A program made the translations under genes and the position numbers. Below are positions 1 to 64,000 of a DNA stretch of 64,000 bases, one piece after another (position 1 is the stretch's first letter; every line of letters starts with the position of its first letter). This DNA comes from Candidatus Cloacimonadales bacterium (GTDB lineage Bacteria; Cloacimonadota; Cloacimonadia; Cloacimonadales; JAIOQZ01), in the NCBI GenBank assembly GCA_963662655.2, contig CAXXTU010000002.1, forward strand, positions 2,464,001 to 2,528,000. The letters run 5' to 3'. The notes under the pieces are model-generated. The model ran no database searches, was not told the origin of the DNA, and saw nothing but the letters and a program-made list of their open reading frames with translations.

Positions 1-326
1 GTAATGAGTTTCACATCTACGGCCACCTGCATTCGTTCGGTTCGGAAGACATCGGCAAGAGACTTGGAAGCAATTTCAAGCTGATTCGAAGCGGTATTCA
101 TGGACCGCTCAGCAGAGATTTCAACCCATTGCTTTTATCGATCAAGCATCGCGTCGCCCGGCGCTGGAAAGAACCCGAAGGATTCATCATGTGTCCGTCA
201 TGCAAGAATACCGAATACCCCAATCTGAAAGGTAATCTCTTGTCGAAGCTGATGAATTTCGCGAATCGCATCGCAAGCAAACCCAAGCCTTACTGGCTTT
301 TCCTGCTCTATGAAAAAAAGGGCTAA
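1..326 (+). CDS. 3' part of a gene entering the window; possibly a class I SAM-dependent methyltransferase-like protein with CxxC motif
   Basis: Frame open from position 3 (NEFHIYGHLHSFGSEDIG...MCPSCKN...EKKG*); GHLHSF plus CPxC resembles C-termini of some methyltransferases. Confidence 0.45.
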   Translation, partial: NEFHIYGHLHSFGSEDIGKRLGSNFKLIRSGIHGPLSRDFNPLLLSIKHRVARRWKEPEGFIMCPSCKNTEYPNLKGNLLSKLMNFANRIASKPKPYWLFLLYEKKG

Positions 327-365
327 GCGCCGAAGCGCTCAACCCTTTCAAAACGTCTTCGATCT

Positions 366-2936
366 TTATTGAAGCAACAACGCTTTCTGGATGTCTTGCA
401 CTGCGCAGGCCTTGAAGCGGAAGAGGTAAACTCCGCTTGCGGTTGATTTTCCCGTCGAATCCGTTCCATCCCATTCAACTTGATGACTGCCTGATGGCAT
501 CCGCTTATTCAGCAATGTTCGTATCAACTGGCCCTTCGTGTTAAATACCTGCAATGTGGCTTGCTCGGGCTCTGCCAGATAAAATGAAACCGTTGTTCGC
601 GGGTTGAACGGATTGGGATAGCAGCCCACAATGCCCGTAACCTCCGGCATCATGCCGGTCTGGCTCCCGGAAGGATGTAGCGCTATCGCAACGGTCGCGA
701 CATCTTCCTCCACCGATTCCTCATTCCAGCGAAGTTCATCCAGAACCACGGATGTGTAACCATCGTTTGCGGTAATGCAATCGAATTGCAGCAGCAAGTC
801 AAATTGCTCGATATCGATTGGTTCAATCGAGTATCCGGCCACATGTATTGTGCCATTCGCAACGCTCATGCACATCGCCACGTCGATGTTATCATTGTTG
901 AAATCTATGCCTTGCAGGCTGAGTTTCGTTTCATCGAAAGTATAGGTCCATGAAAAGCCGAGAATGTTCTCAAGATTGCTGAAATGGAACGGCACGAATA
1001 CGTCGGCGTTGCCGTACTGGTTTATATTGTCACCGTAGACATCCCCGCTGCCGTAATAATCTCCCGGGGAAGCGGGTGGGCAAGGCAACTCGTCGAGGTA
1101 TCCCATCAGGTAACGCATGATCAACGCAGCATCCAGCGCGGAGCATGTTCCATCGAGCGTAACATCGCTTACATATTTTTGTACCGCACTCAGATCACAT
1201 TCACCGACAAGGTATTGAAGCAGCATCGTTACATCGGTTCCTTGCACATGCTCGTTCATATCGACGTCACCATATCCGGCGGTGGTGCCGATCATGATAC
1301 TTCCGTTTTGTACTCGTACCGGAACGGCTCCTCCATTGATCATGCAGCTCGAAGCATTCAGCGGAATGCTTCCAATGTCAATCCCTTCATCGATCTCGAT
1401 ACTCATCGTCGCGATAAGCCCCTGACCGGCAAAAGGTGCTTCACCGTCACAATAGATTGAAACGGACTGGGATAAATTGCCCCAGTTACATTGCCATCCG
1501 CCATTGGCCAGGATGCTTCCGTCAAACGACACATCGACAACATTGGCGAAATCAGCGAATCCGTTAATCTGAAGAGAGAGGCTGCGTGCGCCGGCAGAGC
1601 CGGGAAAGCGCCCCGTTATCGGTATCTCGACCGTTTCTCCCGGAGTCGCGAATGCGGAGCCAATTTCGATCATTACGGAATCAGGAGAAAACTCTCCTTC
1701 AAGAGTGTAAACGGTAGCATACGTTTGATTCCCGCCGTTCGTCACGAGAACATCGTCGCATCCATCGCCGTTGATATCGCCTAAATCCTGTCCCATACCC
1801 TCGTGGGCGCAATGATACGCGACATCGACCGAGCAGGCGACGCCGTCGGGAACAAACTGGTTTCCCAGATAGAAGTCCACGGTATCTTCATAATAGCGGC
1901 GGAGCCCTAAATCGTCATATTTATCGTTGTTGATGTTGCAGAAGAAGAAGTAGGAGTATGGCAGCGATGAATCTGTGTTCACGATGGAAAATGTCGAGTA
2001 TTCCATCGCCAGGCTTTCATTTCCCCAGTATACGTATACCGTATTGAGCATGGTATAGACGATGTCGTCGCACCCATCCCCATTCAAATCTCCATTTGCA
2101 GCCAGGCATGACTCGTAGTTGTTCATACCCTCCGGATGAAAGGTCATTTCCGGTTCGTTGTCAAAATCTTCTCCACCGAGATAAATATTGAAGTAAATGG
2201 GAGAATTCGCTTCACCGTGCTGGAAAGCAGCGATCAAATCCACAATTCCGTCCCCGTTCAAGTCGGCGATCGCGTCATATCGACCAAGGCGGGGATAATC
2301 CCCATTCCCTTCGAAGTGAACATCCACGGTTGTATCCAACGGGTCTCCGCCGTAAATGATATCCACTCTTCCCATATAATCAGAGCTGGTATCGTAATCA
2401 CAGCAGATGATATCGTCATAGCCATCGTTGTTGAAGTCCATTCCTCCGTTCCAGGCACGGTATCCCCCCGGGTAGTTGAAGCTGAAAGTCGTGGTGGGCT
2501 CCACAGAGAACTGGTCGCCTTGCAGTGTGACTCTTGTATAAACCGAGTTGCCGCTCCAGCAAGTCACGAGCAGATCGTTTCTGTCGTCTCCATTCAAATC
2601 CCCGTACCAGCTTGGCTGAACGTATGACAATCCGTACGCCCCAAGCGGGTACACCTCATTGGGGATTCCCGTGAAGTTGGGGTCGCCCCAATAGGCGGCG
2701 ATGCAATTCTGGTAGTCGTCATACCGGACGACGCTACGAAGGTAATCGTACAGTCCGTCTCCGCTTATATCGGCGCCACGATCAGGGCGGAAATGTGAAT
2801 TGTAGAAGCTGAACTGTCCTCCGTAATACCCGTCTTCAGGATATACCAATTGAGCCAGAGGCAACAACGTGACTTGAGCGTTTAGTGCGGAACAAACTCC
2901 GATAATCAGAATAAGGACAACAAATCGGGTACCCAT
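366..2936 (-). CDS. Secreted FG-GAP repeat protein with cohesin-like, dockerin and second cohesin-like domains and a C-terminal FlgD-Ig/T9SS-type tail
   Basis: AGGAGG before ATG 2936; signal peptide; GDLNGDG.DD repeats; dockerin pair GDVDMNEHVQGTDVTMLLQYL / SDVTLDGTCSALDAALIMRYL; YPNPFNP tail. Confidence 0.85.
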   Translation of the reverse strand: MGTRFVVLILIIGVCSALNAQVTLLPLAQLVYPEDGYYGGQFSFYNSHFRPDRGADISGDGLYDYLRSVVRYDDYQNCIAAYWGDPNFTGIPNEVYPLGAYGLSYVQPSWYGDLNGDDRNDLLVTCWSGNSVYTRVTLQGDQFSVEPTTTFSFNYPGGYRAWNGGMDFNNDGYDDIICCDYDTSSDYMGRVDIIYGGDPLDTTVDVHFEGNGDYPRLGRYDAIADLNGDGIVDLIAAFQHGEANSPIYFNIYLGGEDFDNEPEMTFHPEGMNNYESCLAANGDLNGDGCDDIVYTMLNTVYVYWGNESLAMEYSTFSIVNTDSSLPYSYFFFCNINNDKYDDLGLRRYYEDTVDFYLGNQFVPDGVACSVDVAYHCAHEGMGQDLGDINGDGCDDVLVTNGGNQTYATVYTLEGEFSPDSVMIEIGSAFATPGETVEIPITGRFPGSAGARSLSLQINGFADFANVVDVSFDGSILANGGWQCNWGNLSQSVSIYCDGEAPFAGQGLIATMSIEIDEGIDIGSIPLNASSCMINGGAVPVRVQNGSIMIGTTAGYGDVDMNEHVQGTDVTMLLQYLVGECDLSAVQKYVSDVTLDGTCSALDAALIMRYLMGYLDELPCPPASPGDYYGSGDVYGDNINQYGNADVFVPFHFSNLENILGFSWTYTFDETKLSLQGIDFNNDNIDVAMCMSVANGTIHVAGYSIEPIDIEQFDLLLQFDCITANDGYTSVVLDELRWNEESVEEDVATVAIALHPSGSQTGMMPEVTGIVGCYPNPFNPRTTVSFYLAEPEQATLQVFNTKGQLIRTLLNKRMPSGSHQVEWDGTDSTGKSTASGVYLFRFKACAVQDIQKALLLQ

Positions 2937-3027
2937 AATTCCTCCTACATTAGGTAGGAACATTGGGATATATTTAATTGTTGTCAATGATTATTTATTC
3001 TTTCCCTATACCGATGTTACTTCTTTC

Positions 3028-3375
3028 CTACCGGGAGCTATTCACCAATTCATCCCAAGTTGCCATCGCACGGCGCAGATGTGGGATTACAATTGATCCG
3101 CCTACGACAAGTGCAATTGAGACAGCCTCATTGTATTCCTCGCTGGAAATACCTGCCTTGTGGCATTGAATCGTGTGGTATTTGATGCAATCATCGCAAC
3201 GAAGAACCATCGAAGCGACCAGGCCCAGAAGCTCCTTTGTCTTCGCAGGAATCGCTCCATCGCGGTAAACTTGAGAATCCAGGCTGAAAAACCTCTTCAG
3301 CTCCTGGCCGCCGTACCGAAGAGTAATCTCGTTCAGACGCTCCCGCTCTTTCTTGAAATCGTCAACGTTGCTCAT
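3028..3375 (-). CDS. Carboxymuconolactone decarboxylase / AhpD-like protein
   Basis: KTKELLGLVASMVLRCDDCIKYH motif (CxxC..H); GGAGG RBS before ATG 3375. Confidence 0.85.
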   Translation of the reverse strand: MSNVDDFKKERERLNEITLRYGGQELKRFFSLDSQVYRDGAIPAKTKELLGLVASMVLRCDDCIKYHTIQCHKAGISSEEYNEAVSIALVVGGSIVIPHLRRAMATWDELVNSSR

Positions 3376-3376
3376 T

Positions 3377-4300
3377 TTATTCCTCCGGAGTATTTTCAGA
3401 TGGTAAATATGGTTCGATGTGCACAACCACATCCGCGATGTTGGGACCTTCCTCTATCAATCGATGCTTCACGGTCGTGGCGATTTCATGACCTTCGTAC
3501 ACGCTCATGTCCGCATCGACTTCAATGTGCAGATCCACATGCAGAAACTGGCCGATCATTCGCGAGCGTATGGCGTGCGCGGTTATCACGCCATCGACGC
3601 CAAGCGCGATATTTACGATCACGTCTTTATCCTTTTTACCAGCTCCAGCATCGGTTAGCTCTTTCAATGCCGGATATGTTATGTCCCAGGACACTTTCAA
3701 GATAAACGCGGATACGAGAATCGCTCCGACATGGTCGAAAACGGCGAGCCTCGGATCTATCACCGCCGCGACAACGGCAATTAAAGCAGGTACAGAGCTT
3801 ATCGCGTCTGATCGGTGGTGCCATGCGTTGGCGATGAGCGCTGGGGATTTGTGCTGCCGCCCCGTTCTTACTGTTACACGATACAATATCTCTTTACTGA
3901 TAATCGAAACTCCCGCACCAATGATTGCGATCCATCCCGGAACATGCTCCTCGGCCGACTGGATATTCATGATCGCCTCGCGTGCAAGGCCAACAGCGAC
4001 TATCGCTAGAACAAACCCGATGAATGCCGTGATAAGCGTCTCGATTCTGCGATGGCCATAGGGATGATCTTCGTCAGGGGGAGCCGTCCAGTATTTAACT
4101 CCTAGCAGTACCGCCAGATCGGTCGTCGTATCCGACAAGCTGTGAACCGCATCGGCGATCACGGCCTGGCTGTGCCCAAAATAACCCGTCACAAACTTGA
4201 GTGCGGAAAGAAGCACGTTCACGACAAGTCCTATCCAGGTTATGCGCTGCGTTACCCGAATACCATTGCTCCGTGGCATCTCATTTCCCTTTGCTTCCAT
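3377..4300 (-). CDS. Cation diffusion facilitator (FieF-like) transporter
   Basis: ADAVHSLSD, HPYGHRRIE, NAWHHRSD, C-terminal VVVHIEP. Confidence 0.92.
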   Translation of the reverse strand: MEAKGNEMPRSNGIRVTQRITWIGLVVNVLLSALKFVTGYFGHSQAVIADAVHSLSDTTTDLAVLLGVKYWTAPPDEDHPYGHRRIETLITAFIGFVLAIVAVGLAREAIMNIQSAEEHVPGWIAIIGAGVSIISKEILYRVTVRTGRQHKSPALIANAWHHRSDAISSVPALIAVVAAVIDPRLAVFDHVGAILVSAFILKVSWDITYPALKELTDAGAGKKDKDVIVNIALGVDGVITAHAIRSRMIGQFLHVDLHIEVDADMSVYEGHEIATTVKHRLIEEGPNIADVVVHIEPYLPSENTPEE

Positions 4301-4391
4301 TTACTACTCCCTGAATTACCAAACCGAAATTATCATGTTGCTCAATCATTGTCTATGGGAAAATTCACCAACCGAAGCTCGAAGCGTGAGA

Positions 4392-4510
4392 AGATTCTTT
4401 CCATCTGCCGCCCCAACGTGGTGTTCCACACCTTTTTTCATTGTTCGATAGTCCTAAGGTGTGGTATATCCACGTTGGGGCGGCAGATCGGAGGAAGATT
4501 CCACGCTGGA
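4392..4510. repeat. Long imperfect hairpin, copy 1 of a dispersed element
   Basis: 19-bp perfect arms 4403-4421/4470-4488; TGTT/TATAT internal loop; 9-bp inner stem 4426-4434/4456-4464; GTTCGATAG in loop. Confidence 0.75.
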
Positions 4511-4674
4511 AAGCCATTACCCTACAACCGGCATCCGCGGTCACATTGGCCCGATCACGCTCCGCTCTCACTCCGGTGTATAACACCACGGCTTCCGAGA
4601 CACTCCAGCCGTGAATGAATACACCCTCGTTCGGATCGAACCAATCTGCTCCACGGAGGTGTCATATTGCAGTA

Positions 4675-4712
4675 AATACACCAAGAGCTCCCGAAGGAGC
4701 TCTTGGTGTATT
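4675..4712 (-). terminator. Terminator-like hairpin after the C10 peptidase gene
   Basis: 17-bp perfect stem with a c(UUCG)g tetraloop on the minus strand. Confidence 0.75.
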
Positions 4713-4726
4713 GTATATTCTTCAGT

Positions 4727-7700
4727 TTACTTTATCAGCACCATTTTTTGCGTCTGTGTGAAGTTTCCGGCCTGCAAGCGATAGAAATATATTCCACTGC
4801 CAACGGCTTTCCCTGAGTTATCGTCGCCATTCCATTGAACGGAGTGATTCCCGCTGTCGAGTTTTTCACGGACAAGCGTTTTCACGAGTTGACCTTTCAA
4901 ATTGAACACGTCAAGCTTCACCTGTACGGTTTGAGCAATCGAGAAGCTGATTCGAGTGGTTGGATTGAAAGGATTGGGGTAATTACCCCTCAGTGAATTC
5001 GTGATCTCCGGAATCTCGTCTGCTGCTCCCCATTCAATATCAACAGAATTGGAAGGCCCTGATTCATGGCCTCCTTCATATACTGCAGTTACATAATACA
5101 CATGAAGTCCATTCGGTATATCCGCGTCTTCATAGTAAGTTTCATCTGCATCGGTACTTCCAATGACAACATAATCGCGATACATGTTATAGCCTGTGAG
5201 TTCAGGTCTATCCCTGTGTAGCGGCGCACTGGGAATGGCAGCCGAGATATGAGGAACACCGTCGTTTTTCCTCGATTCCCTCATACTCTGAACCGCGTCA
5301 CCGTTGATATTGCGTACCGGCGAGCAGATAAAAACATCATCGAGCTTCAACCAGTACATATCCGTCACTTCATTATGAACAAAGGCTATATGCACTGTTT
5401 CACCAGCATAATCCCCCAAATCGAGATAAACCTGATACCAGTCGTTGTCCGTGATGGTTTCTTCGTAAAGAAGATCGGTAAAATTCAAGGGATTCACCCC
5501 GCTTGTCGAGAGCCATACCTCGAAATGCTCACCAACCCATTCTTCATCCTGCGGAGATACATAAAATGCCATAAAAGCATTCTGATATAGATTTACGGCA
5601 GGCGTAATGAGCCAGTTATCAGGCGTAAGCGGGCCAACTTCATTGATAAAGGATGCGGAAGCCATACAGAAGTCACCTGAGTTCGGTGTGAATCCATAAG
5701 GTGCAATTTCCCAGTAGTAAGAATCACCATCAACATCTAACCAATACCAGTCTTCAATAAATTGCGTGTCCTCAAATCCTTCCTCGATAAATTCATATAC
5801 AGGATCATCCACACCTGGAGCGCTCCATTGGAATAAAATGTCATCCCCGTTAACTGCAAAAAAGAGGTTTTCCGGAGCCGGGTAATCGCCTTCAATCTCC
5901 GCGATAACCGAGTTGGAAGGATTGGACTCCTCCGTACTATTGTAAACCGCTGTCACCCAGTAGGTATAAACACCTTCTTCCAGATTCTCGTCCGTCCAGG
6001 TAAGTGTGTTGATATCGGTAATCTCGTGAACCATGTTGCCATCACGATACACCTTGTAGCCCGTCAGGTCCCTTTCGTTTCGCGCAGAACCTTGCGCAAG
6101 CTCTATCCGTTCGCTCTCGCGACCCGAAGTGGCGTAACCGACGATGTTCCAGTTGTAATCGAGGTTTGGATACTCGGTACTGAGCGATGCCCAGCTACCC
6201 ATCTTGATCAGATCACCCTTCCAGGCAACCGCCGGGCCCTGGGAGCATCCAGCCGGATGATCGCCCTGAGTATCGGCTTCGTAACCAATCCAGAGCTCCT
6301 CGCTGGCGTCGATCTGAACCGGATAATCCAGAACCGCCGTATTCCAGGTGTTGACCAGAAGGTTATCCACGTACTGCTCGGTAAGAAGCTCACCCTCATT
6401 GGCGGAGGAACCGCTGACACTACCGCCGGCCCACACTTTCACGGTGTATTCGCAATCCTCGTAACGAGGGTAAAAGGATACTTCCGTAAGGGTCAGGCCA
6501 TTATATCCGGCCAGGTCGTCGGTATCGAATCGGATCGCTACGTCGAACGTCGTTGCCGAGTTCGACCCGATCCCGTTGTAGTTAACGCCGTCATCCCAGC
6601 GTAACTCGGCCGGCTCACCCGTGGGAGCCAGCCAGTTCAAGCGAATATCCTCATCGTTCTCGATCGTCGCGGTGAGGTTCGTTGGCGGATCACCGTCTCC
6701 AGGGCCCTCGGCCGGAACGATGTTTACCAGCGCTTGCTGATTGGATGTGAAGTTGTAGTATCCGGGATTCAGATTATTCAAGTAGAAATAGCCGTTGTAG
6801 CTTCCGCTCCAACCCCAGTTGAAATGGAAATGAGCCGTACCCTCGTATCCATCGAGAACAAAGGCGTGCCCGTATTCGCCGTAACCGGCATAGAATAGCG
6901 GTTTACCGACTTCAAGCTGGTTGATGATCAACGTGTTCCATACGGAATCGGTGTAATCTTCCTTGTACAAGAGCTGTATGGTGTTTTGATATCCGAAGTA
7001 GGTGGCGAACGCGTACTGCGTATCAACGGAGTTCGAGCCTGATCCATCTGGGCCGTAATCCATGTTTGAAGACACGCCGCAGTGGTAAAGCAGTTCCGCG
7101 ATGTCACCATCGTAGGAATAGATCGAATTCGGCATGCTGCCCCAATTGTATGTGGTTTCGCCGAAGTTGGCAGAAATCGTCCCGTAGTCGGGGTGAACAT
7201 AGGAGTGCGCTCCCGTTCCCTGGGCGGGATGCTCCCAGAAGTTCATGATCTGCCCCATCGCTGTGGCGCCACAACCTGCGTAAGCGTGTCCCCCGGGGCC
7301 GTTCGAATCGTTCGGGCAATCGCCATTGAATGGGTAATCCTGATCCCAGTTACTTGTTATCAGGGGACTGACATCGCGCGTAAAGCCAAACGACGCAAAA
7401 TCTCTTGCCAGTATCAGATTCCAGATGGGACGGGTGAGTGTATTGCCCAAGTCACTGCTGCGGACAACCTCGATCTGATTCACGAAATTGTCGTGCATCC
7501 ATCGCACGGCAGGATGATCGTCCGCCGCAGGGGCTGCTGTTTCCATTGAATATCCGAGAATCGGATAGGTGGCGTCGTCCGCCGAGACAATGACAAATCC
7601 ATCCGGCTCGTAGTTGAACACGTAAAAAGCGGGATGTTCTTCGCCAGGAACGGAGAATGTCTCTCCGATAACAGGTTCCGTTTCACCGCTGCGGTTCGAG

Positions 7701-7804
7701 AACCAAATCGTGGAAATACGTTGCGCGTCTTCCTGCGATACGAACTCGCAGAACAAGCTTGAAAAAGCGATGAGCAAAAAAACAATCGGGACCATCTTTC
7801 TCAT
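4727..7804 (-). CDS. Secreted C10 (streptopain/SpeB-like) cysteine peptidase with Spi-type prodomain, FN3-like and cleaved-adhesin domains and FlgD-Ig/T9SS-type tail
   Basis: WDQDYPFN, catalytic AGCGATAMGQIM, GHAFVLDGY, HFNWGWSG; PDNWLITP adhesin motif; NYPNPFNP tail. Confidence 0.92.
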   Translation of the reverse strand: MRKMVPIVFLLIAFSSLFCEFVSQEDAQRISTIWFSNRSGETEPVIGETFSVPGEEHPAFYVFNYEPDGFVIVSADDATYPILGYSMETAAPAADDHPAVRWMHDNFVNQIEVVRSSDLGNTLTRPIWNLILARDFASFGFTRDVSPLITSNWDQDYPFNGDCPNDSNGPGGHAYAGCGATAMGQIMNFWEHPAQGTGAHSYVHPDYGTISANFGETTYNWGSMPNSIYSYDGDIAELLYHCGVSSNMDYGPDGSGSNSVDTQYAFATYFGYQNTIQLLYKEDYTDSVWNTLIINQLEVGKPLFYAGYGEYGHAFVLDGYEGTAHFHFNWGWSGSYNGYFYLNNLNPGYYNFTSNQQALVNIVPAEGPGDGDPPTNLTATIENDEDIRLNWLAPTGEPAELRWDDGVNYNGIGSNSATTFDVAIRFDTDDLAGYNGLTLTEVSFYPRYEDCEYTVKVWAGGSVSGSSANEGELLTEQYVDNLLVNTWNTAVLDYPVQIDASEELWIGYEADTQGDHPAGCSQGPAVAWKGDLIKMGSWASLSTEYPNLDYNWNIVGYATSGRESERIELAQGSARNERDLTGYKVYRDGNMVHEITDINTLTWTDENLEEGVYTYWVTAVYNSTEESNPSNSVIAEIEGDYPAPENLFFAVNGDDILFQWSAPGVDDPVYEFIEEGFEDTQFIEDWYWLDVDGDSYYWEIAPYGFTPNSGDFCMASASFINEVGPLTPDNWLITPAVNLYQNAFMAFYVSPQDEEWVGEHFEVWLSTSGVNPLNFTDLLYEETITDNDWYQVYLDLGDYAGETVHIAFVHNEVTDMYWLKLDDVFICSPVRNINGDAVQSMRESRKNDGVPHISAAIPSAPLHRDRPELTGYNMYRDYVVIGSTDADETYYEDADIPNGLHVYYVTAVYEGGHESGPSNSVDIEWGAADEIPEITNSLRGNYPNPFNPTTRISFSIAQTVQVKLDVFNLKGQLVKTLVREKLDSGNHSVQWNGDDNSGKAVGSGIYFYRLQAGNFTQTQKMVLIK

Positions 7805-7865
7805 AGTAATGTACTCCTTAGTCACAACAAGCAAGCTGTTTTTCTATTAAATTATGTATATTATG

Positions 7866-7895
7866 TTATGATAGCCATTCAGCAACTTTTCGTCA
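7866..7895 (-). promoter_or_regulatory. Putative sigma-70 promoter of the C10 peptidase gene
   Basis: Minus strand TTGACG-N17-TATCAT. Confidence 0.55.
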
Positions 7896-7940
7896 ATGAA
7901 AAACAAGTGGAGGGTCATACGTGCAATTGCGAAAATGGGG

Positions 7941-7966
7941 TGCCCCTCTCGGGGGTGAGAGGGGCA
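7941..7966 (-). terminator. Hairpin after the XRE-S24 repressor gene
   Basis: 10-bp perfect stem TGCCCCTCTC/GAGAGGGGCA; U-tract weak. Confidence 0.5.
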
Positions 7967-8004
7967 TGGCGATACATATACCAGGGTATATTTCAGGTAC
8001 AGTT

Positions 8005-8685
8005 TTAAAATCTGCGAATGATCGTCTTCAATTCTCCGATCAGGTGGATGTCCCGAACATTCTCGGGATTGACCATGATCGTTTCCATCTCCTGATTGAT
8101 CGGAATCAGGAGTATCATGCCGGTATCCGGATTCATCTGCAAACGCTTGAGCGTTATTTCACCCTCCAGGCGCACAGCGACGATTTTTCGGTTTGCGCGA
8201 TCCCAATCGCTCGTCTTGCGAATGAACACAACATCCTCGTGCGCTACGGTCGGATGCATACTTTGCCCGTTAACTCGGAACACGTAGTAATCTTTCGGAG
8301 CGTTGTTTATCAGACTGGACGAGACAAACAGGCTTCCGAGCGGCTCGCTGTTCATGGCTTCAACAGGGTCACCCGCAGCGATTTCCGCCTCGATGAAGAC
8401 CTCGATCAGATCGAGATTCTCCCGCGTATCAGGCTTGGGGAAGTCCGTCACCCTCGAAGCGACCTCCTGGTGAGACTCTCCGGTTGCAAGCCAATCGAAA
8501 TCGACCTCGAAGTACTCGGCAAGCTGCCGGAGAATATTGATGCCGGGCTGGTGCATGCCACGCTCGTAGCGGGAAAGATTCGATTTCGATATCCCCGTGT
8601 CGCGTGCAATTGTGGATATGGTTTTCCCGGATTCCTTTCTCATTTTGCGCAACCGAATGCCTATTGCTACCGTTTCGGTATTCAT
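8005..8685 (-). CDS. XRE-family HTH + S24 peptidase repressor (CI/LexA-like)
   Basis: HTH ISKSNLSRYERG; Ala-Gly cleavage site IAAG; catalytic Ser in VNGQSMHP and Lys in ITLKRL; AAAGGAG RBS. Confidence 0.9.
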   Translation of the reverse strand: MNTETVAIGIRLRKMRKESGKTISTIARDTGISKSNLSRYERGMHQPGINILRQLAEYFEVDFDWLATGESHQEVASRVTDFPKPDTRENLDLIEVFIEAEIAAGDPVEAMNSEPLGSLFVSSSLINNAPKDYYVFRVNGQSMHPTVAHEDVVFIRKTSDWDRANRKIVAVRLEGEITLKRLQMNPDTGMILLIPINQEMETIMVNPENVRDIHLIGELKTIIRRF

Positions 8686-8717
8686 AGAAGCTCCTTTGTG
8701 AGATCATTCGAACCGAG

Positions 8718-8768
8718 AGTTGCATATATGGAATTGCGCGTCAAGCAAAAAGTTGCATTTGTGGAACT
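8718..8768. promoter_or_regulatory. Two candidate operators upstream of the repressor
   Basis: AGTTGCA-TATA-TGGAATT (8718-8735) and AGTTGCA-TTTG-TGGAACT (8751-8768), imperfect palindromes flanking a minus-strand TTGACG. Confidence 0.6.
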
Positions 8769-8859
8769 TTTTATTCCTTGATACCCAACTTGGGTGAATA
8801 TTCAGGAAAAAGAAAAGGTCTGGAACAATCCAGACCTTCGATCGTTGCTCATAAAAACA

Positions 8860-10104
8860 TCACTTCAGCAGCAGCATCTTCCTCGTGCAGGAATTACCCG
8901 AAGATTCCATCCGGCTGAGATACACCCCGCTTCCGACGGGGCTTCCCTGATCGTCGCGTCCATTCCAGACAACCGAATGCTCTCCCGCGTCCTGCCAACC
9001 TTTCTGAAGCGCACGAACCTGCTGACCTCGTACGTTGTAGATCGTGATCTCCACCTCGCCGGGGTACGCCAGGGAATAAGAGATCGTCGTCTCGGGGTTG
9101 AAGGGATTGGGGTGGTTGGTGAAGTTGCTCGTCTCGACAACCGGAATCTCCTCTTCACTTGTTGCAACAGCTTCCGTGCAATCGAACACACTGAAATAAT
9201 CATGACCTCTAACATAAGCTATCTCGTCAACAACATCAATTTCATAAGTAGTGGGCATATCAAGAGCAGCGCCTACTTCTTCCGGATGCATAGGATCGCT
9301 AATGTCGAAAATTCTAATTCCCAAATATTCCGAAAGAAAGACATACGTTCCCTTCATATCAATACTGTATGGTAATTCGATCAATTCGATTCTTCCTGCT
9401 TCGGTTGGAGAAGCCGGATCGCTCACATCCAGAATAACTACGTGATTATCATAAGTGTAACAAGTATAGTCTCCCTCTACAGCAAATGAAGGATCGAACC
9501 AGATCGTTAATCCGGTATTCGACAACTCTTCAATCTGGCTGAGATCACTAACACTCAGAATTATCAAATCATTATCGCTACGTATATAGATTTTTTGATT
9601 CTCCAGTTCGATATCATCCGCAAGATACTCAGCGTTACAGGAACCGGCCAGAACCGGCTGATCGGGATTGCTGAAATCAACAACCTGAAAGCCTGCGACT
9701 GTCGGTATATAGGCAAAACCGTCTTCTACGCAGAACTCATTAAAACTCCCCGGGCATTGCCATGTACCTCTTTCAACCGGCATTTCCAGAATGCTCATAT
9801 CGAAGATCCGTATCGCATTGGTACTATCCGCCAGATAAACGTAGCTTCCCTCCGTTTCGAAGGATTTCGTATTTTCCGGTATAACCCATTCACATACTGG
9901 AGGCAGGTTGTAAGGCTCGGCAATATTGAGAATGCTGGTATTCAACTGTAGGTCTCTGAAAATAGCATATTCGCCGAGTAATCCATATTCTTGTATTGAA
10001 TTCAGTGAAAACAATTGCCCCTGCTCAACGATCTGCAATGGATCGCTGACATCCAGGGTTATAATTCCCCTATAGACATCCAAACAAAAGAGGTTGTTTC
10101 CCAA
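8860..10104 (-). CDS. C-terminal part of a frameshifted LVIVD-repeat secreted protein with FlgD-Ig/T9SS-type tail
   Basis: GIITLDVSDP, GFQVVDFSNP, GIRIFDISDP repeats; NHPNPFNP tail; no signal peptide, continues the upstream ORF in another frame. Confidence 0.8.
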   Translation of the reverse strand: MGNNLFCLDVYRGIITLDVSDPLQIVEQGQLFSLNSIQEYGLLGEYAIFRDLQLNTSILNIAEPYNLPPVCEWVIPENTKSFETEGSYVYLADSTNAIRIFDMSILEMPVERGTWQCPGSFNEFCVEDGFAYIPTVAGFQVVDFSNPDQPVLAGSCNAEYLADDIELENQKIYIRSDNDLIILSVSDLSQIEELSNTGLTIWFDPSFAVEGDYTCYTYDNHVVILDVSDPASPTEAGRIELIELPYSIDMKGTYVFLSEYLGIRIFDISDPMHPEEVGAALDMPTTYEIDVVDEIAYVRGHDYFSVFDCTEAVATSEEEIPVVETSNFTNHPNPFNPETTISYSLAYPGEVEITIYNVRGQQVRALQKGWQDAGEHSVVWNGRDDQGSPVGSGVYLSRMESSGNSCTRKMLLLK

Positions 10105-10991
10105 ACTGCAAATGCTGCCATAACGTGATTCATGCTCGAAAAAAAAACTAGCTCCAATTGCTCGAGGTTGCTTATATCAATAACACATAGACCTTCCCAC
10201 GTTAACACATACGCATAATCACCGCATGTTGTGAGTTCATAACACCAGTATGATAGATCGAGACAACTCACTTCATCGGGCTGCAAAGGATCGTTTAAAT
10301 CACGTACATGCAATCTATTTCTAGCAAAACAGATACCGTAATCCCCCACGATTTCCATCCGCTCACCATACCCAAGCGTATCGATAATTGCCCTGACTTC
10401 CGGTAAAAGTGGATCGCTCACGTCGACGACAGGTATGTTTCCCCAGGCAGGCATGGCATAGACATAATTCTCGTATTGCACCAAACTTGTCGTAGGGTAA
10501 TCAAGCTGACATTCACCCAAAAAAAAAGGTGAAACTGGGTTACTTATATCGATAATCCGGAAATTACTCCATGTGTTGACGTAGGCGTAATTGCCATTCA
10601 CCAAAACTTGTTTAGCGCTCTCAACTGTCTGGCAATAACTTATAATCTCCGGATGATAGGGATCGCTAATGTCCACAACACAAAGGCCTCTGTCATAGGC
10701 AGGAAGATACGCGTGATCTCCACTAATTGTGAATTGAGTACCTGTAGTTTCCAAAAAAACACAACCGCACATCTCAAGATTCTCCGGATCACTTACATCA
10801 ATAATACAAAATTCTTCTCCGCTATTCAGCACATAGAGGTAATTCCCCAAGGCCTCCATATGGTAGATATTATTCAGTCCGCTAAGCATTGTCTGCCCTT
10901 TGAGTTCGACATTCCAGCATTCCTGCGCGAGAAGCGCTCCGACGATCGTCAATAGTAGAATTGTTATCGTAAGCCGCATCTTGTGCTTCAT
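10059..10991 (-). CDS. N-terminal part of the same frameshifted LVIVD-repeat protein
   Basis: Signal peptide MKHKMRLTITILLL..LLA; GLCVVDISDP, NFRIIDISNP repeats; repeat pattern is lost after the T9 tract. Confidence 0.8.
   Translation of the reverse strand: MKHKMRLTITILLLTIVGALLAQECWNVELKGQTMLSGLNNIYHMEALGNYLYVLNSGEEFCIIDVSDPENLEMCGCVFLETTGTQFTISGDHAYLPAYDRGLCVVDISDPYHPEIISYCQTVESAKQVLVNGNYAYVNTWSNFRIIDISNPVSPFFLGECQLDYPTTSLVQYENYVYAMPAWGNIPVVDVSDPLLPEVRAIIDTLGYGERMEIVGDYGICFARNRLHVRDLNDPLQPDEVSCLDLSYWCYELTTCGDYAYVLTWEGLCVIDISNLEQLELVFFSSMNHVMAAFAVWETTSFVWMSIGEL
10139..10147 (-). repeat. T9 homopolymer at the frameshift site
   Basis: Nine A on the + strand; one extra base fuses the two ORFs into 710 aa. 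Confidence 0.8.
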
Positions 10992-11314
10992 TTGCCTCTC
11001 CTTTTCCGTCTTTTCAAAGAAATGCCCATTTTTGCTTCATACCACGAGAAAACTCACACCCTCAAAGTGGTATTCTATTCTACACGTTGTCAATCTTTTA
11101 ATTATGCATATCCCATCTATAATTAAATTTGTGTACATCAAACGAATCCACGTTTCCGCCGGACGTTGCTTGTAAGTCTCAAATCATATTCCTGAATTTT
11201 ATCGAGAAAAATGACTCTCCTGCAAAAACTTGTTGCCTGATTACAGAGACATAAAATAGTTGTATGGATGAAAATGGGAGATAAACACCACGTTATCGTA
11301 ACACTACGTGGCGT

Positions 11315-11782
11315 ATGGAAAGTATGAAGATTCGATGGATTCTGATTCTATTACTCATAACCGTTTGCAGCGGATTGTTTTCCGAGGACTTCACTCCGGG
11401 GAAATCACCGGTGAAAGCCGCGTTGTTCTCGCTGGTTCTGCCGGGCGCAGGGCAGTTTTACAACGAAAGCTACTACAAGGCCGGCACGATTTTCCTGGTG
11501 GAGGGCATCCTCATCGGAAAGGCGATCCACGACCACTACGAGACGGAAAAAGCCTACGATAAAGCCATGAACAGCTACGGAGACGAATACGAGAAATGGG
11601 CGGACCGTTACTACACCTATTACGATCGCAGGCAAAACGATTACTGGTGGCTGGGGATCACGATCCTGCTCTCCTCCATCGACGCATTTGTGGACGCCCA
11701 CCTGTACAACTACGAAACGCTCCGCGACGACATTCATTTACGCTTTGAAAAAGATAAAATACTAATCTCATGGGAATTTTGA
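11315..11782 (+). CDS. DUF5683-like membrane/secreted protein
   Basis: KSPVKAALFSLVLPGAGQFYN and SSIDAFVDAHL motifs; start may be 11324. Confidence 0.75.
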   Translation: MESMKIRWILILLLITVCSGLFSEDFTPGKSPVKAALFSLVLPGAGQFYNESYYKAGTIFLVEGILIGKAIHDHYETEKAYDKAMNSYGDEYEKWADRYYTYYDRRQNDYWWLGITILLSSIDAFVDAHLYNYETLRDDIHLRFEKDKILISWEF

Positions 11783-11803
11783 CATACTAATTGGGAGGAT
11801 TTG

Positions 11804-13282
11804 ATGGTATTTAAGTATGGACTTGTTGCCGCTTACGGAATCATGATTATCGTGATCGGCATCCTGGGTCTGAAAAAGACCAAGAGTTTCAACGATTACT
11901 TTCTCGGCGGAGGCAAGGTCGGCGCGATCATGACCGCTTTCACCTATGGAACCGCCTACTTTTCAGCCGTTCTGTTCATCGGATTTGCCGGCAAGATCGG
12001 TTGGGGATTCGGTTACTCCGGCCTTTGGATTGCCGTAACCAACGCGATTATCGGCGTGGTTGGCGTGTGGTGGTTCGTTGGCCCGCGTATTAAAAGACTT
12101 TCCATCCAGATGAACGTTACCACGATGGCCGAGTTTCTCGAGAAACGCTACGATAGCAAGATCATAAAATTCATGGCCGCCATCTCGATTTTTATTTTCT
12201 TCGTCCCCTATTCAGCCGCCGTCTTTATGGGGCTGTCCTATCTGTTCGAAACGACATTCCACATTCAATACACCTACGCGCTGCTGGCGATGGGCGGTTT
12301 TACCGCACTCTATCTCGTTATGGGCGGCTACAAATCCATGACCATGATCGACGTGATCTTCGGTATGATCATGTCCGTCGGCGTTGTCATTCTCCTGGCC
12401 TTCACCATCAATCGTGGCGGTGGAATTGGAAACATTACGCAAAGCTTGGCGGCGATCAATCCCAAGCTGGTCAAGCCGGTGGGACCTCCCGGAATCTGGC
12501 CGCTGCTCAGCCTGGTGATGCTCACCAGCGTCGCGCCGTTCGCTATGCCGCAGCTTATTCAGAAATTCTACGCGATCAAGGACGAGAAAACCATCAAGAA
12601 AGGTCTTGTCGCGTCCACCGTTTTCGCACTGCTGATCGGCGGCGTAGCCTATTTCACCGGCGCAACCACCCGCATCTTCCTGAATCCGGAAGTCGCTCCC
12701 GGGGCTTTCATCGACGGGAAACCGGCATTCGATCGCCTGATGCCGGAGCTTCTGATGAACATTATCCCCGAGTCTCTGTCCGTTGTGATCCTTCTTCTGA
12801 TTCTTTCCGCATCGATGTCCACCCTTGCGGCGCTCGTGTTGATTTCGAGTTCGTCGATCGCGAAAGACATCTATGCCGGATTCATCAATCCGAATGTACG
12901 GGATCGGACACTCACGACCCTAATGCGTATAGGAAGCGCTTTCTTTGTACTTCTTTCCGTGATTCTTGCCTACTTCCAACCCGCATCCATCGTAAGCATC
13001 CTGGGAATCTCCTGGGGAGCGATTGGAGCGGTGTTCTTAGGGCCATTCATCTGGGGATTATTTTCCCGTAAGGTGAACGATATTGGCGCAATTTCTGCAT
13101 CCGTTCTCGGTCTTGGCACGTGTCTTGTATTATACGTGATGAAGGGCCCATCATTCTCGCCACAGGCGGGGTCGATCGGAATGATCGTATCGTTGGTGGT
13201 TTGCCCGTTGTTCAGCTATCTGAAGCCCAAGAGGTTGGTGAGACCAGCCCATGAAATATGGGAGAAACACCACCGGGATTGA
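11804..13282 (+). CDS. Sodium:solute symporter family (PutP/PanF-like)
   Basis: DYFLGG, TMAEFLEKRYDS, MPQLIQKFY, SASMST; many TM helices; GGAGG RBS. Confidence 0.9.
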   Translation: MVFKYGLVAAYGIMIIVIGILGLKKTKSFNDYFLGGGKVGAIMTAFTYGTAYFSAVLFIGFAGKIGWGFGYSGLWIAVTNAIIGVVGVWWFVGPRIKRLSIQMNVTTMAEFLEKRYDSKIIKFMAAISIFIFFVPYSAAVFMGLSYLFETTFHIQYTYALLAMGGFTALYLVMGGYKSMTMIDVIFGMIMSVGVVILLAFTINRGGGIGNITQSLAAINPKLVKPVGPPGIWPLLSLVMLTSVAPFAMPQLIQKFYAIKDEKTIKKGLVASTVFALLIGGVAYFTGATTRIFLNPEVAPGAFIDGKPAFDRLMPELLMNIIPESLSVVILLLILSASMSTLAALVLISSSSIAKDIYAGFINPNVRDRTLTTLMRIGSAFFVLLSVILAYFQPASIVSILGISWGAIGAVFLGPFIWGLFSRKVNDIGAISASVLGLGTCLVLYVMKGPSFSPQAGSIGMIVSLVVCPLFSYLKPKRLVRPAHEIWEKHHRD

Positions 13283-13325
13283 TCGCTGGATTTTTTACAG
13301 GATTATGCACATTGAGGAGAGAGAG

Positions 13326-15629
13326 ATGCGAAAATTATCATTTGTAACGATGGTCTTATTGCTAGGCGCGCTGCTTCACGGCGCGATGCTCAAGAACATC
13401 CCGATGACAATCACCCAGCCGGACGGCACAACGTTCGAGTGTCTGGCGAGCGGTGATGAATATTTCAACTACCTGCACGACGAAAACGGCTACACGATCA
13501 TCCAGAGTCAGGACGACGGCTTTTATTATTATGCCGCCATGCAAAACAATGCCCCTGTAGCGTCTGCGTACCGTGTAAACGAAGTCAATCCAGCTTCGGC
13601 CGGGCTTGAGCCCGGTACGTTGATATCGAAAGAAGAATATCTGGAACGACGCTCACAAAAAGAGAGCTCCATGCGTGACGGCGACCGCATGAATTCGATC
13701 GGAATCGTACAGAATCTCGTTGTTTACATTCGCTTTGCGGATCAATCCGAGTTCGATAATCCACGTACGTATTTCGACGCAAAATTCAACGGCGACGACA
13801 ATTCACTGGGAGATTACTACGATGAGGTCTCGTACGGTCAGATGGAAGTGCTGAGCACCCATTACCCCGTCTGCGAGACAACAACGAATCTTTCCTATCA
13901 GGATTCACATCCTCGCCGATACTACAGCCCGTACAATCAGGTCACGAATCCGGAAGGTTACCAGAACAGTGGCCAGTACAGCGATCGCGAGCACCAGCTC
14001 CTGGTCAATGCAATCAACTATATCGCCGACGAAGTTCCCGAAGACCTGGTCATCGATAATGACAACGACGGCAAGGTCGACAATGTCTGCTTCATCATCC
14101 GCGGCGGAAACGATAGCTGGGCGGACCTCCTGTGGGCGCATCGCTGGATGCTTTTTTCCTACACGGTATACGTTCACGGGAAACGCGTTTACGACTACAC
14201 GTTCCAGCCTGAGACTCAGAACGAAGTCAGTACGCTCTGCCACGAAATGTTCCACTCGGTCGGCGCACCCGACCTCTACCACTACAACGGCGGTTCTTTC
14301 GAATCCTGCGGTGTGTGGGACATCATGGATGGCGGTTCGGCACACATGGGCGCGTACATGAAGTATATGTACAGCGACTGGATTTCCGAGATCCCTGAAA
14401 TCTCCGCCCACGGCACGTATTACCTGAATTCATTGCTCGATGGCGTCAACAACTGCTTTAAAATCCCGTCGCCCAACTGCTCCACGGAATATTTTGTTCT
14501 GGAATATCGCCGGAAAGTTCCGGGGACATACGAGAACATGCTCCCATCGTCCGGGCTTGTCGTGTACCGTATCAATTCGCTTTACGAGGGACAGGGGAAC
14601 GCCTCCGGTCCTCCCGACGAGGTTTACATCTACCGGCCGGGTGGAACGACGAGCGCGAATGGCAACCTCAATCAAGCGCCATTCTCGGAAGAAAACGGTC
14701 GCAGAAGCATCAGCGATGAAACAAATCCAAGCTGCTTCCTCAGCAACGGGGATCCTGGCGGATTATTCATCCATCAGGCAGGTTCCTGCGATGATCAGAT
14801 TTCGTTCATCCTTTACCCTGAACTGGGATACCTTTCAGGCGTTGTTTCCGCGAACAACGGCGACCCCGACCTGACACAGGTACAGATCGTCATCGACGAT
14901 TTCATCATGTCTCCGGGAGCCAGCGGAGGCTTTTCGGTGCCCTACTACGAGGGCACCTACGAAGTCACGGCCCTTCTCGACGGCTACGCTCCGGCAACAG
15001 CCACCGCCGTGATCCCACCGAACGGTTTCGTGGATATCGAGCTCAATCTCGATTTCCTCGCACCGCCTTTCAATCTCGATCGTACGCTCGACGGAAACGA
15101 CGTGCACATGACGTGGTCGTTCGATAATGAAGACGACGAGAATTTCACACACTACGCAATCTACATCAAGGCGACCTCGCAGAACTTCGCTCAGTTCGCG
15201 ACTACAACCGATTGCGTCTACGATGTGACCCTCTCACCCGTGCTGGACTACGCTTTCCAGGTAAGGGCGATCTACGACAACGGCACAAGCGCTCCCTCGA
15301 ACACGATATACATCAGCTACGTGGATAACGATGATCCGACCGCGCCTCCGGTCGAGACGGCGCTCAACGGAAACCATCCCAACCCGTTCAACCCCACCAC
15401 GGAGATCAGTTTCTCGCTCAAGGATCAGCAGCAGGTAAAACTGGAGGTGTTCAACCTCAAGGGACAGCTTGTGAAAACCCTGGTGAACGATAAAATGCAA
15501 AGCGGCAACCACACCGTAACCTGGACCGGCGACGACAATCATGGCAAGAAGGTTGGAAGCGGTGTTTACTTCTACCGTATCAAAGCGGGACGCTACGTCT
15601 CAACCAAAAAGATGATTATGTTGAAATAG
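13326..15629 (+). CDS. Secreted M6 (immune inhibitor A-like) metalloprotease with FN3-like domain and FlgD-Ig/T9SS-type tail
   Basis: QPDG..F....SGDEY prodomain, YYDEVSYG, zinc motif CHEMFHSVGAPDLY, WDIMDGG, EYFVLEYR; NHPNPFNP tail. Confidence 0.9.
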   Translation: MRKLSFVTMVLLLGALLHGAMLKNIPMTITQPDGTTFECLASGDEYFNYLHDENGYTIIQSQDDGFYYYAAMQNNAPVASAYRVNEVNPASAGLEPGTLISKEEYLERRSQKESSMRDGDRMNSIGIVQNLVVYIRFADQSEFDNPRTYFDAKFNGDDNSLGDYYDEVSYGQMEVLSTHYPVCETTTNLSYQDSHPRRYYSPYNQVTNPEGYQNSGQYSDREHQLLVNAINYIADEVPEDLVIDNDNDGKVDNVCFIIRGGNDSWADLLWAHRWMLFSYTVYVHGKRVYDYTFQPETQNEVSTLCHEMFHSVGAPDLYHYNGGSFESCGVWDIMDGGSAHMGAYMKYMYSDWISEIPEISAHGTYYLNSLLDGVNNCFKIPSPNCSTEYFVLEYRRKVPGTYENMLPSSGLVVYRINSLYEGQGNASGPPDEVYIYRPGGTTSANGNLNQAPFSEENGRRSISDETNPSCFLSNGDPGGLFIHQAGSCDDQISFILYPELGYLSGVVSANNGDPDLTQVQIVIDDFIMSPGASGGFSVPYYEGTYEVTALLDGYAPATATAVIPPNGFVDIELNLDFLAPPFNLDRTLDGNDVHMTWSFDNEDDENFTHYAIYIKATSQNFAQFATTTDCVYDVTLSPVLDYAFQVRAIYDNGTSAPSNTIYISYVDNDDPTAPPVETALNGNHPNPFNPTTEISFSLKDQQQVKLEVFNLKGQLVKTLVNDKMQSGNHTVTWTGDDNHGKKVGSGVYFYRIKAGRYVSTKKMIMLK

Positions 15630-15646
15630 AGCTTTCTCTTACTGTG

Positions 15647-15678
15647 AAGCCGTTTCCAAGATGGAAACGGCTTTTTTT
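15647..15678 (+). terminator. Rho-independent terminator
   Basis: AAGCCGTTTCCA-AGA-TGGAAACGGCTT followed by a T-run. Confidence 0.85.
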
Positions 15679-15762
15679 ACACGCAATCAGTGTGCTGAGG
15701 AATAAGAGATTTCCCTCTTCTTAATCACTACGAAAGTCTTTATAATATCCAGTACTCGATAT

Positions 15763-15818
15763 GTGTTATATCCACATCGGAGCATGCGATCGGACGAAGG
15801 TGCCACGAGATGGAAAAC
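15763..15818. repeat. Right half of the dispersed hairpin element (partial copy)
   Basis: GTGTTATATCCAC..CGGAGC...CGAAG.TG...ATGG matches 56955-57008. Confidence 0.55.
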
Positions 15819-15825
15819 AATCGCA

Positions 15826-16962
15826 CTACAGGAATTTGCCGTAGTTGTTCAACACCTCGTGATACGTTGCGTGATTCTCATTCAAAATGATCTCGATTGA
15901 AGGATGTGCGATATTCTCCACACCCTGAAGGTAGTTTCGTAAAATCGTTTCGATCTGCCTGAACTTGATCCTTCCGCCCAGGAAAAGCTCAATCGCCGCT
16001 TCATTTGCTGCGTTTAGCACCGTTGGAAGAATGCCTCCCTTCCGCGCGACCTCCAGTGCCAGATAGAAAACTGGATAGCGATCTTTCTCCACCGGCTCGA
16101 ATGTAAGCGTACCGATGTCCGACAGAGAGGTTTTTACCAGGTTCGACTGAAATCGCTCGGGGTAGCTTAGCGCGTAGAGAATCGGGAGCTTCATCGAAGG
16201 CGTACTCATCTGCGAGAGGATCGAACCATCGATGAACTCCACCATCGAGTGTACGATCGATTGCGGGTGGATCACCGCCTGAATGTCGTCATAACCAATC
16301 CCGAAGAGCCAGTGCGCTTCCATGACCTCGAGTGCTTTGTTCATCATGGTTGCCGAATCGATGGTGACCTTGGCCCCCATATCCCAGGTTGGGTGATTCA
16401 ACGCATCCCGGGGGGTTATTGTCTCGAAATCATCCAGCGGAAGCGTGCGGAACGGTCCGCCAGACGCTGTGAGAATAAGCTTGCCGATCTCCCGCTTGGG
16501 ACTTTGTCCGATCACCTGAAACAACGCGCTGTGCTCGCTATCCACCGGTATGATCTTCGAGCCCGATTCACGGCAGATATCCGTGATCAGATGCCCGGCC
16601 ATCACCAGAGATTCCTTGTTGGCCAGCGCGACATCCTTGCCCCTTTTCACTGCCTCGTTGGTGTAGATCATCCCGGCCGAGCCGGCCACCGCGTTGAGTA
16701 CGATATCGTAATCGGCATGACGAAGCAAGTCCAGAAGCGCTTCGGAACCGCTGGCCATGTTTTCGGGGATATCCGCTACCGAGCGATCGGTGATCACGGG
16801 ATGAAGGATATTGAATTCGATCGAGAGATCGATCAGGTTTTTGAGATTGCTGTGCGTGGATGCAACGGTGATTTCGAAATGGTCGCAGTGATGCCGGATG
16901 ACATCGATCGCGGAAGCGCCGATGGACCCGGACACGCCGAGAATTGCTATTTTCTTCTTCAT
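15826..16962 (-). CDS. dxr: 1-deoxy-D-xylulose 5-phosphate reductoisomerase
   Basis: LGVSGSIG, ALANKESLV, PVDSEHSA, HPTWDMGAKVTIDSATMMNK. Confidence 0.97.
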   Translation of the reverse strand: MKKKIAILGVSGSIGASAIDVIRHHCDHFEITVASTHSNLKNLIDLSIEFNILHPVITDRSVADIPENMASGSEALLDLLRHADYDIVLNAVAGSAGMIYTNEAVKRGKDVALANKESLVMAGHLITDICRESGSKIIPVDSEHSALFQVIGQSPKREIGKLILTASGGPFRTLPLDDFETITPRDALNHPTWDMGAKVTIDSATMMNKALEVMEAHWLFGIGYDDIQAVIHPQSIVHSMVEFIDGSILSQMSTPSMKLPILYALSYPERFQSNLVKTSLSDIGTLTFEPVEKDRYPVFYLALEVARKGGILPTVLNAANEAAIELFLGGRIKFRQIETILRNYLQGVENIAHPSIEIILNENHATYHEVLNNYGKFL

Positions 16963-16977
16963 GAATCCTCGTTGGTT

Positions 16978-17937
16978 TTAGAACTGGAGTCCCAGCGATA
17001 CGCGGTGCGAATCCTCCAGCTCCGTATTTTGCTCGAACGCATAATGCAGCTCGAGCGGAAGCAGGGAGAGGGTCAGGCCGGCGGTCACATTCTCCACGTC
17101 GTATCCCAGGAACAGCGAAAGCACCTCGTGCGCCTGTATCGCCAGCCCGGCATGGTAGTCCAGGCTCATGAAACCGAGAGACGTCGTAGCGCTTTCATCG
17201 CGGTTCTCGAAATACGATTCGATACCGAATATTATGCTCACCGGCGTATGAATCCACGGAAAATTGAAGTGGAAGTTCGATTCCAGATCCAACCCGGGAT
17301 TTACAGTCTCATGTGTTCCATTTTCCCAGAATATCTGCGTACTGAAGAAGTCGCGCAGCCTTGCACCGAGCGTTACATTTTCGCCGAAATCGTGATACGA
17401 GGTGAGGTCGGCGCCAAAGCCGTACCCGGTTTCCTTTGCCAGCACGCGGTAAGCGAACTTCGGCGTAACACCGATCGGTATTCCGCTCACGTCCGTGGCG
17501 AATCCCGCGTAGATGATATAATCCGCGTTGTTCACGCTATCGTACTCGTATGGTTGATTGTTCGCAGAAAGCGAGTCGTCGGGGTTGTCTTTTCTCGTGA
17601 GTGGAATATCGTCGATACCGATGCGCGAAATCACGATCGCGAAGGGTTTCTTCGATCCAATCACACCGGAGATGGTATCATACTGGAATTCTCCCAGTTC
17701 TTCCGCGTGCATTAGCTCGAAGCGTGTATTTTGCTTCTTCGAAAGCAGCGATGCGTTCCAATACGCCAATGCGGACGAGTTCGCATCCGTCAGTCCCGTT
17801 CCGCCCATGGCGTAATTTCTCACGCCGGCTCCCATACGGAAAATCTCACCGGCATACTTTTCGGCAGATAGCGTGGCCACACTCGCGATTACCACAAACA
17901 GCAGCAGAATTCGAATCCAGTTACTTTGCCCTATCAT
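16978..17937 (-). CDS. PorV/PorQ-like outer-membrane beta-barrel protein
   Basis: Signal peptide; GAGVRNYAMGG...ALAYWNAS N-terminal motif; C-terminal HRVSLGLQF barrel signature. Confidence 0.7.
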   Translation of the reverse strand: MIGQSNWIRILLLFVVIASVATLSAEKYAGEIFRMGAGVRNYAMGGTGLTDANSSALAYWNASLLSKKQNTRFELMHAEELGEFQYDTISGVIGSKKPFAIVISRIGIDDIPLTRKDNPDDSLSANNQPYEYDSVNNADYIIYAGFATDVSGIPIGVTPKFAYRVLAKETGYGFGADLTSYHDFGENVTLGARLRDFFSTQIFWENGTHETVNPGLDLESNFHFNFPWIHTPVSIIFGIESYFENRDESATTSLGFMSLDYHAGLAIQAHEVLSLFLGYDVENVTAGLTLSLLPLELHYAFEQNTELEDSHRVSLGLQF

Positions 17938-17994
17938 CCCATACCTCTATGATTGATGTGTTTGCAGGTAAAACGATTACAATCACATTACGTT

Positions 17995-20205
17995 TCATTT
18001 CCTGTCTTTATTCATTGGAGAGGTCTCCACGAAATTCCCCAGAATGCGTTTCAACGCCCCGCTTTCGAACGATATCGTAAGCTTGGCGTTCTCCCCGGAC
18101 CCGTCGACGCTGAGAACCGTTCCCTTGCCGAACGTGTTGTGCAGTACCTTCTGTCCGATCTTGTAAAGCTTCTGCGATTCGAGAATCACGTTCGTTTTCT
18201 TCGGCGCATTCCCCCTGCCGGGAGAGGCCTTTGTCGGGCTCGCGGTCACCTCGTAGAAATCCGACCCGGCAAGCCTCAGGTATTTATTGTCCAGTTCCTT
18301 CAGGAATCGGCTCGGCAACACCGGCTCGATCGTGTTGTATTCACGGCGCCACCGGCTGTAACTCAGTTCCAGATGACGCTTCGCCCGGGTAATGGCAACA
18401 TAAAGCAAACGCCGTTCCTCTTCAAGCAATTTTTCTTCTTCCAGGTTCAGGCGATGCGGGATAAGTCCATCCCCCATTCCGCAGATAAACACATGGTCGA
18501 ACTCGAGTCCCTTGGCGTTGTGCATGGTCATGAGCTGTACAACGCCCCGCTCGTCGTCCGCATGATCCAGATCCGTCTGTAGCGTGACGTTTTGCAGGTA
18601 ATCGAGCAGAAGAGGAGGATTTTCGTTCTCGTCCAGATACTCTTCGGTGTACTCTCTGGAAGCGGCCATGATCTCTTTCAGGTTGTCGGCCCTCGTGGCG
18701 TCCTGGATGTCTCCCGTCGATTCATAGAGCGGAATCAGCTTGAGATCGCCGATGACCCGCTCGATGATCATCGCCGCGGAGTCCGTTTCCGCTGCGATTC
18801 TCCATCCCTCGATCATCTTCGCGAAATCGGATATCTGCTTCTTCGCCGAGGCTCCAAGCAGAGGATTGTAACCGACTTCCTGCACCGAGCGATAGAGCGT
18901 CACGCCATGCTTGATCGAGTAATCCAGCAATTTCCCGACACTCGTATTACCAATTTTCCGCGGCGGAAAATTGATGATACGAGCGAGACTCTCGCTGTCG
19001 TCGGGATTGACCAGCACGCGAAGATATGCCAGGATATCCTTGATCTCCTTCCGCTGGAAGAAGTTCACGCCACCCACAACGGTGTAGGAGATATTCCGCT
19101 TGGCAAATTCCTGCTCGATAACGCGCGACTGCGCGTTCGTGCGGAACAGCACAGCGATATCAGCAAGCGCGGTTTTGTTACGGATTTCTTCCACTCGATC
19201 CGCGATGAATTTCGCTTCCTTCCGCTCATCCTCGAAGATGGACATCGCCGGCTTCTCGCCCTCGCCCACATCCGTCCAGAGGTCCTTCTGATGCCTTCCC
19301 TGATTGTTCTTGATCAGGCTGTTCGCCAGGTCGAGAATGTTCTGGGTCGAGCGATAATTCTGCTCGAGGCGTATCGTTTTGACCTTCCCGTAATCGTCCT
19401 CGAAGCGCAGGATATTGCGCACGTCGGCTCCGCGCCATCCGTAAATGGCCTGATCGTCGTCCCCGACCACGCAGAGGTTCCCGTGGTCCTTCGCGAGCAG
19501 ATTGACGATCTTGAACTGCGCGTAGTTCGTGTCCTGGTACTCGTCGATCATGATGTATCGGAACTGCGACGCGTATTTCCTGCGGATGTCCTCGTGCTCG
19601 TCGAGCAAGTAGGCCATGCGTAGGAGGAGGTCGTCGAAATCGAGCGCGTTGTTCTTCACGAGGTCTTCCGTGTAAGCCTTGTAAATCTTGTGAAAGGTCT
19701 TCGTGTATGCGTTCTCGTCCTGGAATTCAAAGAATTCTTCCGGACGGATCAGGTTGTTCTTGTTCCGGCTGATCAGATTATGCACCTTGCCGGGCGGAAA
19801 TGCCTTGCTATCGATGTCCAGACGCTTGACAATCCGTTTGATCAACGTCTTCTGGTCGTCGGCGTCGTAGATGACAAAATTTGATTTGAAAGGCAACCGG
19901 TCGCTCTCGTAGCGGAGGATCCTCGCACAGATGCTGTGGAAGGTTCCCACCCAGAGATTGCGCGTCTGCAAATGAAAGGTTTCTTCCAGGCGATCGCGCA
20001 ATTCGCGCGCGGCCTTGTTGGTGAAGGTAACAATCAGGATGTTGTATGGGTTGACTCGCTTCTCGCGGATCAGCCAGGCGGCGCGATAGATCACGGAACG
20101 GGTTTTACCGCTCCCTGCGCCTGCAAGAACCAGGACAGGGCCTTCCGTTGCCTGTACCACTTCCTGCTGACGTTCGTTCAATCCCCGCAACAGCGGATTA
20201 CTCAA
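17995..20205 (-). CDS. pcrA: ATP-dependent DNA helicase PcrA/UvrD
   Basis: LAGAGSGKT, TFTNKAA, IDEYQDTN, VVGDDDQAIY, LEQNYRS, EERRLLYVAITRA; C-terminal Tudor-like domain. Confidence 0.96.
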   Translation of the reverse strand: MSNPLLRGLNERQQEVVQATEGPVLVLAGAGSGKTRSVIYRAAWLIREKRVNPYNILIVTFTNKAARELRDRLEETFHLQTRNLWVGTFHSICARILRYESDRLPFKSNFVIYDADDQKTLIKRIVKRLDIDSKAFPPGKVHNLISRNKNNLIRPEEFFEFQDENAYTKTFHKIYKAYTEDLVKNNALDFDDLLLRMAYLLDEHEDIRRKYASQFRYIMIDEYQDTNYAQFKIVNLLAKDHGNLCVVGDDDQAIYGWRGADVRNILRFEDDYGKVKTIRLEQNYRSTQNILDLANSLIKNNQGRHQKDLWTDVGEGEKPAMSIFEDERKEAKFIADRVEEIRNKTALADIAVLFRTNAQSRVIEQEFAKRNISYTVVGGVNFFQRKEIKDILAYLRVLVNPDDSESLARIINFPPRKIGNTSVGKLLDYSIKHGVTLYRSVQEVGYNPLLGASAKKQISDFAKMIEGWRIAAETDSAAMIIERVIGDLKLIPLYESTGDIQDATRADNLKEIMAASREYTEEYLDENENPPLLLDYLQNVTLQTDLDHADDERGVVQLMTMHNAKGLEFDHVFICGMGDGLIPHRLNLEEEKLLEEERRLLYVAITRAKRHLELSYSRWRREYNTIEPVLPSRFLKELDNKYLRLAGSDFYEVTASPTKASPGRGNAPKKTNVILESQKLYKIGQKVLHNTFGKGTVLSVDGSGENAKLTISFESGALKRILGNFVETSPMNKDRK

Positions 20206-20608
20206 CGCCCCTACCTACCGGAGTCGAAAGCGGCCCGATCAAACCCTCTTCACTCCTACCGGCTATCCGGTACCAGTAGTAGTTTCCTGCGTAAACATCG
20301 TTATCGCGATACGAGCAGGTCGTATCCGACGTATTGGGGATTCCCTGCGGAACGATACTCACGTAGGAACCATCGTAATCAAGAGCCCGGTAGACCATGT
20401 ACGCATCGGCATCTTCCGTGCTTTGCCACTCGACCTTGACCCACTTCGTAACGGATCCGCTTCCCGAAGATGTTATCGAGACGTTCGAGATTTTTGTTGG
20501 CACATCGATACTCGAATTGTTATCCGGATCGAGCGGATTACTTCTCTCCAGCTCGCAGGACACGACGGAGAAAGCGACGATAACGAGTATGAACAGTAAA
20601 TTCTTCAT
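20198..20608 (-). CDS. Lipoprotein with FN3-like domain
   Basis: Lipobox VVSC followed by ERSNPLDP; YMVYRA..., YWYRIAG FN3 pattern. Confidence 0.75.
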   Translation of the reverse strand: MKNLLFILVIVAFSVVSCELERSNPLDPDNNSSIDVPTKISNVSITSSGSGSVTKWVKVEWQSTEDADAYMVYRALDYDGSYVSIVPQGIPNTSDTTCSYRDNDVYAGNYYWYRIAGRSEEGLIGPLSTPVGRGVE

Positions 20609-20610
20609 GG

Positions 20611-21198
20611 TTAGAACCTCACCGAAATGCCTGTTGGTGTTATAATAACGTTTTGCCGATTGTACTCCCTGATGATATCGCTCCAGAGGTTGCTGTTGTA
20701 TTCATCGGTAACGTTGATCGTGTCGTACAGGGTATAGATCCAAACAAGGATACCCAACCCGAGAAAGGCTTGCGAATAGCGGTAGGGTTCGAGCGCGTCG
20801 TTGTAGGATTGATTCATTTCATCGACCTGGTCGGCGTTTTTATACTTGTCATAGTTTTCCATCGCCTGGTCATAGAAATAGAGCGCGCTTCCGAATAGCA
20901 CGACCTCCAGCCCGAGAAAAATCTGCCCCTTGGTGTAGCTCTTCGCCGAGAAATGCCCCCAACCGGGAACAATCGCCGATTTTGCCAGGTTTCCGGCGGT
21001 GGTCAGGCGGTTCATGCGATAGAGCTGCAAAAGCCGTTGGCGCTCCTGAAGGTCCATCTTGGCATGGTTTCGCTCCTCGAAATCTTCCCAACCGTATTTC
21101 TGTGGATCGGTAAACTTCTCCAGGTCGAAATCCTGTGCAGAAAGACTCGACAGGACACAAAATAATATGAGTACGTAACGTTTGATAAACTTATCCAT
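20611..21198 (-). CDS. DUF5683-like protein
   Basis: KSAIVPGWGHF motif and two hydrophobic helices; similar to 11315-11782. Confidence 0.7.
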   Translation of the reverse strand: MDKFIKRYVLILFCVLSSLSAQDFDLEKFTDPQKYGWEDFEERNHAKMDLQERQRLLQLYRMNRLTTAGNLAKSAIVPGWGHFSAKSYTKGQIFLGLEVVLFGSALYFYDQAMENYDKYKNADQVDEMNQSYNDALEPYRYSQAFLGLGILVWIYTLYDTINVTDEYNSNLWSDIIREYNRQNVIITPTGISVRF

Positions 21199-22610
21199 TA
21201 TTGCAATAATTCCTCACTCACTTTGTTCAGAGGCAAAACCGTCTGATCTTTCAAATTAACAAGCCACACCAGGAAATAACTCTTTTCCGGCGTCGAGATA
21301 TCGTATCGAACCTCGTACTTCGCTTCGCCCACGGATAGAACGTATCGCCAACCGGAGGTACTTACAAGGTCCTGGTATTGCAATACGAGTTCCTGTTCCA
21401 GCTGGCTCACCCGGCGGATGATAAGCCCGTTGCGGTAGTTATTGATAACGCGTCGGGCAAAAGCGACGGGATCCTTCTCGATCTCGATCATGTTGGACAT
21501 CAGGAACATCTTGTCCTTATATGCGCTCAAGGCATCCAGACGATACGCACTGCGGTAGAGCTGCAGAGCCGTTGCCCAGTTCTCTTTCTTCTCTTCTTCC
21601 TGCGCTTCGAGGCTCAGCCGGTTCGCTTCATGAATGTTCTGTTTCAGAATATTCGCTTCGGAGATTGCCATCGCTGCCGGCTCATAATTGCTGATAATAT
21701 TGAAACACCGGCTGTAGATTCCGATTGCGTTATCGATCTGCCTGTCGCTCACCAGCTCATCGCCCTGCTGCATGAACTTGGAGCAGATATCGACAAGGCG
21801 TGCGTTCACCAATTCTTCTTTGGTCGGATCGAACTCGATGACGAACCTGTAGGTCTCTTCGGCCTGCACGTATTCGCCTTCTACTACGAGCTGTTCCGCC
21901 AGTTTCCAGTACAACTCGCTCAGTTCGAGGTAGATGCGATCCTTGAACGAAGACGGGTATTGCTCCAGATAGAACAAGCGTTCCAGCGCATGGCGGTATC
22001 CGTCGGAAAACTGTAGTTCGATCGCGTTATCGATGTATCGCTCCATAAACCGGTCGATATATTTTTGCGACATCGCGATATACTCGTTGCCCGTATATCG
22101 CTCGTTGAGAAGCACATAGTTTTCCCAAGCCGCTTCGTCGTTGTTGTAGATATCCATGTAAATCTGAATCCGGCTATGAAGAATCTCCGGGATCAACTCG
22201 GATTCAGGTAGATTCACAACGATCATTTCATAGTACTGGAGGGTGATATCGTAGTCGTTTCGCTGGTAGGCGGCATCAGCGAGGTTGAAATAGCAGTTGT
22301 CCATGATCTCGTCGGCCTTGTCCGAATTCGCCAGGAAGAAGAAACGGATCGCCAGCTTCCACTTGTCGGAGTCAAAGGCTTTAAGGCCCAATTGATAATA
22401 GCATTCCGAACGTTCCAGCTCCGCCTCGGTCGCTTTCGCGCCGTTCTTGGAGATTTTGATATAATGATCGTAGCTCTCGATGGCAGCCGCGTATTTTCCA
22501 CGCGCCTGAAGACTCTGCGCTACCGAATAATTCGATGTACATCCGGCCAGAGCCAGCGCAATAACGATTGATACAAACAGGAAACTATAAAATGATTTCT
22601 TTATTTTCAT
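21198..22610 (-). CDS. TPR-repeat lipoprotein
   Basis: Lipobox LAGC; repeated TPR-like helices (CYYQLG, CYFNLAD). Confidence 0.75.
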   Translation of the reverse strand: MKIKKSFYSFLFVSIVIALALAGCTSNYSVAQSLQARGKYAAAIESYDHYIKISKNGAKATEAELERSECYYQLGLKAFDSDKWKLAIRFFFLANSDKADEIMDNCYFNLADAAYQRNDYDITLQYYEMIVVNLPESELIPEILHSRIQIYMDIYNNDEAAWENYVLLNERYTGNEYIAMSQKYIDRFMERYIDNAIELQFSDGYRHALERLFYLEQYPSSFKDRIYLELSELYWKLAEQLVVEGEYVQAEETYRFVIEFDPTKEELVNARLVDICSKFMQQGDELVSDRQIDNAIGIYSRCFNIISNYEPAAMAISEANILKQNIHEANRLSLEAQEEEKKENWATALQLYRSAYRLDALSAYKDKMFLMSNMIEIEKDPVAFARRVINNYRNGLIIRRVSQLEQELVLQYQDLVSTSGWRYVLSVGEAKYEVRYDISTPEKSYFLVWLVNLKDQTVLPLNKVSEELLQ

Positions 22611-23334
22611 CCGCAATCTCGAAGACTTGATTTTCACGCGTTTTCAATAGCTGTTTCAGATCCTTTGACAACCCGTGGGTTAGTATGATTCTGTCGATTT
22701 CGTCTTCTCGAAGCGCATAGACTTCTTCAGCTTTCGGATGCAACGCATCGACGATGAGTATATCGGTTTCTATCAGTCGAATCCCCAGGGAATTCAGCTT
22801 CAAGATATCCGAGGTGTAGATCACCTTTTTATCGCGGTCTTCCTCTTCTTCTTCCAGAACGAACGAGAAGCTCTTCATTTCGTTCGTCAAATGCTTTTCC
22901 CGGATAACGGAGGCGTAGCTTTGCAAGTGGTCCGATTCGATCGGCGTGATAAAGGGCAGTTCCTGGTTCAGCTCTTCCATGGGCTTCAGGAATATACTGA
23001 AATGGAATTTATCGGGAATGGTATAGAACATGTGCATGGTTTCCAGAAAGTCCTTAACGCGTTCCGGCAGAAACACGGTGAGGTTCTTCACTCGCTGCTG
23101 GAGGTACATCATCTGGATCATCATGAAGAACCCCGAAACATGATCCGGGTGGTAATGCGAAATGATCACGTAATCGATGACGTCCGCGTCGAGTTCATAC
23201 TTCATGAGCTGCTGAGAGATTCCTTCTCCGCAATCGATCAATATGTTCTTTCCGTGCGTGTAGAACCATAAGGCAGAGTGGTGCTTTCCGGGCGTCGGGA
23301 TGCCGGAAGCAGAACCGAGTATCCTTATTTTCAT
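22585..23334 (-). CDS. MBL-fold metallo-hydrolase, RNase Z-like
   Basis: ILGSASGIPT, LIDCGEG, SHYHPDH, YTSD, ILTH. Confidence 0.82.
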   Translation of the reverse strand: MKIRILGSASGIPTPGKHHSALWFYTHGKNILIDCGEGISQQLMKYELDADVIDYVIISHYHPDHVSGFFMMIQMMYLQQRVKNLTVFLPERVKDFLETMHMFYTIPDKFHFSIFLKPMEELNQELPFITPIESDHLQSYASVIREKHLTNEMKSFSFVLEEEEEDRDKKVIYTSDILKLNSLGIRLIETDILIVDALHPKAEEVYALREDEIDRIILTHGLSKDLKQLLKTRENQVFEIADENKEIIL

Positions 23335-24434
23335 GCTTTTACCTCATTTTGTTTTAGCTGGTTGGCTGGTATCGTGACGGGTATCTGATCGAGCTTCTTT
23401 CCGAAAAACAGGAAAAAAGCCGCGAACAAAACGGTCGATACGGCAAGCAAAATGATCGAGTCCATCCGGTAGATTAATATGGAAAACACAGCGATGATCG
23501 CATTGATCAGATAGATGATGAGCGCCGTCACACGCGCGGAGCCCATGGCGTTGTCGATGCGGTGCGTCGAGTGGTCCTTGCCGCCCTGGGTGATGCGACG
23601 ACCGTCTCTCTTGCGCGTGATGCTGACCAGCGAGATATCGAAGATGGCGTAACTGAGCATCAGAACGGGGAGCAGGTAGTACATCTCGCTGCTCCGATGT
23701 ATCACGGCGAGTCGGCCGCTGAGAATCCCCATGGTCGAGAGGAAATAGCCGATAAACATGCTTCCTGCATCGCCGAGGAAAATTTTTGCGGGTCGGAAAT
23801 TGTGGGGAAGAAAGCCGAATATCGCACCGGCGAATGTGAGTGACATCAGGCCGATGAAATGAGCCTGCGGGGCCAGGGCGCTGGTTTTGATGGATACGCT
23901 GAGCGCATAAAATCCAATCGCCAGGATCCCGGACATCCCCGAGATGATCCCGTCCATGTTGTCCAGGAAGTTCAGCGCGTTCATCAGCCCGATCATCCAC
24001 AACAGCATGATGGGAACGCTGAGCCACGGCGAGATGAAGAGATTCAGAAAGTTGCCGTAATGCATCTGCTGCGTAACGATGAACACAACGCACGCGAGGA
24101 GCTGCCCCAGCATCTTCACGCGAGGAGACATCGTGTAACGGTCGTCGATCAACCCTACGAGGGTGATAATCAATGCGCCACCGAGGTAGCCGATAACCGG
24201 CAGGTCGAACGAGCGATGAGGTGACAGCGCGATATGATAAATCGCAAACAGAATGAAGCCGGTGAATACGGCCACACCCCCCATGAGAGGCGTAGCTTTT
24301 TTATGGACTTTCCGCGCTTCGGGGTTGTCCATGAAATTAATGACTTTCGCCAGACGAATGATGAACGGCGTCAGAGCAAAAACAAAAAGAAACGGCAGCG
24401 TCAACGCGCCAACATATTCATAAATGACTTTCAT
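23331..24434 (-). CDS. Undecaprenyl-phosphate GlcNAc-1-phosphate transferase (WecA/TagO, MraY family)
   Basis: RKVHKKATPLMGG, GLIDD, NALNFLDNMDG, IFLGDAGS, DHSTHR. Confidence 0.9.
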   Translation of the reverse strand: MKVIYEYVGALTLPFLFVFALTPFIIRLAKVINFMDNPEARKVHKKATPLMGGVAVFTGFILFAIYHIALSPHRSFDLPVIGYLGGALIITLVGLIDDRYTMSPRVKMLGQLLACVVFIVTQQMHYGNFLNLFISPWLSVPIMLLWMIGLMNALNFLDNMDGIISGMSGILAIGFYALSVSIKTSALAPQAHFIGLMSLTFAGAIFGFLPHNFRPAKIFLGDAGSMFIGYFLSTMGILSGRLAVIHRSSEMYYLLPVLMLSYAIFDISLVSITRKRDGRRITQGGKDHSTHRIDNAMGSARVTALIIYLINAIIAVFSILIYRMDSIILLAVSTVLFAAFFLFFGKKLDQIPVTIPANQLKQNEVKA

Positions 24435-24540
24435 AGTATATATTTACAAATCCTTGGTTTCGATTTTCCCGATCACTCCACAAACTTCCTTATTAAGATG
24501 TAAAACGATTTTGTCAATTCATTTTACGTCATTTCGCGCG

Positions 24541-25188
24541 TCAGAGCGTCATGCCGGTCAGCAACCTGAGCAAGAAGTTGAGCGGAGGCATGATGATATA
24601 TCCGACAATCGGAATGTTGAACACATAAGAGATCAGGATGATTCCCATGAAGATGATCATCCCCTTCTTTTCCTGAGCCGTGTATTTGAAATAGGCGTTG
24701 TCCGAAAGAAATCCGCCGAGAATCTTCGAGCCGTCCAGCGGTGGTATCGGAATCAGATTGAACAACCCGAGCGCCAGATTGAAGAAGATTGTCAGGAAAA
24801 GGATTCTTCCGATGAACACACTCACCGAATGCCCCATCATGAGCGAATCGCCGAAAACACTCACGTATCCCTTGAAGATCAACGAGAAGATGATCGCCAT
24901 GATGAAGTTCGAGGCTGGACCCGCCGCCGCGGAAAGAGCGGTATCCCGCTTGAAGTTCTGAAAGTTGTACGGATTGATCGGAACCGGTTTCGCCCAGCCG
25001 ATTTTCATGATGAACAACGCGATCAAGCCCAGGATATCCAGGTGCGAAAGCGGATTCAACGTCAGACGACCGGCACGTTTCGCCGTATCGTCCCCGAGCC
25101 AGTACGCCACAAGCCCGTGACTGAACTCATGCACGCTGAGACTGATAATCAGAATCGGCGCGAGTACCAGTATTTCCGAAAAGCCCAT
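24541..25188 (-). CDS. Site-2 protease (M50 family)
   Basis: HEFSHG zinc motif; FNLIPIPPLDG. Confidence 0.93.
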   Translation of the reverse strand: MGFSEILVLAPILIISLSVHEFSHGLVAYWLGDDTAKRAGRLTLNPLSHLDILGLIALFIMKIGWAKPVPINPYNFQNFKRDTALSAAAGPASNFIMAIIFSLIFKGYVSVFGDSLMMGHSVSVFIGRILFLTIFFNLALGLFNLIPIPPLDGSKILGGFLSDNAYFKYTAQEKKGMIIFMGIILISYVFNIPIVGYIIMPPLNFLLRLLTGMTL

Positions 25189-26393
25189 TATTTCTCCCCG
25201 GGAACCAGCTTCAGGAAGCGCCTTTTGCCTACCTTAAGAATCTGCTCTTTTTCAACGCTCAGGTTCAGGTCGCCGTCTTCGATCTTCTCATCGTCGAGCT
25301 TCACCGCGCCCTGCTTGAGCATGCGCCGCGCCTCTCCGTTCGTTTGGCAGAGACCCGTGTCGGTGAGAAGTTTGATAATCCAGACCGGCTCGTCTATCAC
25401 GAGTTCTTCGATATCGGCCGGAATATTTCCCTGGCTGAAAACGCTGTTGAATTCATTCTCCGCTTCCCAGGCCGCTTTTTCCCCATCATAAAGGGTAACG
25501 ATTTCCCGGGCCAGACGTTGCTTTATGAATTTTGGATTTTCGCCCGACTTGAGTTCCGATTCGATCACCTTGATCTCTTGCGGAGTTAGTCGTGTAGCAT
25601 ACTGGAAGTAGTTGAGGATGATGTTGTCGGGGATCGACATCACCTTGCCGTATTTTTCTCCCGGAGGATCGAAAACCGCGATATAGTTGCCCAGACTTTT
25701 GCCCATCTTGTTGACGCCGTCCGTTCCAAGGAGGATCGGGAACATGATGGCAACCTGCTCCGGCTTACCGAAATAGCGGAGCATGTCGCGTCCGCAGAGA
25801 AGGTTAAACTTCTGTTCGGTTGCGCCCAGTTCGATGTCGGCATCGATCGCTACAGAATCGTACGCCTGAAGGACGGGGTACATCAATTCGTGCATCGCGA
25901 GCGGAAGTCCGTTCTCGTAGCGCTTGCGGAAGGTGTCGTGGGCAAGGAACTGCGCCAGGGTGAATTTCCCGAGCAGGCTGATAACATTCGCCAGCGTCAG
26001 GTCGTCGAACCATTCCGATTGCCAGCGGATCTCCGTTTTGTCTTTGTCCAGAACCGTGTAGAGCTGATCCATGTAGGTTTCCGCATTGCGTTTGGTATCT
26101 TCTGCGGTCAAAGGCGGACGTGATTCGTCGCGCCCGGTTGGATCCCCGATGCGAGCCGTGAAGTCACCGATGATGATTACGCCGGTGTGGCCCATGTCCT
26201 GGAAATCGCGCAGCTTGCGCACGGGAACCATGTGACCGATATGCACATCCTTGCCGGTGGGATCGATGCCCAGCTTTACGCGAAGAGGGCGGCCTTCTTT
26301 CTCGGCGAGAATCAGCTTTTGCTTCAGTTCAGCCTCGGGGACGATCTCCTCCGCCCCGTTTTTTATCATTTCAATTTGTTCTTGTATCGTCAT
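25188..26393 (-). CDS. tyrS: Tyrosine--tRNA ligase
   Basis: KLGIDPT..HIGH, YPVLQAYD, KMGKSLGNY, C-terminal S4 domain; GGAG RBS before ATG 26393. Confidence 0.96.
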   Translation of the reverse strand: MTIQEQIEMIKNGAEEIVPEAELKQKLILAEKEGRPLRVKLGIDPTGKDVHIGHMVPVRKLRDFQDMGHTGVIIIGDFTARIGDPTGRDESRPPLTAEDTKRNAETYMDQLYTVLDKDKTEIRWQSEWFDDLTLANVISLLGKFTLAQFLAHDTFRKRYENGLPLAMHELMYPVLQAYDSVAIDADIELGATEQKFNLLCGRDMLRYFGKPEQVAIMFPILLGTDGVNKMGKSLGNYIAVFDPPGEKYGKVMSIPDNIILNYFQYATRLTPQEIKVIESELKSGENPKFIKQRLAREIVTLYDGEKAAWEAENEFNSVFSQGNIPADIEELVIDEPVWIIKLLTDTGLCQTNGEARRMLKQGAVKLDDEKIEDGDLNLSVEKEQILKVGKRRFLKLVPGEK

Positions 26394-26570
26394 GCAAACC
26401 TCTCCGATTTTAATCGCTTCCAAAACATCTGGTTGCGCTCGTTTTGTCAATGAATACCGTGGAAACGTCATGAAATGCACATGATAGAGGTTATTGGAAT
26501 GATGTGGAGCTGATCGGGCTGGTTATCGGCGATGATTTATTGGATGCCGATTTGTGGGGGATTACCCGAC

Positions 26571-26990
26571 TTACTGCTGAGAATCCAGAATAATTGTGAG
26601 GATGTTCTTGCCGTTATCGTGCTTGTAGCTCATCTCGCGTGAGAACTGCTTCACGAGGTGGATGCCCAATCCCCCTACAGAGCGCTCCTCGATCGAGGCT
26701 TCGGTATCCGGTTCTTGTGCGGAGAGCGGATCAAACGGTGCAGCGTCGTCTTCCAGCCGAACAACGATATACTCATCGCCAAGCGTGACGTCCACCCCAA
26801 TCTCGTGATTGTTTGCATCGCGATAACCGTAGTTGATGATGTTGGTTATCATCTCATCGAAGATCAGGTTGATGTTGAATGCAACGCGGGGGTTGACATG
26901 GTTCTCCAGCACAAAGCCCTCGAAGGCATCCGCAAGCGGCGCAAGCTCTTCCAATCGATTGCCCAAGCGCCAGGTGAATTTCTTTTCCAT
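26571..26990 (-). CDS. RsbW-like anti-sigma factor / HATPase protein
   Basis: DEMITNIINYG, EDDAAPFDP, GGLGIHLVK. Confidence 0.88.
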   Translation of the reverse strand: MEKKFTWRLGNRLEELAPLADAFEGFVLENHVNPRVAFNINLIFDEMITNIINYGYRDANNHEIGVDVTLGDEYIVVRLEDDAAPFDPLSAQEPDTEASIEERSVGGLGIHLVKQFSREMSYKHDNGKNILTIILDSQQ

Positions 26991-27085
26991 CGCATCCTCG
27001 GTTAAACTCGGTTCGTTCACAGGTTGCCCAACTTGCCTGAGGATGTCAATGAAAAGGTGTTCTGTATCATAGATATAATTAAGGC

Positions 27086-29863
27086 TTATTCTCCTTCTTG
27101 TACTTTTTTCTTCATCATTTCGATCGAATTCCGGTCGAGTGTCGTATTGACATAGTCTTCAGCCTTGATACCCTGAATCTCCCATATTTTCTGGCGCATC
27201 AGCTGGGAGGTTCTGGATTCCTTTATAAAAACTTCACCAACAGAGTTAGTATAAGAATCCGACGACTCAGGAACAAACAAATCCTTGTCCCATTTTTTAT
27301 CCGTGCGATCAGTTCGACCCGTTCTTTCTCCATGGTTTAATCTCGGGACGTACGATAATGATGAGTGCGACGGCTCGTTCTCCAGACGGTCACAGTAGAA
27401 AGCATACATATCCTGCCCTTGATGAGGATTTCCATCGAGTGGCCACTTCTCTCGCCACGCATACACAATGTTATCTGCTAAAACATTCATTTGTTGTGAT
27501 ACTTCCGCACTTGCCGGGCCTGTAAATACCGCCCTTATCGCCCACTTATTCCTCAGATAATCGATAAGTGCCGGCAAGAAAAAACGATCCTGAGCAAAAA
27601 ACGGAAATCTTTCTGAAATCTGCTGAAGATCCCAGAAGACGATCCTCTGAATATGTTTCCCTGTTCTTACGCCATTAATTAATCGATTATCTAACAGGAA
27701 AATGAACTCCTCGGGAGAGATGCAGCCTGGACGAAGCAGCAGAGAATGAACCTTTCCATAGCAGTTTTTTTGATTGTTACACTTCTCCATCTCACTTTTA
27801 TCCTTGTAACATACCCAACCACACAAGCTTGCCCGTTCCTTGTATAGTTCCGGTTTCATGTCCTGAAGACAGATCAGTAATCCATGTTCGCCTTTGATTG
27901 ATCCGTCTCTTAGAAAATCAAGCGAGGCTTGAAGCTTGAATGTATGGTGCGCTCCTAAAACTGCTGTTGTACTCCCGCGATGCGGCTCTCCGCCTAATAT
28001 TTTTTTCAAGAAAGAATAACTTTCCGGGTTCTTCCTCAATTGATTTGTCAGTAAATGATCAATACCCCTTGGATCGTTATAGTTTCTGCAATAGAAACAG
28101 TGTGGGTTATGAAAACTCCAGAAAAGTCCACAGTTGTTCTTATCATTTTTTTGATCATTATTCGGCTCATCTTCTTGTTCATCTGTAAATAGAGTCAAAT
28201 CAGTATAGTCCTGCAAAATACTCTCTTCGGAGTATTCAATATAGTCATCCAACTTGTCCAGCCTGTGAGTCCGATAATGTAATGAAGGGAACACCTGAAT
28301 GCCAGATTCACGAATCTTGTACTGATGCCATCCAAGAACACTCTGTTGAAAACGCGACTTCTCAATGCAAATACGATTTAAGTAGTAATTCTGCTGTTTT
28401 TTATGTTCTTTACCTTCTATCTGGATAACCATATCGGCCAGATAATCCAAGTTTTCGTGATGGTTCGTCTCATCTTCATAGATAATGATGGATATCCAGG
28501 CTCGTCTCCTTAAATAACGTACGATAAGCTGTGCATCGATATTGCGTCGAATATCAGCCGGGAAAGTATTCAAACCGTCAATTAGAATGGCTCGTTTTCG
28601 GAGAGGCACTTGCTTTGAAGCCTGGTTCTTATTCTCTGGTTCCTGCTCTTTTGTTTGAACTTGAGCTTGAGTTCCATCCTCTGGGCCATCTCCAAGCCAA
28701 TACATCATATCTGAAAGCCATGTGTCATAAGAGCAACTTTCTGACTGGGAATTTTCCGTCTCAAGCGTTTCGATTTCTTTCAGCATGCTTCGAATATCGG
28801 TATCGAATCTCTTTTCTATATACTCTTCGATCTTTCGATCAATGAAATCTTTTATATTTTTTGCTTCTGAATCATCCTGTTTACATAGCATCTCACAAAT
28901 GTAATCAATAATCTTGAAAGCCCAAGGATCAATGGACCTAATATCTGTCATGAGATGATTCTTAACTTTCTCTGCTATTTTGGGGTATTCTCTCTTAGTA
29001 TTATTTTGCATATCATCAAACATGCAATCAAGGAAACTACAAAAAACATCCCTTCTTGAGACAATAATCTCACTAAGCTCGTTCTTTATCTCAAAAATCC
29101 TACTTGGTTTCCTCTTCCTCCTGCTATTCATACTCCTGCTGAAATATCCAACAATCTTTCGCTTTTGACTCGTAAAAGAGCTTTCCACCTTTTCAACTTT
29201 CCAATGATTAATATAGAAATCTACAATATCCGCACGTTTTGATGAGTCATATTCATATATAAACACTCCCAGCCAATAACATACAAACGTGAAGTACCAC
29301 TCTCGTAAATCATCACGACGATGTAGCCTTTTCATCAAATCAATAAACTCTTCTCTCTTTTGCTCGCAAGTGTAAACCCTTAGTTCCTTTGACTCGTTAA
29401 GAATATCGACAGTGTTCTGGATTTGATTTAAGAACGATGTGTCAGGATTGTATTTCTTTTGACATCTGAGAGGTTTATCACTTTCATGCAGGGCATCACT
29501 CTTGTTGCATTCAAGAATCCCCATCAGCATTTGCGTGGCGAACGTAGTCTTTCCCGTTCCAGGCTTACCTTTTATCAGAATAACCAGAGAGTCTGTATCA
29601 TACTTACTTTCTTTTACCACAGCTTCCGAATTATTGCCACCTTGAGGTTCTTGATTATCCCTGTTATCCCTAGTGTATTCCCGCTTCAAGAAGAACGGCA
29701 ACAACAAACCTCCGCGTAGAAGCTCATCGAATCCCATGATATTGGTCGGGATATATGGGCTTCTCTTCAATCGGCTAATCCTACTGATCCCCCGATAGTA
29801 GTTTCTCATTCTCCTGTAAATATCTTCAGCGTCAATAGTAGTATTCCCAACTTTATTTGCCAT
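27086..29863 (-). CDS. Double-domain KaiC-like (RecA superfamily) ATPase with large insertion
   Basis: TNIMGFDELLRGG, Walker A GKPGTGKT (29546-29569), YTCEQ, Walker B AILIDG (28574-28591), DYLADMVI, ICIEKSR...GIQVFP; second domain with degenerate P-loop GAHHTFK (27935-27955); GGGGGAGG RBS. Confidence 0.8.
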   Translation of the reverse strand: MANKVGNTTIDAEDIYRRMRNYYRGISRISRLKRSPYIPTNIMGFDELLRGGLLLPFFLKREYTRDNRDNQEPQGGNNSEAVVKESKYDTDSLVILIKGKPGTGKTTFATQMLMGILECNKSDALHESDKPLRCQKKYNPDTSFLNQIQNTVDILNESKELRVYTCEQKREEFIDLMKRLHRRDDLREWYFTFVCYWLGVFIYEYDSSKRADIVDFYINHWKVEKVESSFTSQKRKIVGYFSRSMNSRRKRKPSRIFEIKNELSEIIVSRRDVFCSFLDCMFDDMQNNTKREYPKIAEKVKNHLMTDIRSIDPWAFKIIDYICEMLCKQDDSEAKNIKDFIDRKIEEYIEKRFDTDIRSMLKEIETLETENSQSESCSYDTWLSDMMYWLGDGPEDGTQAQVQTKEQEPENKNQASKQVPLRKRAILIDGLNTFPADIRRNIDAQLIVRYLRRRAWISIIIYEDETNHHENLDYLADMVIQIEGKEHKKQQNYYLNRICIEKSRFQQSVLGWHQYKIRESGIQVFPSLHYRTHRLDKLDDYIEYSEESILQDYTDLTLFTDEQEDEPNNDQKNDKNNCGLFWSFHNPHCFYCRNYNDPRGIDHLLTNQLRKNPESYSFLKKILGGEPHRGSTTAVLGAHHTFKLQASLDFLRDGSIKGEHGLLICLQDMKPELYKERASLCGWVCYKDKSEMEKCNNQKNCYGKVHSLLLRPGCISPEEFIFLLDNRLINGVRTGKHIQRIVFWDLQQISERFPFFAQDRFFLPALIDYLRNKWAIRAVFTGPASAEVSQQMNVLADNIVYAWREKWPLDGNPHQGQDMYAFYCDRLENEPSHSSLSYVPRLNHGERTGRTDRTDKKWDKDLFVPESSDSYTNSVGEVFIKESRTSQLMRQKIWEIQGIKAEDYVNTTLDRNSIEMMKKKVQEGE

Positions 29864-30917
29864 TTTTGCCTCCCCCGTCAAGTATCTCTGCCAAGTTTTC
29901 TAGCAATTCTTTAATATCTTTGAAAGTATTCTCCGTGATGAGATTAATGCCCACACTGCGGAAGTGCTGGCCTAAAATTTCCTTGCAAGCAGTCTTGTTA
30001 TCCTCTGTAACAGGCTTGCGATCATATACCATTATATAATCTTCAGATAGATGCTTTCGATTGTATTGAACGATATCATTTTCCAAAGCCATAATTTGAT
30101 AAATATCAGGATTGTCACAGTACTCCTTGTTGGTTGAGAGGAGCCGGAGCATGTTGATATCAGTAAGTGAGGCCCCCAAAAAGATGCAGATACTTTGCTG
30201 CAAATGATAAAGCTGCGTTGAGACCTGCCAGGTATGGTGTTCCCGGATAAATCGATGATATTCTTCCAGGCTGAAAACAATATCCTGATCCAGCGATGAG
30301 AGCATCGGCGACACCCAGGGAAGATAGCCGTGAACATGATAGATCGGAAGTTCACCATACGCAAGGGACTCCCTCTCTTCTCGATAGATCGTACGGTACC
30401 TTCTTCCGCTTCTCCTGCTACCCCGTTTTTTACAGTAACCGCGGAGGCACTGTTCGAGAAGATCGTCCCAATTGTACGTGATAACGGCTCCAACTCGATT
30501 ACTCTGGCATAGCTCGGATAAAGGCTTAACGTAGCATTCACCATCATCGAGCATCGAAGGTGTATAGCTTGAATATAGTCCATCATGCACAAGCGCGCTA
30601 TAACGGCTCTTCAGGGCTGTACTGATTATGTTTGCCTTATCATATACCGTTAGTCGATCATCCATCCATGCAACAATCTCATCAAGATTGCCAAACGAAC
30701 AGCCCTTACTGCCCAAGTAGGTTACAAGCGCTTTCTTGAGAAGCTTACCAAGCATCTCGCTCCAGCGCGGTAAACCGCTCGGATTAATCCCGGCGCCAAG
30801 AAAGAGGGTGATCGGTTTTTTTATAGTCCGAATCCGAGTTAAAAAATCTTCTGAATTGATTTCTCTACCTGAAAATCCCTTATCGCAATACTCGTCAAAA
30901 TCCTTTGTTACTCTCAT
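29853..30917 (-). CDS. SIR2-family (SIR2_2-type) protein, putative NADase
   Basis: LFLGAGIN..LPRW (30783-30797), ITYNWDDLLE (30465-30479), YHVHG (30327-30338), IFLGASLTD. Confidence 0.88.
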   Translation of the reverse strand: MRVTKDFDEYCDKGFSGREINSEDFLTRIRTIKKPITLFLGAGINPSGLPRWSEMLGKLLKKALVTYLGSKGCSFGNLDEIVAWMDDRLTVYDKANIISTALKSRYSALVHDGLYSSYTPSMLDDGECYVKPLSELCQSNRVGAVITYNWDDLLEQCLRGYCKKRGSRRSGRRYRTIYREERESLAYGELPIYHVHGYLPWVSPMLSSLDQDIVFSLEEYHRFIREHHTWQVSTQLYHLQQSICIFLGASLTDINMLRLLSTNKEYCDNPDIYQIMALENDIVQYNRKHLSEDYIMVYDRKPVTEDNKTACKEILGQHFRSVGINLITENTFKDIKELLENLAEILDGGGKNGK

Positions 30918-31024
30918 TGTGTTCCTGAAGTGAATAAATTTGCAAAGCAGAGTTAATATTCGAGAATTCGGAAAATTTATGTCAAGATTATAATTTACGG
31001 ATCAATTATTTTCCACTTTTCAAC

Positions 31025-31050
31025 AAAAAAAAAGCGCTCCGTCGGAGCGC
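31025..31050 (-). terminator. Rho-independent terminator ending the upstream operon
   Basis: GCGCTCC-GAC-GGAGCGC then T9 on the minus strand. Confidence 0.85.
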
Positions 31051-31081
31051 CTTCTCAATAATTCCACAATGAATTAATCGA

Positions 31082-32575
31082 TCAACCTTTGAAGTTCTTG
31101 AACCACTTCTCGACTAGCTTGTCCTCGTAGCCGACCGGGTGTTTGTGCTTGAACTCGTTCGAGTGCTGGTCGTAGGTGTAATCTTTTGCCCACTCGTCAA
31201 TGTTCTCGACAATCTCCTTGATTGCGTCGGCGATGAAATAGACTTCCTTGTTGGTCATGGTTGGGTGTATGGAGAAGCGGATCCAGCCCGGCTTGAGGGA
31301 GAGGTCGCCCTGATTGATCAGGTCGGTGACTTTTTTGGATATCGATTTTTTGATATAGAACAAGTAGTGGCCGTATGTTCCGGCGCAAGCGCAACCGCCG
31401 CGCATTTGTATCCCGTATCGATCGTTGAGAATCTTCACCATCAGGTTGTAGTGAATGTTGTCCAGGTAGAAGGATATCACGCCCACACGCTGTTGATACT
31501 GCTGCTCCAGAATATGCACATGCTCAATTTGGGGGAATTCTTCAAAGACAATATCCAGCAATTCTTCTTCGCGCTGGAGGATATTGTCGATGCCCATTTC
31601 CTCTTTGAGCTTGATACACATCGCGGTTCGCATGGTTTGCAGGAACGGCGGAGTACCTCCGTCTTCACGTACCTCGATATCGTCGTAATACCGCTTCTCG
31701 TTCCAGGCATTGGTCCAGGTAACGGTCCCGCCGCCCGGGCGATCGGGCGCTTTCAAGTTGTAAAGCTTCGAATCGAACACCACCACCCCCGGTGAGCTTG
31801 GACCACCCAGGAATTTGTGCGGCGAGAAGAAGATCGCGTCAAGCTTCTCCATCGGATCCTCCGGATGCATGTCGATCTTCACATACGGCGCTGAGCATGC
31901 GAAATCCGCAAAACACAATCCGCCGATTTCGTGCATCATTCTCGCAATCCGGTATATTGGCGGTTGAATGCCGGTAACATTGGAACAGGCTGTTACTGAG
32001 GCGATCTTCCGCTTCCGGTCTTTGTATTGCTCGATGAGCTTTTCCAGGTACTTCAGATCAACCAGCCCGTCGGCTCTCGCTCGTACGACCTCGACATCGG
32101 CGATCGTTTCCAGCCAGGATGTGTGGTTCGAGTGATGCTCCATGTGTGTAATGAACACAACCGGTCGCTCGCTTTCCTCGATCTTGAAGCAATCGCAATG
32201 TTGCTCCGGGATCTTCAAACCCAGAATGCGCTGCAGCTTGACCACGGCCGCAGTCATGCCCGATCCCTCCAGCATAATCACATCGTCCGGCCCGGCGTTG
32301 ACATGCTGCTTGATGATCTTCTGCGCCTGATGGTAGGCCTTTGTCATGGCCGTACCGGTCACGGTGGTTTCCGTATGCGTGTTGCCGATAAAGGGACCGA
32401 TTTCGTTCGTCAACCGATCTTCAATAACGCGGTAGAAACGAGCGCTGGCGGTCCAATCGGAGTAAATAACGGTCTTTCTTCCATATGGTGTCTCAAATTC
32501 CTGATCTCTGCCTATAACCTGATTTCGATAAGGCTCGAAATATTTCTCGAGATCGCTTTCGTACTTTCTGCTCAT
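31082..32575 (-). CDS. Class V PLP-dependent enzyme (cysteine desulfurase / selenocysteine lyase-like)
   Basis: YSDWTAS, EHHSN, SNVTG, FSPHKFLGGP, RGGCACAG. Confidence 0.88.
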   Translation of the reverse strand: MSRKYESDLEKYFEPYRNQVIGRDQEFETPYGRKTVIYSDWTASARFYRVIEDRLTNEIGPFIGNTHTETTVTGTAMTKAYHQAQKIIKQHVNAGPDDVIMLEGSGMTAAVVKLQRILGLKIPEQHCDCFKIEESERPVVFITHMEHHSNHTSWLETIADVEVVRARADGLVDLKYLEKLIEQYKDRKRKIASVTACSNVTGIQPPIYRIARMMHEIGGLCFADFACSAPYVKIDMHPEDPMEKLDAIFFSPHKFLGGPSSPGVVVFDSKLYNLKAPDRPGGGTVTWTNAWNEKRYYDDIEVREDGGTPPFLQTMRTAMCIKLKEEMGIDNILQREEELLDIVFEEFPQIEHVHILEQQYQQRVGVISFYLDNIHYNLMVKILNDRYGIQMRGGCACAGTYGHYLFYIKKSISKKVTDLINQGDLSLKPGWIRFSIHPTMTNKEVYFIADAIKEIVENIDEWAKDYTYDQHSNEFKHKHPVGYEDKLVEKWFKNFKG

Positions 32576-32592
32576 AGTAATCCTCTATTATC

Positions 32593-33960
32593 TTATTGTA
32601 TATAAATCGTTTTAATATTCACAAACTCGCGGATGCCGAAGAGGGCCAATTCCCGTCCATATCCGCTTTCACCGACTCCGCCGAACGGCAGACGGGGATC
32701 CGAGCGGACAAAGCTGTTCACGAAGCAGCACCCCGCGTTCAACTTTCTCCAAGCGATATCCTCAGCATGGGTCACATCCTCCGAGAATACGGCAGCCCCA
32801 AGACCGAACGAGGTATCGTTGGCAATGCGAATCGCGTCCTCCTCGTCCTCTGCGCGGATGATGACCGCCACGGGGCCGAAAAGCTCTTCCGAATAAGCCG
32901 GCATTCCCTCAGCGACGTCCGTAAGAAGCGTGGGGGCGTACCAGGCTCCCACCCGTTTATGTAATACACCGCCCATCAGGCACTTCGCACCGGAGACGAT
33001 GCTTCTCAACACCTGATCGTGCAGTTCGTCGCGCAGGTCCGTACGAGCCATCGGTCCGATCGCCGTGTTCTCGTCCATGGGATCGCCGAAGTGGATATTG
33101 CCCATCAGGTCGACAACCTTTTCGGTGAAATCGTCGGCGACTTCCTTAACCACGATAAATCGCTTGGCAGCGATACAACTCTGCCCGGTATTGATCATGC
33201 GACTTTTGACGCATTGCTCGGCGGCGAGCTCGATATTGGCATCTTTCAGAATGATGTACGGATCGCTTCCGCCCAGTTCCAGTACCGTTTTCTTGATCGC
33301 GCTTCCGGCGATCGCCGCGACGGATTTTCCCGCCTCGGTACTGCCGGTCAAGGTCACTGCGCGCACGAGAGAGTGACGTATGGTCGATTCGACTGCATGG
33401 CTCCCCACCGGGATGGTGCGAAAGAGGTGTTCGGGGAAACCCGCTTCCCGGAATATTTCTTCGATCGCCAGCGCGCAGCCCGTCACATTGGAGGCGTGCT
33501 TGAGAATCGCGGCGTTCCCGGCCATCAACGAAGGTGCGGCAAAACGAAAAACCTGCCAGAAGGGAAAATTCCAGGGCATCACCGCCAGAATTACGCCCAG
33601 CGGCTCGAAGGCGATGAAACTCTTGCTGGCCTCTGTACGAATCTGCTCGGCTGCAAGAAAGGATGCTGCGTTCTCCGCATAGTAGTCGCAAACCCATGCG
33701 CATTTTTCAATTTCCGATTCGCTTTCGCGGATCGGCTTTCCCATCTCTTGCGTCATGATCAGGGCCAGTTGACGGGTCCTGCGGCGCATAATCGACGAGG
33801 CTTTCATCAGGTGATACGCGCGGATTCCCATGGATACTTCACGCCAGGCGAGATGCGCTTCGTTCGCGAGCCGGATCGTTTGATCGATCTTTTCCGCTGT
33901 GAATTCCTCATAGACGGCTAATTCTTGATTGTCTGCCGGGTTTATCGAGCGTAATGCCAT
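32593..33960 (-). CDS. NAD(P)-dependent succinate-semialdehyde dehydrogenase (Sad/GabD-like)
   Basis: MPWNFPFWQ, LTGSTEAG, LELGGSDP, GQSCIAAKR, EELFGP. Confidence 0.9.
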   Translation of the reverse strand: MALRSINPADNQELAVYEEFTAEKIDQTIRLANEAHLAWREVSMGIRAYHLMKASSIMRRRTRQLALIMTQEMGKPIRESESEIEKCAWVCDYYAENAASFLAAEQIRTEASKSFIAFEPLGVILAVMPWNFPFWQVFRFAAPSLMAGNAAILKHASNVTGCALAIEEIFREAGFPEHLFRTIPVGSHAVESTIRHSLVRAVTLTGSTEAGKSVAAIAGSAIKKTVLELGGSDPYIILKDANIELAAEQCVKSRMINTGQSCIAAKRFIVVKEVADDFTEKVVDLMGNIHFGDPMDENTAIGPMARTDLRDELHDQVLRSIVSGAKCLMGGVLHKRVGAWYAPTLLTDVAEGMPAYSEELFGPVAVIIRAEDEEDAIRIANDTSFGLGAAVFSEDVTHAEDIAWRKLNAGCCFVNSFVRSDPRLPFGGVGESGYGRELALFGIREFVNIKTIYIQ

Positions 33961-33974
33961 CTTTCCTCCATTTT

Positions 33975-34799
33975 CTACATCATGCGCATGGTTCCCTTGA
34001 AGAAACCTACGTCGAGCAGCATGATCATCGCTCCCTGCTTCTTGTTCAGATCGCCGGTTATCTCTTCGATTCCGCTTACGATTTCATCGCTGCGACTCTC
34101 TGGAATCAGGGTAAGAATCGTCTTGCTGTGGTTTTTGTTTTCCCGCATGAATCCGATGAAATCCGCGAAAATGGGTATATTGGAGATGTATTCCCCCATC
34201 CCGAACGATTCGATGACGGTCGCACCTTCGATGCCCGTCTCGATGAAAAACTCGAGAATATCGTACAGCAAGTCGTCAAAGTACAGGATGATCACCAGCG
34301 CTTTCATTTTCTCGCTTTCGGACGCCTTGCCGGAGATAACGCGCGTATTGCGCAGGAATGTTTCGACAAGGACCGTCTTGGACGCCGAATGCAAAAGCTC
34401 CTGCTTCGCGTTGGTCTTGCTAAGCGTTCGAGAAATCAGCGCCAGGATTTTCAGGTGATCGTCGACCCGAGACTCCGGTCCGAGAAGCAAGATCAGGACT
34501 CTGACTTTCTTTTTGTCCATCGAATCGAATTCGATGCCCTTGGGCGCAACTGCGATACAGATCAGGAATTCTTCCAATCCTTCGACGCGAGCGTGCGGAA
34601 TGGCAATTTCATTCCCGAAACCTGTCGTGCCCTGCTTCTCACGGGCTTCTATCTTCGCGTGGATTTCCGACCAATCTGCGGATTTCAGCGCCTTGCTTTT
34701 GCAGGCGAGTTGCGCGAGCTTCCTGAGAGCCTCATCTTTCGTCCTTGCGGTGAAATTGGTGCTGCAAGCGCGTTCGTCGAACATGGGATAGAGATTCAT
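33975..34799 (-). CDS. PTS EIIA (Ntr/fructose-type) domain fused to a PII-like domain
   Basis: REKQGTTGFGNEIAIPHAR with phospho-His; C-terminal GATVIESFGMG...KTILTLI pattern. Confidence 0.8.
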   Translation of the reverse strand: MNLYPMFDERACSTNFTARTKDEALRKLAQLACKSKALKSADWSEIHAKIEAREKQGTTGFGNEIAIPHARVEGLEEFLICIAVAPKGIEFDSMDKKKVRVLILLLGPESRVDDHLKILALISRTLSKTNAKQELLHSASKTVLVETFLRNTRVISGKASESEKMKALVIILYFDDLLYDILEFFIETGIEGATVIESFGMGEYISNIPIFADFIGFMRENKNHSKTILTLIPESRSDEIVSGIEEITGDLNKKQGAMIMLLDVGFFKGTMRMM

Positions 34800-36052
34800 C
34801 GTGCCCCCATTTCATTTCCGTGGATGATTGCGTACTTTGAGAGCAAAGGTCCTGTAAGCTCGTTCACGAATACGGAGAACAGGACGATATTGACCATATT
34901 ATCGATGACTTTCACGTATTGTGGTTCCAGGTTTGCCAGAAGCGGCGATGCTTGAACGAGAAGCACGAGTCCAATGGCCACACCCGCTTGCGGAAGCATG
35001 CATAGACCGAGGTATTTACGGATTGAAGCGGATGTTCTGCCCATGGCGCATCCTGCGTAGACGCCGCCGTACTTACCCACAGCTCTTGCGAGGATATAAA
35101 CGCCTCCCAGCATCAGGATTTCGCCCTGGAAGATGATATGCGGCTGGAGCTCCGTACCCGCGATAACAAAGAAAAGCGCGTAGATCGGTGGGGTGAGCGG
35201 CTCCAGAATCCGGAAGATTCGATGGTTACGGGCGGACATGTTGATGATTAGCGCTCCCGCCGCCATATTGGTGATCAGCGGAGAGAGATGAAACACGATC
35301 GCCGCTGCGGTCGAAAGAAAGAATATACCCAGGGTGATGATCATAATTTCATGGGTGTTGTTCTTGCGGAAAGTCAGACGATGAATCAGATACCCGCTAA
35401 CTGCTCCTATGGCAACGGACAGCAGCACTTCCAATACAGCGAACGACATCACGCTCAAGCCGCTGGCCGATTCTGACGGCGCGCCAAGCATCCCTGAAAC
35501 AACCGCGAAGATGATACCGAAGAGAATCACACAACCGGCATCGTCGAGTGCGACAACACCATACAGGTAGTCGATGAAAATACCATGCGCCCGAAGCGAT
35601 TGAACGATCGCGACCGTCGCCGCCGGGGCTGTCGCGGAGGCAATCGCACCCAGAAGCATCGCGAAAGGGGTATCCAGTCCGGCCAGTATCAATCCCGCAC
35701 TCACCAGGCCGAATGTCGCAAGAATCTGCACCACGGTGATGATCACCACGGCCTTTCCCATGCGCTTGAGCTTTACCCAGTAAAACTCACCTCCAATGGT
35801 GAGGGCGATAAGCCCCAGAGCGATTTCGGTGACGATTTTCAGCGACTGGTTCATGTGATGAGGAATTACGCCCAGAACCGAATCTCCCAGAATCAGACCA
35901 CCGATAATGAAGCCGGTGATCTCGGGCAGTTTCAGCTTGGCGGCTGCTTTGCCGAAGAAATATCCCAGGAGCAACAGAATTCCGACAGAGAACAACGCAT
36001 GATGCGTCAGAATGTCCTTGATCTGATGATAGCCTGAAAGGAAATATTCCAT
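34796..36052 (-). CDS. Cation:proton antiporter
   Basis: KLPEITGFIIGG, ASATAPAAT, VALDD, LPQAGVAIG. Confidence 0.9.
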   Translation of the reverse strand: MEYFLSGYHQIKDILTHHALFSVGILLLLGYFFGKAAAKLKLPEITGFIIGGLILGDSVLGVIPHHMNQSLKIVTEIALGLIALTIGGEFYWVKLKRMGKAVVIITVVQILATFGLVSAGLILAGLDTPFAMLLGAIASATAPAATVAIVQSLRAHGIFIDYLYGVVALDDAGCVILFGIIFAVVSGMLGAPSESASGLSVMSFAVLEVLLSVAIGAVSGYLIHRLTFRKNNTHEIMIITLGIFFLSTAAAIVFHLSPLITNMAAGALIINMSARNHRIFRILEPLTPPIYALFFVIAGTELQPHIIFQGEILMLGGVYILARAVGKYGGVYAGCAMGRTSASIRKYLGLCMLPQAGVAIGLVLLVQASPLLANLEPQYVKVIDNMVNIVLFSVFVNELTGPLLSKYAIIHGNEMGAR

Positions 36053-36386
36053 TTGCAGCACCTTTCCCGCGAGATTTTTTATGCCTGAAATCCAATGTTG
36101 AATAATGAAGGTTATATTTGATACTGTCAATAGAATTTTTATACAAACGGGCAAACGGACGGCACTTTTTTGAGAGAATGAAACACGCTCGATACAGAAG
36201 TCCCGTCGCGAGCATGCTTGTAACGGAATTTGCGAAAGCAAGGGCAAATTCCCTTCCAAGCAGCACCGCGACAGCCCGCCCACCCGTTATACGAGCTTGT
36301 TTCATTGTGGGGAGTCGCGCAGATCGAAAAATGTTGCCAGAAAACCGGCAACCGGGAAGATTGCCGAAAAGAAGTTTGGAGGCAGA

Positions 36387-37706
36387 ATGCAGAAGATAGA
36401 TATGCTTGTGAGGGGCGGGACCGTGGTAACGGTCAATCCTGAAATGGACATTTTCGAAAAGGGCGCAATGGCGATTCACAAGGGCAAGATACTGGAAGTC
36501 GGAACGGAGGAAAACCTTGCGGGTAAATACGAGGCTTCTTCCACCCATGACGCCCGTGGCGGCTACATCATTCCCGGACTCGTAAACGCGCACACGCATA
36601 TCTCCATGAGCTATTTCAGGGGCGTCGCGGATGACCTTGCGCTGCACGAATGGCTCCAGAATTTCATCTGGCCGCTCGAGGGAAAATTCCTGGCCGACGA
36701 GTTCATCTATCACGCGTCCCTGCATGGCATCGCGGAAATGGTTCGCAACGGAGTCACCTCCTTCTGCGACATGTACTTCATGGAGGGGGCCACGGCGAGG
36801 GCAGTTACCCGAGCCGGGGTGCGTGGCGTGCTGGGCGAAGGCGTTGTGGAGTTCCCCGTGGTGAATTACACCAAAGCCGAGCAGATGATCGACTATGCGG
36901 TCGAGCAGCATCTCGCCTACAGGGACAACGATCTGGTGGAATTCATCTCCGCTCCACACGCGATCTACACTTGCAACAAGGATCACCTGATCATGGCCGC
37001 CGAAAAAGCGCGCGCAAACGGCATGCGACTCCTGATTCACCTCGCAGAGACCGAGAAAGAGCGCAGCGACGCAATCGAGCAGTTCGGGAACTCGCCCGTG
37101 CGCTATCTGAACGACATCGGTTTTCTCGGAAAAGACGTAATTGCGGCGCACTGCGTATGGGTCGATGAGGAAGAGCAGGAAATCCTCGCGCGCACCAGGA
37201 CGGGCGTAGCTATTTGCACGGAGAGCAATTTGAAGCTCGCATCCGGTTTCGCTCCCATCAAAGGTTACAAACAGCACGGCGTTCGACTCGCGTTTGGAAC
37301 GGATGGCGTTGCCAGCAACAATAACCTGAGCATCATCGAGGAGATGGGGACAACCGCGAAGCTTCACAAGGCTCTGAACAGCGATCCCACATTCCTGCCA
37401 GCGGAGGAAGCCCTCCGCATGGCCACCGTGGGAGGTGCGGATGTACTCGGACTGAGCGATCGAACCGGCTCTCTCGAAGTTGGGAAATCGGCCGATTTCA
37501 TCGTGCTTCACTGCGATACGGTTGAAACCGAGCCCATCTACAACATTTATTCCCACCTCTGCTATACACTGAACAGCAGCAACATCGACGACGTATTTGT
37601 CGCAGGCAAGTCCCTGATGCTCGGCAGGAAGCTGCAAACCCTGGATGAAGCGGAACTGCTCGCTCGCGCCAGGGAATACCGCAGCAAGATCCGCGCAACC
37701 GTGTAG
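36387..37706 (+). CDS. mtaD: Amidohydrolase, 5-methylthioadenosine/S-adenosylhomocysteine deaminase-like
   Basis: PGLVNAHTH, PHAIYT, IHLAET, SNLKLASG, GTDGVASNN. Confidence 0.85.
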   Translation: MQKIDMLVRGGTVVTVNPEMDIFEKGAMAIHKGKILEVGTEENLAGKYEASSTHDARGGYIIPGLVNAHTHISMSYFRGVADDLALHEWLQNFIWPLEGKFLADEFIYHASLHGIAEMVRNGVTSFCDMYFMEGATARAVTRAGVRGVLGEGVVEFPVVNYTKAEQMIDYAVEQHLAYRDNDLVEFISAPHAIYTCNKDHLIMAAEKARANGMRLLIHLAETEKERSDAIEQFGNSPVRYLNDIGFLGKDVIAAHCVWVDEEEQEILARTRTGVAICTESNLKLASGFAPIKGYKQHGVRLAFGTDGVASNNNLSIIEEMGTTAKLHKALNSDPTFLPAEEALRMATVGGADVLGLSDRTGSLEVGKSADFIVLHCDTVETEPIYNIYSHLCYTLNSSNIDDVFVAGKSLMLGRKLQTLDEAELLARAREYRSKIRATV

Positions 37707-37713
37707 GATAACC

Positions 37714-38463
37714 ATGGCACGCTACGCGATCAAGCTCTCTTACGACGGTACCCATTTCGTCGGCTGGCAGATACAGGTTTTCGGACGCACGGTGCAGGGA
37801 GTCTTGGAAGATGCGCTTGCGAAATTAGCGAAGAAGCCGGTGGGGGTCATGGGATCCGGACGTACCGATTCGGGCGTGCATGCCCTGGAACAGGTTGCGC
37901 ACTTCGATCTGGAGGTCAACATGACGCCGCAGCAGATTCATCTCGCGTTGCGAACCTTCCTTCCCCACGATGTCGGCATTCTGGACATCGTCCCCGTCCC
38001 CGAAGACTTCCATGCGCGATACGACGCCTGTCAGCGCGATTACCAGTATCACATCGCAAAGGAACGCACGCCGTTCAATCGACTGTACCGCTCAACATTC
38101 GCACGAAAGAAAATACTGCCCGATCGAATCGAAGCATGCCGCCCCCATTTGCTCGGCAGGCACGATTTTGCTGCATTCTGTAAGCCCAACCCGGATATCC
38201 CCAACACCGTCTGCGATCTCAAACGATTGGACTTCGAGCCCGAGGAAGGCGGGTGGGTGTTTTATCTCTCGGCTGACCGGTTTCTTCATAACATGGTCCG
38301 TAGAATTGTGGGCTGCATTATTATAACCACCCATAGAGGGCTGGACCCCGAAATCATAACCAAATTGCTCGAAAGTGGAAAATCAGACCAGCTTCTTACC
38401 CCGACAGCACCCCCGCAGGGACTCTACCTCTCCAAAGTACACTATCCTGAAAACCTGATCTGA
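37714..38463 (+). CDS. truA: tRNA pseudouridine(38-40) synthase
   Basis: YDGTHFVGWQ, GSGRTDSGVHA, FLHNMVR, APPQGLYL. Confidence 0.96.
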   Translation: MARYAIKLSYDGTHFVGWQIQVFGRTVQGVLEDALAKLAKKPVGVMGSGRTDSGVHALEQVAHFDLEVNMTPQQIHLALRTFLPHDVGILDIVPVPEDFHARYDACQRDYQYHIAKERTPFNRLYRSTFARKKILPDRIEACRPHLLGRHDFAAFCKPNPDIPNTVCDLKRLDFEPEEGGWVFYLSADRFLHNMVRRIVGCIIITTHRGLDPEIITKLLESGKSDQLLTPTAPPQGLYLSKVHYPENLI

Positions 38464-38488
38464 GCTCGCGAACGCATTTACCAGAATT

Positions 38489-40177
38489 TTACTCTTGCTT
38501 CACCTTGCCGTAGATAGGGTAAATGCTTAGCTCTTTACCCTTCCATGACCGTACAATATCCCTGTCCCTGAATGTGACCAGCAAGTTCATCTCTTCGCTG
38601 ACAGACCTTTTAAATGTAAACATCTTACGGTACTCCTTATCCAGAACATCGAATGTACACAAGTTGTATTTGCTTTCTTCAATATAAATCTTGCTCTTCA
38701 GCACATGGACGTAAGTTTCCTTTTCGCCCATGATTCGGTAAACATCGTATCCTTGAAGAAAATCGACCATTTCGTAATTGTGGGCATCTATCTTGAATAT
38801 CCCTTTATCCATCTCGATGTAGAAGAAATCATCGGTAACTCCCAGCATCATATAATCGTCGGTTTCAGAATTGTAAACCAGTGTATTTTCCATTATCAAA
38901 GACACCAACATAAATTGTTCATCCAGCATGTGATCTATCATGGAATACATTTTAAAGCCGTTTTCCTTGTCGTATGTCCAAAATGACTTCTTTGAGATCA
39001 TGTAATGTTGGTCCCCGATCGCTATTTCATCCAGAAACACAGCGTTAGCGCTGCAACGAGTCCTATTGGTAACCTTACCATCAGCGGGATCAATCTCGAG
39101 AACGTATGGGTTGCCAGTGTTTTCAATGTACATCTTTCCCCTCGAAAAAGACCGGTCAGATATGTAACGCGCTCCTCCATAGGATATTAAATACAACATC
39201 CCATTATCCAGATAAAGCGATGATTGATATGCGAAGTCTTCATGAGGAAATTTCCAGTCCAATTTACCGGTAGCAAAATCATATCCCGTCATTTCGCGAT
39301 TCAGGGAGAATATCACCTTTCCATCGTAAATCACGACATTCGAGTACAATTTCGTTAGAAACCTCAGTCCCTCTGTTAACCGCATACCCGTAAGATGCAT
39401 GAGTACCTGAGCCCCAAACTCCTCTCTATGGCCGACAGCCATGTCCGTATCATAAGAAATGGACCAGATGCTCGATGCTGTAAAATTGATCGCGATCAGC
39501 TGTTTCTCCCCCTGAAAAACATAACCGTCTTCCGACTCATACCGGTTAAACTCCTTCTCGACGAACTTGATCTCTGTCATGTCCGACGTGAGAGGATGCT
39601 CCTCGCCAGTCTTGACATCCCAAAGGAAATATTCAACGTTCTTGTCGGCCCATCTTTTCAGCAATACAAAATTATCCTTGGGGCCGTCAAAAGGAAGCTC
39701 GATCAGTTCTCCCGAAACAGCAAACAGCGAATCGCCATTGGCCATGTCAACGGCAACAGTGAAGCCATCGGCTCTCGAGGACATTTTCGTCGAGCTGATC
39801 AAAACGTCTTTGTCTTCTCCCGCCAATCGATACGTGAACTTATTGGTAGATACCATACTTTCCCAGATGGTCTCTTCTTTTATAAAGTCATACAGAAAAA
39901 TCGGGTAGAAGCCCTTCTCGGTATCGGCAGACTGAATCAATACATAATCGGTGCCCGGAACAAACTCAACGATATCGGCTGAGGAAACATCAAACATAAG
40001 TGTTTTACCCGTTGGAGAATATACACTTCCGGATTCCGCGTCCAACGTACTGCTTTCTTTCGTGATCTCTATATCAATTGGCTTTCCCGGCTGCTTGAAA
40101 GTTAATGTGACCGGCACACAGCCAACAATGAACAAAACAGCGCTCAAAAGGCACATTTTAACCATAATCCGTTTCAT
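38489..40177 (-). CDS. Hypothetical lipoprotein, probable beta-propeller (PQQ-like repeats)
   Basis: Lipobox IVGC; YDFATGKLDWK, AVDMANGDSLF, EIDPADGKV blades; AAGGAG RBS. Confidence 0.65.
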   Translation of the reverse strand: MKRIMVKMCLLSAVLFIVGCVPVTLTFKQPGKPIDIEITKESSTLDAESGSVYSPTGKTLMFDVSSADIVEFVPGTDYVLIQSADTEKGFYPIFLYDFIKEETIWESMVSTNKFTYRLAGEDKDVLISSTKMSSRADGFTVAVDMANGDSLFAVSGELIELPFDGPKDNFVLLKRWADKNVEYFLWDVKTGEEHPLTSDMTEIKFVEKEFNRYESEDGYVFQGEKQLIAINFTASSIWSISYDTDMAVGHREEFGAQVLMHLTGMRLTEGLRFLTKLYSNVVIYDGKVIFSLNREMTGYDFATGKLDWKFPHEDFAYQSSLYLDNGMLYLISYGGARYISDRSFSRGKMYIENTGNPYVLEIDPADGKVTNRTRCSANAVFLDEIAIGDQHYMISKKSFWTYDKENGFKMYSMIDHMLDEQFMLVSLIMENTLVYNSETDDYMMLGVTDDFFYIEMDKGIFKIDAHNYEMVDFLQGYDVYRIMGEKETYVHVLKSKIYIEESKYNLCTFDVLDKEYRKMFTFKRSVSEEMNLLVTFRDRDIVRSWKGKELSIYPIYGKVKQE

Positions 40178-40299
40178 GCACAACTCCTTGTGTAAATCCG
40201 ATGAATGTAAGAAATGATGTTGAAAAAGGGCTGGCGAGACAGATTACGTCAAGTTAAAAATCCAATTCCAGCGGGGCTGAGAAAGGAATTATTCGTGTG

Positions 40300-42156
40300 T
40301 CAGCTCGTTCTTTTTCGTTTGGAGAGAAGGATTGTCGATCGAAGGTCCTCCGCGTCGACGGCTTCCAGCCATTTCATCATGAACGACTTGTTTTGCAGCA
40401 TCTGGGCGATCGCCATCAACGCGCGCAAGTGCAGATCGCGCTTGTCCATGGTTCCCATGAGAACGAACACGGCGTTGACCGGCTCCGATTCCTCGTCCCA
40501 CCGAATCCCGTCACGATTGCGCACAAGCACGATCTCGAAATGGTCGGAGCCCTCAAGAATGATGTGAGGAACCGCGACACCCGGTATGATATTCGTGTTG
40601 GACATCACTTCACGGTCGCAGAACATGCCGTAAACCTGCTCCGATTCGAGCCTCAGATGCGGGGACAATTCGGATGCGATGGTCTTGAAGAATTTCTCAC
40701 GGTCCATCGGGGATTTCTGATCGATAATATGCGCATCTCGCACAAGGATATCGAATTCATCTTCCACGATGCTTTCACGTTCCTTGAGGATACCCAGCAG
40801 CTCGTTTTCCAGCTTCTCGAAATTGGTCTCGCTGATGATGATGCGGTTGAGAATGTTCATCGCCAGGCGCACCAGGGCCGAGTGCCGCTTCTCGAAACGG
40901 TGGTAGAAGATTCGATACCAGGCATAAGCAAACGCGATGAAACCGATCGTGATCAGCAGCGGAACGGATCCCATCTGCGCGATGAGGATCGAATAGGCGA
41001 TGATCGCGAAGATCTGCAGCCAGGGGAATAAGGGAGCCTTGAAGGTTGGTTTGTAATTCCGGATTCCGGCATAGCGCACAACGATGAGCGAGAAATTCAC
41101 CATGATGAACATCAGAATCATGAAAGTGGAAGCCACCTTCGCCAGCATCTCCACTTCGAGGAAGACTACGACGATGATCATGAACGCCGATGTCGTCAGA
41201 ATGGAAACCCAGGGGGTTCCAAATTTTGGGCTTACATGTCCGAATACTTTCGGGAGGATGTAATCGCGGCTCATGGCCATGGGAACTCGCGACGCGGAAA
41301 GGATCCCCGCGTTTGCCGTGGTGATGAAAGCAGCCATTGCCGCGAACGACATCACGATCAACCCGGGCGTCCCGGCAATTACTTTCGCAGCTGTCGAAAT
41401 CGGCGTGAGAGTTCCGGATAATTCTTTGTGCGGAAGTACTCCGATGGTCACAGCAACAACCAGAACGTAGAGTATGGAAACGATCCCATAAGCCCAAAGC
41501 ATCGCCTTGGGAATGAGCCGCCCAGCCTCTTTGCTTTCTTCGGCGACGCTGTCGATCTTGGTCAGGCCGGCATAGGAGATGAAAACAAGCCCGGTCGCTT
41601 CCAGAATCGGTCGATACTTGCTAACGATGAAGGGACGGAAGAATTCGGGCCTTGCATTGGGATATCCGACAATGACATACGCAGCAAGCGCTCCAAGCAG
41701 AAAAATGACGAAGGCTACCTGGAACTTCCCCGAAGTTTTCACACTCACCAGATTCAGAATCGTGAAAAACAAGCAGAATCCCACCGCGACCAGCTTCATG
41801 TTGTCGAATGTGGGAAACACAAGGACTGCAAACGCGCCAATTCCAATAAGGGCAAACGAGCTTTTCAAGGCAATCGAAAACCAGTTGGCAAACCCTGCGA
41901 GAACCCCGGCTGGCGTGCCGAGAATTCGATCCACATAGAAATAATCGCCCCCGCTGCGTGTCATGGCTGTGGCGAGCTCCGCCTTCGAGAGCACACTCGG
42001 CAGCATGAGGATCGCTGCAAAAACATAGGACATGATGCTGGCTGGTCCTGCCTCGCTATATGCAATGGAAGGCAAGACGAACAAGCCGGACGAAATCATT
42101 GCGCCAGCGGCAAGACTGAATAAAGCGAAAAAACCGAGATTCTTCGTTAAAGGCAT
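40300..42156 (-). CDS. APC-family amino acid permease with C-terminal PTS EIIA domain
   Basis: AGAMISSGLFVLP, AELATAM..SGG.Y, YAGL...AEE; C-terminal REVMSNT..GVAVPH. Confidence 0.9.
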   Translation of the reverse strand: MPLTKNLGFFALFSLAAGAMISSGLFVLPSIAYSEAGPASIMSYVFAAILMLPSVLSKAELATAMTRSGGDYFYVDRILGTPAGVLAGFANWFSIALKSSFALIGIGAFAVLVFPTFDNMKLVAVGFCLFFTILNLVSVKTSGKFQVAFVIFLLGALAAYVIVGYPNARPEFFRPFIVSKYRPILEATGLVFISYAGLTKIDSVAEESKEAGRLIPKAMLWAYGIVSILYVLVVAVTIGVLPHKELSGTLTPISTAAKVIAGTPGLIVMSFAAMAAFITTANAGILSASRVPMAMSRDYILPKVFGHVSPKFGTPWVSILTTSAFMIIVVVFLEVEMLAKVASTFMILMFIMVNFSLIVVRYAGIRNYKPTFKAPLFPWLQIFAIIAYSILIAQMGSVPLLITIGFIAFAYAWYRIFYHRFEKRHSALVRLAMNILNRIIISETNFEKLENELLGILKERESIVEDEFDILVRDAHIIDQKSPMDREKFFKTIASELSPHLRLESEQVYGMFCDREVMSNTNIIPGVAVPHIILEGSDHFEIVLVRNRDGIRWDEESEPVNAVFVLMGTMDKRDLHLRALMAIAQMLQNKSFMMKWLEAVDAEDLRSTILLSKRKRTS

Positions 42157-42211
42157 CGTTTCTCCTGTCCTTTCCTTGTTCAACGAGAACAGAGCCAGCT
42201 TATTACACTAC

Positions 42212-44182
42212 TTATTGGTACGTTTCCAAATAGGCCGATTTCACATATTCCAGAAGTTCTTTGGCGAAATCGGAAACCACGACGATCTTGTCCAGCCCGA
42301 CCTTTGCCATATTCATGTATTGCAGACGCAAGACATCCCCACCATAGAGTTCGGGGATCACGCCGGCAAAGAAGAAGCCGAGCATCTCCAGCGACGCGCA
42401 CACCTTCGCTGCCGCAGGGCTTTTCAGGGGCAGATCGATATTGACGACCTCCATCTTCTGCTGCGCCATCTCGTGCAGGTGGTGCCTTACAGCGGGAATC
42501 AGGTCTTCCCCATACTCCTGTATAACAATGTAACCTATTTTCGCCTGGAGGATAATCTTGGTTGTCAATTTCGAGAATTCCGGAAGGTTAATTTCTATCT
42601 TCCCGAATGAAGTGGAAACACGCTCCAGCCCATTCCGCTCGTAGATTTTATCGATCATGCTCTTGTGATGCAATGGCGGATAGATATACTGTTTCGGGCT
42701 CTCGTGCAGCTTAAGGTAGAACAGAACCGCAGATTGTCTCTCCTTCGCCTCTTCGGACTGGATCTTCCTGAAGTGCATGGTCGGCGGCATAAGTCCAAGA
42801 ACAATGCCTGTTTCGTTAGCGCCGAGCGTCAGATTGCCCTTCTGCGTAAACGGATGCACCGCGACCGCTTCGCTGTAGATGCCGTACATGCCTGATTCAC
42901 GCGCGTGATCGATCAGGAAGTTCTTCAGGTGCTTGAACAAACCGCGCCCACGATAGCGGGGATCGACAACCGCCATTCCCGATTCGCCCACTTTTGCGTC
43001 GGCGGTTGGCAGGCTCAAGCCGAGATGCCCGACCAATTCGCCGTCCTTGCCGATAACGACCACGGAACGTAGCAACCCGCGATCGAGCAAATCCTGCGTC
43101 TTCTCGGGATAGTAGATGAATCCCATGGCGTACGAATAGCCGTAGGAGCGATAGATGCACCTCGCCAACGCATCGGTATCACCGGGTTCGATGAGTCGTA
43201 TAACCGTCTTTGTCTCCGGCGGAACCATGGGAAGCTCCTTCGGCTCTTCCTCGATGTAGTCCTCGGCGCTCGTATGCGGAAGCTGTTTCACGAACTCGAT
43301 CCGCTTGCCGTCGATACCCATGCTGAGGAAACGGACCTCCTCCACCAGTCCCTTCATGAGCTTGACGCCCAATCCGCCTTCCGAATGATCGAGCTTGCTG
43401 AAATCGTACGGCAAACCCTTATCGGCCACAGAGACTTGAATCGTGGCGGGGCCCTTCTCGATGATCACGTCGTAATAGCCTTTTTCATCGGGATCGAAGG
43501 CGTGCTGGATTACGTTGACCAGCGCTTCCTCCACCGCTATTTCCAGCTTCACCGCCTGCGATTCCTCCAGTCCGTAGCGAACGACCGTCTGATGAACAAA
43601 CGCAAGTACGTCCCGGAGAGATTCCATCTCCGCGAGGTTTCTTATGGTTGCGATCATATCTCTGGACATATAGATTTTTCTCCTTTTTCCCTCTTCCAAT
43701 TGCCTGTTCAAGCCATTCATCCATTCCCTGTATCTTTCCCACCATGATGGAAGTTTGAATCCGCATTGCGGGCATTCCCCAATAAACCGGTTGGTATAGG
43801 CGCCGCATTCGGGACATTTCCATATCCTGTTTTGCCCGTCGAGCCAGACCTCAAGTCCGAACGCCTTAATAATGCCCAAGCTGCCTATCGCGCTTGGCAG
43901 GTGCGGAAATCTGGCATTTTCGAAATGGATAAAATCCTTGCAGGGGAACTCGTCGCAATCAACGCAAAACTCGATCCCTCTTTTTCTGGCACATTCCTTT
44001 AGTTTACACGGAGATCGACGTGCGTCCCAGTGATCGCTTTTGCATCCATAGCAAGTCCTGCGCTGCTTCTTCCCATCTATACCCAGCGGAAAATACTCGC
44101 CTGTCTCCAGGCAGTTTTCGCAGGACGCGCAGAAGTTTCCGCAATAGGAGTCGAAACGAACTTCTCCCAGATAGCTAGCCAT
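42212..44182 (-). CDS. Cys-rich DUF3795-like domain in frame with an RsbW-like HATPase + GNAT protein (possible internal start at 43669)
   Basis: YCGNFCASC, CYGC, CKLKEC..FCVDCDEFPC, CPEC..CPQC; then EEALVNVIQHA, GGLGVKLM; GNAT VDPRYRGRG. Confidence 0.75.
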   Translation of the reverse strand: MASYLGEVRFDSYCGNFCASCENCLETGEYFPLGIDGKKQRRTCYGCKSDHWDARRSPCKLKECARKRGIEFCVDCDEFPCKDFIHFENARFPHLPSAIGSLGIIKAFGLEVWLDGQNRIWKCPECGAYTNRFIGECPQCGFKLPSWWERYREWMNGLNRQLEEGKRRKIYMSRDMIATIRNLAEMESLRDVLAFVHQTVVRYGLEESQAVKLEIAVEEALVNVIQHAFDPDEKGYYDVIIEKGPATIQVSVADKGLPYDFSKLDHSEGGLGVKLMKGLVEEVRFLSMGIDGKRIEFVKQLPHTSAEDYIEEEPKELPMVPPETKTVIRLIEPGDTDALARCIYRSYGYSYAMGFIYYPEKTQDLLDRGLLRSVVVIGKDGELVGHLGLSLPTADAKVGESGMAVVDPRYRGRGLFKHLKNFLIDHARESGMYGIYSEAVAVHPFTQKGNLTLGANETGIVLGLMPPTMHFRKIQSEEAKERQSAVLFYLKLHESPKQYIYPPLHHKSMIDKIYERNGLERVSTSFGKIEINLPEFSKLTTKIILQAKIGYIVIQEYGEDLIPAVRHHLHEMAQQKMEVVNIDLPLKSPAAAKVCASLEMLGFFFAGVIPELYGGDVLRLQYMNMAKVGLDKIVVVSDFAKELLEYVKSAYLETYQ

Positions 44183-44993
44183 TCTTGTTGATGATACGGA
44201 CGTCTCTTTGCGGGAATGGAATTCCGATTCCGTTGGCATCGAAAGCCTTTTTCACTTTCTCCTGCGTCTCGAAGAACACATCCCAGTAGTCTGCGCCCTT
44301 TACGTGGGGGCGTATCGCCAGATTTACCGAGCTTTCGCCAAGTTCCGCAACCGCGACAGTGTAAGGCGGGTCTTTCAGCACGCGCGTATCCGCGTCGAGG
44401 ATGTCCCTCACCACTTGTTTGGCTTTATCGATATCCGCGCTGTAGGCAATTCCGATCGTCAGATCGACACGCCGTATCGGGGAAGTGCTGAAATTGACGA
44501 TCGTATCGCCGGTTATCTTCGCGTTGGGGATGATAATCTTCTTCTTGTCCGGCGTGGAAAGCGTTGTCACGAAAATCTGTATCTCTTCCACAACACCGAT
44601 TGATCCGCCCATCTGCACAACGTCACCGACTTCGAATGGACGAAAGATAACTAACATCACGCCCGATGCGAAATTGGACAAAGAACCCTGCAATGCCAGG
44701 CCGACAGCCAAACCGGCAGCACCGAGAATCGCGACGAACGACGTCGTCTGGATCTCGAGCTTGTTGATTGCCGCGACGATGGTGAAGACCATTATGCCGA
44801 TGAAGGTCAGGTTTCCCACAAAAACCGCCAGTGTCTTGCCGCCTTTTGATTTCGATACAACCTTCTTGACGCTCCAGGTAAGGATTCCGGCCAGAATCCT
44901 GCCTACGACTAATATGATGACAGCAGCAAGAACCTTCCATCCATACTGCTCCACGAGTTTGAAAAACGTTGCCTGGATATTCTCTAAGCTCAT
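44175..44993 (-). CDS. mscS: Small-conductance mechanosensitive channel
   Basis: GAAGLAVGLALQGSLSNFASG, RPFEVGD, IPFPQRDV. Confidence 0.93.
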   Translation of the reverse strand: MSLENIQATFFKLVEQYGWKVLAAVIILVVGRILAGILTWSVKKVVSKSKGGKTLAVFVGNLTFIGIMVFTIVAAINKLEIQTTSFVAILGAAGLAVGLALQGSLSNFASGVMLVIFRPFEVGDVVQMGGSIGVVEEIQIFVTTLSTPDKKKIIIPNAKITGDTIVNFSTSPIRRVDLTIGIAYSADIDKAKQVVRDILDADTRVLKDPPYTVAVAELGESSVNLAIRPHVKGADYWDVFFETQEKVKKAFDANGIGIPFPQRDVRIINKNG

Positions 44994-45371
44994 GCGACGC
45001 TCCTTGTTTTTTCTTATTATGTAGCAAATCGGATTCTAGTCGTCAATGAAAAAAGGCTGCCCTGCGTAAGAAAGTTCCTATTCAATTTTATTCCTCTCCT
45101 TTCAATTTCCTTGTTTGATATCGATATTCTGCATTCAGTACACCCATTTATAAACTCGCTTCTCGCTCCAGTTTCACGATCCGGGCAAAAATTGCTTTAC
45201 TATTTATGCTCGCATGACGACTTTAACCGTATATTACAATTTCCGCTTTGATAGGCCATAAGCTGGAAACTAGAAGAAGCGGAAATTGTTCTCAGAGAGG
45301 ATTTTCCGTTTGAAAGGCCGGGCGTATTTGTGGCATTTCAAACGAAAACCGTATAATAAAATGAGGTAGAT

Positions 45372-46337
45372 ATGCGCATTTACGTTATCGGATCGGGGAA
45401 CTGGGGTACCACCCTCGCGACGCTCTTCTGCGAGAAGAACGACGTTCACTTGTGGACGATCGATCAGCAGGAAGCGGATCAGATCAATTCTTCTCATGAG
45501 AACAGGGCCTTTTTGCCCGGGAAGAAGCTACCGGCTTCCATCATCGTGGAGTGCAAATACAGCCATCCGATCGAGCCGGAAGACCTGGTGATCCTCGCGA
45601 TCCCGTCCCGCAGAATCGAATCGGTGGCCATCGAGCTGAAGAAAACCAGAGTCGCCAACATCCTGAATGTTTCCAAGGGACTCAAGCACGACACGCTCAT
45701 GACGGTCCAGGAGATCGTCAAGCAACACCTGCCGGATGTGAAATTCGCAACCCTGAGCGGACCGACCATATCGCGGGAAATCGCGAACGGGCTCCCCGCG
45801 AAAGCCGTGCTTGCATCCAGCGACCTCCAACTGCTTATGACCTTGCAGAAAGCGCTACAGAACAAGCTGCTGGTCTTCGAGTTCAGCCGCGACATTACTG
45901 GAATCGAACTCTGCGGATCTCTCAAGGGGCTGATCGCCATCGCTGTGGGTATCGCCGATGGACTGGGCCTCGAGACGAACATTCACGGCCTGATCATGAC
46001 ATACGGCTTGCAAGAGTTTGCAACCGTACTGGAGTTTCTGGGGGTTTCCACCAAAACCGTTTACGGCATCGCTGGCGCTGGCGACCTGATCACGACCTGC
46101 CTTTCGGAGAACAGCCGCAATCGCCGGTTCGGGAATTTTCTCGGTCAGGGGCTTTCCCGCAACGACGCCCTGGAAAAAGTCGGGATGGTTGTGGAAGGGG
46201 TTTCCATGGCAAAGACGATCCAACAGCTATCGCGGTTCAATCTCAGCATTCCGTTGTTCGATTCCATCGCCAGAATCATTTTCGAGCCGGTGAACGACGT
46301 TCGCGAGGCGTTGCTCAAGCCGCTGCTATATCGTTGA
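45372..46337 (+). CDS. gpsA: NAD(P)H-dependent glycerol-3-phosphate dehydrogenase
   Basis: GSGNWGT, SKGL, LSGP, GAGDLITTC..SRNRRFG, VVEG. Confidence 0.92.
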   Translation: MRIYVIGSGNWGTTLATLFCEKNDVHLWTIDQQEADQINSSHENRAFLPGKKLPASIIVECKYSHPIEPEDLVILAIPSRRIESVAIELKKTRVANILNVSKGLKHDTLMTVQEIVKQHLPDVKFATLSGPTISREIANGLPAKAVLASSDLQLLMTLQKALQNKLLVFEFSRDITGIELCGSLKGLIAIAVGIADGLGLETNIHGLIMTYGLQEFATVLEFLGVSTKTVYGIAGAGDLITTCLSENSRNRRFGNFLGQGLSRNDALEKVGMVVEGVSMAKTIQQLSRFNLSIPLFDSIARIIFEPVNDVREALLKPLLYR

Positions 46338-46484
46338 ATGCCGCCGGTTTTCATTGTTGTAATGTATTGCAAACATAAAGAAGTGCCCTAAAAAATCATT
46401 GCCAAAAAAAACATGAATACGTATTATCGGCAATAATCATTACCGGATTCGGTTCAAGAAATAAAGAGAATTGTGGAGGTTTCC

Positions 46485-46811
46485 ATGCCAAACGAAGTTA
46501 AACCGGAGATGCAAATCAACTTCGAAAGTCTTCTGAAACAGGGATTTGCCGTTATCGACGTACGATACCGCGAATACGAAATTTCCTCTGAAGTTTATAA
46601 ATACGTTATCGCGCACGTCGAGAAGGATCGCGAATCGTTCTACGCGGAGATGCTCAAGCACTACCTGAACAAAGACGTCAAGGACAAGAACGTCCTGGAC
46701 CTCTGGGTGAAGATTCTCAAGCACAAACTCAGAATGAGCGAGCTCCTCAATCGCGACATATCCATCAAAGTGGCCGCACTGGATTATTTCGAAACCGAAG
46801 GCCATAATTGA
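46485..46811 (+). CDS. Hypothetical protein, DUF4032-like C-terminus
   Basis: GGAGG RBS; ILKHKLRMSELLNRDISIKVAALDY. Confidence 0.6.
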   Translation: MPNEVKPEMQINFESLLKQGFAVIDVRYREYEISSEVYKYVIAHVEKDRESFYAEMLKHYLNKDVKDKNVLDLWVKILKHKLRMSELLNRDISIKVAALDYFETEGHN

Positions 46812-47230
46812 TGAGCCGTGCGCTGCTTCTGATCAAACCGAACGCTACGAAGAAGCACGTTAGCGGTGCAATTCTCAAAATGATCGAAGAAGCCGGGTTC
46901 GAGATTGTCGCTATGAAAATGCTTCGGATGGATCGCGCATTCGCCGAAACATTTTACGATGTGCACAGGGGAAAATCGTTCTTTGAGAGATTGATCGACT
47001 TCATGATATCCGGTAAAACAATCGCCGTCGCGCTGCAAAAGGATAACGCGGTAACCTCTCTACGTGAATTCATCGGCGCGACGAATCCCGATGAAGCAGC
47101 GGAAGGTACCATTCGCAGGCTCTACGGCGATACCGTTACTTTCAATGCGGTCCACGCTTCCGACAGCGATGATAACGCCCGGAAGGAACTGGCTTTCGTT
47201 TTCCCCGAACTAGACACCGACCCATCGTAA
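46811..47230 (+). CDS. ndk: Nucleoside-diphosphate kinase
   Basis: LLIKPNA, IGATNP.EA..GTIR, NAVHASDS; TGATG overlap with the upstream stop. Confidence 0.96.
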   Translation: MSRALLLIKPNATKKHVSGAILKMIEEAGFEIVAMKMLRMDRAFAETFYDVHRGKSFFERLIDFMISGKTIAVALQKDNAVTSLREFIGATNPDEAAEGTIRRLYGDTVTFNAVHASDSDDNARKELAFVFPELDTDPS

Positions 47231-47245
47231 TTTTTTGAGCAAGAA

Positions 47246-48064
47246 ATGATATATCTTGTCCTGAGCATCATCTGCTCAGTCATGATTGCCAATTTTCTCA
47301 AATTCATCTCTCATCGCAAAAACATCTCATTTCTTACAATGTTCATGGGCAATTACTTCATTGCCTCGATCATGAGCTTTTCCATTAACGAAACTCCGAT
47401 CATGCAGACGGATCGCTTCGATATCTTCATGGGCGGCATTGCCGGCGTCATGCTGATCAGCTGTTTCCTGATCTACAGAAAGAGCATCGTCGTATCCGGG
47501 CTGGCCGTCAGCGTCAGCGCCATGCGCGCCTCGCTCATGATTCCCGTTCTCATATCCCTGGCGCTGTTCGGTGAAAAACTCTTCTTCTGGAACTACGCGG
47601 GGATTATTCTCGTTATCGTAGCGTTCATCATCCTGGGCAAGGGCGAGCCGGTTCACGGCTTCCTTTGGATCATCGCACTCTTTGCTTCGTCCGGTATCAT
47701 GGATTCATTTTTCAAGCTGTACAAGGTATACGGAGCGCATTCGGACGGGCTGTTTCTCTTCATCGGTTTCGTCAGCTCCTTCTTCGTTACCCTGTTGATA
47801 TTGGTCTTTCAAAAGAAAACCGCCAACATCCAATCCTTTTTATGGGGTATTCTTCTGGGGATTCCCAACCAGCTTACCGTCTTTTTCTTCATGAAGTCGC
47901 TGAACACAATGCCTGCGACAATCGCTTACCCGATGAGGGCCTCGAGCATCGTATTGCTTTGCGTTGCATCCGACATCCTGTTCTGGAAGCTGAGGATCAA
48001 TCGCAAGCAGTTGATTGGTTACGGGATTATCGCAATGGGAATCGTGTTGCTGAATATTTCGTGA
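47246..48064 (+). CDS. DMT/EamA-family transporter
   Basis: About ten TM helices in two repeats; LFGEKL, GILLGIPN. Confidence 0.8.
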   Translation: MIYLVLSIICSVMIANFLKFISHRKNISFLTMFMGNYFIASIMSFSINETPIMQTDRFDIFMGGIAGVMLISCFLIYRKSIVVSGLAVSVSAMRASLMIPVLISLALFGEKLFFWNYAGIILVIVAFIILGKGEPVHGFLWIIALFASSGIMDSFFKLYKVYGAHSDGLFLFIGFVSSFFVTLLILVFQKKTANIQSFLWGILLGIPNQLTVFFFMKSLNTMPATIAYPMRASSIVLLCVASDILFWKLRINRKQLIGYGIIAMGIVLLNIS

Positions 48065-48182
48065 CCGGTCTCTCGGATGGTTTTCTTCGCGAAAGGAGAT
48101 TTTCGAAGAGAATTCCGCTAACATGATTTCGTTAAACGAAATCACAACGCTCATGTTTACGTTTTGACTAGGTTGAAGCCGA

Positions 48183-48312
48183 AAATAAAAAAGGCAGATC
48201 TGAGGAATGCCGGTTCCTCGTAGGGCGATCTGCCTTAAAAGTTGGATTCGTTTGCGTAGGAGATACACAAGCACGAATCCTTAGAACAACACGTCAGGAA
48301 AGCACTATCAAA
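48183..48312 (-). ncRNA. Putative sigma-54-dependent small RNA with UCUCC loop
   Basis: Upstream -24/-12 motif, hairpin 48244-48280, terminator hairpin 48191-48236 with U-tract, no ORF. Confidence 0.55.
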
Positions 48313-48322
48313 CCAATTATAT

Positions 48323-48339
48323 AACAATAGCTGTGCCAA
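48323..48339 (-). promoter_or_regulatory. Putative sigma-54 promoter
   Basis: TTGGCAC-AGCTA-TTGT vs consensus TGGCAC-N5-TTGC (one mismatch). Confidence 0.55.
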
Positions 48340-48570
48340 ACCGCGCCACACGACTTAATGCATTATTTTTCATGCATTTACGCATTTAATCCGATTGATT
48401 TTATTTTCACATTCAAGAATGGGATTATCGCTTTCGAAAATGGCTTGAATGACTTGTTCTCTTGATGCGGGTTACTAATATTATCGGCAAATAATCCGAT
48501 TCTCCAATTCAAGGTCTATCAAAGCGGATATTGCATAACAAGGATTTCATCTTGTGAAGGCGATGCCCTG

Positions 48571-48603
48571 AAAAAGAAAAACCCCGCTCATCGAGCAGGG
48601 TTT
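48571..48603 (-). terminator. Terminator of the tRNA cluster
   Basis: AAACCC.GCTC/GAGC.GGGTTT stem followed by a U-tract on the minus strand. Confidence 0.75.
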
Positions 48604-48609
48604 ATAAAT

Positions 48610-48685
48610 TGGCATCCCCAGGGGGGATCGAACCCCCGTTGCCGGACTGAGAATCCGGAGTCCTAGGCCACTAGACGATGGGGAC
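48610..48685 (-). tRNA. tRNA-Glu (CTC)
   Basis: Cloverleaf GTCCCCA...CCA; anticodon arm CCGGA-TTCTCAG-TCCGG. Confidence 0.95.
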
Positions 48686-48707
48686 CTATATATTACAAAG
48701 ATCAAAG

Positions 48708-48783
48708 TGGCGACCCCTAGGGGAATCGAACCCCTGTTGCAAGAATGAAAATCTTGAGTCCTAGGCCACTAGACGAAGGGGTC
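48708..48783 (-). tRNA. tRNA-Glu (TTC)
   Basis: GACCCCT...CCA; anticodon arm CAAGA-TTTTCAT-TCTTG. Confidence 0.95.
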
Positions 48784-48830
48784 ATGTCTTCTCAGACAAA
48801 ACCTGAAATCACTTATAAGCTGAAAAAAAT

Positions 48831-48906
48831 TGGCGACCCCTAGGGGAATCGAACCCCTGTTGCAAGAATGAAAATCTTGAGTCCTAGGCCACTAGACGAA
48901 GGGGTC
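48831..48906 (-). tRNA. tRNA-Glu (TTC), identical second copy
   Basis: Same 76 nt as 48708-48783. Confidence 0.95.
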
Positions 48907-48916
48907 GTCTAAAAAA

Positions 48917-48991
48917 TGGTGAGCCTGGATGGGATCGAACCATCGACTCTCTGCTTAAAAGGCAGATACTCTACCTCTGAGTTACAGGCCC
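48917..48991 (-). tRNA. tRNA-Lys (TTT)
   Basis: GGGCCTG...CCA; anticodon arm TCTGC-CTTTTAA-GCAGA. Confidence 0.95.
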
Positions 48992-49100
48992 ACACCTAAG
49001 TACGTTGCGCCAAACTAAAAATGAGTGTTTGAGTGTCAATGAAAAATTCAGGTATTTTCCAAACTTTTCTTCGAGCTACTTCCATGCCTTCTGATAAGCC

Positions 49101-49145
49101 AAAAGAAAACCCATGCCCGATTCCGCGTCCGGAGTCCGGCATGGG
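49101..49145 (-). terminator. Terminator after tpx
   Basis: CCCATGCC/GGCATGGG stem with U-tract on the minus strand. Confidence 0.7.
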
Positions 49146-49171
49146 ATACGGTTAGAGTATCAGTAGGGAAT

Positions 49172-49672
49172 CTATAATAGCGCTTTCAGTGCGTTCTCAT
49201 AGTCCGGTTCTTGAGCGATCTCAGGAACCAGCTCGGTATATTTGACAACTCCGTTTTCATCAAGGATCACGACAGCGCGCGCCAGAAGTCCTTCCATCGG
49301 ACCGTCGACGATGTTCAGGCCATAATCGGCTGCGAAATCATCGTTGCGCATCATGCTCAATGTAACGACATCCTTCAAGCCCTCTGCACCGCAAAAACGA
49401 GCCATTGCGAACGGCAGGTCTTTCGAGATACACAGGACGACTGTATTTTCGAGGTTGCTTGCTTCTGCATTGAATGTACGGACCGACATCGCGCACACCG
49501 CGGTATCGATGCTCGGGAATATATTCATGACGATCTTCTTTCCGGCGAAATCAGCCAGACTCGCGTTATGCAAATCCTGTTTCACCAACCGAAAATCTTT
49601 CGCTTTGCTTCCGATCGCAGGTAAATCTCCACTCGTGTGGAAGGGATTTCCTTGTAGGGTTATCTGTGCCAT
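49172..49672 (-). CDS. tpx: Thiol peroxidase (atypical 2-Cys peroxiredoxin)
   Basis: [34 protein letters not shown]. Confidence 0.96.
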
Positions 49673-49711
49673 TTTATTTTCTCCAATCAAATTTTTATTT
49701 CATTACATAGT

Positions 49712-50200
49712 TTAAGCAATGCCTGGAGAATAGCAAATCCCTTCTATCGCGATAAGTGTTTTTTTTGCATCGATACCGGCAGAGAACCCACCGATCCCTC
49801 CATCTTTCCGCAGAATTCGATGACACGGCACGACAATCAGCAGTGGATTTCTACCTACCGCACCTCCGACAGCCCGTGCGGCCCCCGGCTTCCCGATCTC
49901 CTTCGCAATCTCCCCGTAGCTTTTCCACTCTCCGAAGGGGACCGTAAGCAGTTTCTCCCATACTCTTTGATCGAAAGCGCTTCCGCGCAACTCGATCGGG
50001 AAATCGAACTGCCGTCTCTCTCCGGCGAAGTAGGCCGTCAACTGCCTTTCCGCTTCGGCAAGCAGCGGTGATGTGCCTGAATCTTTCCCGTGCTTCGGCT
50101 GATCCACGCGCTCGATACGAATGATGGTCTCATCTTCCTGCGTGATTTGCAAGCCGCCGAACGGCGCTTTCAACCACAAGCTCTTCTGAACCAATATCAC
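49712..50200 (-). CDS. ogt: Methylated-DNA--protein-cysteine methyltransferase
   Basis: SYGEIA, ARAVGGA..RNP, active site PCHR. Confidence 0.93.
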   Translation of the reverse strand: MILVQKSLWLKAPFGGLQITQEDETIIRIERVDQPKHGKDSGTSPLLAEAERQLTAYFAGERRQFDFPIELRGSAFDQRVWEKLLTVPFGEWKSYGEIAKEIGKPGAARAVGGAVGRNPLLIVVPCHRILRKDGGIGGFSAGIDAKKTLIAIEGICYSPGIA

Positions 50201-50571
50201 ACTCCGTAGTAGATCGATTGGTTGGTTTTCACCGCGTTCAAAAGCTTCAGCACGGCTGCCACGGCCCCGGCGATCTCATCGCCTTCGTATTCGGCGATGG
50301 GGAGTCCCGCTGTCAGCATACCCTTGAACACTTTTGTGCCGTTCATGATGGCGATGGGCATCCCGCCAGCGAATCCACCCTGATATACCTTGGAATCCTT
50401 CACAACAGCAATCGCCTGCCCCGCCTTGTAACTTCCGGCGTAAATCTTGTTGTCATCTATGTTCAACACGGCAGCGCCGCTCTTATATCCGCCCATATAC
50501 ACCTTCCCGTCCTCAACGATCGCGATCGGCCCACGAGCGTGGTTTTCACCGTCAAATATCACCTGTTTCAT
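50197..50571 (-). CDS. Small hypothetical protein made of 19-aa beta-hairpin repeats
   Basis: GAGGAGG RBS; repeats of the type IA.V.D.KVY.G...AG.. Confidence 0.7.
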   Translation of the reverse strand: MKQVIFDGENHARGPIAIVEDGKVYMGGYKSGAAVLNIDDNKIYAGSYKAGQAIAVVKDSKVYQGGFAGGMPIAIMNGTKVFKGMLTAGLPIAEYEGDEIAGAVAAVLKLLNAVKTNQSIYYGV

Positions 50572-50751
50572 GCTCGACCTCCTCATCTGCATCAACTTAG
50601 TATTTTTATACCATATTGCAAAATTCGATCCGTAAATTCCGACAGACACTCCGTCTTAAAGAAAAATCATTCTGCGCAATCAGGGTACGTGTTCCCTCAA
50701 TTATCTGTTGACGTGTTTTATTGCCTGTAAGAATCTCACCCCGAGGTTATT

Positions 50752-51201
50752 ATGGTAAAACGGTTTAAAAATAGAAAAGCGAGTTTCCAGTACTACTTCG
50801 TGGAAGAAGTCGAAGCAGGGATTTCCCTTTCCGGAACGGAGATCAAGTCCCTTCGCGATGGGAAAATGAATTTCAAGGACTCCTACGCGAGAATCGACGG
50901 GAATGAAGTGTGGCTGGTCAACTTGCATATCAGTCCCTACGAAAAGGGGACGTATTTCAACCACGATCCCGAGCGCAAGCGCAAGCTGCTTCTGCACAAA
51001 CGCGAGATCAAGCGCCTCCTTTCCAAGATCGAAGAGAAGGGTATGACGTTGGTACCGAAGGAAGTTTACATTAACGACCGGGGGCTTGCCAAGGTTCTTC
51101 TCGCCCTTGCCAAGGGTAAGCACACCTACGATAAGAGCGACACGGTGAAAGAGAGAGATGAGGCCCGTGACATGGCGCGGACCATGAAGAATTGGAAATG
51201 A
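50752..51201 (+). CDS. smpB: SsrA-binding protein
   Basis: NRKA, EAGISLSGTEIKSLR, RKRKLLLHKREI, AKGKHTYDK. Confidence 0.97.
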   Translation: MVKRFKNRKASFQYYFVEEVEAGISLSGTEIKSLRDGKMNFKDSYARIDGNEVWLVNLHISPYEKGTYFNHDPERKRKLLLHKREIKRLLSKIEEKGMTLVPKEVYINDRGLAKVLLALAKGKHTYDKSDTVKERDEARDMARTMKNWK

Positions 51202-51350
51202 TCCACAAAGCAATATATCTTAATAAATAACTTAAGACGAAGGGTGTTTCCAGCCTGAACTGCCCTAAAAATACACGGGAACCCCATTTATTAATTGACA
51301 GATTTTTTTGTATCCTGTTTACTTAAAAAAAAACGTACGATGGGTTCAAT

Positions 51351-51623
51351 GTGGAAGTTTACGACATCACCGTTTCAGGAAGAGTTCAGGGAGTCGGGTA
51401 CCGATTCTATTGCCAGAAAACGGCTCAACTGCTGGATATAAAAGGCAGTGTCCGCAATGCCGGTGACGGATCGGTGGTCATCCACGCTTCCGGAAGTGAG
51501 TCCAATCTGCACGAGTTCATCTCGTTGCTTCGCCAGGGCCCGATGTTCGCAAATGTATCCGATATCAACATTCAAACTTCGTCAAAACCTGTTGTAGAAC
51601 ATGGCTTTCAAATCAAATACTAA
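51351..51623 (+). CDS. acyP: Acylphosphatase
   Basis: VSGRVQGVGYR, GSVRN..DGSV; GTG start. Confidence 0.92.
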   Translation: MEVYDITVSGRVQGVGYRFYCQKTAQLLDIKGSVRNAGDGSVVIHASGSESNLHEFISLLRQGPMFANVSDINIQTSSKPVVEHGFQIKY

Positions 51624-52710
51624 GATTCTGCTTGCCCTGGTTTTCCTGCTCGTCGCCGAAAGCTGGTACGGTATTCGCAGCAGCGCCGTGTACGTCACGC
51701 CATCGAAGGAATACCACATCGTTCAGCATGGCGATACGCTTTTCAATATCAGCAAGAAGCATGGAATCCCGCTTTCGAAGCTGAAGCTTTACAACAATCT
51801 CACATCGGATAAAATCTTTGTGGGACAGAAAATCTATCTCACGCCTCATTACGATCAGAAGACCGAGTTCGTCACGCAGAGAGATATTCCTGAGAATCGC
51901 TTCCACGTTGTGAAAAAAGGGGAGACCGTTTACCGGATATCGAAGATGTACGACGTTGAAATCCTCGATATTCTCGATTACAATGATCTCGAAACCTTCG
52001 ATATCAAAGTGGGACAAAAGATATGGCTCGAGCCCGGGCATGTGCGCGGCGGGACCGCTAAGCAGCCGGTCGTAGCGGAAAAACCCGAGGCACAACCACA
52101 GAAACAGCCAACGGGGCGCGAGCAAGAAAAAGCCGATGGCTATCATATTGTGAAGAAAGGGGAAACGCTGTTTCGCATCTCGAGGATGTACGGAATGAAG
52201 GTCGATGAGCTGAAAGAGCTCAACGCGCTGACAACCGACACGATCGAAGTGGGTCAGAAGCTTATAGTGAAAGGCGCCCGGCGCGAAGTATCGCCTCCGC
52301 CGACCGTCCCTGCGAGCGTGAAGAAGCCGTCGGGGATCATTTCCCCGCTGAAGGGCCAGATCACGTCCGAGTTCGGCATCCGCAATGGAAGGCCCCACAA
52401 GGGACTCGACATCGCAGCGCCCATTGGCGAACCGATTTCGGCGGTGCTGGAGGGTAAGGTAGCGTTCTCGGGACGCCAACGCGGCTATGGAAATGTCATC
52501 ATTCTGGAGCACAAGGATTACGTTATGACGGTCTACGCCCATAACGACGCGAACCTCGTCCGGTTGGGCGACACCGTGAAGAAGGGGCAACCCATCGCAA
52601 CCGTAGGCAATACGGGCAAATCGACAGGACCGCACCTGCATTTCGAGTACCGCGTGCAGGGAAAGGCCATCGATCCACTGACCGTCCTGCCGACCATCGA
52701 GGAAAGATGA
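51601..52710 (+). CDS. Three-LysM M23 peptidoglycan endopeptidase (NlpD-like)
   Basis: Three H.V..GE/DT...IS LysM units; HKGLD and STGPHLHFE. Confidence 0.92.
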   Translation: MAFKSNTKILLALVFLLVAESWYGIRSSAVYVTPSKEYHIVQHGDTLFNISKKHGIPLSKLKLYNNLTSDKIFVGQKIYLTPHYDQKTEFVTQRDIPENRFHVVKKGETVYRISKMYDVEILDILDYNDLETFDIKVGQKIWLEPGHVRGGTAKQPVVAEKPEAQPQKQPTGREQEKADGYHIVKKGETLFRISRMYGMKVDELKELNALTTDTIEVGQKLIVKGARREVSPPPTVPASVKKPSGIISPLKGQITSEFGIRNGRPHKGLDIAAPIGEPISAVLEGKVAFSGRQRGYGNVIILEHKDYVMTVYAHNDANLVRLGDTVKKGQPIATVGNTGKSTGPHLHFEYRVQGKAIDPLTVLPTIEER

Positions 52711-53021
52711 AAGAATACGCGCGTGACATCGAACGTCTTTATTCCATCGGCGAAGTCTCGAAGATCGTGGGAATCCACGACCAGACGATTCGCATGTACG
52801 AGCGCAAGGGACTGATTTCTCCCGAGCGCACCGCGAAGAACATTCGTGTCTTCAGCACAGAAGATATTGACCGAATTACTCTGATAATAACATTGACACA
52901 AGAGCTTGGAATGAACTTTTCGGGAGTGAAGGTCGTTTTCGAACTGGCCAAAATGCTCGAGATGAGCATGGAAGACCTCCTGGATTTCGTCAGCGACCAT
53001 ACAAGGGAATTTATAACCTGA
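52707..53021 (+). CDS. MerR-family regulator, HspR-like
   Basis: YSIGEVSKIVGIHDQTIRMYERKGLISPERT; LTQELGMNFSGV. Confidence 0.85.
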   Translation: MKEYARDIERLYSIGEVSKIVGIHDQTIRMYERKGLISPERTAKNIRVFSTEDIDRITLIITLTQELGMNFSGVKVVFELAKMLEMSMEDLLDFVSDHTREFIT

Positions 53022-53028
53022 GGAATCA

Positions 53029-53895
53029 ATGGCTGAGAATGTTTTTGAAGATAAAGCATTACAGAAATATCTGAACGATATCGCGAATATCGAGACGCTT
53101 CCGCGTGAAGTGGAACACGAACTGGCCATCCGTGCTCGTGACGGAGATCAGGAAGCGATCAACCAGCTCATTCAGGCGAATCTTAAATTCGTGGTGAAAA
53201 TCGCTTCGCACTACCAGAATCGAGGACTGAGCCTTGCCGAGCTGATCAGCGAAGGCAACATGGGGCTGATCAAGGCGATCGAGAAGTTCGATCCCGAGAA
53301 GAACATCAAGCTCATATCCTACGCGGTCTGGTGGATCAAACAACGTATCCTATTCGCCCTGGCGGAGAAGACATCCCTCATCCGCATGCCCCTGGGTAAA
53401 ACCAACATCGCGAACAAGATCAAGGCGGCTCGCGAGCGTATCTTCAACCGCACGGGGCACGCCGCGACAATCGAAGATATCGAAGACGAAACCAACCTGG
53501 TCAGCAAGGAAATCAACAATGTCGAATCCCACAACATCGACACGCTTTCGCTGGACGATTACAGTTACACCAGTCACAACGATACCGTCCAATTGCGCGA
53601 CTTCCTAGAAGACCCGGATATGCTCGACCCGAAAACGATCTATTACCGGGATAAAATGCAGGATAAAATCGATGAATCCATCGGCAAACTCCCCTCCCGC
53701 GACGCATACATCTTGAAATCCTACTTCGGGCTCGACGGCGACGCCGGCAAGAACTTCGCGCAGATCGCGGAGGAACTCGGTCTAAGCCGCGAAAGAGTCC
53801 GCCAGATTCAGAAACAAGCGCTGAAACAGATTCTAAAAGAAACTTACGCCGAGCACGAAACGGATATCGACATGCTTCTGAGCACTAACTTGTAA
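53029..53895 (+). CDS. Sigma-70 family sigma factor (RpoD/RpoS-like, lacking region 1.1)
   Basis: LQKYLNDI, ANLKFVVKIA, EGNMGLIKAIEKFD, SYAVWWIKQ, LSRERVRQI. Confidence 0.93.
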   Translation: MAENVFEDKALQKYLNDIANIETLPREVEHELAIRARDGDQEAINQLIQANLKFVVKIASHYQNRGLSLAELISEGNMGLIKAIEKFDPEKNIKLISYAVWWIKQRILFALAEKTSLIRMPLGKTNIANKIKAARERIFNRTGHAATIEDIEDETNLVSKEINNVESHNIDTLSLDDYSYTSHNDTVQLRDFLEDPDMLDPKTIYYRDKMQDKIDESIGKLPSRDAYILKSYFGLDGDAGKNFAQIAEELGLSRERVRQIQKQALKQILKETYAEHETDIDMLLSTNL

Positions 53896-53913
53896 GATAC
53901 AGGAGTCATTCAC

Positions 53914-54810
53914 ATGATTAAAAATTTCGATCAACTGCTGGAAACCTTGAAGCAAAACGAAAACAAGACCGTAGTGATCGCTGCGGCACAATCACCCGCA
54001 TCTCTCGAAGCTGCCATCCTGGCAAAGAGAGAGAACCTCGCCGATTCCATCATGACCGGTGATGCCGAATTCATCAAGAACCACATCAGAGAGACTGCAC
54101 CGGACCTTGTCGACGCTTTCGAAATCATAGATTGCGGTAGCGACATCCCTCTCGCCTGCGCCAAGGCCGTCGAACTGGTCAGGGAAGGACGGGGCGATCT
54201 GATCCTCAAGGGAAAAGGTTCAACGGCAACCATTCTCAAGGCCGTTCTGGACAAGGAGAAAGGCCTGCGCTCGGCCAAGGTCATCAGCGACGTCCTCGCC
54301 GTTGAGACACCGGAACGAGTCGTGCTCCTGACAGACGGTGGTATCAACCTCTACCCCACCGTGGACGAGAAGGTCGCGATCGTGGAGAACGCCGTGAAGG
54401 TCGGGCACTCGCTCGGTAACCCGAAGCCGAAGGTCGCGCTTCTGGCAGCCGTCGAAGTGGTGAATCCCAAGATGCCGTGTACCCTGGACGCAGCGCTCAT
54501 CGCCAAGATGAACCAGCGTGGACAGATCAAGAACTGTATCGTGGACGGCCCGTTCGCGCTTGACAACGCGATCAACCTGGAAGCGGCTCGCATGAAAGGT
54601 ATCGAATCGGAAGTGGCCGGCGACGCAGACATCCTGGTTGTTCCCAACATCGAAGCGGGTAACTTCATGGGTAAGGCCTTCACCTACTACTGCAACTACC
54701 GTGTAGCACACGTGGTTGTCGGAACGAAAGCGCCCATTCTCATTCCCTCCCGTGCGGACAACGCGGAAACCAAGATGCTCTCCATGGCGCTGGGCATCCT
54801 CTGCGCGTAA
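53914..54810 (+). CDS. ptb: Phosphate butyryl/acetyltransferase
   Basis: ILKG, TDGGIN..P, VDGPFALDNA, VPNIEAGN, PSRAD. Confidence 0.88.
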   Translation: MIKNFDQLLETLKQNENKTVVIAAAQSPASLEAAILAKRENLADSIMTGDAEFIKNHIRETAPDLVDAFEIIDCGSDIPLACAKAVELVREGRGDLILKGKGSTATILKAVLDKEKGLRSAKVISDVLAVETPERVVLLTDGGINLYPTVDEKVAIVENAVKVGHSLGNPKPKVALLAAVEVVNPKMPCTLDAALIAKMNQRGQIKNCIVDGPFALDNAINLEAARMKGIESEVAGDADILVVPNIEAGNFMGKAFTYYCNYRVAHVVVGTKAPILIPSRADNAETKMLSMALGILCA

Positions 54811-54828
54811 CACGAAATTTTATCGTAC

Positions 54829-54868
54829 ATACGGGATGGCCTGATTAAGCTGTCCCGTATTGTTTTTT
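54829..54868 (+). terminator. Terminator after ptb
   Basis: ATACGGGATGGC/GCTGTCCCGTAT stem followed by a T-run. Confidence 0.7.
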
Positions 54869-54879
54869 GAAGGTAGCAC

Positions 54880-55332
54880 ATGAACATCCGAATCATCAGC
54901 CCGGGAAAGACCAAGCAACGATTCATCGAAGACGGAATCGACGAATACATGAAGCGGCTGCGTCCCTTCGCCCGAATCGATTGGATTTCCACGCCCGATC
55001 AACCGCTGCGCAAGACAAACACGATCGATATCGTGAAGCAGACCGAGGCAGAGCACATCCTGAAGCGCGTAGAGCCCGGCTTCACCATTGCCCTGGACGA
55101 GCATGGAAGGGAGATGACAAGCCCCGATCTCGCCGAGTTCTTCCAGCGCTACGAGAAGATACAATTCATCATCGGCGGCGTATACGGAATGGCGGATTCG
55201 GTTCGAGATAAAGCGGACATGGTTCTGAGCTGTTCACGCTTCACGCTGACCCATCAGATGATCCGCCTCCTTCTGATCGAGCAGGTTTATCGTGCCTTCA
55301 CCATCAACCACAACAAGAAGTATCATTATTAG
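54880..55332 (+). CDS. rlmH: 23S rRNA (pseudouridine1915-N3)-methyltransferase
   Basis: LDEHG, FIIGGVYG, FTLTHQMIRLLLIEQVYRA, KYH. Confidence 0.95.
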   Translation: MNIRIISPGKTKQRFIEDGIDEYMKRLRPFARIDWISTPDQPLRKTNTIDIVKQTEAEHILKRVEPGFTIALDEHGREMTSPDLAEFFQRYEKIQFIIGGVYGMADSVRDKADMVLSCSRFTLTHQMIRLLLIEQVYRAFTINHNKKYHY

Positions 55333-55367
55333 TTGACGATTTCCGAGAGTTCTTCGATCATTTCTCA

Positions 55368-55395
55368 TTGACAGAATGCCGTTCAGCGCTAAAAT
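55368..55395 (+). promoter_or_regulatory. Putative sigma-70 promoter of cdd
   Basis: TTGACA-N16-TAAAAT. Confidence 0.6.
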
Positions 55396-55429
55396 TTCGT
55401 TAGAATCGCTATGTCATTGGAGGTTATCA

Positions 55430-55810
55430 ATGCTGACAGACGAGCAACTCATTGAAGAAGCCAAAAGAGCGTCGGAAAACGCCTACGCACCCTATTCAGG
55501 ATTCAAGATCGGAGCCGCGCTACTTTCCAAAAGCGGAAATGTGTATCTGGGATGCAATGTGGAAAACGCGTCCTATTCCCTCACGATCTGCGCCGAGCGA
55601 AATGCCGTTTTCAAAGCCGTGGCTTGGGGTGAACGCGAGTTCGAGAAGATCGCGATCTACGCGAATTCCGATGAATTCTTCCCGCCTTGCGGGGCGTGCA
55701 GGCAGGTCTTGTCCGAGTTCTCCTCCGACATGCGTATCATTATGGCAAACCACGATCGTGTGGAAACGTCAAGCCTCGATGTGCTGCTGCCGATGCAATT
55801 CAAACTATAA
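55430..55810 (+). CDS. cdd: Cytidine deaminase
   Basis: AYAPYS, GCNVENASY, CAER, PCGACRQ; GGAGG RBS. Confidence 0.95.
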   Translation: MLTDEQLIEEAKRASENAYAPYSGFKIGAALLSKSGNVYLGCNVENASYSLTICAERNAVFKAVAWGEREFEKIAIYANSDEFFPPCGACRQVLSEFSSDMRIIMANHDRVETSSLDVLLPMQFKL

Positions 55811-55813
55811 TAT

Positions 55814-55841
55814 TTGACAGCGTGAAATATTTTTCTATCTT
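55814..55841 (+). promoter_or_regulatory. Putative sigma-70 promoter of trxB
   Basis: TTGACA-N16-TATCTT. Confidence 0.55.
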
Positions 55842-55873
55842 GTCCTCAAAGGCAAAAATGTTACGGAGGAAAC

Positions 55874-56869
55874 ATGGATTTCAATTTCAAGAAGATCGAA
55901 ACAAACGCCGCTGAAACCGATAACAAAAAGACCGGTGAATGCGTTAAATACGACGTCGCGATTATCGGCGGAGGGCCAGCCGGACTTGGCGCTGCTATTT
56001 ACGCCGCTCGCGGTGGACTCAAGACGGTTGTCTTCGAGCACGGCCTGTTCGGCGGGCAAATCGTTCTCACGACAGAGGTGGAGAACTACCCGGGGTTCGT
56101 GGAATCGCTCACGGGATTCGAGATTGTGGACAAAATGAAAGCCCAGGCCGAGAAGTTCAAGACCCACTTCCGGGAGGAATCTGTAATCGCCATCGGGCTC
56201 GAAGGTATCTGCAAAATCATCGAAACCGACCAGGGATTCTATCGCGCCAAATCGATCATCATCGCCACCGGCGCATCACCGCGAAAGCTCTCCGTGCCAG
56301 GAGAAGAACGCCTCACCGGGCGCGGGGTATCGTACTGCGCTACCTGCGATGGAGCCCTCTATCGCGATAAAGTTGTCGCCGTTATCGGCGGTGGAGACTC
56401 CGCTGTCGAGGAAGGCCTGTTCCTGACCAAGTTCGCCAAAAAAGTATATCTGATCCACAGACGCGACAAGCTCAGAGCTGTTTACACCATTCAGCAACGC
56501 GCGTTCAAGAATCCCAAGATGGAGATCATCTGGGATACCGTCGTACAAGGCGTGGAAGGCGAGGATAGGGTCGAAAACCTCATCCTCTACAATCGCAAGA
56601 AAGACCAGGTTTCCAACCTGCAAGTCGACGGTGTCTTCGTTTACGTGGGAATCATCCCGAACAACAAGCTTTTCGAATCCCGCGTGGAACTCGACGAAGC
56701 CGGATTCATCCTTACCGATGACAGCCAGCACACCAACATCCCGGGGATCTACGCCGCCGGTGATATCTGCCACAAGGTGCTCAGGCAAGTCGTAACGGCA
56801 GTTTCTGACGGCGCGACCGCGGCTTTCTCCGCGGAGAAATGGATTCAGGAGCATCTGGAAGAGTTTTAA
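55874..56869 (+). CDS. trxB: Thioredoxin-disulfide reductase
   Basis: GGGPAG, VENYPG, CATCDG, GGGDSA, AAGD. Confidence 0.96.
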   Translation: MDFNFKKIETNAAETDNKKTGECVKYDVAIIGGGPAGLGAAIYAARGGLKTVVFEHGLFGGQIVLTTEVENYPGFVESLTGFEIVDKMKAQAEKFKTHFREESVIAIGLEGICKIIETDQGFYRAKSIIIATGASPRKLSVPGEERLTGRGVSYCATCDGALYRDKVVAVIGGGDSAVEEGLFLTKFAKKVYLIHRRDKLRAVYTIQQRAFKNPKMEIIWDTVVQGVEGEDRVENLILYNRKKDQVSNLQVDGVFVYVGIIPNNKLFESRVELDEAGFILTDDSQHTNIPGIYAAGDICHKVLRQVVTAVSDGATAAFSAEKWIQEHLEEF

Positions 56870-56884
56870 CCGCGAATCGAGAAC

Positions 56885-57008
56885 AGATTCGTCTCGCAAG
56901 CCGCGCAGGCGTGGTGTTACACGCCTTACATTTACGTTCGATAGCGATAAAGGCGTGTTATATCCACGGCGGAGCGGATTGCGAGGCGAAGATGACTCGA
57001 TGGTAGAC
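56885..57008. repeat. Long imperfect hairpin, copy 2 of the dispersed element
   Basis: CGTGG-TGTT-ACACGCCTT...GTTCGATAG...AAGGCGTGT-TATAT-CCACG with outer stem 56888-56899/56979-56990. Confidence 0.75.
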
Positions 57009-57156
57009 AAATGCCCTGAGATCAGTTCTTAAAGCTCTGTTCTATATCGAGTGGTTGGCTAATCATAAGGACCCATCTCATTTTAACGTATTATTCTATT
57101 CACCCTGAGTGCACCGATTTATCGGTGGGTCTCGAAGGGTCGTCCTTTCGTTTTCG

Positions 57157-60100
57157 CTATTTCAGAAGAAGCATCTTCTTCGTCTCATTCGCGGATCCAG
57201 CTTTCATCTGGTATAAATATACCCCGCTTGATACTGGCTTCCCATAATCGTCGTCCCCATCCCATTGCACGGAATGCTCACCCTTTTCCATCCTGCCATC
57301 GATCAGCGCGCGAACAAGCTGACCCTTTAGATTGTATACGTTGAGAGTCACCGGTAGATTCTCACGGAGAGAGAACCGGACTGTGGTGGTCGGATTGAAC
57401 GGGTTCGGCGTATTGCCGAGAAGCGCAGTTTCGTAAGGCGCAACACCCGGATCTTCTGTGCCAACCGACAACACCTCGATTGTGACCGGTTCGGATACAC
57501 CCGATGTATATACGTTGACGGCTGAAAAATGATGCGTGCCCGGAGGAACATAGCCGACCTCATATTCGTGGCCTTCTACCATATCAGCGATCATTTCGTC
57601 TTCCCAGTACAGCCGAACGCCCTGGAAATACCGCTCCGTTTTCGCTTCTTTTTTATCCTTACCATTCCTGGTTGGCATCGAACCCCAGAACAGCGTGACA
57701 TCATTGTTGTAGGATGTCGCATAGAAGTCGTGTACTGGATACAAAACCTCTTCCAGAAGAACGTCAATTACCATATTGGAGGAAAATTCGAAGTTCTCGA
57801 GAACGTAATCATGATGAAGCATGAGAGATACTTCGAGCGTATAAGTTCCATGCGCAATAGCCGGAAATACAAGGACACCATCCTCTGGAACGGTCCCCGA
57901 AAAACTCTCTTCTCCGATTAGATGATACTCGGCGATTTCGACGCTAAAACCTGAATTGTCCGAAACATTGACGGTAAGAGTTCCCCACGGTGCGCTTGCG
58001 TTCGTGCCTCCCGACCGGCAAGTAATTTCTCCAATCATGTTGCTGAACAACATTTCCGGGCTGTTGTTGCCATCAATATCGCAAATGGGACAAGCCTGTA
58101 TCACAGGCATATCGACATCCATATTCCAGATCACGGAACCATCGATTCCGGAAAGCGCGAATGCCTGGTCATCTGTTCCACAAAGAATATCGAAGTGCCT
58201 GTCTCCATTTAACTCAGAAATCGGTGAGCAGTCGTTGAACCATGCGTTAACCGGGCTGGTGGCCCCGCCCTCTCCAGTCGCCGTATTCATCGTAAGCCAT
58301 GCATCCTGGCCGCCCGAGGTCAGAACAAGATACTCCATACCGCCATAAAATGCTCGTTTGTATCTCTCCGTGTAAGCATTCGTGGGCGCTTCCCATACAA
58401 CTTCCAGATCGTTGTTCAGACAAGTATGTTCACGAGTGGTTTTCGTATATACCAAATCCTTTATCCCATCGCCACTCACGTCGTTTACATCGATGATATC
58501 ATTATAGGATGATACCGTTCGTTCGAGTGATGACAGAACCCAACCGCTCGCTCCGGACAGCAAGTAGAGTTTGTTATAGTATGATTCACTTTCCGCGCAG
58601 TAAACGTCCGGAATCCCATCGCCATTCTGGTCGTCAATTGCACAAACCAGATCCTGATCGCGAGAAAATTCGCGTATCCATTCAACATCGCCTGTCGCCC
58701 CATTGAGCAAAATCGTTGCACTGTAAAAATACCCAATTCCCGCAACAATGTCGCAAATCCCGTCGCCGGTATAATCCAGCCTCCCATCGATCTGATAAAT
58801 ACGTGCTCCACCGATATCGATTGTATCGAATTGCCAGATCACTTCCCCATCGAGACTGTTCAAGGCACAGATGGAACCATTGGAGCCGGCCGATCCGATT
58901 ACGACATCTTGCAAACCATCGCCATTGAGGTCGTCCGCGACAACCACACCGCGATCAGAAAACGCAAAGCTATGATTCATACATCCAATGAACTCCCAGA
59001 TGATATCTGCCTCACCGGCGCTGTTCCCATTCAGACAATAGAGTATGCCGTATCGATCGCAGGCGATCACCTCTTCGATTTCATCACCGTTGATGTCGAT
59101 AAACTTCTTTAAGGCCGTAATTTCTCTTGTCGATCTGGGGAAGCTCCAATGCCAGTATTCCGTCCCAATCACTGGCGATACATTCTCGACACTTGCATCG
59201 ACAGGGATATGCATGATTCCATCGTCAGGATCGTTACTCTCGATCGTCACTTCTGCGCTGAAACCTCCCGTTTGACCGGTCTGGAACCAGATACGTGCAA
59301 AGATTGAATCTCTGGCAGGTATTGAAACCGGGAAATCAAGTTCGTTCTCGTAAATCAACTCATTGTCGCTCGTGATGTCGTTAACGACAAGGTTTTCCAG
59401 GCCCCAGTTTTTAATGCAAATATACCGACCGGTCAAACCTCCATGCCGCACGGAACCGTAATGAAGCTGCTCCGGTTGTAAAACGATATGAGATTGTGAA
59501 TCTACAACGTAAGCCGCCATCGTGACAATCGCAGAGAGTTGATTTGGATCATTGGACAAGATTTCCAGTGTGTCCGTAAATTCCCCTACCCGTAGCGGGT
59601 CGAACGTAATCTCAAGATCGTGGGAGGACCCTGATTCGATCACGATCGGAAGATCCACGGAAATGGAAAAGGCGTCATCGCTTATCGTGATTTCGTTAAT
59701 CGATAAATCGCAAGTACCGTTGTTTGATATTGAAAGCATCGTCGTTTGCTGCGTACCGATGAAGACTTCACCGAAATGATACTCTTCCCATCCGAGCTCA
59801 ATCTCTGGCGTACCATCACCGTTCGGATCCACTTTAAACAGTCGATCCTGATTTCCTGGACCGTTCGCACAATACCAGAAGAATTCCCCATCAAATACGA
59901 TTCCCGTGGGATCGTCGATTTGGTAAAAGTAGTGCTCGACAACGCTACCGTCAGCCGGATCGATCTTGTAAATCTCGTTCGACCACTTATCCACCATCCA
60001 TAGATATTCACCTTCCATACATAATGACCATGGCTGGTAATACGGCGCATTGAATCCTTCGAGGATGTTTCCCTCACCGTCAATCTTGTAGATAAATCCG

Positions 60101-60516
60101 TCTGGATCATCGTAAGCCGCAACCCAGAAATCTCCATCATCCCAGGCTATTCCCGACATATAATGAACAGGCAATGTGATTTGTTCCAGAATGTTGCCCT
60201 GCATATCGAGCCTACAGGCTCTAGCGGGAGTGCTGATTCCGCCTGTATGGCCAATCGCCCAGAGATTAGCGCCATCCCATGTCATGTCGTAGGTATCGCC
60301 CATCGATCCATTGAAGAGCAACGAATAGCTTCCATCCGCAGGATCCAATCGATAGACGCAATCTTCGTCCGCGCCGAACGTCCCGAAGTAAAGGTATTCT
60401 CCATCCCAGGCCAAACCCGAGGTGTTTTCAGAGATGACAAATGTCTCGACGATTGTCCATTCGGCAAACAGAATTCCAAAAGCAAGAAGCAATGTTACCA
60501 GGATTTGTCTTTTCAT
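57157..60516 (-). CDS. Large secreted multidomain protein: N-terminal beta-propeller, two Ig-like domains, FG-GAP/PQQ-like propeller, FlgD-Ig/T9SS-type tail
   Basis: GLAWDGEYL-type blades; ISNNGTCDL.I...SNDP Ig units; DLNGDGLQD repeats; NTPNPFNP tail. Confidence 0.82.
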   Translation of the reverse strand: MKRQILVTLLLAFGILFAEWTIVETFVISENTSGLAWDGEYLYFGTFGADEDCVYRLDPADGSYSLLFNGSMGDTYDMTWDGANLWAIGHTGGISTPARACRLDMQGNILEQITLPVHYMSGIAWDDGDFWVAAYDDPDGFIYKIDGEGNILEGFNAPYYQPWSLCMEGEYLWMVDKWSNEIYKIDPADGSVVEHYFYQIDDPTGIVFDGEFFWYCANGPGNQDRLFKVDPNGDGTPEIELGWEEYHFGEVFIGTQQTTMLSISNNGTCDLSINEITISDDAFSISVDLPIVIESGSSHDLEITFDPLRVGEFTDTLEILSNDPNQLSAIVTMAAYVVDSQSHIVLQPEQLHYGSVRHGGLTGRYICIKNWGLENLVVNDITSDNELIYENELDFPVSIPARDSIFARIWFQTGQTGGFSAEVTIESNDPDDGIMHIPVDASVENVSPVIGTEYWHWSFPRSTREITALKKFIDINGDEIEEVIACDRYGILYCLNGNSAGEADIIWEFIGCMNHSFAFSDRGVVVADDLNGDGLQDVVIGSAGSNGSICALNSLDGEVIWQFDTIDIGGARIYQIDGRLDYTGDGICDIVAGIGYFYSATILLNGATGDVEWIREFSRDQDLVCAIDDQNGDGIPDVYCAESESYYNKLYLLSGASGWVLSSLERTVSSYNDIIDVNDVSGDGIKDLVYTKTTREHTCLNNDLEVVWEAPTNAYTERYKRAFYGGMEYLVLTSGGQDAWLTMNTATGEGGATSPVNAWFNDCSPISELNGDRHFDILCGTDDQAFALSGIDGSVIWNMDVDMPVIQACPICDIDGNNSPEMLFSNMIGEITCRSGGTNASAPWGTLTVNVSDNSGFSVEIAEYHLIGEESFSGTVPEDGVLVFPAIAHGTYTLEVSLMLHHDYVLENFEFSSNMVIDVLLEEVLYPVHDFYATSYNNDVTLFWGSMPTRNGKDKKEAKTERYFQGVRLYWEDEMIADMVEGHEYEVGYVPPGTHHFSAVNVYTSGVSEPVTIEVLSVGTEDPGVAPYETALLGNTPNPFNPTTTVRFSLRENLPVTLNVYNLKGQLVRALIDGRMEKGEHSVQWDGDDDYGKPVSSGVYLYQMKAGSANETKKMLLLK

Positions 60517-60642
60517 AATAGCCCCCTATTAAGACAAGCAAAGATTACTTCAAGCGTTGTAAACCTGTCAAGATTTTAGCATAAATTAGTCTGAAAAAGG
60601 TGATGATTGTGAATATATCAGCAAAACATTCCCAGGCTATTC

Positions 60643-60679
60643 AAAAAAATCCCCACAAGTTCTTCACTCGTGGGGATTT
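60643..60679 (-). terminator. Terminator after the tldD/tldE pair
   Basis: AAATCCCCAC/GTGGGGATTT stem plus U-tract on the minus strand. Confidence 0.8.
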
Positions 60680-60699
60680 CTTATCAATATTATGACTTC

Positions 60700-61986
60700 C
60701 TAAAACGAAGTCGTGTCCACAAAATTGAAATCGTCGATCAACATTGTTGGGACCTTGCGGTAACCGATCTGCAACGTGCTCTCTCCCAGGGCAAGGATGC
60801 GTTGCGTCACTTCATTCACCACCTCGTTGAAACGCAGATTGACAATCGGATGCTTGATTTCGCCATCTTCGAACCACAGCACGCCGTCGCGCGTCATTCC
60901 TGTCAGCTCCCCTCTCTTCGCATCGACAAACCGGATGTACCAAAGGTGGTTGATAATGATTCCCTTTCCGACCTTCTTCATCATCTCGGCCTCCGTGGCA
61001 TCCCCGCCTTCAATCAACGTATTAAAGGTAAAGCAAGGATCGACGCCTTTCTTCGAGGCGTAGTATCTCGAAGAAGGTAAATTCTCGAGAACGCCGTTTC
61101 GTACCCAGTAGATTTCTTTCGCTGGAGCACCCTCCTGATTATATAGATACGCAAGCAACTCGGGGTCCGTAAAGGTCGAGCGCATGGTGAAGTCTTTGCC
61201 AAAGAACTGCTTCCCGATCTGGCCAGAGAACGGCGAGGTTCCTTCATCCGCCCGTCGCAAATCCATCATGTAATTGAGGAAGTGGAAATATCCGCTCGCC
61301 GCGGGTGAACGCAGTATCACCGGGTACCTTCCCGCCTCGATCGGCCTCGGCTTGGCCAGAGCGGAGAACTGACCGTTCAATCGCTCGATCTCCCGCTCAA
61401 CGCTGAATTGAGCGAAATCCTTCGTCCCGCTTGCCACTTTTGTCTCGACATCGTCGCGCTTCATGGTCATGGAATGCTCGAAGATGCTGGAGCGATTCTC
61501 TCCGAGAAATCCGTTCTTCGTCACCATCATGCTGTCGTGCAGATAGCGCGATGTCATACCGGACACCTTCGCCTCTTTGGATACCGCATTTTCCACGCAA
61601 CGTTCCACGACGGACACCATATCGTCCGTTGTGAGTTCGGCGGTTGAATCCGCATGATTCTCGAAATCCGCGAGCTTAATCGCTTCCTGACTGGGGACAT
61701 GCTCCGGATCGGGCTGATTGAGCTTTGCCATTTGCTGCGCCGTCTCGATCAGATATGCCAGATGTTCATCGTCCGGCTGATTGACGACAGCGGTTCCCAT
61801 TTTATTACCGTAGGCAACATCAAGCATCAACGTATAGAATGTGCCCCCCATGTGCTGGGTAATCATGTTCTGCGCAAAACGGGTTTCGTGGGCGTTCTTC
61901 TGCTCGAAGGAGAAGATATAGTCGTCCGCTTTGCAATGCTTCTTGATGTATTCAACCACTTTTTCTTTCAGCTTGTCGCTGCTCAT
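60700..61986 (-). CDS. TldE/PmbA-family protein
   Basis: TRFAQN.I.Q, GRYPVIL, LWYIR..TGMTRDG, NLRFN; 4-nt overlap with tldD. Confidence 0.88.
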   Translation of the reverse strand: MSSDKLKEKVVEYIKKHCKADDYIFSFEQKNAHETRFAQNMITQHMGGTFYTLMLDVAYGNKMGTAVVNQPDDEHLAYLIETAQQMAKLNQPDPEHVPSQEAIKLADFENHADSTAELTTDDMVSVVERCVENAVSKEAKVSGMTSRYLHDSMMVTKNGFLGENRSSIFEHSMTMKRDDVETKVASGTKDFAQFSVEREIERLNGQFSALAKPRPIEAGRYPVILRSPAASGYFHFLNYMMDLRRADEGTSPFSGQIGKQFFGKDFTMRSTFTDPELLAYLYNQEGAPAKEIYWVRNGVLENLPSSRYYASKKGVDPCFTFNTLIEGGDATEAEMMKKVGKGIIINHLWYIRFVDAKRGELTGMTRDGVLWFEDGEIKHPIVNLRFNEVVNEVTQRILALGESTLQIGYRKVPTMLIDDFNFVDTTSF

Positions 61987-63425
61987 TGCGAACCTCCTAC
62001 GCGAATCTTTCTGAACCGTGCAAGCGACGCCCCGTGGGTCATGCGTCCCGATTGACTGGGCTGCCCTTTTCCACAATTGATGATTCCGAAAGTCTGGAAG
62101 AAGCGCTCGTCGCAAATCGCGTCGCAGCTGTTCCAGAACTCGGGATTGTTGGAGCGATAAATCACCTTTTTCAGCATGCGGTCTTTCTTTCCGTTCTTGA
62201 TTTCCCAGAACATGTCACCGCCGAACTGGAAGTTGACGCGGTGCTGGTCGATTGAGAAGGAGCCCTGCCCCTCGATGTAAACGCCGTCGTCGGTATCGGA
62301 AATGAGTTGTTGCGGGGTCAGTTCCTTCTTGCCCGGCTGAAGATACAGGTTCGGTATGCGGTTGATCGGGAAATCGTGGTAGTAGGTTGCCCGGCAGCAT
62401 CCGCGACTCATCGTCTCGCCGATGTGCATCGCCGTATCGCGCGTGGTGCCGTATTCGTTCAAGATGCCGTCCTTGACGATATGCCATTTCTGATTGGGCA
62501 CGCCGTCGTCATCGTAACCGGCGGTGGCGAGTCCCGCTTCCAGCGTGTTATCGCCAAAGAAATTCACGATCTCGGAGCCGTATCGGTAGTTCTTGAGTTT
62601 TTCAGGCGTCGCGAAGGATATGCCGGCAAAATCCGCCTCCCAGCCGAGAACGCGGTCGAGCTCCGTAGGGTGCCCAACGGATTCGTGCATGGTAAGGGAA
62701 AGATGCATGGGATCGAGGAGCAAGTCGCGTCGTTTCTCTTCATGCAGAACGTCAGCATAGCACTTCTGGATCGCTTGCTCGGCTACGCGGGGAGCGTTAC
62801 CCTGGAAATCCATCTGCTCCAGCATCTCCCAGCCCATGTTTCGTCCGCCAACACAGTACATCCTCGACTGGCTGTCGTTGTTGGCTACTGCCGTGGCGAC
62901 GAGCATCGGAGCCACGACCGTCGTATGGATATCCAAATCGGACCCCAGCGTCGAAACAAACTGCTTGTGGTTGGTTTCCACACGACTAATGAACATCGCG
63001 ATACGAATCGGCTTGTAGTTCATGACAGCGCGGTTCGTTTCGAGCATCATATCGACCTTTTCCTTGAGGGATATCTGGAACGGATCCTTCTCGACCTTCG
63101 TTTTGAACTGGTCGATATATCCCCGTTCAGCCGCGAGCTCGATGCCGTTTCCCACTCTCACGCGAGCGGATGCTTCCGCGATCCGGACCGCCTGTTCCGC
63201 GGTCGCGGCCACAGCATCGGCCGTAAAAATATTGTTATGCGCAAAGCCCCACGCTCCGTTTTTCAGTACGCGAATTCCATATCCGTACGTGATTCGGTTC
63301 TGTGTGTTTTTCAGGCTCAGGTTCCGCAGAAAAATCACCTCGGATTGTGAGTGCTGGATTCGGATATCAGCATACGTCGCGCCGAGTGATGTTGCTTTTT
63401 CCATTGCGATTGCTGCTAAGTTCAC
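61983..63425 (-). CDS. tldD: TldD metalloprotease
   Basis: HESVGHPTELDR zinc motif; C-terminal CGKGQP; AGGAGG RBS before GTG. Confidence 0.9.
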   Translation of the reverse strand: MNLAAIAMEKATSLGATYADIRIQHSQSEVIFLRNLSLKNTQNRITYGYGIRVLKNGAWGFAHNNIFTADAVAATAEQAVRIAEASARVRVGNGIELAAERGYIDQFKTKVEKDPFQISLKEKVDMMLETNRAVMNYKPIRIAMFISRVETNHKQFVSTLGSDLDIHTTVVAPMLVATAVANNDSQSRMYCVGGRNMGWEMLEQMDFQGNAPRVAEQAIQKCYADVLHEEKRRDLLLDPMHLSLTMHESVGHPTELDRVLGWEADFAGISFATPEKLKNYRYGSEIVNFFGDNTLEAGLATAGYDDDGVPNQKWHIVKDGILNEYGTTRDTAMHIGETMSRGCCRATYYHDFPINRIPNLYLQPGKKELTPQQLISDTDDGVYIEGQGSFSIDQHRVNFQFGGDMFWEIKNGKKDRMLKKVIYRSNNPEFWNSCDAICDERFFQTFGIINCGKGQPSQSGRMTHGASLARFRKIRVGGSQ

Positions 63426-63586
63426 ATATTCCTCCTATCGTCAGGATTTCCACCAATTGCCCATAAAGCCCTTATACAATCCGACCATGATTTTGACAAT
63501 CGAAAAATTGAAAAAGCTGAGTTTAGGAAAAAAAATGTGTACTCTTATTCTCTCATTACTCCAGAGCAAGACCGAACACAGCGCCG

Positions 63587-64000
63587 CTATTTCAACAGTA
63601 GCATCTTCCGGGCGCAGGATTTACCCGAGTTCCGCACTCGATACAGATATACCCCGGACGCGCATGGTCTGCCATAATCATCCCTTCCGTCCCACTCCAC
63701 CGAGTGGTTCCCTGTCGGCTGGAAATCGCGCAAGAGCGTCCTCACCTTCTGGCCGGTGACGTTGTACACTTCTATCTCCGTATATCCCGCCTGATCCAGC
63801 GAATACGATATCACCGTCCGCGGGTTGAAGGGATTCGGGTAGTTCGGGTTCACGGATAACCGGTTTCCTACCGGATCAACTGCATCCTCCGCGCTGCCCA
63901 GGCCGTTTATTTGCGCCAGGACAAGCGAATTCCCGTCGTTGAGCAAGATATTGTTGTCATTCAGATAGAAACCGCGGGAGTCCTGCCACCTGTAGAGCAC
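63587..64000 (-). CDS. 3' end of another secreted protein with FlgD-Ig/T9SS-type tail (runs off the window)
   Basis: NYPNPFNPRTVISY...ASGVYLYR...RKMLLLK. Confidence 0.85.
   Translation of the reverse strand: MLYRWQDSRGFYLNDNNILLNDGNSLVLAQINGLGSAEDAVDPVGNRLSVNPNYPNPFNPRTVISYSLDQAGYTEIEVYNVTGQKVRTLLRDFQPTGNHSVEWDGRDDYGRPCASGVYLYRVRNSGKSCARKMLLLK

Follow-up and report, generated by a model that had tools for sequence, protein, structure and literature searches.

The locus described here raises the question of whether a SIR2-type enzyme encoded together with a KaiC-like ATPase could constitute an antiphage system that has so far gone unnamed. Both genes lie on the minus strand of the 64,000-nucleotide stretch of a Candidatus Cloacimonadales genome that we analyzed (the window). 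The SIR2_2 gene (29853..30917; 354 aa, stop codon at 29855-29853), which encodes a predicted NADase of the SIRim type, comes first and overlaps by 11 nt (29853-29863) the gene for a tandem KaiC-fold ATPase (27086..29863; 925 aa), whose ATG is at 29863 and whose stop codon ends at 27086. A Shine-Dalgarno-like GGGGGAGG (29869..29876, minus strand) sits inside the SIR2 gene, 5 nt before that ATG. When re-derived from the sequence, the coordinates, the overlap and the SIR2 motifs given in the original prediction all proved correct, and the strong terminator that it placed upstream is present as an intrinsic-terminator-like hairpin (31056-31028, minus strand; 13 pairs, 6 GC, with a T tail) at the end of an upstream aminotransferase operon. 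The TTGACA said to belong to the pair also exists (30985-30980), but our promoter scan gave no −10 box to partner it. The best sigma70-like promoter is TGGAAA-17-TATAAT (30987..31015, minus strand; 10/12 consensus positions), and since promoter-like sites in the region were not above the number in shuffled sequences (11 versus 9.8 ± 3.0), it is a candidate only. No Rfam match fell within window positions 20000-40000. Of the sequencing data sets listed as containing the sequence, two, from one study, were of DNA type and none was RNA.

The single-line (60-nt) counts offered as evidence of an AT-rich ATPase gene (32 and 37% GC, against 63% in pcrA) were exact, but those lines are extremes and the contrast over whole genes is smaller: 40.4% for the ATPase, 44.3% for SIR2 and 54.4% for pcrA, in a genome of 51.2%. 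Taken together, the two genes have 41.4% GC, which places them among the 0.5% of 3.8-kb main-contig windows lowest in GC; their GC3 is 0.42-0.47 versus 0.68-0.73 in four neighboring genes. Across the family, 37 distinct loci have flanks of 2 kb or more, and at 33 of them the cassette is lower in GC than the flanks.

Homologues of the two genes do co-occur, as had been claimed, and they do so in many phyla. Of 36 loci in the clade with intact ATPase motifs, 32 have a SIR2 gene directly upstream of the ATPase gene and in the same orientation, in a tally whose SIR2 profile was built largely from partner SIR2s and in which the partner motifs were read directly. At three of the four remaining loci the contig begins within the ATPase gene; setting aside these and five duplicates leaves 28 distinct informative loci, of which 27, from about 11 phyla, have the SIR2 gene directly upstream. 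ATPase fragments occur at one locus (L059) with no upstream SIR2. In a tree of SIR2 proteins, the 24 verified partners and 12 top matches fell on one side of a split (support, 0.76) that held none of 39 other SIR2s. The SIR2 and ATPase trees were congruent (24 pairs; r = 0.73, Mantel p = 1e-4), as is expected from cotransfer alone. Within the window's own phylum, the pair family was found in 4 of 232 genomes (the window's own genome and one weak, distant match among them), and none of the 7 other genomes of the same taxonomic family carries the pair; three other groups that we sampled gave 2/401, 1/301 and 6/401 genomes, each count including the seed genome. Such a distribution is patchy and is not that of vertically inherited core genes, a point on which the original prediction was open to refutation. 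As these comparisons indicate, the SIR2 and KaiC-like genes are inherited as a unit, and the pair, rare and patchy, moves between unrelated bacteria.

SIR2_2 is the sole Pfam domain of the 354-aa protein, and complete partner SIR2s in relatives are single-domain proteins of about 300-400 aa. The protein carries GAG (residues 41-43; G41-x-G43), TYNWD with N149 and D151, HVHG with H196, and G248-x-S250-x-x-D253. N149, D151, H196, G197, G248, S250 and D253 are invariant in an alignment of 56 SIR2 rows, and N149, H196 and D253 align with ThsA. There is no zinc-cysteine tetrad, nor is any cysteine invariant or nearly so among partner SIR2s (36-row and 56-row alignments). The SIRim definition, which according to passages in 10.1101/2024.09.18.613514 includes the absence of this tetrad, describes the protein well: GxG, xxNxD and the catalytic His are all present, and seven beta strands, where at least seven are called for, were counted in the model (pLDDT 86). 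The same passages put the SIRim-type clade at 12-fold enrichment near antiphage systems. By fold, the SIR2 model is most like ThsA (Z = 23.3), followed by KomC (22.3 and 21.8), Avs5 (18.8) and FAM118B (17.5), with deacylase sirtuins at 14.8 or below; in the PDB, the partner-SIR2 profile matches FAM118B best (E = 3e-17, nearly full length). Fold ranking and profile match thus bear out the proposed assignment to an immune-type NADase effector class, and we conclude from sequence and model that this SIR2 is a stand-alone immune-type enzyme with its NADase residues intact and its activity predicted.

The partner protein matches Pfam KaiC (PF06745) with 47.4 bits against a cut-off of 26.6, and its model adopts a KaiC fold with two domains (Z about 21 over 400-437 aligned residues), residues 33-890 aligning with KaiC 16-493 as tandem CI and CII domains. 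The top fold matches are almost all KaiC or KaiC-like, and the ESM Atlas returned unnamed clusters together with KaiC/GvpD-like clusters; single-sequence PDB searches gave nothing under an E value of 0.28. HerA, HAS and DUF87 profiles (Pfam, PADLOC and NCBIfam) gave no match at E values up to 1, and HerA is absent among the listed fold matches, an absence that alone excludes nothing. The choice of a KaiC-type over a HerA-type partner therefore stands, on the Pfam score and the fold matches, but it had gone unnoticed that there are two KaiC domains and that only CI is intact. CI (about aa 36-527; 28283..29758, minus strand) has G99-K105-T106, D429, E167 and K502-x-R504, which we take, from general knowledge of RecA and KaiC ATPases, to be Walker A, Walker B, the catalytic glutamate and the arginine finger, respectively. 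CII (about aa 615-890; 27194..28021, minus strand) keeps the Walker B D745 and a P-loop, G637-AHHTF-K643, that has lost its inner glycines (G-AHHTF-K-L here; GPRRTFKT in the consensus), and the catalytic Glu-Glu is replaced, the position aligning with Asp-Asn. G637 and K643 are nonetheless kept in all 119 rows, including those in which the CI motifs are lost. A cysteine-bounded loop in CII (27761..27823, minus strand; C681 in 117/119 rows and C701 in 115/119) is a possible metal site. Judged by motifs and model, CI is ATPase competent and CII is a conserved pseudo-ATPase.

Within CI lies an insertion (aa 170-420; 28604..29356, minus strand) that is variable, mostly helical and modeled with low confidence. 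It is 251 aa long here and ranges from 56 to 471 aa across 24 proteins, has no Pfam match at an E value of 0.01, and is a candidate sensing surface. The 925-aa size is due to this variable helical insertion; compact relatives measure 560-650 aa, so that the description of the ATPase as "giant" applies to lineage-specific insertions and not to the family.

Intact and degenerate ATPase clades, drawn from motifs and profile scores and not from a tree, can be distinguished in the family. The degenerate clade comprises 12 loci from Bacteroidales whose proteins have lost the CI ATPase motifs; SIR2 is upstream at 5 of these and a membrane gene is downstream at 7, and none has both. The membrane protein has seven helices, belongs to no known family and has 59 homologues; the ESM Atlas yielded only subthreshold TMEM117 leads. 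Since a ring with a dead CI is paired with either SIR2 or the seven-helix protein, we take the ring to act as a sensor or scaffold, with an effector that can be exchanged as its partner. The original prediction had the ring sensing infection or ATP status; a clade that is ATPase dead and yet retains its SIR2 partner or has another effector in its place weakens the ATP-status part as a family-wide rule. A more distant version (L018) perhaps has an HD-type enzyme as its partner.

Enrichment in defense islands, also raised at the outset, was not apparent, as housekeeping genes predominate among the neighbors of the pair and its relatives. PADLOC matches among the 46 other proteins of the window were housekeeping paralogues only, and among the neighbors of relatives (n = 118) clear defense-type genes occurred at few loci, a count with no matched background behind it. 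Individual neighbors include a type IIG RM (L049), a DrmMI-like protein (L055), FRG-NACHT at related loci (L035, L055 and L057), AAA_14 (L036), TPR-S plus a cyclase (L017), DUF2971 (L074) and AAA proteins (L065). No conserved neighbor besides the KaiC-like gene was found across partner-SIR2 loci. A downstream anti-sigma-like gene, considered as a third component, was rejected because congeners carry it at another location and, in relatives, the ATPase gene is not followed by it. As for means of transfer, viral contigs held no family member (two loci match only the Walker A stretch, and none has the family patterns), and of 17 matching plasmid records, the 15 listed encoded generic KaiC-like proteins (22-27% identity) and no family member. 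One "phage" record (MT835535) is unannotated and unverified and resembles a capsule locus of Bacteroidales, and so was not counted as phage carriage. At the locus itself, we found no integrase and no convincing flanking or att-like repeat that would explain mobility. The idea that the pair interrupts an ordinary housekeeping gene order did not hold up: its left and right flanks lie apart in 3/3 congeners searched, so that the locus marks a synteny break with no empty site.

As predicted, no complete named system accounts for the pair: PADLOC 2.0 (2023 models) returned none that fits. According to passages in PMC11514289 and PMC13434337, Sir2-HerA (Nezha) likewise places a stand-alone SIR2 before a RecA-type ring ATPase, shares the catalytic Asn and His of the SIR2, and keeps its NADase under partner control, with an ATP checkpoint in type III. 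That our pair is a divergent member of Sir2-HerA, or of a candidate in some prediction table, overlooked by the tools, gains from this likeness in gene order and logic and from HerA also being termed RecA-like (in part of PMC11514289); moreover, the PADLOC models date from 2023, and the candidate tables that accompany large prediction studies could name the pair. We nevertheless judge this very unlikely. Here the second gene encodes a tandem KaiC fold whose first domain is intact and whose second is a pseudo-ATPase; it has no HAS or HerA profile match, and two KaiC domains stand in place of the HAS barrel and single HerA ATPase domain of the HerA family. The SIR2 is structurally nearer to ThsA and KomC than to the HerA-partner SIR2s (Z = 12.8-16.4), the family includes an ATPase-dead clade and a membrane-effector version, and our searches of the literature on KaiC with SIR2 or defense turned up no description of the pair. 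Kongming (KomBC) also uses a short stand-alone SIR2, KomC, which is reported in part of PMC13454610 to be switched on by a nucleotide-binding partner and to have an essential, immune-specific Asp (D194); our invariant D253 probably corresponds to it, to go by motif spacing and not alignment. Unlike in Kongming, neither a KomB purine NTP pyrophosphatase nor a KomA signal enzyme lies beside the SIR2 here. Type I Thoeris ThsA offers the best SIR2-domain fold match, with aligned catalytic motifs, but the SLOG or Macro domain of Thoeris types I and II is missing, as is a neighboring TIR (ThsB) gene, and PADLOC ThsA profile matches are weak and confined to the SIR2 part. In DSR, Avs5 and SPARSA, the SIR2 is part of a larger protein that also contains a long sensor, STAND or APAZ domain, whereas the complete partners here are single-domain proteins.

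Other readings would leave phage aside. A toxin-antitoxin or stress-dormancy pair, in which the KaiC-like protein neutralizes a constitutive SIR2 NADase and the trigger is energy stress or cassette loss rather than infection, would suit the tight coupling of the two genes, their low GC, patchy spread and housekeeping neighbors, and an intact CI could read ATP/ADP. Usual antitoxins, however, are neither as large as the putative one here (560-1290 aa) nor encoded downstream, the family was not found on plasmids, and the replacement of SIR2 by a membrane protein and the hypervariable insertion suit an arms race; we regard this reading as unlikely. Nor do we favor a nonlethal signaling pair, in which a KaiC-like hub is regulated by, or directs, SIR2 ADP-ribosylation or deacylation, or in which SIR2 makes an ADPR-type signal. 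KaiC-like signaling ATPases were reportedly treated by Makarova et al. in 2017. Such proteins are described, in passages of PMC13700489, as signaling hubs and not as immune sensors, and FAM118B, a single-domain zinc-free sirtuin (FAM118B/SIRanc; 10.1101/2024.09.18.613514, PMC12700824), is a weak, regulated NAD-processing enzyme according to part of PMC12700824, although ThsA and KomC outscore it by fold and the likeness is one of profile and fold. At position 793, a candidate CII phosphorylation site in a region short of which the profile alignments stop, 55 of the 78 rows from the intact clade have Ser, but the window's protein has Asn. Set against signaling are also the lack of a zinc module for acyl-lysine substrates, a fold nearer NADases, the absence of any conserved sensor, regulator or target gene near the loci, and a rarity and GC contrast that suit accessory conflict genes; we think it quite unlikely. 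The two-domain KaiC fold might even suggest a timer or clock whose metabolic input or output is SIR2, a reading to which we give almost no credence: CII is degenerate, without P-loop glycines and Glu-Glu, no kaiB (PF07689) was matched in the 98.95%-complete genome (a control genome was positive), and the pair is absent from close relatives. With cyanobacterial KaiC and the KaiC-like signaling ATPases the protein shares its CI-CII architecture, fold and intact CI motifs; it differs also in the large variable CI insertion, the CII cysteine loop, a dedicated SIR2 or membrane partner and a rare, patchy occurrence in bacteria.

The best reading is instead a KaiC-type sensor with swappable effectors, forming an unnamed module. 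We put the probability at roughly 55% that the pair is a two-gene, horizontally moving abortive-infection (antiphage) module in which a KaiC-like ring controls SIR2. A role against phage or other mobile genetic elements is, as such, likely, and given that role the following gating scheme would be reasonably probable. The KaiC fold and conserved trans arginine finger suggest that six copies of the KaiC-like protein assemble into a double ring, which would bind the comade SIR2 and restrain it in the healthy cell. An infection cue, most likely a phage protein on the variable insertion or a changed nucleotide in the CII pocket, would flip the ring, with ATP at CI perhaps acting as the checkpoint that it is in type III Sir2-HerA; released SIR2 would then oligomerize and deplete NAD+, and the infected cell would be arrested. 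In Bacteroidales, a ring without CI ATPase motifs would drive SIR2 or the seven-helix membrane protein. Complex prediction for the compact L021 pair, with alignments, returned no verdict (score, 0.00); it was run without controls, and we weigh it neither way. More tentatively, and at somewhat less than even odds, the KaiC double ring, whose fold is familiar from circadian clocks and signaling, may represent a new class of immune sensor, in which the conserved CII reads the cue and triggers plug-in effectors: SIR2 in about 11 phyla, the seven-helix protein in Bacteroidales and perhaps an HD-type enzyme at L018.

HerA rings, STAND ATPases, Argonautes and nucleotide signals are known gates of SIR2 NADases; in the literature, we came across no KaiC-type protein reported in that role. 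The L021 pair (326 plus about 570 aa) is a compact, testable system, and since Bacteroidales versions occur in gut Bacteroidaceae (6/401 sampled genomes), the family can be tested in tractable hosts. Those versions also expose an unnamed, putative family of membrane effectors. If the pair does defend against phage, KaiC would join the immune toolkit, and the evolution of clock proteins would be linked with immunity.

The two genes lie on the minus strand, the SIR2 gene (354 aa) at 30917-29853 and the KaiC-like ATPase gene (925 aa) at 29863-27086, and the overlap claimed in the original prediction holds: both open reading frames are as described and have 11 nt in common, with GGGGGAGG placed 5 nt ahead of the ATPase ATG. 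A terminator-like hairpin (31056-31028) stands between the upstream aminotransferase gene and the pair. The TTGACA proposed as the pair's own promoter is present, but the scan gave it no -10 partner; a promoter-like site with 10 of 12 matches was found at 31015-30987, and in a regional scan such sites were no more frequent around the pair than expected by chance. The low GC content first noted in the ATPase DNA extends to the pair (41.4% versus 51.2% genome-wide, within the lowest 0.5% of equal windows), and GC3 is 0.42-0.47 in the pair versus 0.68-0.73 in four neighbours. The host probably belongs to Cloacimonadota: a genome of its order (G093, L016) has almost identical copies of proteins that a source assigns to Cloacimonadaceae. 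None of the three congeners or four further genomes from the host family has the ATPase. In all three congeners the left and right flanks of the cassette (the SIR2-ATPase pair) lie apart, with other genes behind the aminotransferase, so that the cassette occupies a break in synteny for which no empty site was found; nor was any convincing repeat found at its boundaries. By eye, a DNA-methylase-like ORF two genes after the aminotransferase (L006:7282-7905) and a transposase-like ORF ahead of tyrS (L007:6063-7427) were read in congeners, a hint of variable sites on both flanks. An anti-sigma-factor-like gene (HATPase_c_2; 26571-27049) directly behind the ATPase gene has its own TTGACA at 27049-27044; being located elsewhere in the congeners, it was rejected as part of the cassette.

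Loci of relatives (L numbers) were collected by ATPase queries only. In the intact clade, whose ATPases have the motifs of the first KaiC domain (CI), a SIR2 gene lies directly upstream on the same strand at 32/36 loci, the exceptions being three contigs that start inside the ATPase gene and L059, which has ATPase fragments without SIR2. Omitting those three contigs and five duplicates (L042, L045, L050, L053, and L054), SIR2 is upstream at 27 of the 28 distinct informative loci, and the predicted co-occurrence is thus upheld. In five further SIR2/ATPase protein pairs, the longest contigs behind the two members are identical in length. We take the phyla of the loci to be Planctomycetota, Hydrogenedentota, Nitrospirota, Omnitrophota, Myxococcota, Bacillota, Verrucomicrobiota, Calditrichota, Spirochaetota, and Bacteroidota, besides that of the host. 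The SIR2 and ATPase trees are congruent (24 pairs, r = 0.73, Mantel p = 1e-4), which shows that the two genes are inherited jointly and does not speak to contact. In a SIR2 tree, 24 verified partners and 12 top matches group together, apart from all of 39 others subsampled from 120 listed matches (support 0.76). The cassette is rare (4/232, 2/401, 1/301, and 6/401 genomes in four groups, seed genomes counted), and among 37 distinct loci flanked by 2 kb or more, its GC content falls below that of the flanks in 33. Frameshifted copies (L036, L043, L046, and L059) reflect decay or assembly error.

The SIR2 protein matches Pfam SIR2_2 (46.7 bits; cut-off, 24.5), and PADLOC gave only weak ThsA and PDC-S25 matches. 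Among 48,161 chains compared, its structure model (pLDDT 86) was closest to ThsA (Z 23.3, rmsd 3.2, 269 residues aligned), followed by KomC (22.3 and 21.8), Avs5 (18.8), and FAM118B (17.5), with HerA-partner SIR2s at 12.8-16.4 and deacylase sirtuins at 14.8 or less; a profile from 36 partner SIR2s first matched FAM118B, ThsA, KomC, and DSR2. Across 56 SIR2 rows, N149, D151, H196, G197, G248, S250, and D253 are invariant and no cysteine is; N149, H196, and D253 line up with ThsA. We infer that the protein is an NADase. It fits the immune SIRim clade as that has been described (10.1101/2024.09.18.613514). The host has a second SIR2_2-like gene (L066:6845-8557; G000:C2 about 2656800-2658550), fused to TPR-like repeats, and its repeated tail may stem from a frameshift.

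The prediction of a KaiC-type rather than a HerA-type partner is upheld: the ATPase exceeds the Pfam KaiC cut-off, and Pfam, PADLOC, and further profile searches gave no HerA match. Its model (pLDDT 70.8, pTM 0.75) aligned with full-length KaiC over 400-437 residues (Z about 21), and Foldseek returned KaiC throughout among the matches listed. A library clustered at 50% identity contains 363 family representatives at E values up to 1e-30. Of 78 rows selected because their CI Walker A is intact, 74 keep E167, 78 keep D429, 77 keep K502, and 76 keep R504. In the second domain (CII), G637 and K643 are kept in 119/119 rows and D745 in 114/119; the P-loop glycines are gone, the catalytic Glu-Glu position aligns with Asp-Asn, and two cysteines (117/119 and 115/119) bound a loop. 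Between E167 and Walker B, CI carries an insertion of 56-471 aa in 24 proteins and 251 aa in the window protein, helical, poorly modelled, and without a Pfam match; this and a longer linker account for the protein's size. Two proteins of a five-member cluster (P0188 and P0279) join the N-terminal half of SIR2 to an ATPase without the first Walker A, an arrangement that suggests an internal deletion spanning the junction of the two genes.

A Bacteroidales group related to the intact clade (profile match probability 100) has lost the CI Walker A, the catalytic Glu, and most arginine fingers and retains the CII residues. Five of its 12 loci have SIR2 upstream (L037, L039, L064, L065, and L074), seven have a membrane-protein gene downstream (L038, L040, L041, L072, L073, L075, and L076; little DNA lies upstream at L040, and L072 and L073 represent a single site in kin), and none has both. 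The membrane partner, as at L038:9168-10460 directly downstream of the ATPase-dead gene, has seven predicted membrane helices (three proteins tested) and 59 homologues, with no Pfam family above cut-off. Abortive-infection systems typically exchange NADases and membrane proteins for one another, and here such an exchange points to the KaiC-like ring as the shared sensor. One member (P0210; 1077 aa) has an extra N-terminal region repeating KaiC-like motifs, and at L041:6700-7890 a low-GC DUF3825 gene lies directly upstream of the degenerate KaiC-like gene on the same strand. Bacteroidales cassettes often lie within or next to loci for polysaccharide (capsule) biosynthesis (L037, L064, L072, L073, L074, and L075; neighbours partly read by eye). 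L064 (MT835535.1), filed as an unverified bacteriophage, has SIR2 and the degenerate gene within the 16 kb read, which looks like a bacterial capsule locus.

The proposed defence-island setting fared less well. PADLOC matched only housekeeping paralogues among 46 other window proteins, so the window is no defence island; the 118 proteins neighbouring cassettes of relatives are mostly housekeeping, and the signal from defence-type neighbours (L049, L055, the related L035/L055/L057, L036, L017, L065, and L074) is weaker than expected. At L035, L055, and L057, the cassette is followed by DUF218, a protein of no known kind, and an FRG-NACHT protein, and a DrmMI-like methylase lies upstream at L055. 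TPR-S and adenylate/guanylate cyclase-domain genes directly upstream of SIR2 on the same strand (L017:9025-11000) are possibly another conflict module, and an opposite-strand P-loop kinase-like, NUDIX, and P-loop-like set adjoining a cassette (L044:3627-7465) is possibly a nucleotide-handling module. In the host's order (G052), a more distant, low-GC KaiC-like protein (L018:5371-11640; 1438 aa), with a long C-terminal extension lacking a Pfam match, is encoded directly behind a same-strand gene for a 646-aa protein with HD-like motifs by eye and no Pfam match; this pair may be either a system of its own or a third kind of effector.

The SIR2-KaiC pair is a real, conserved module and apparently an unnamed one. 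As had been expected, PADLOC 2.0 gave no such pair, and none turned up in searches of the openly accessible literature; that it is an already listed system seems improbable. It resembles Sir2-HerA and KomBC in working but falls outside both, as it does Thoeris. By way of precedent for the mechanism, the SIR2 of Sir2-HerA is activated by its partner (PMC11514289), type III Sir2-HerA has an ATP checkpoint (PMC13434337), and the stand-alone SIR2 KomC is triggered by nucleotide (PMC13454610). For all its KaiC fold, the pair also falls outside the KaiABC clock, and a KaiC-based clock is very hard to credit. A toxin-antitoxin or stress module is a more serious rival, if an unlikely one, and a signalling role is somewhat less likely than that.

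Given the architecture, motifs, fold, linkage, patchiness, and effector exchange observed, we favour, at a probability of roughly 0.55, an anti-phage abortive-infection module in which a KaiC-type ring gates SIR2. The KaiC-like protein would form a hexameric ring that binds SIR2, which would stay silent in healthy cells; infection would switch the ring, and SIR2 would then deplete NAD+. Since conservation is strongest in CII and one clade does without CI activity, the core function would reside in CII, with CI as a checkpoint, and the variable CI insertion is the likeliest phage-contact surface.
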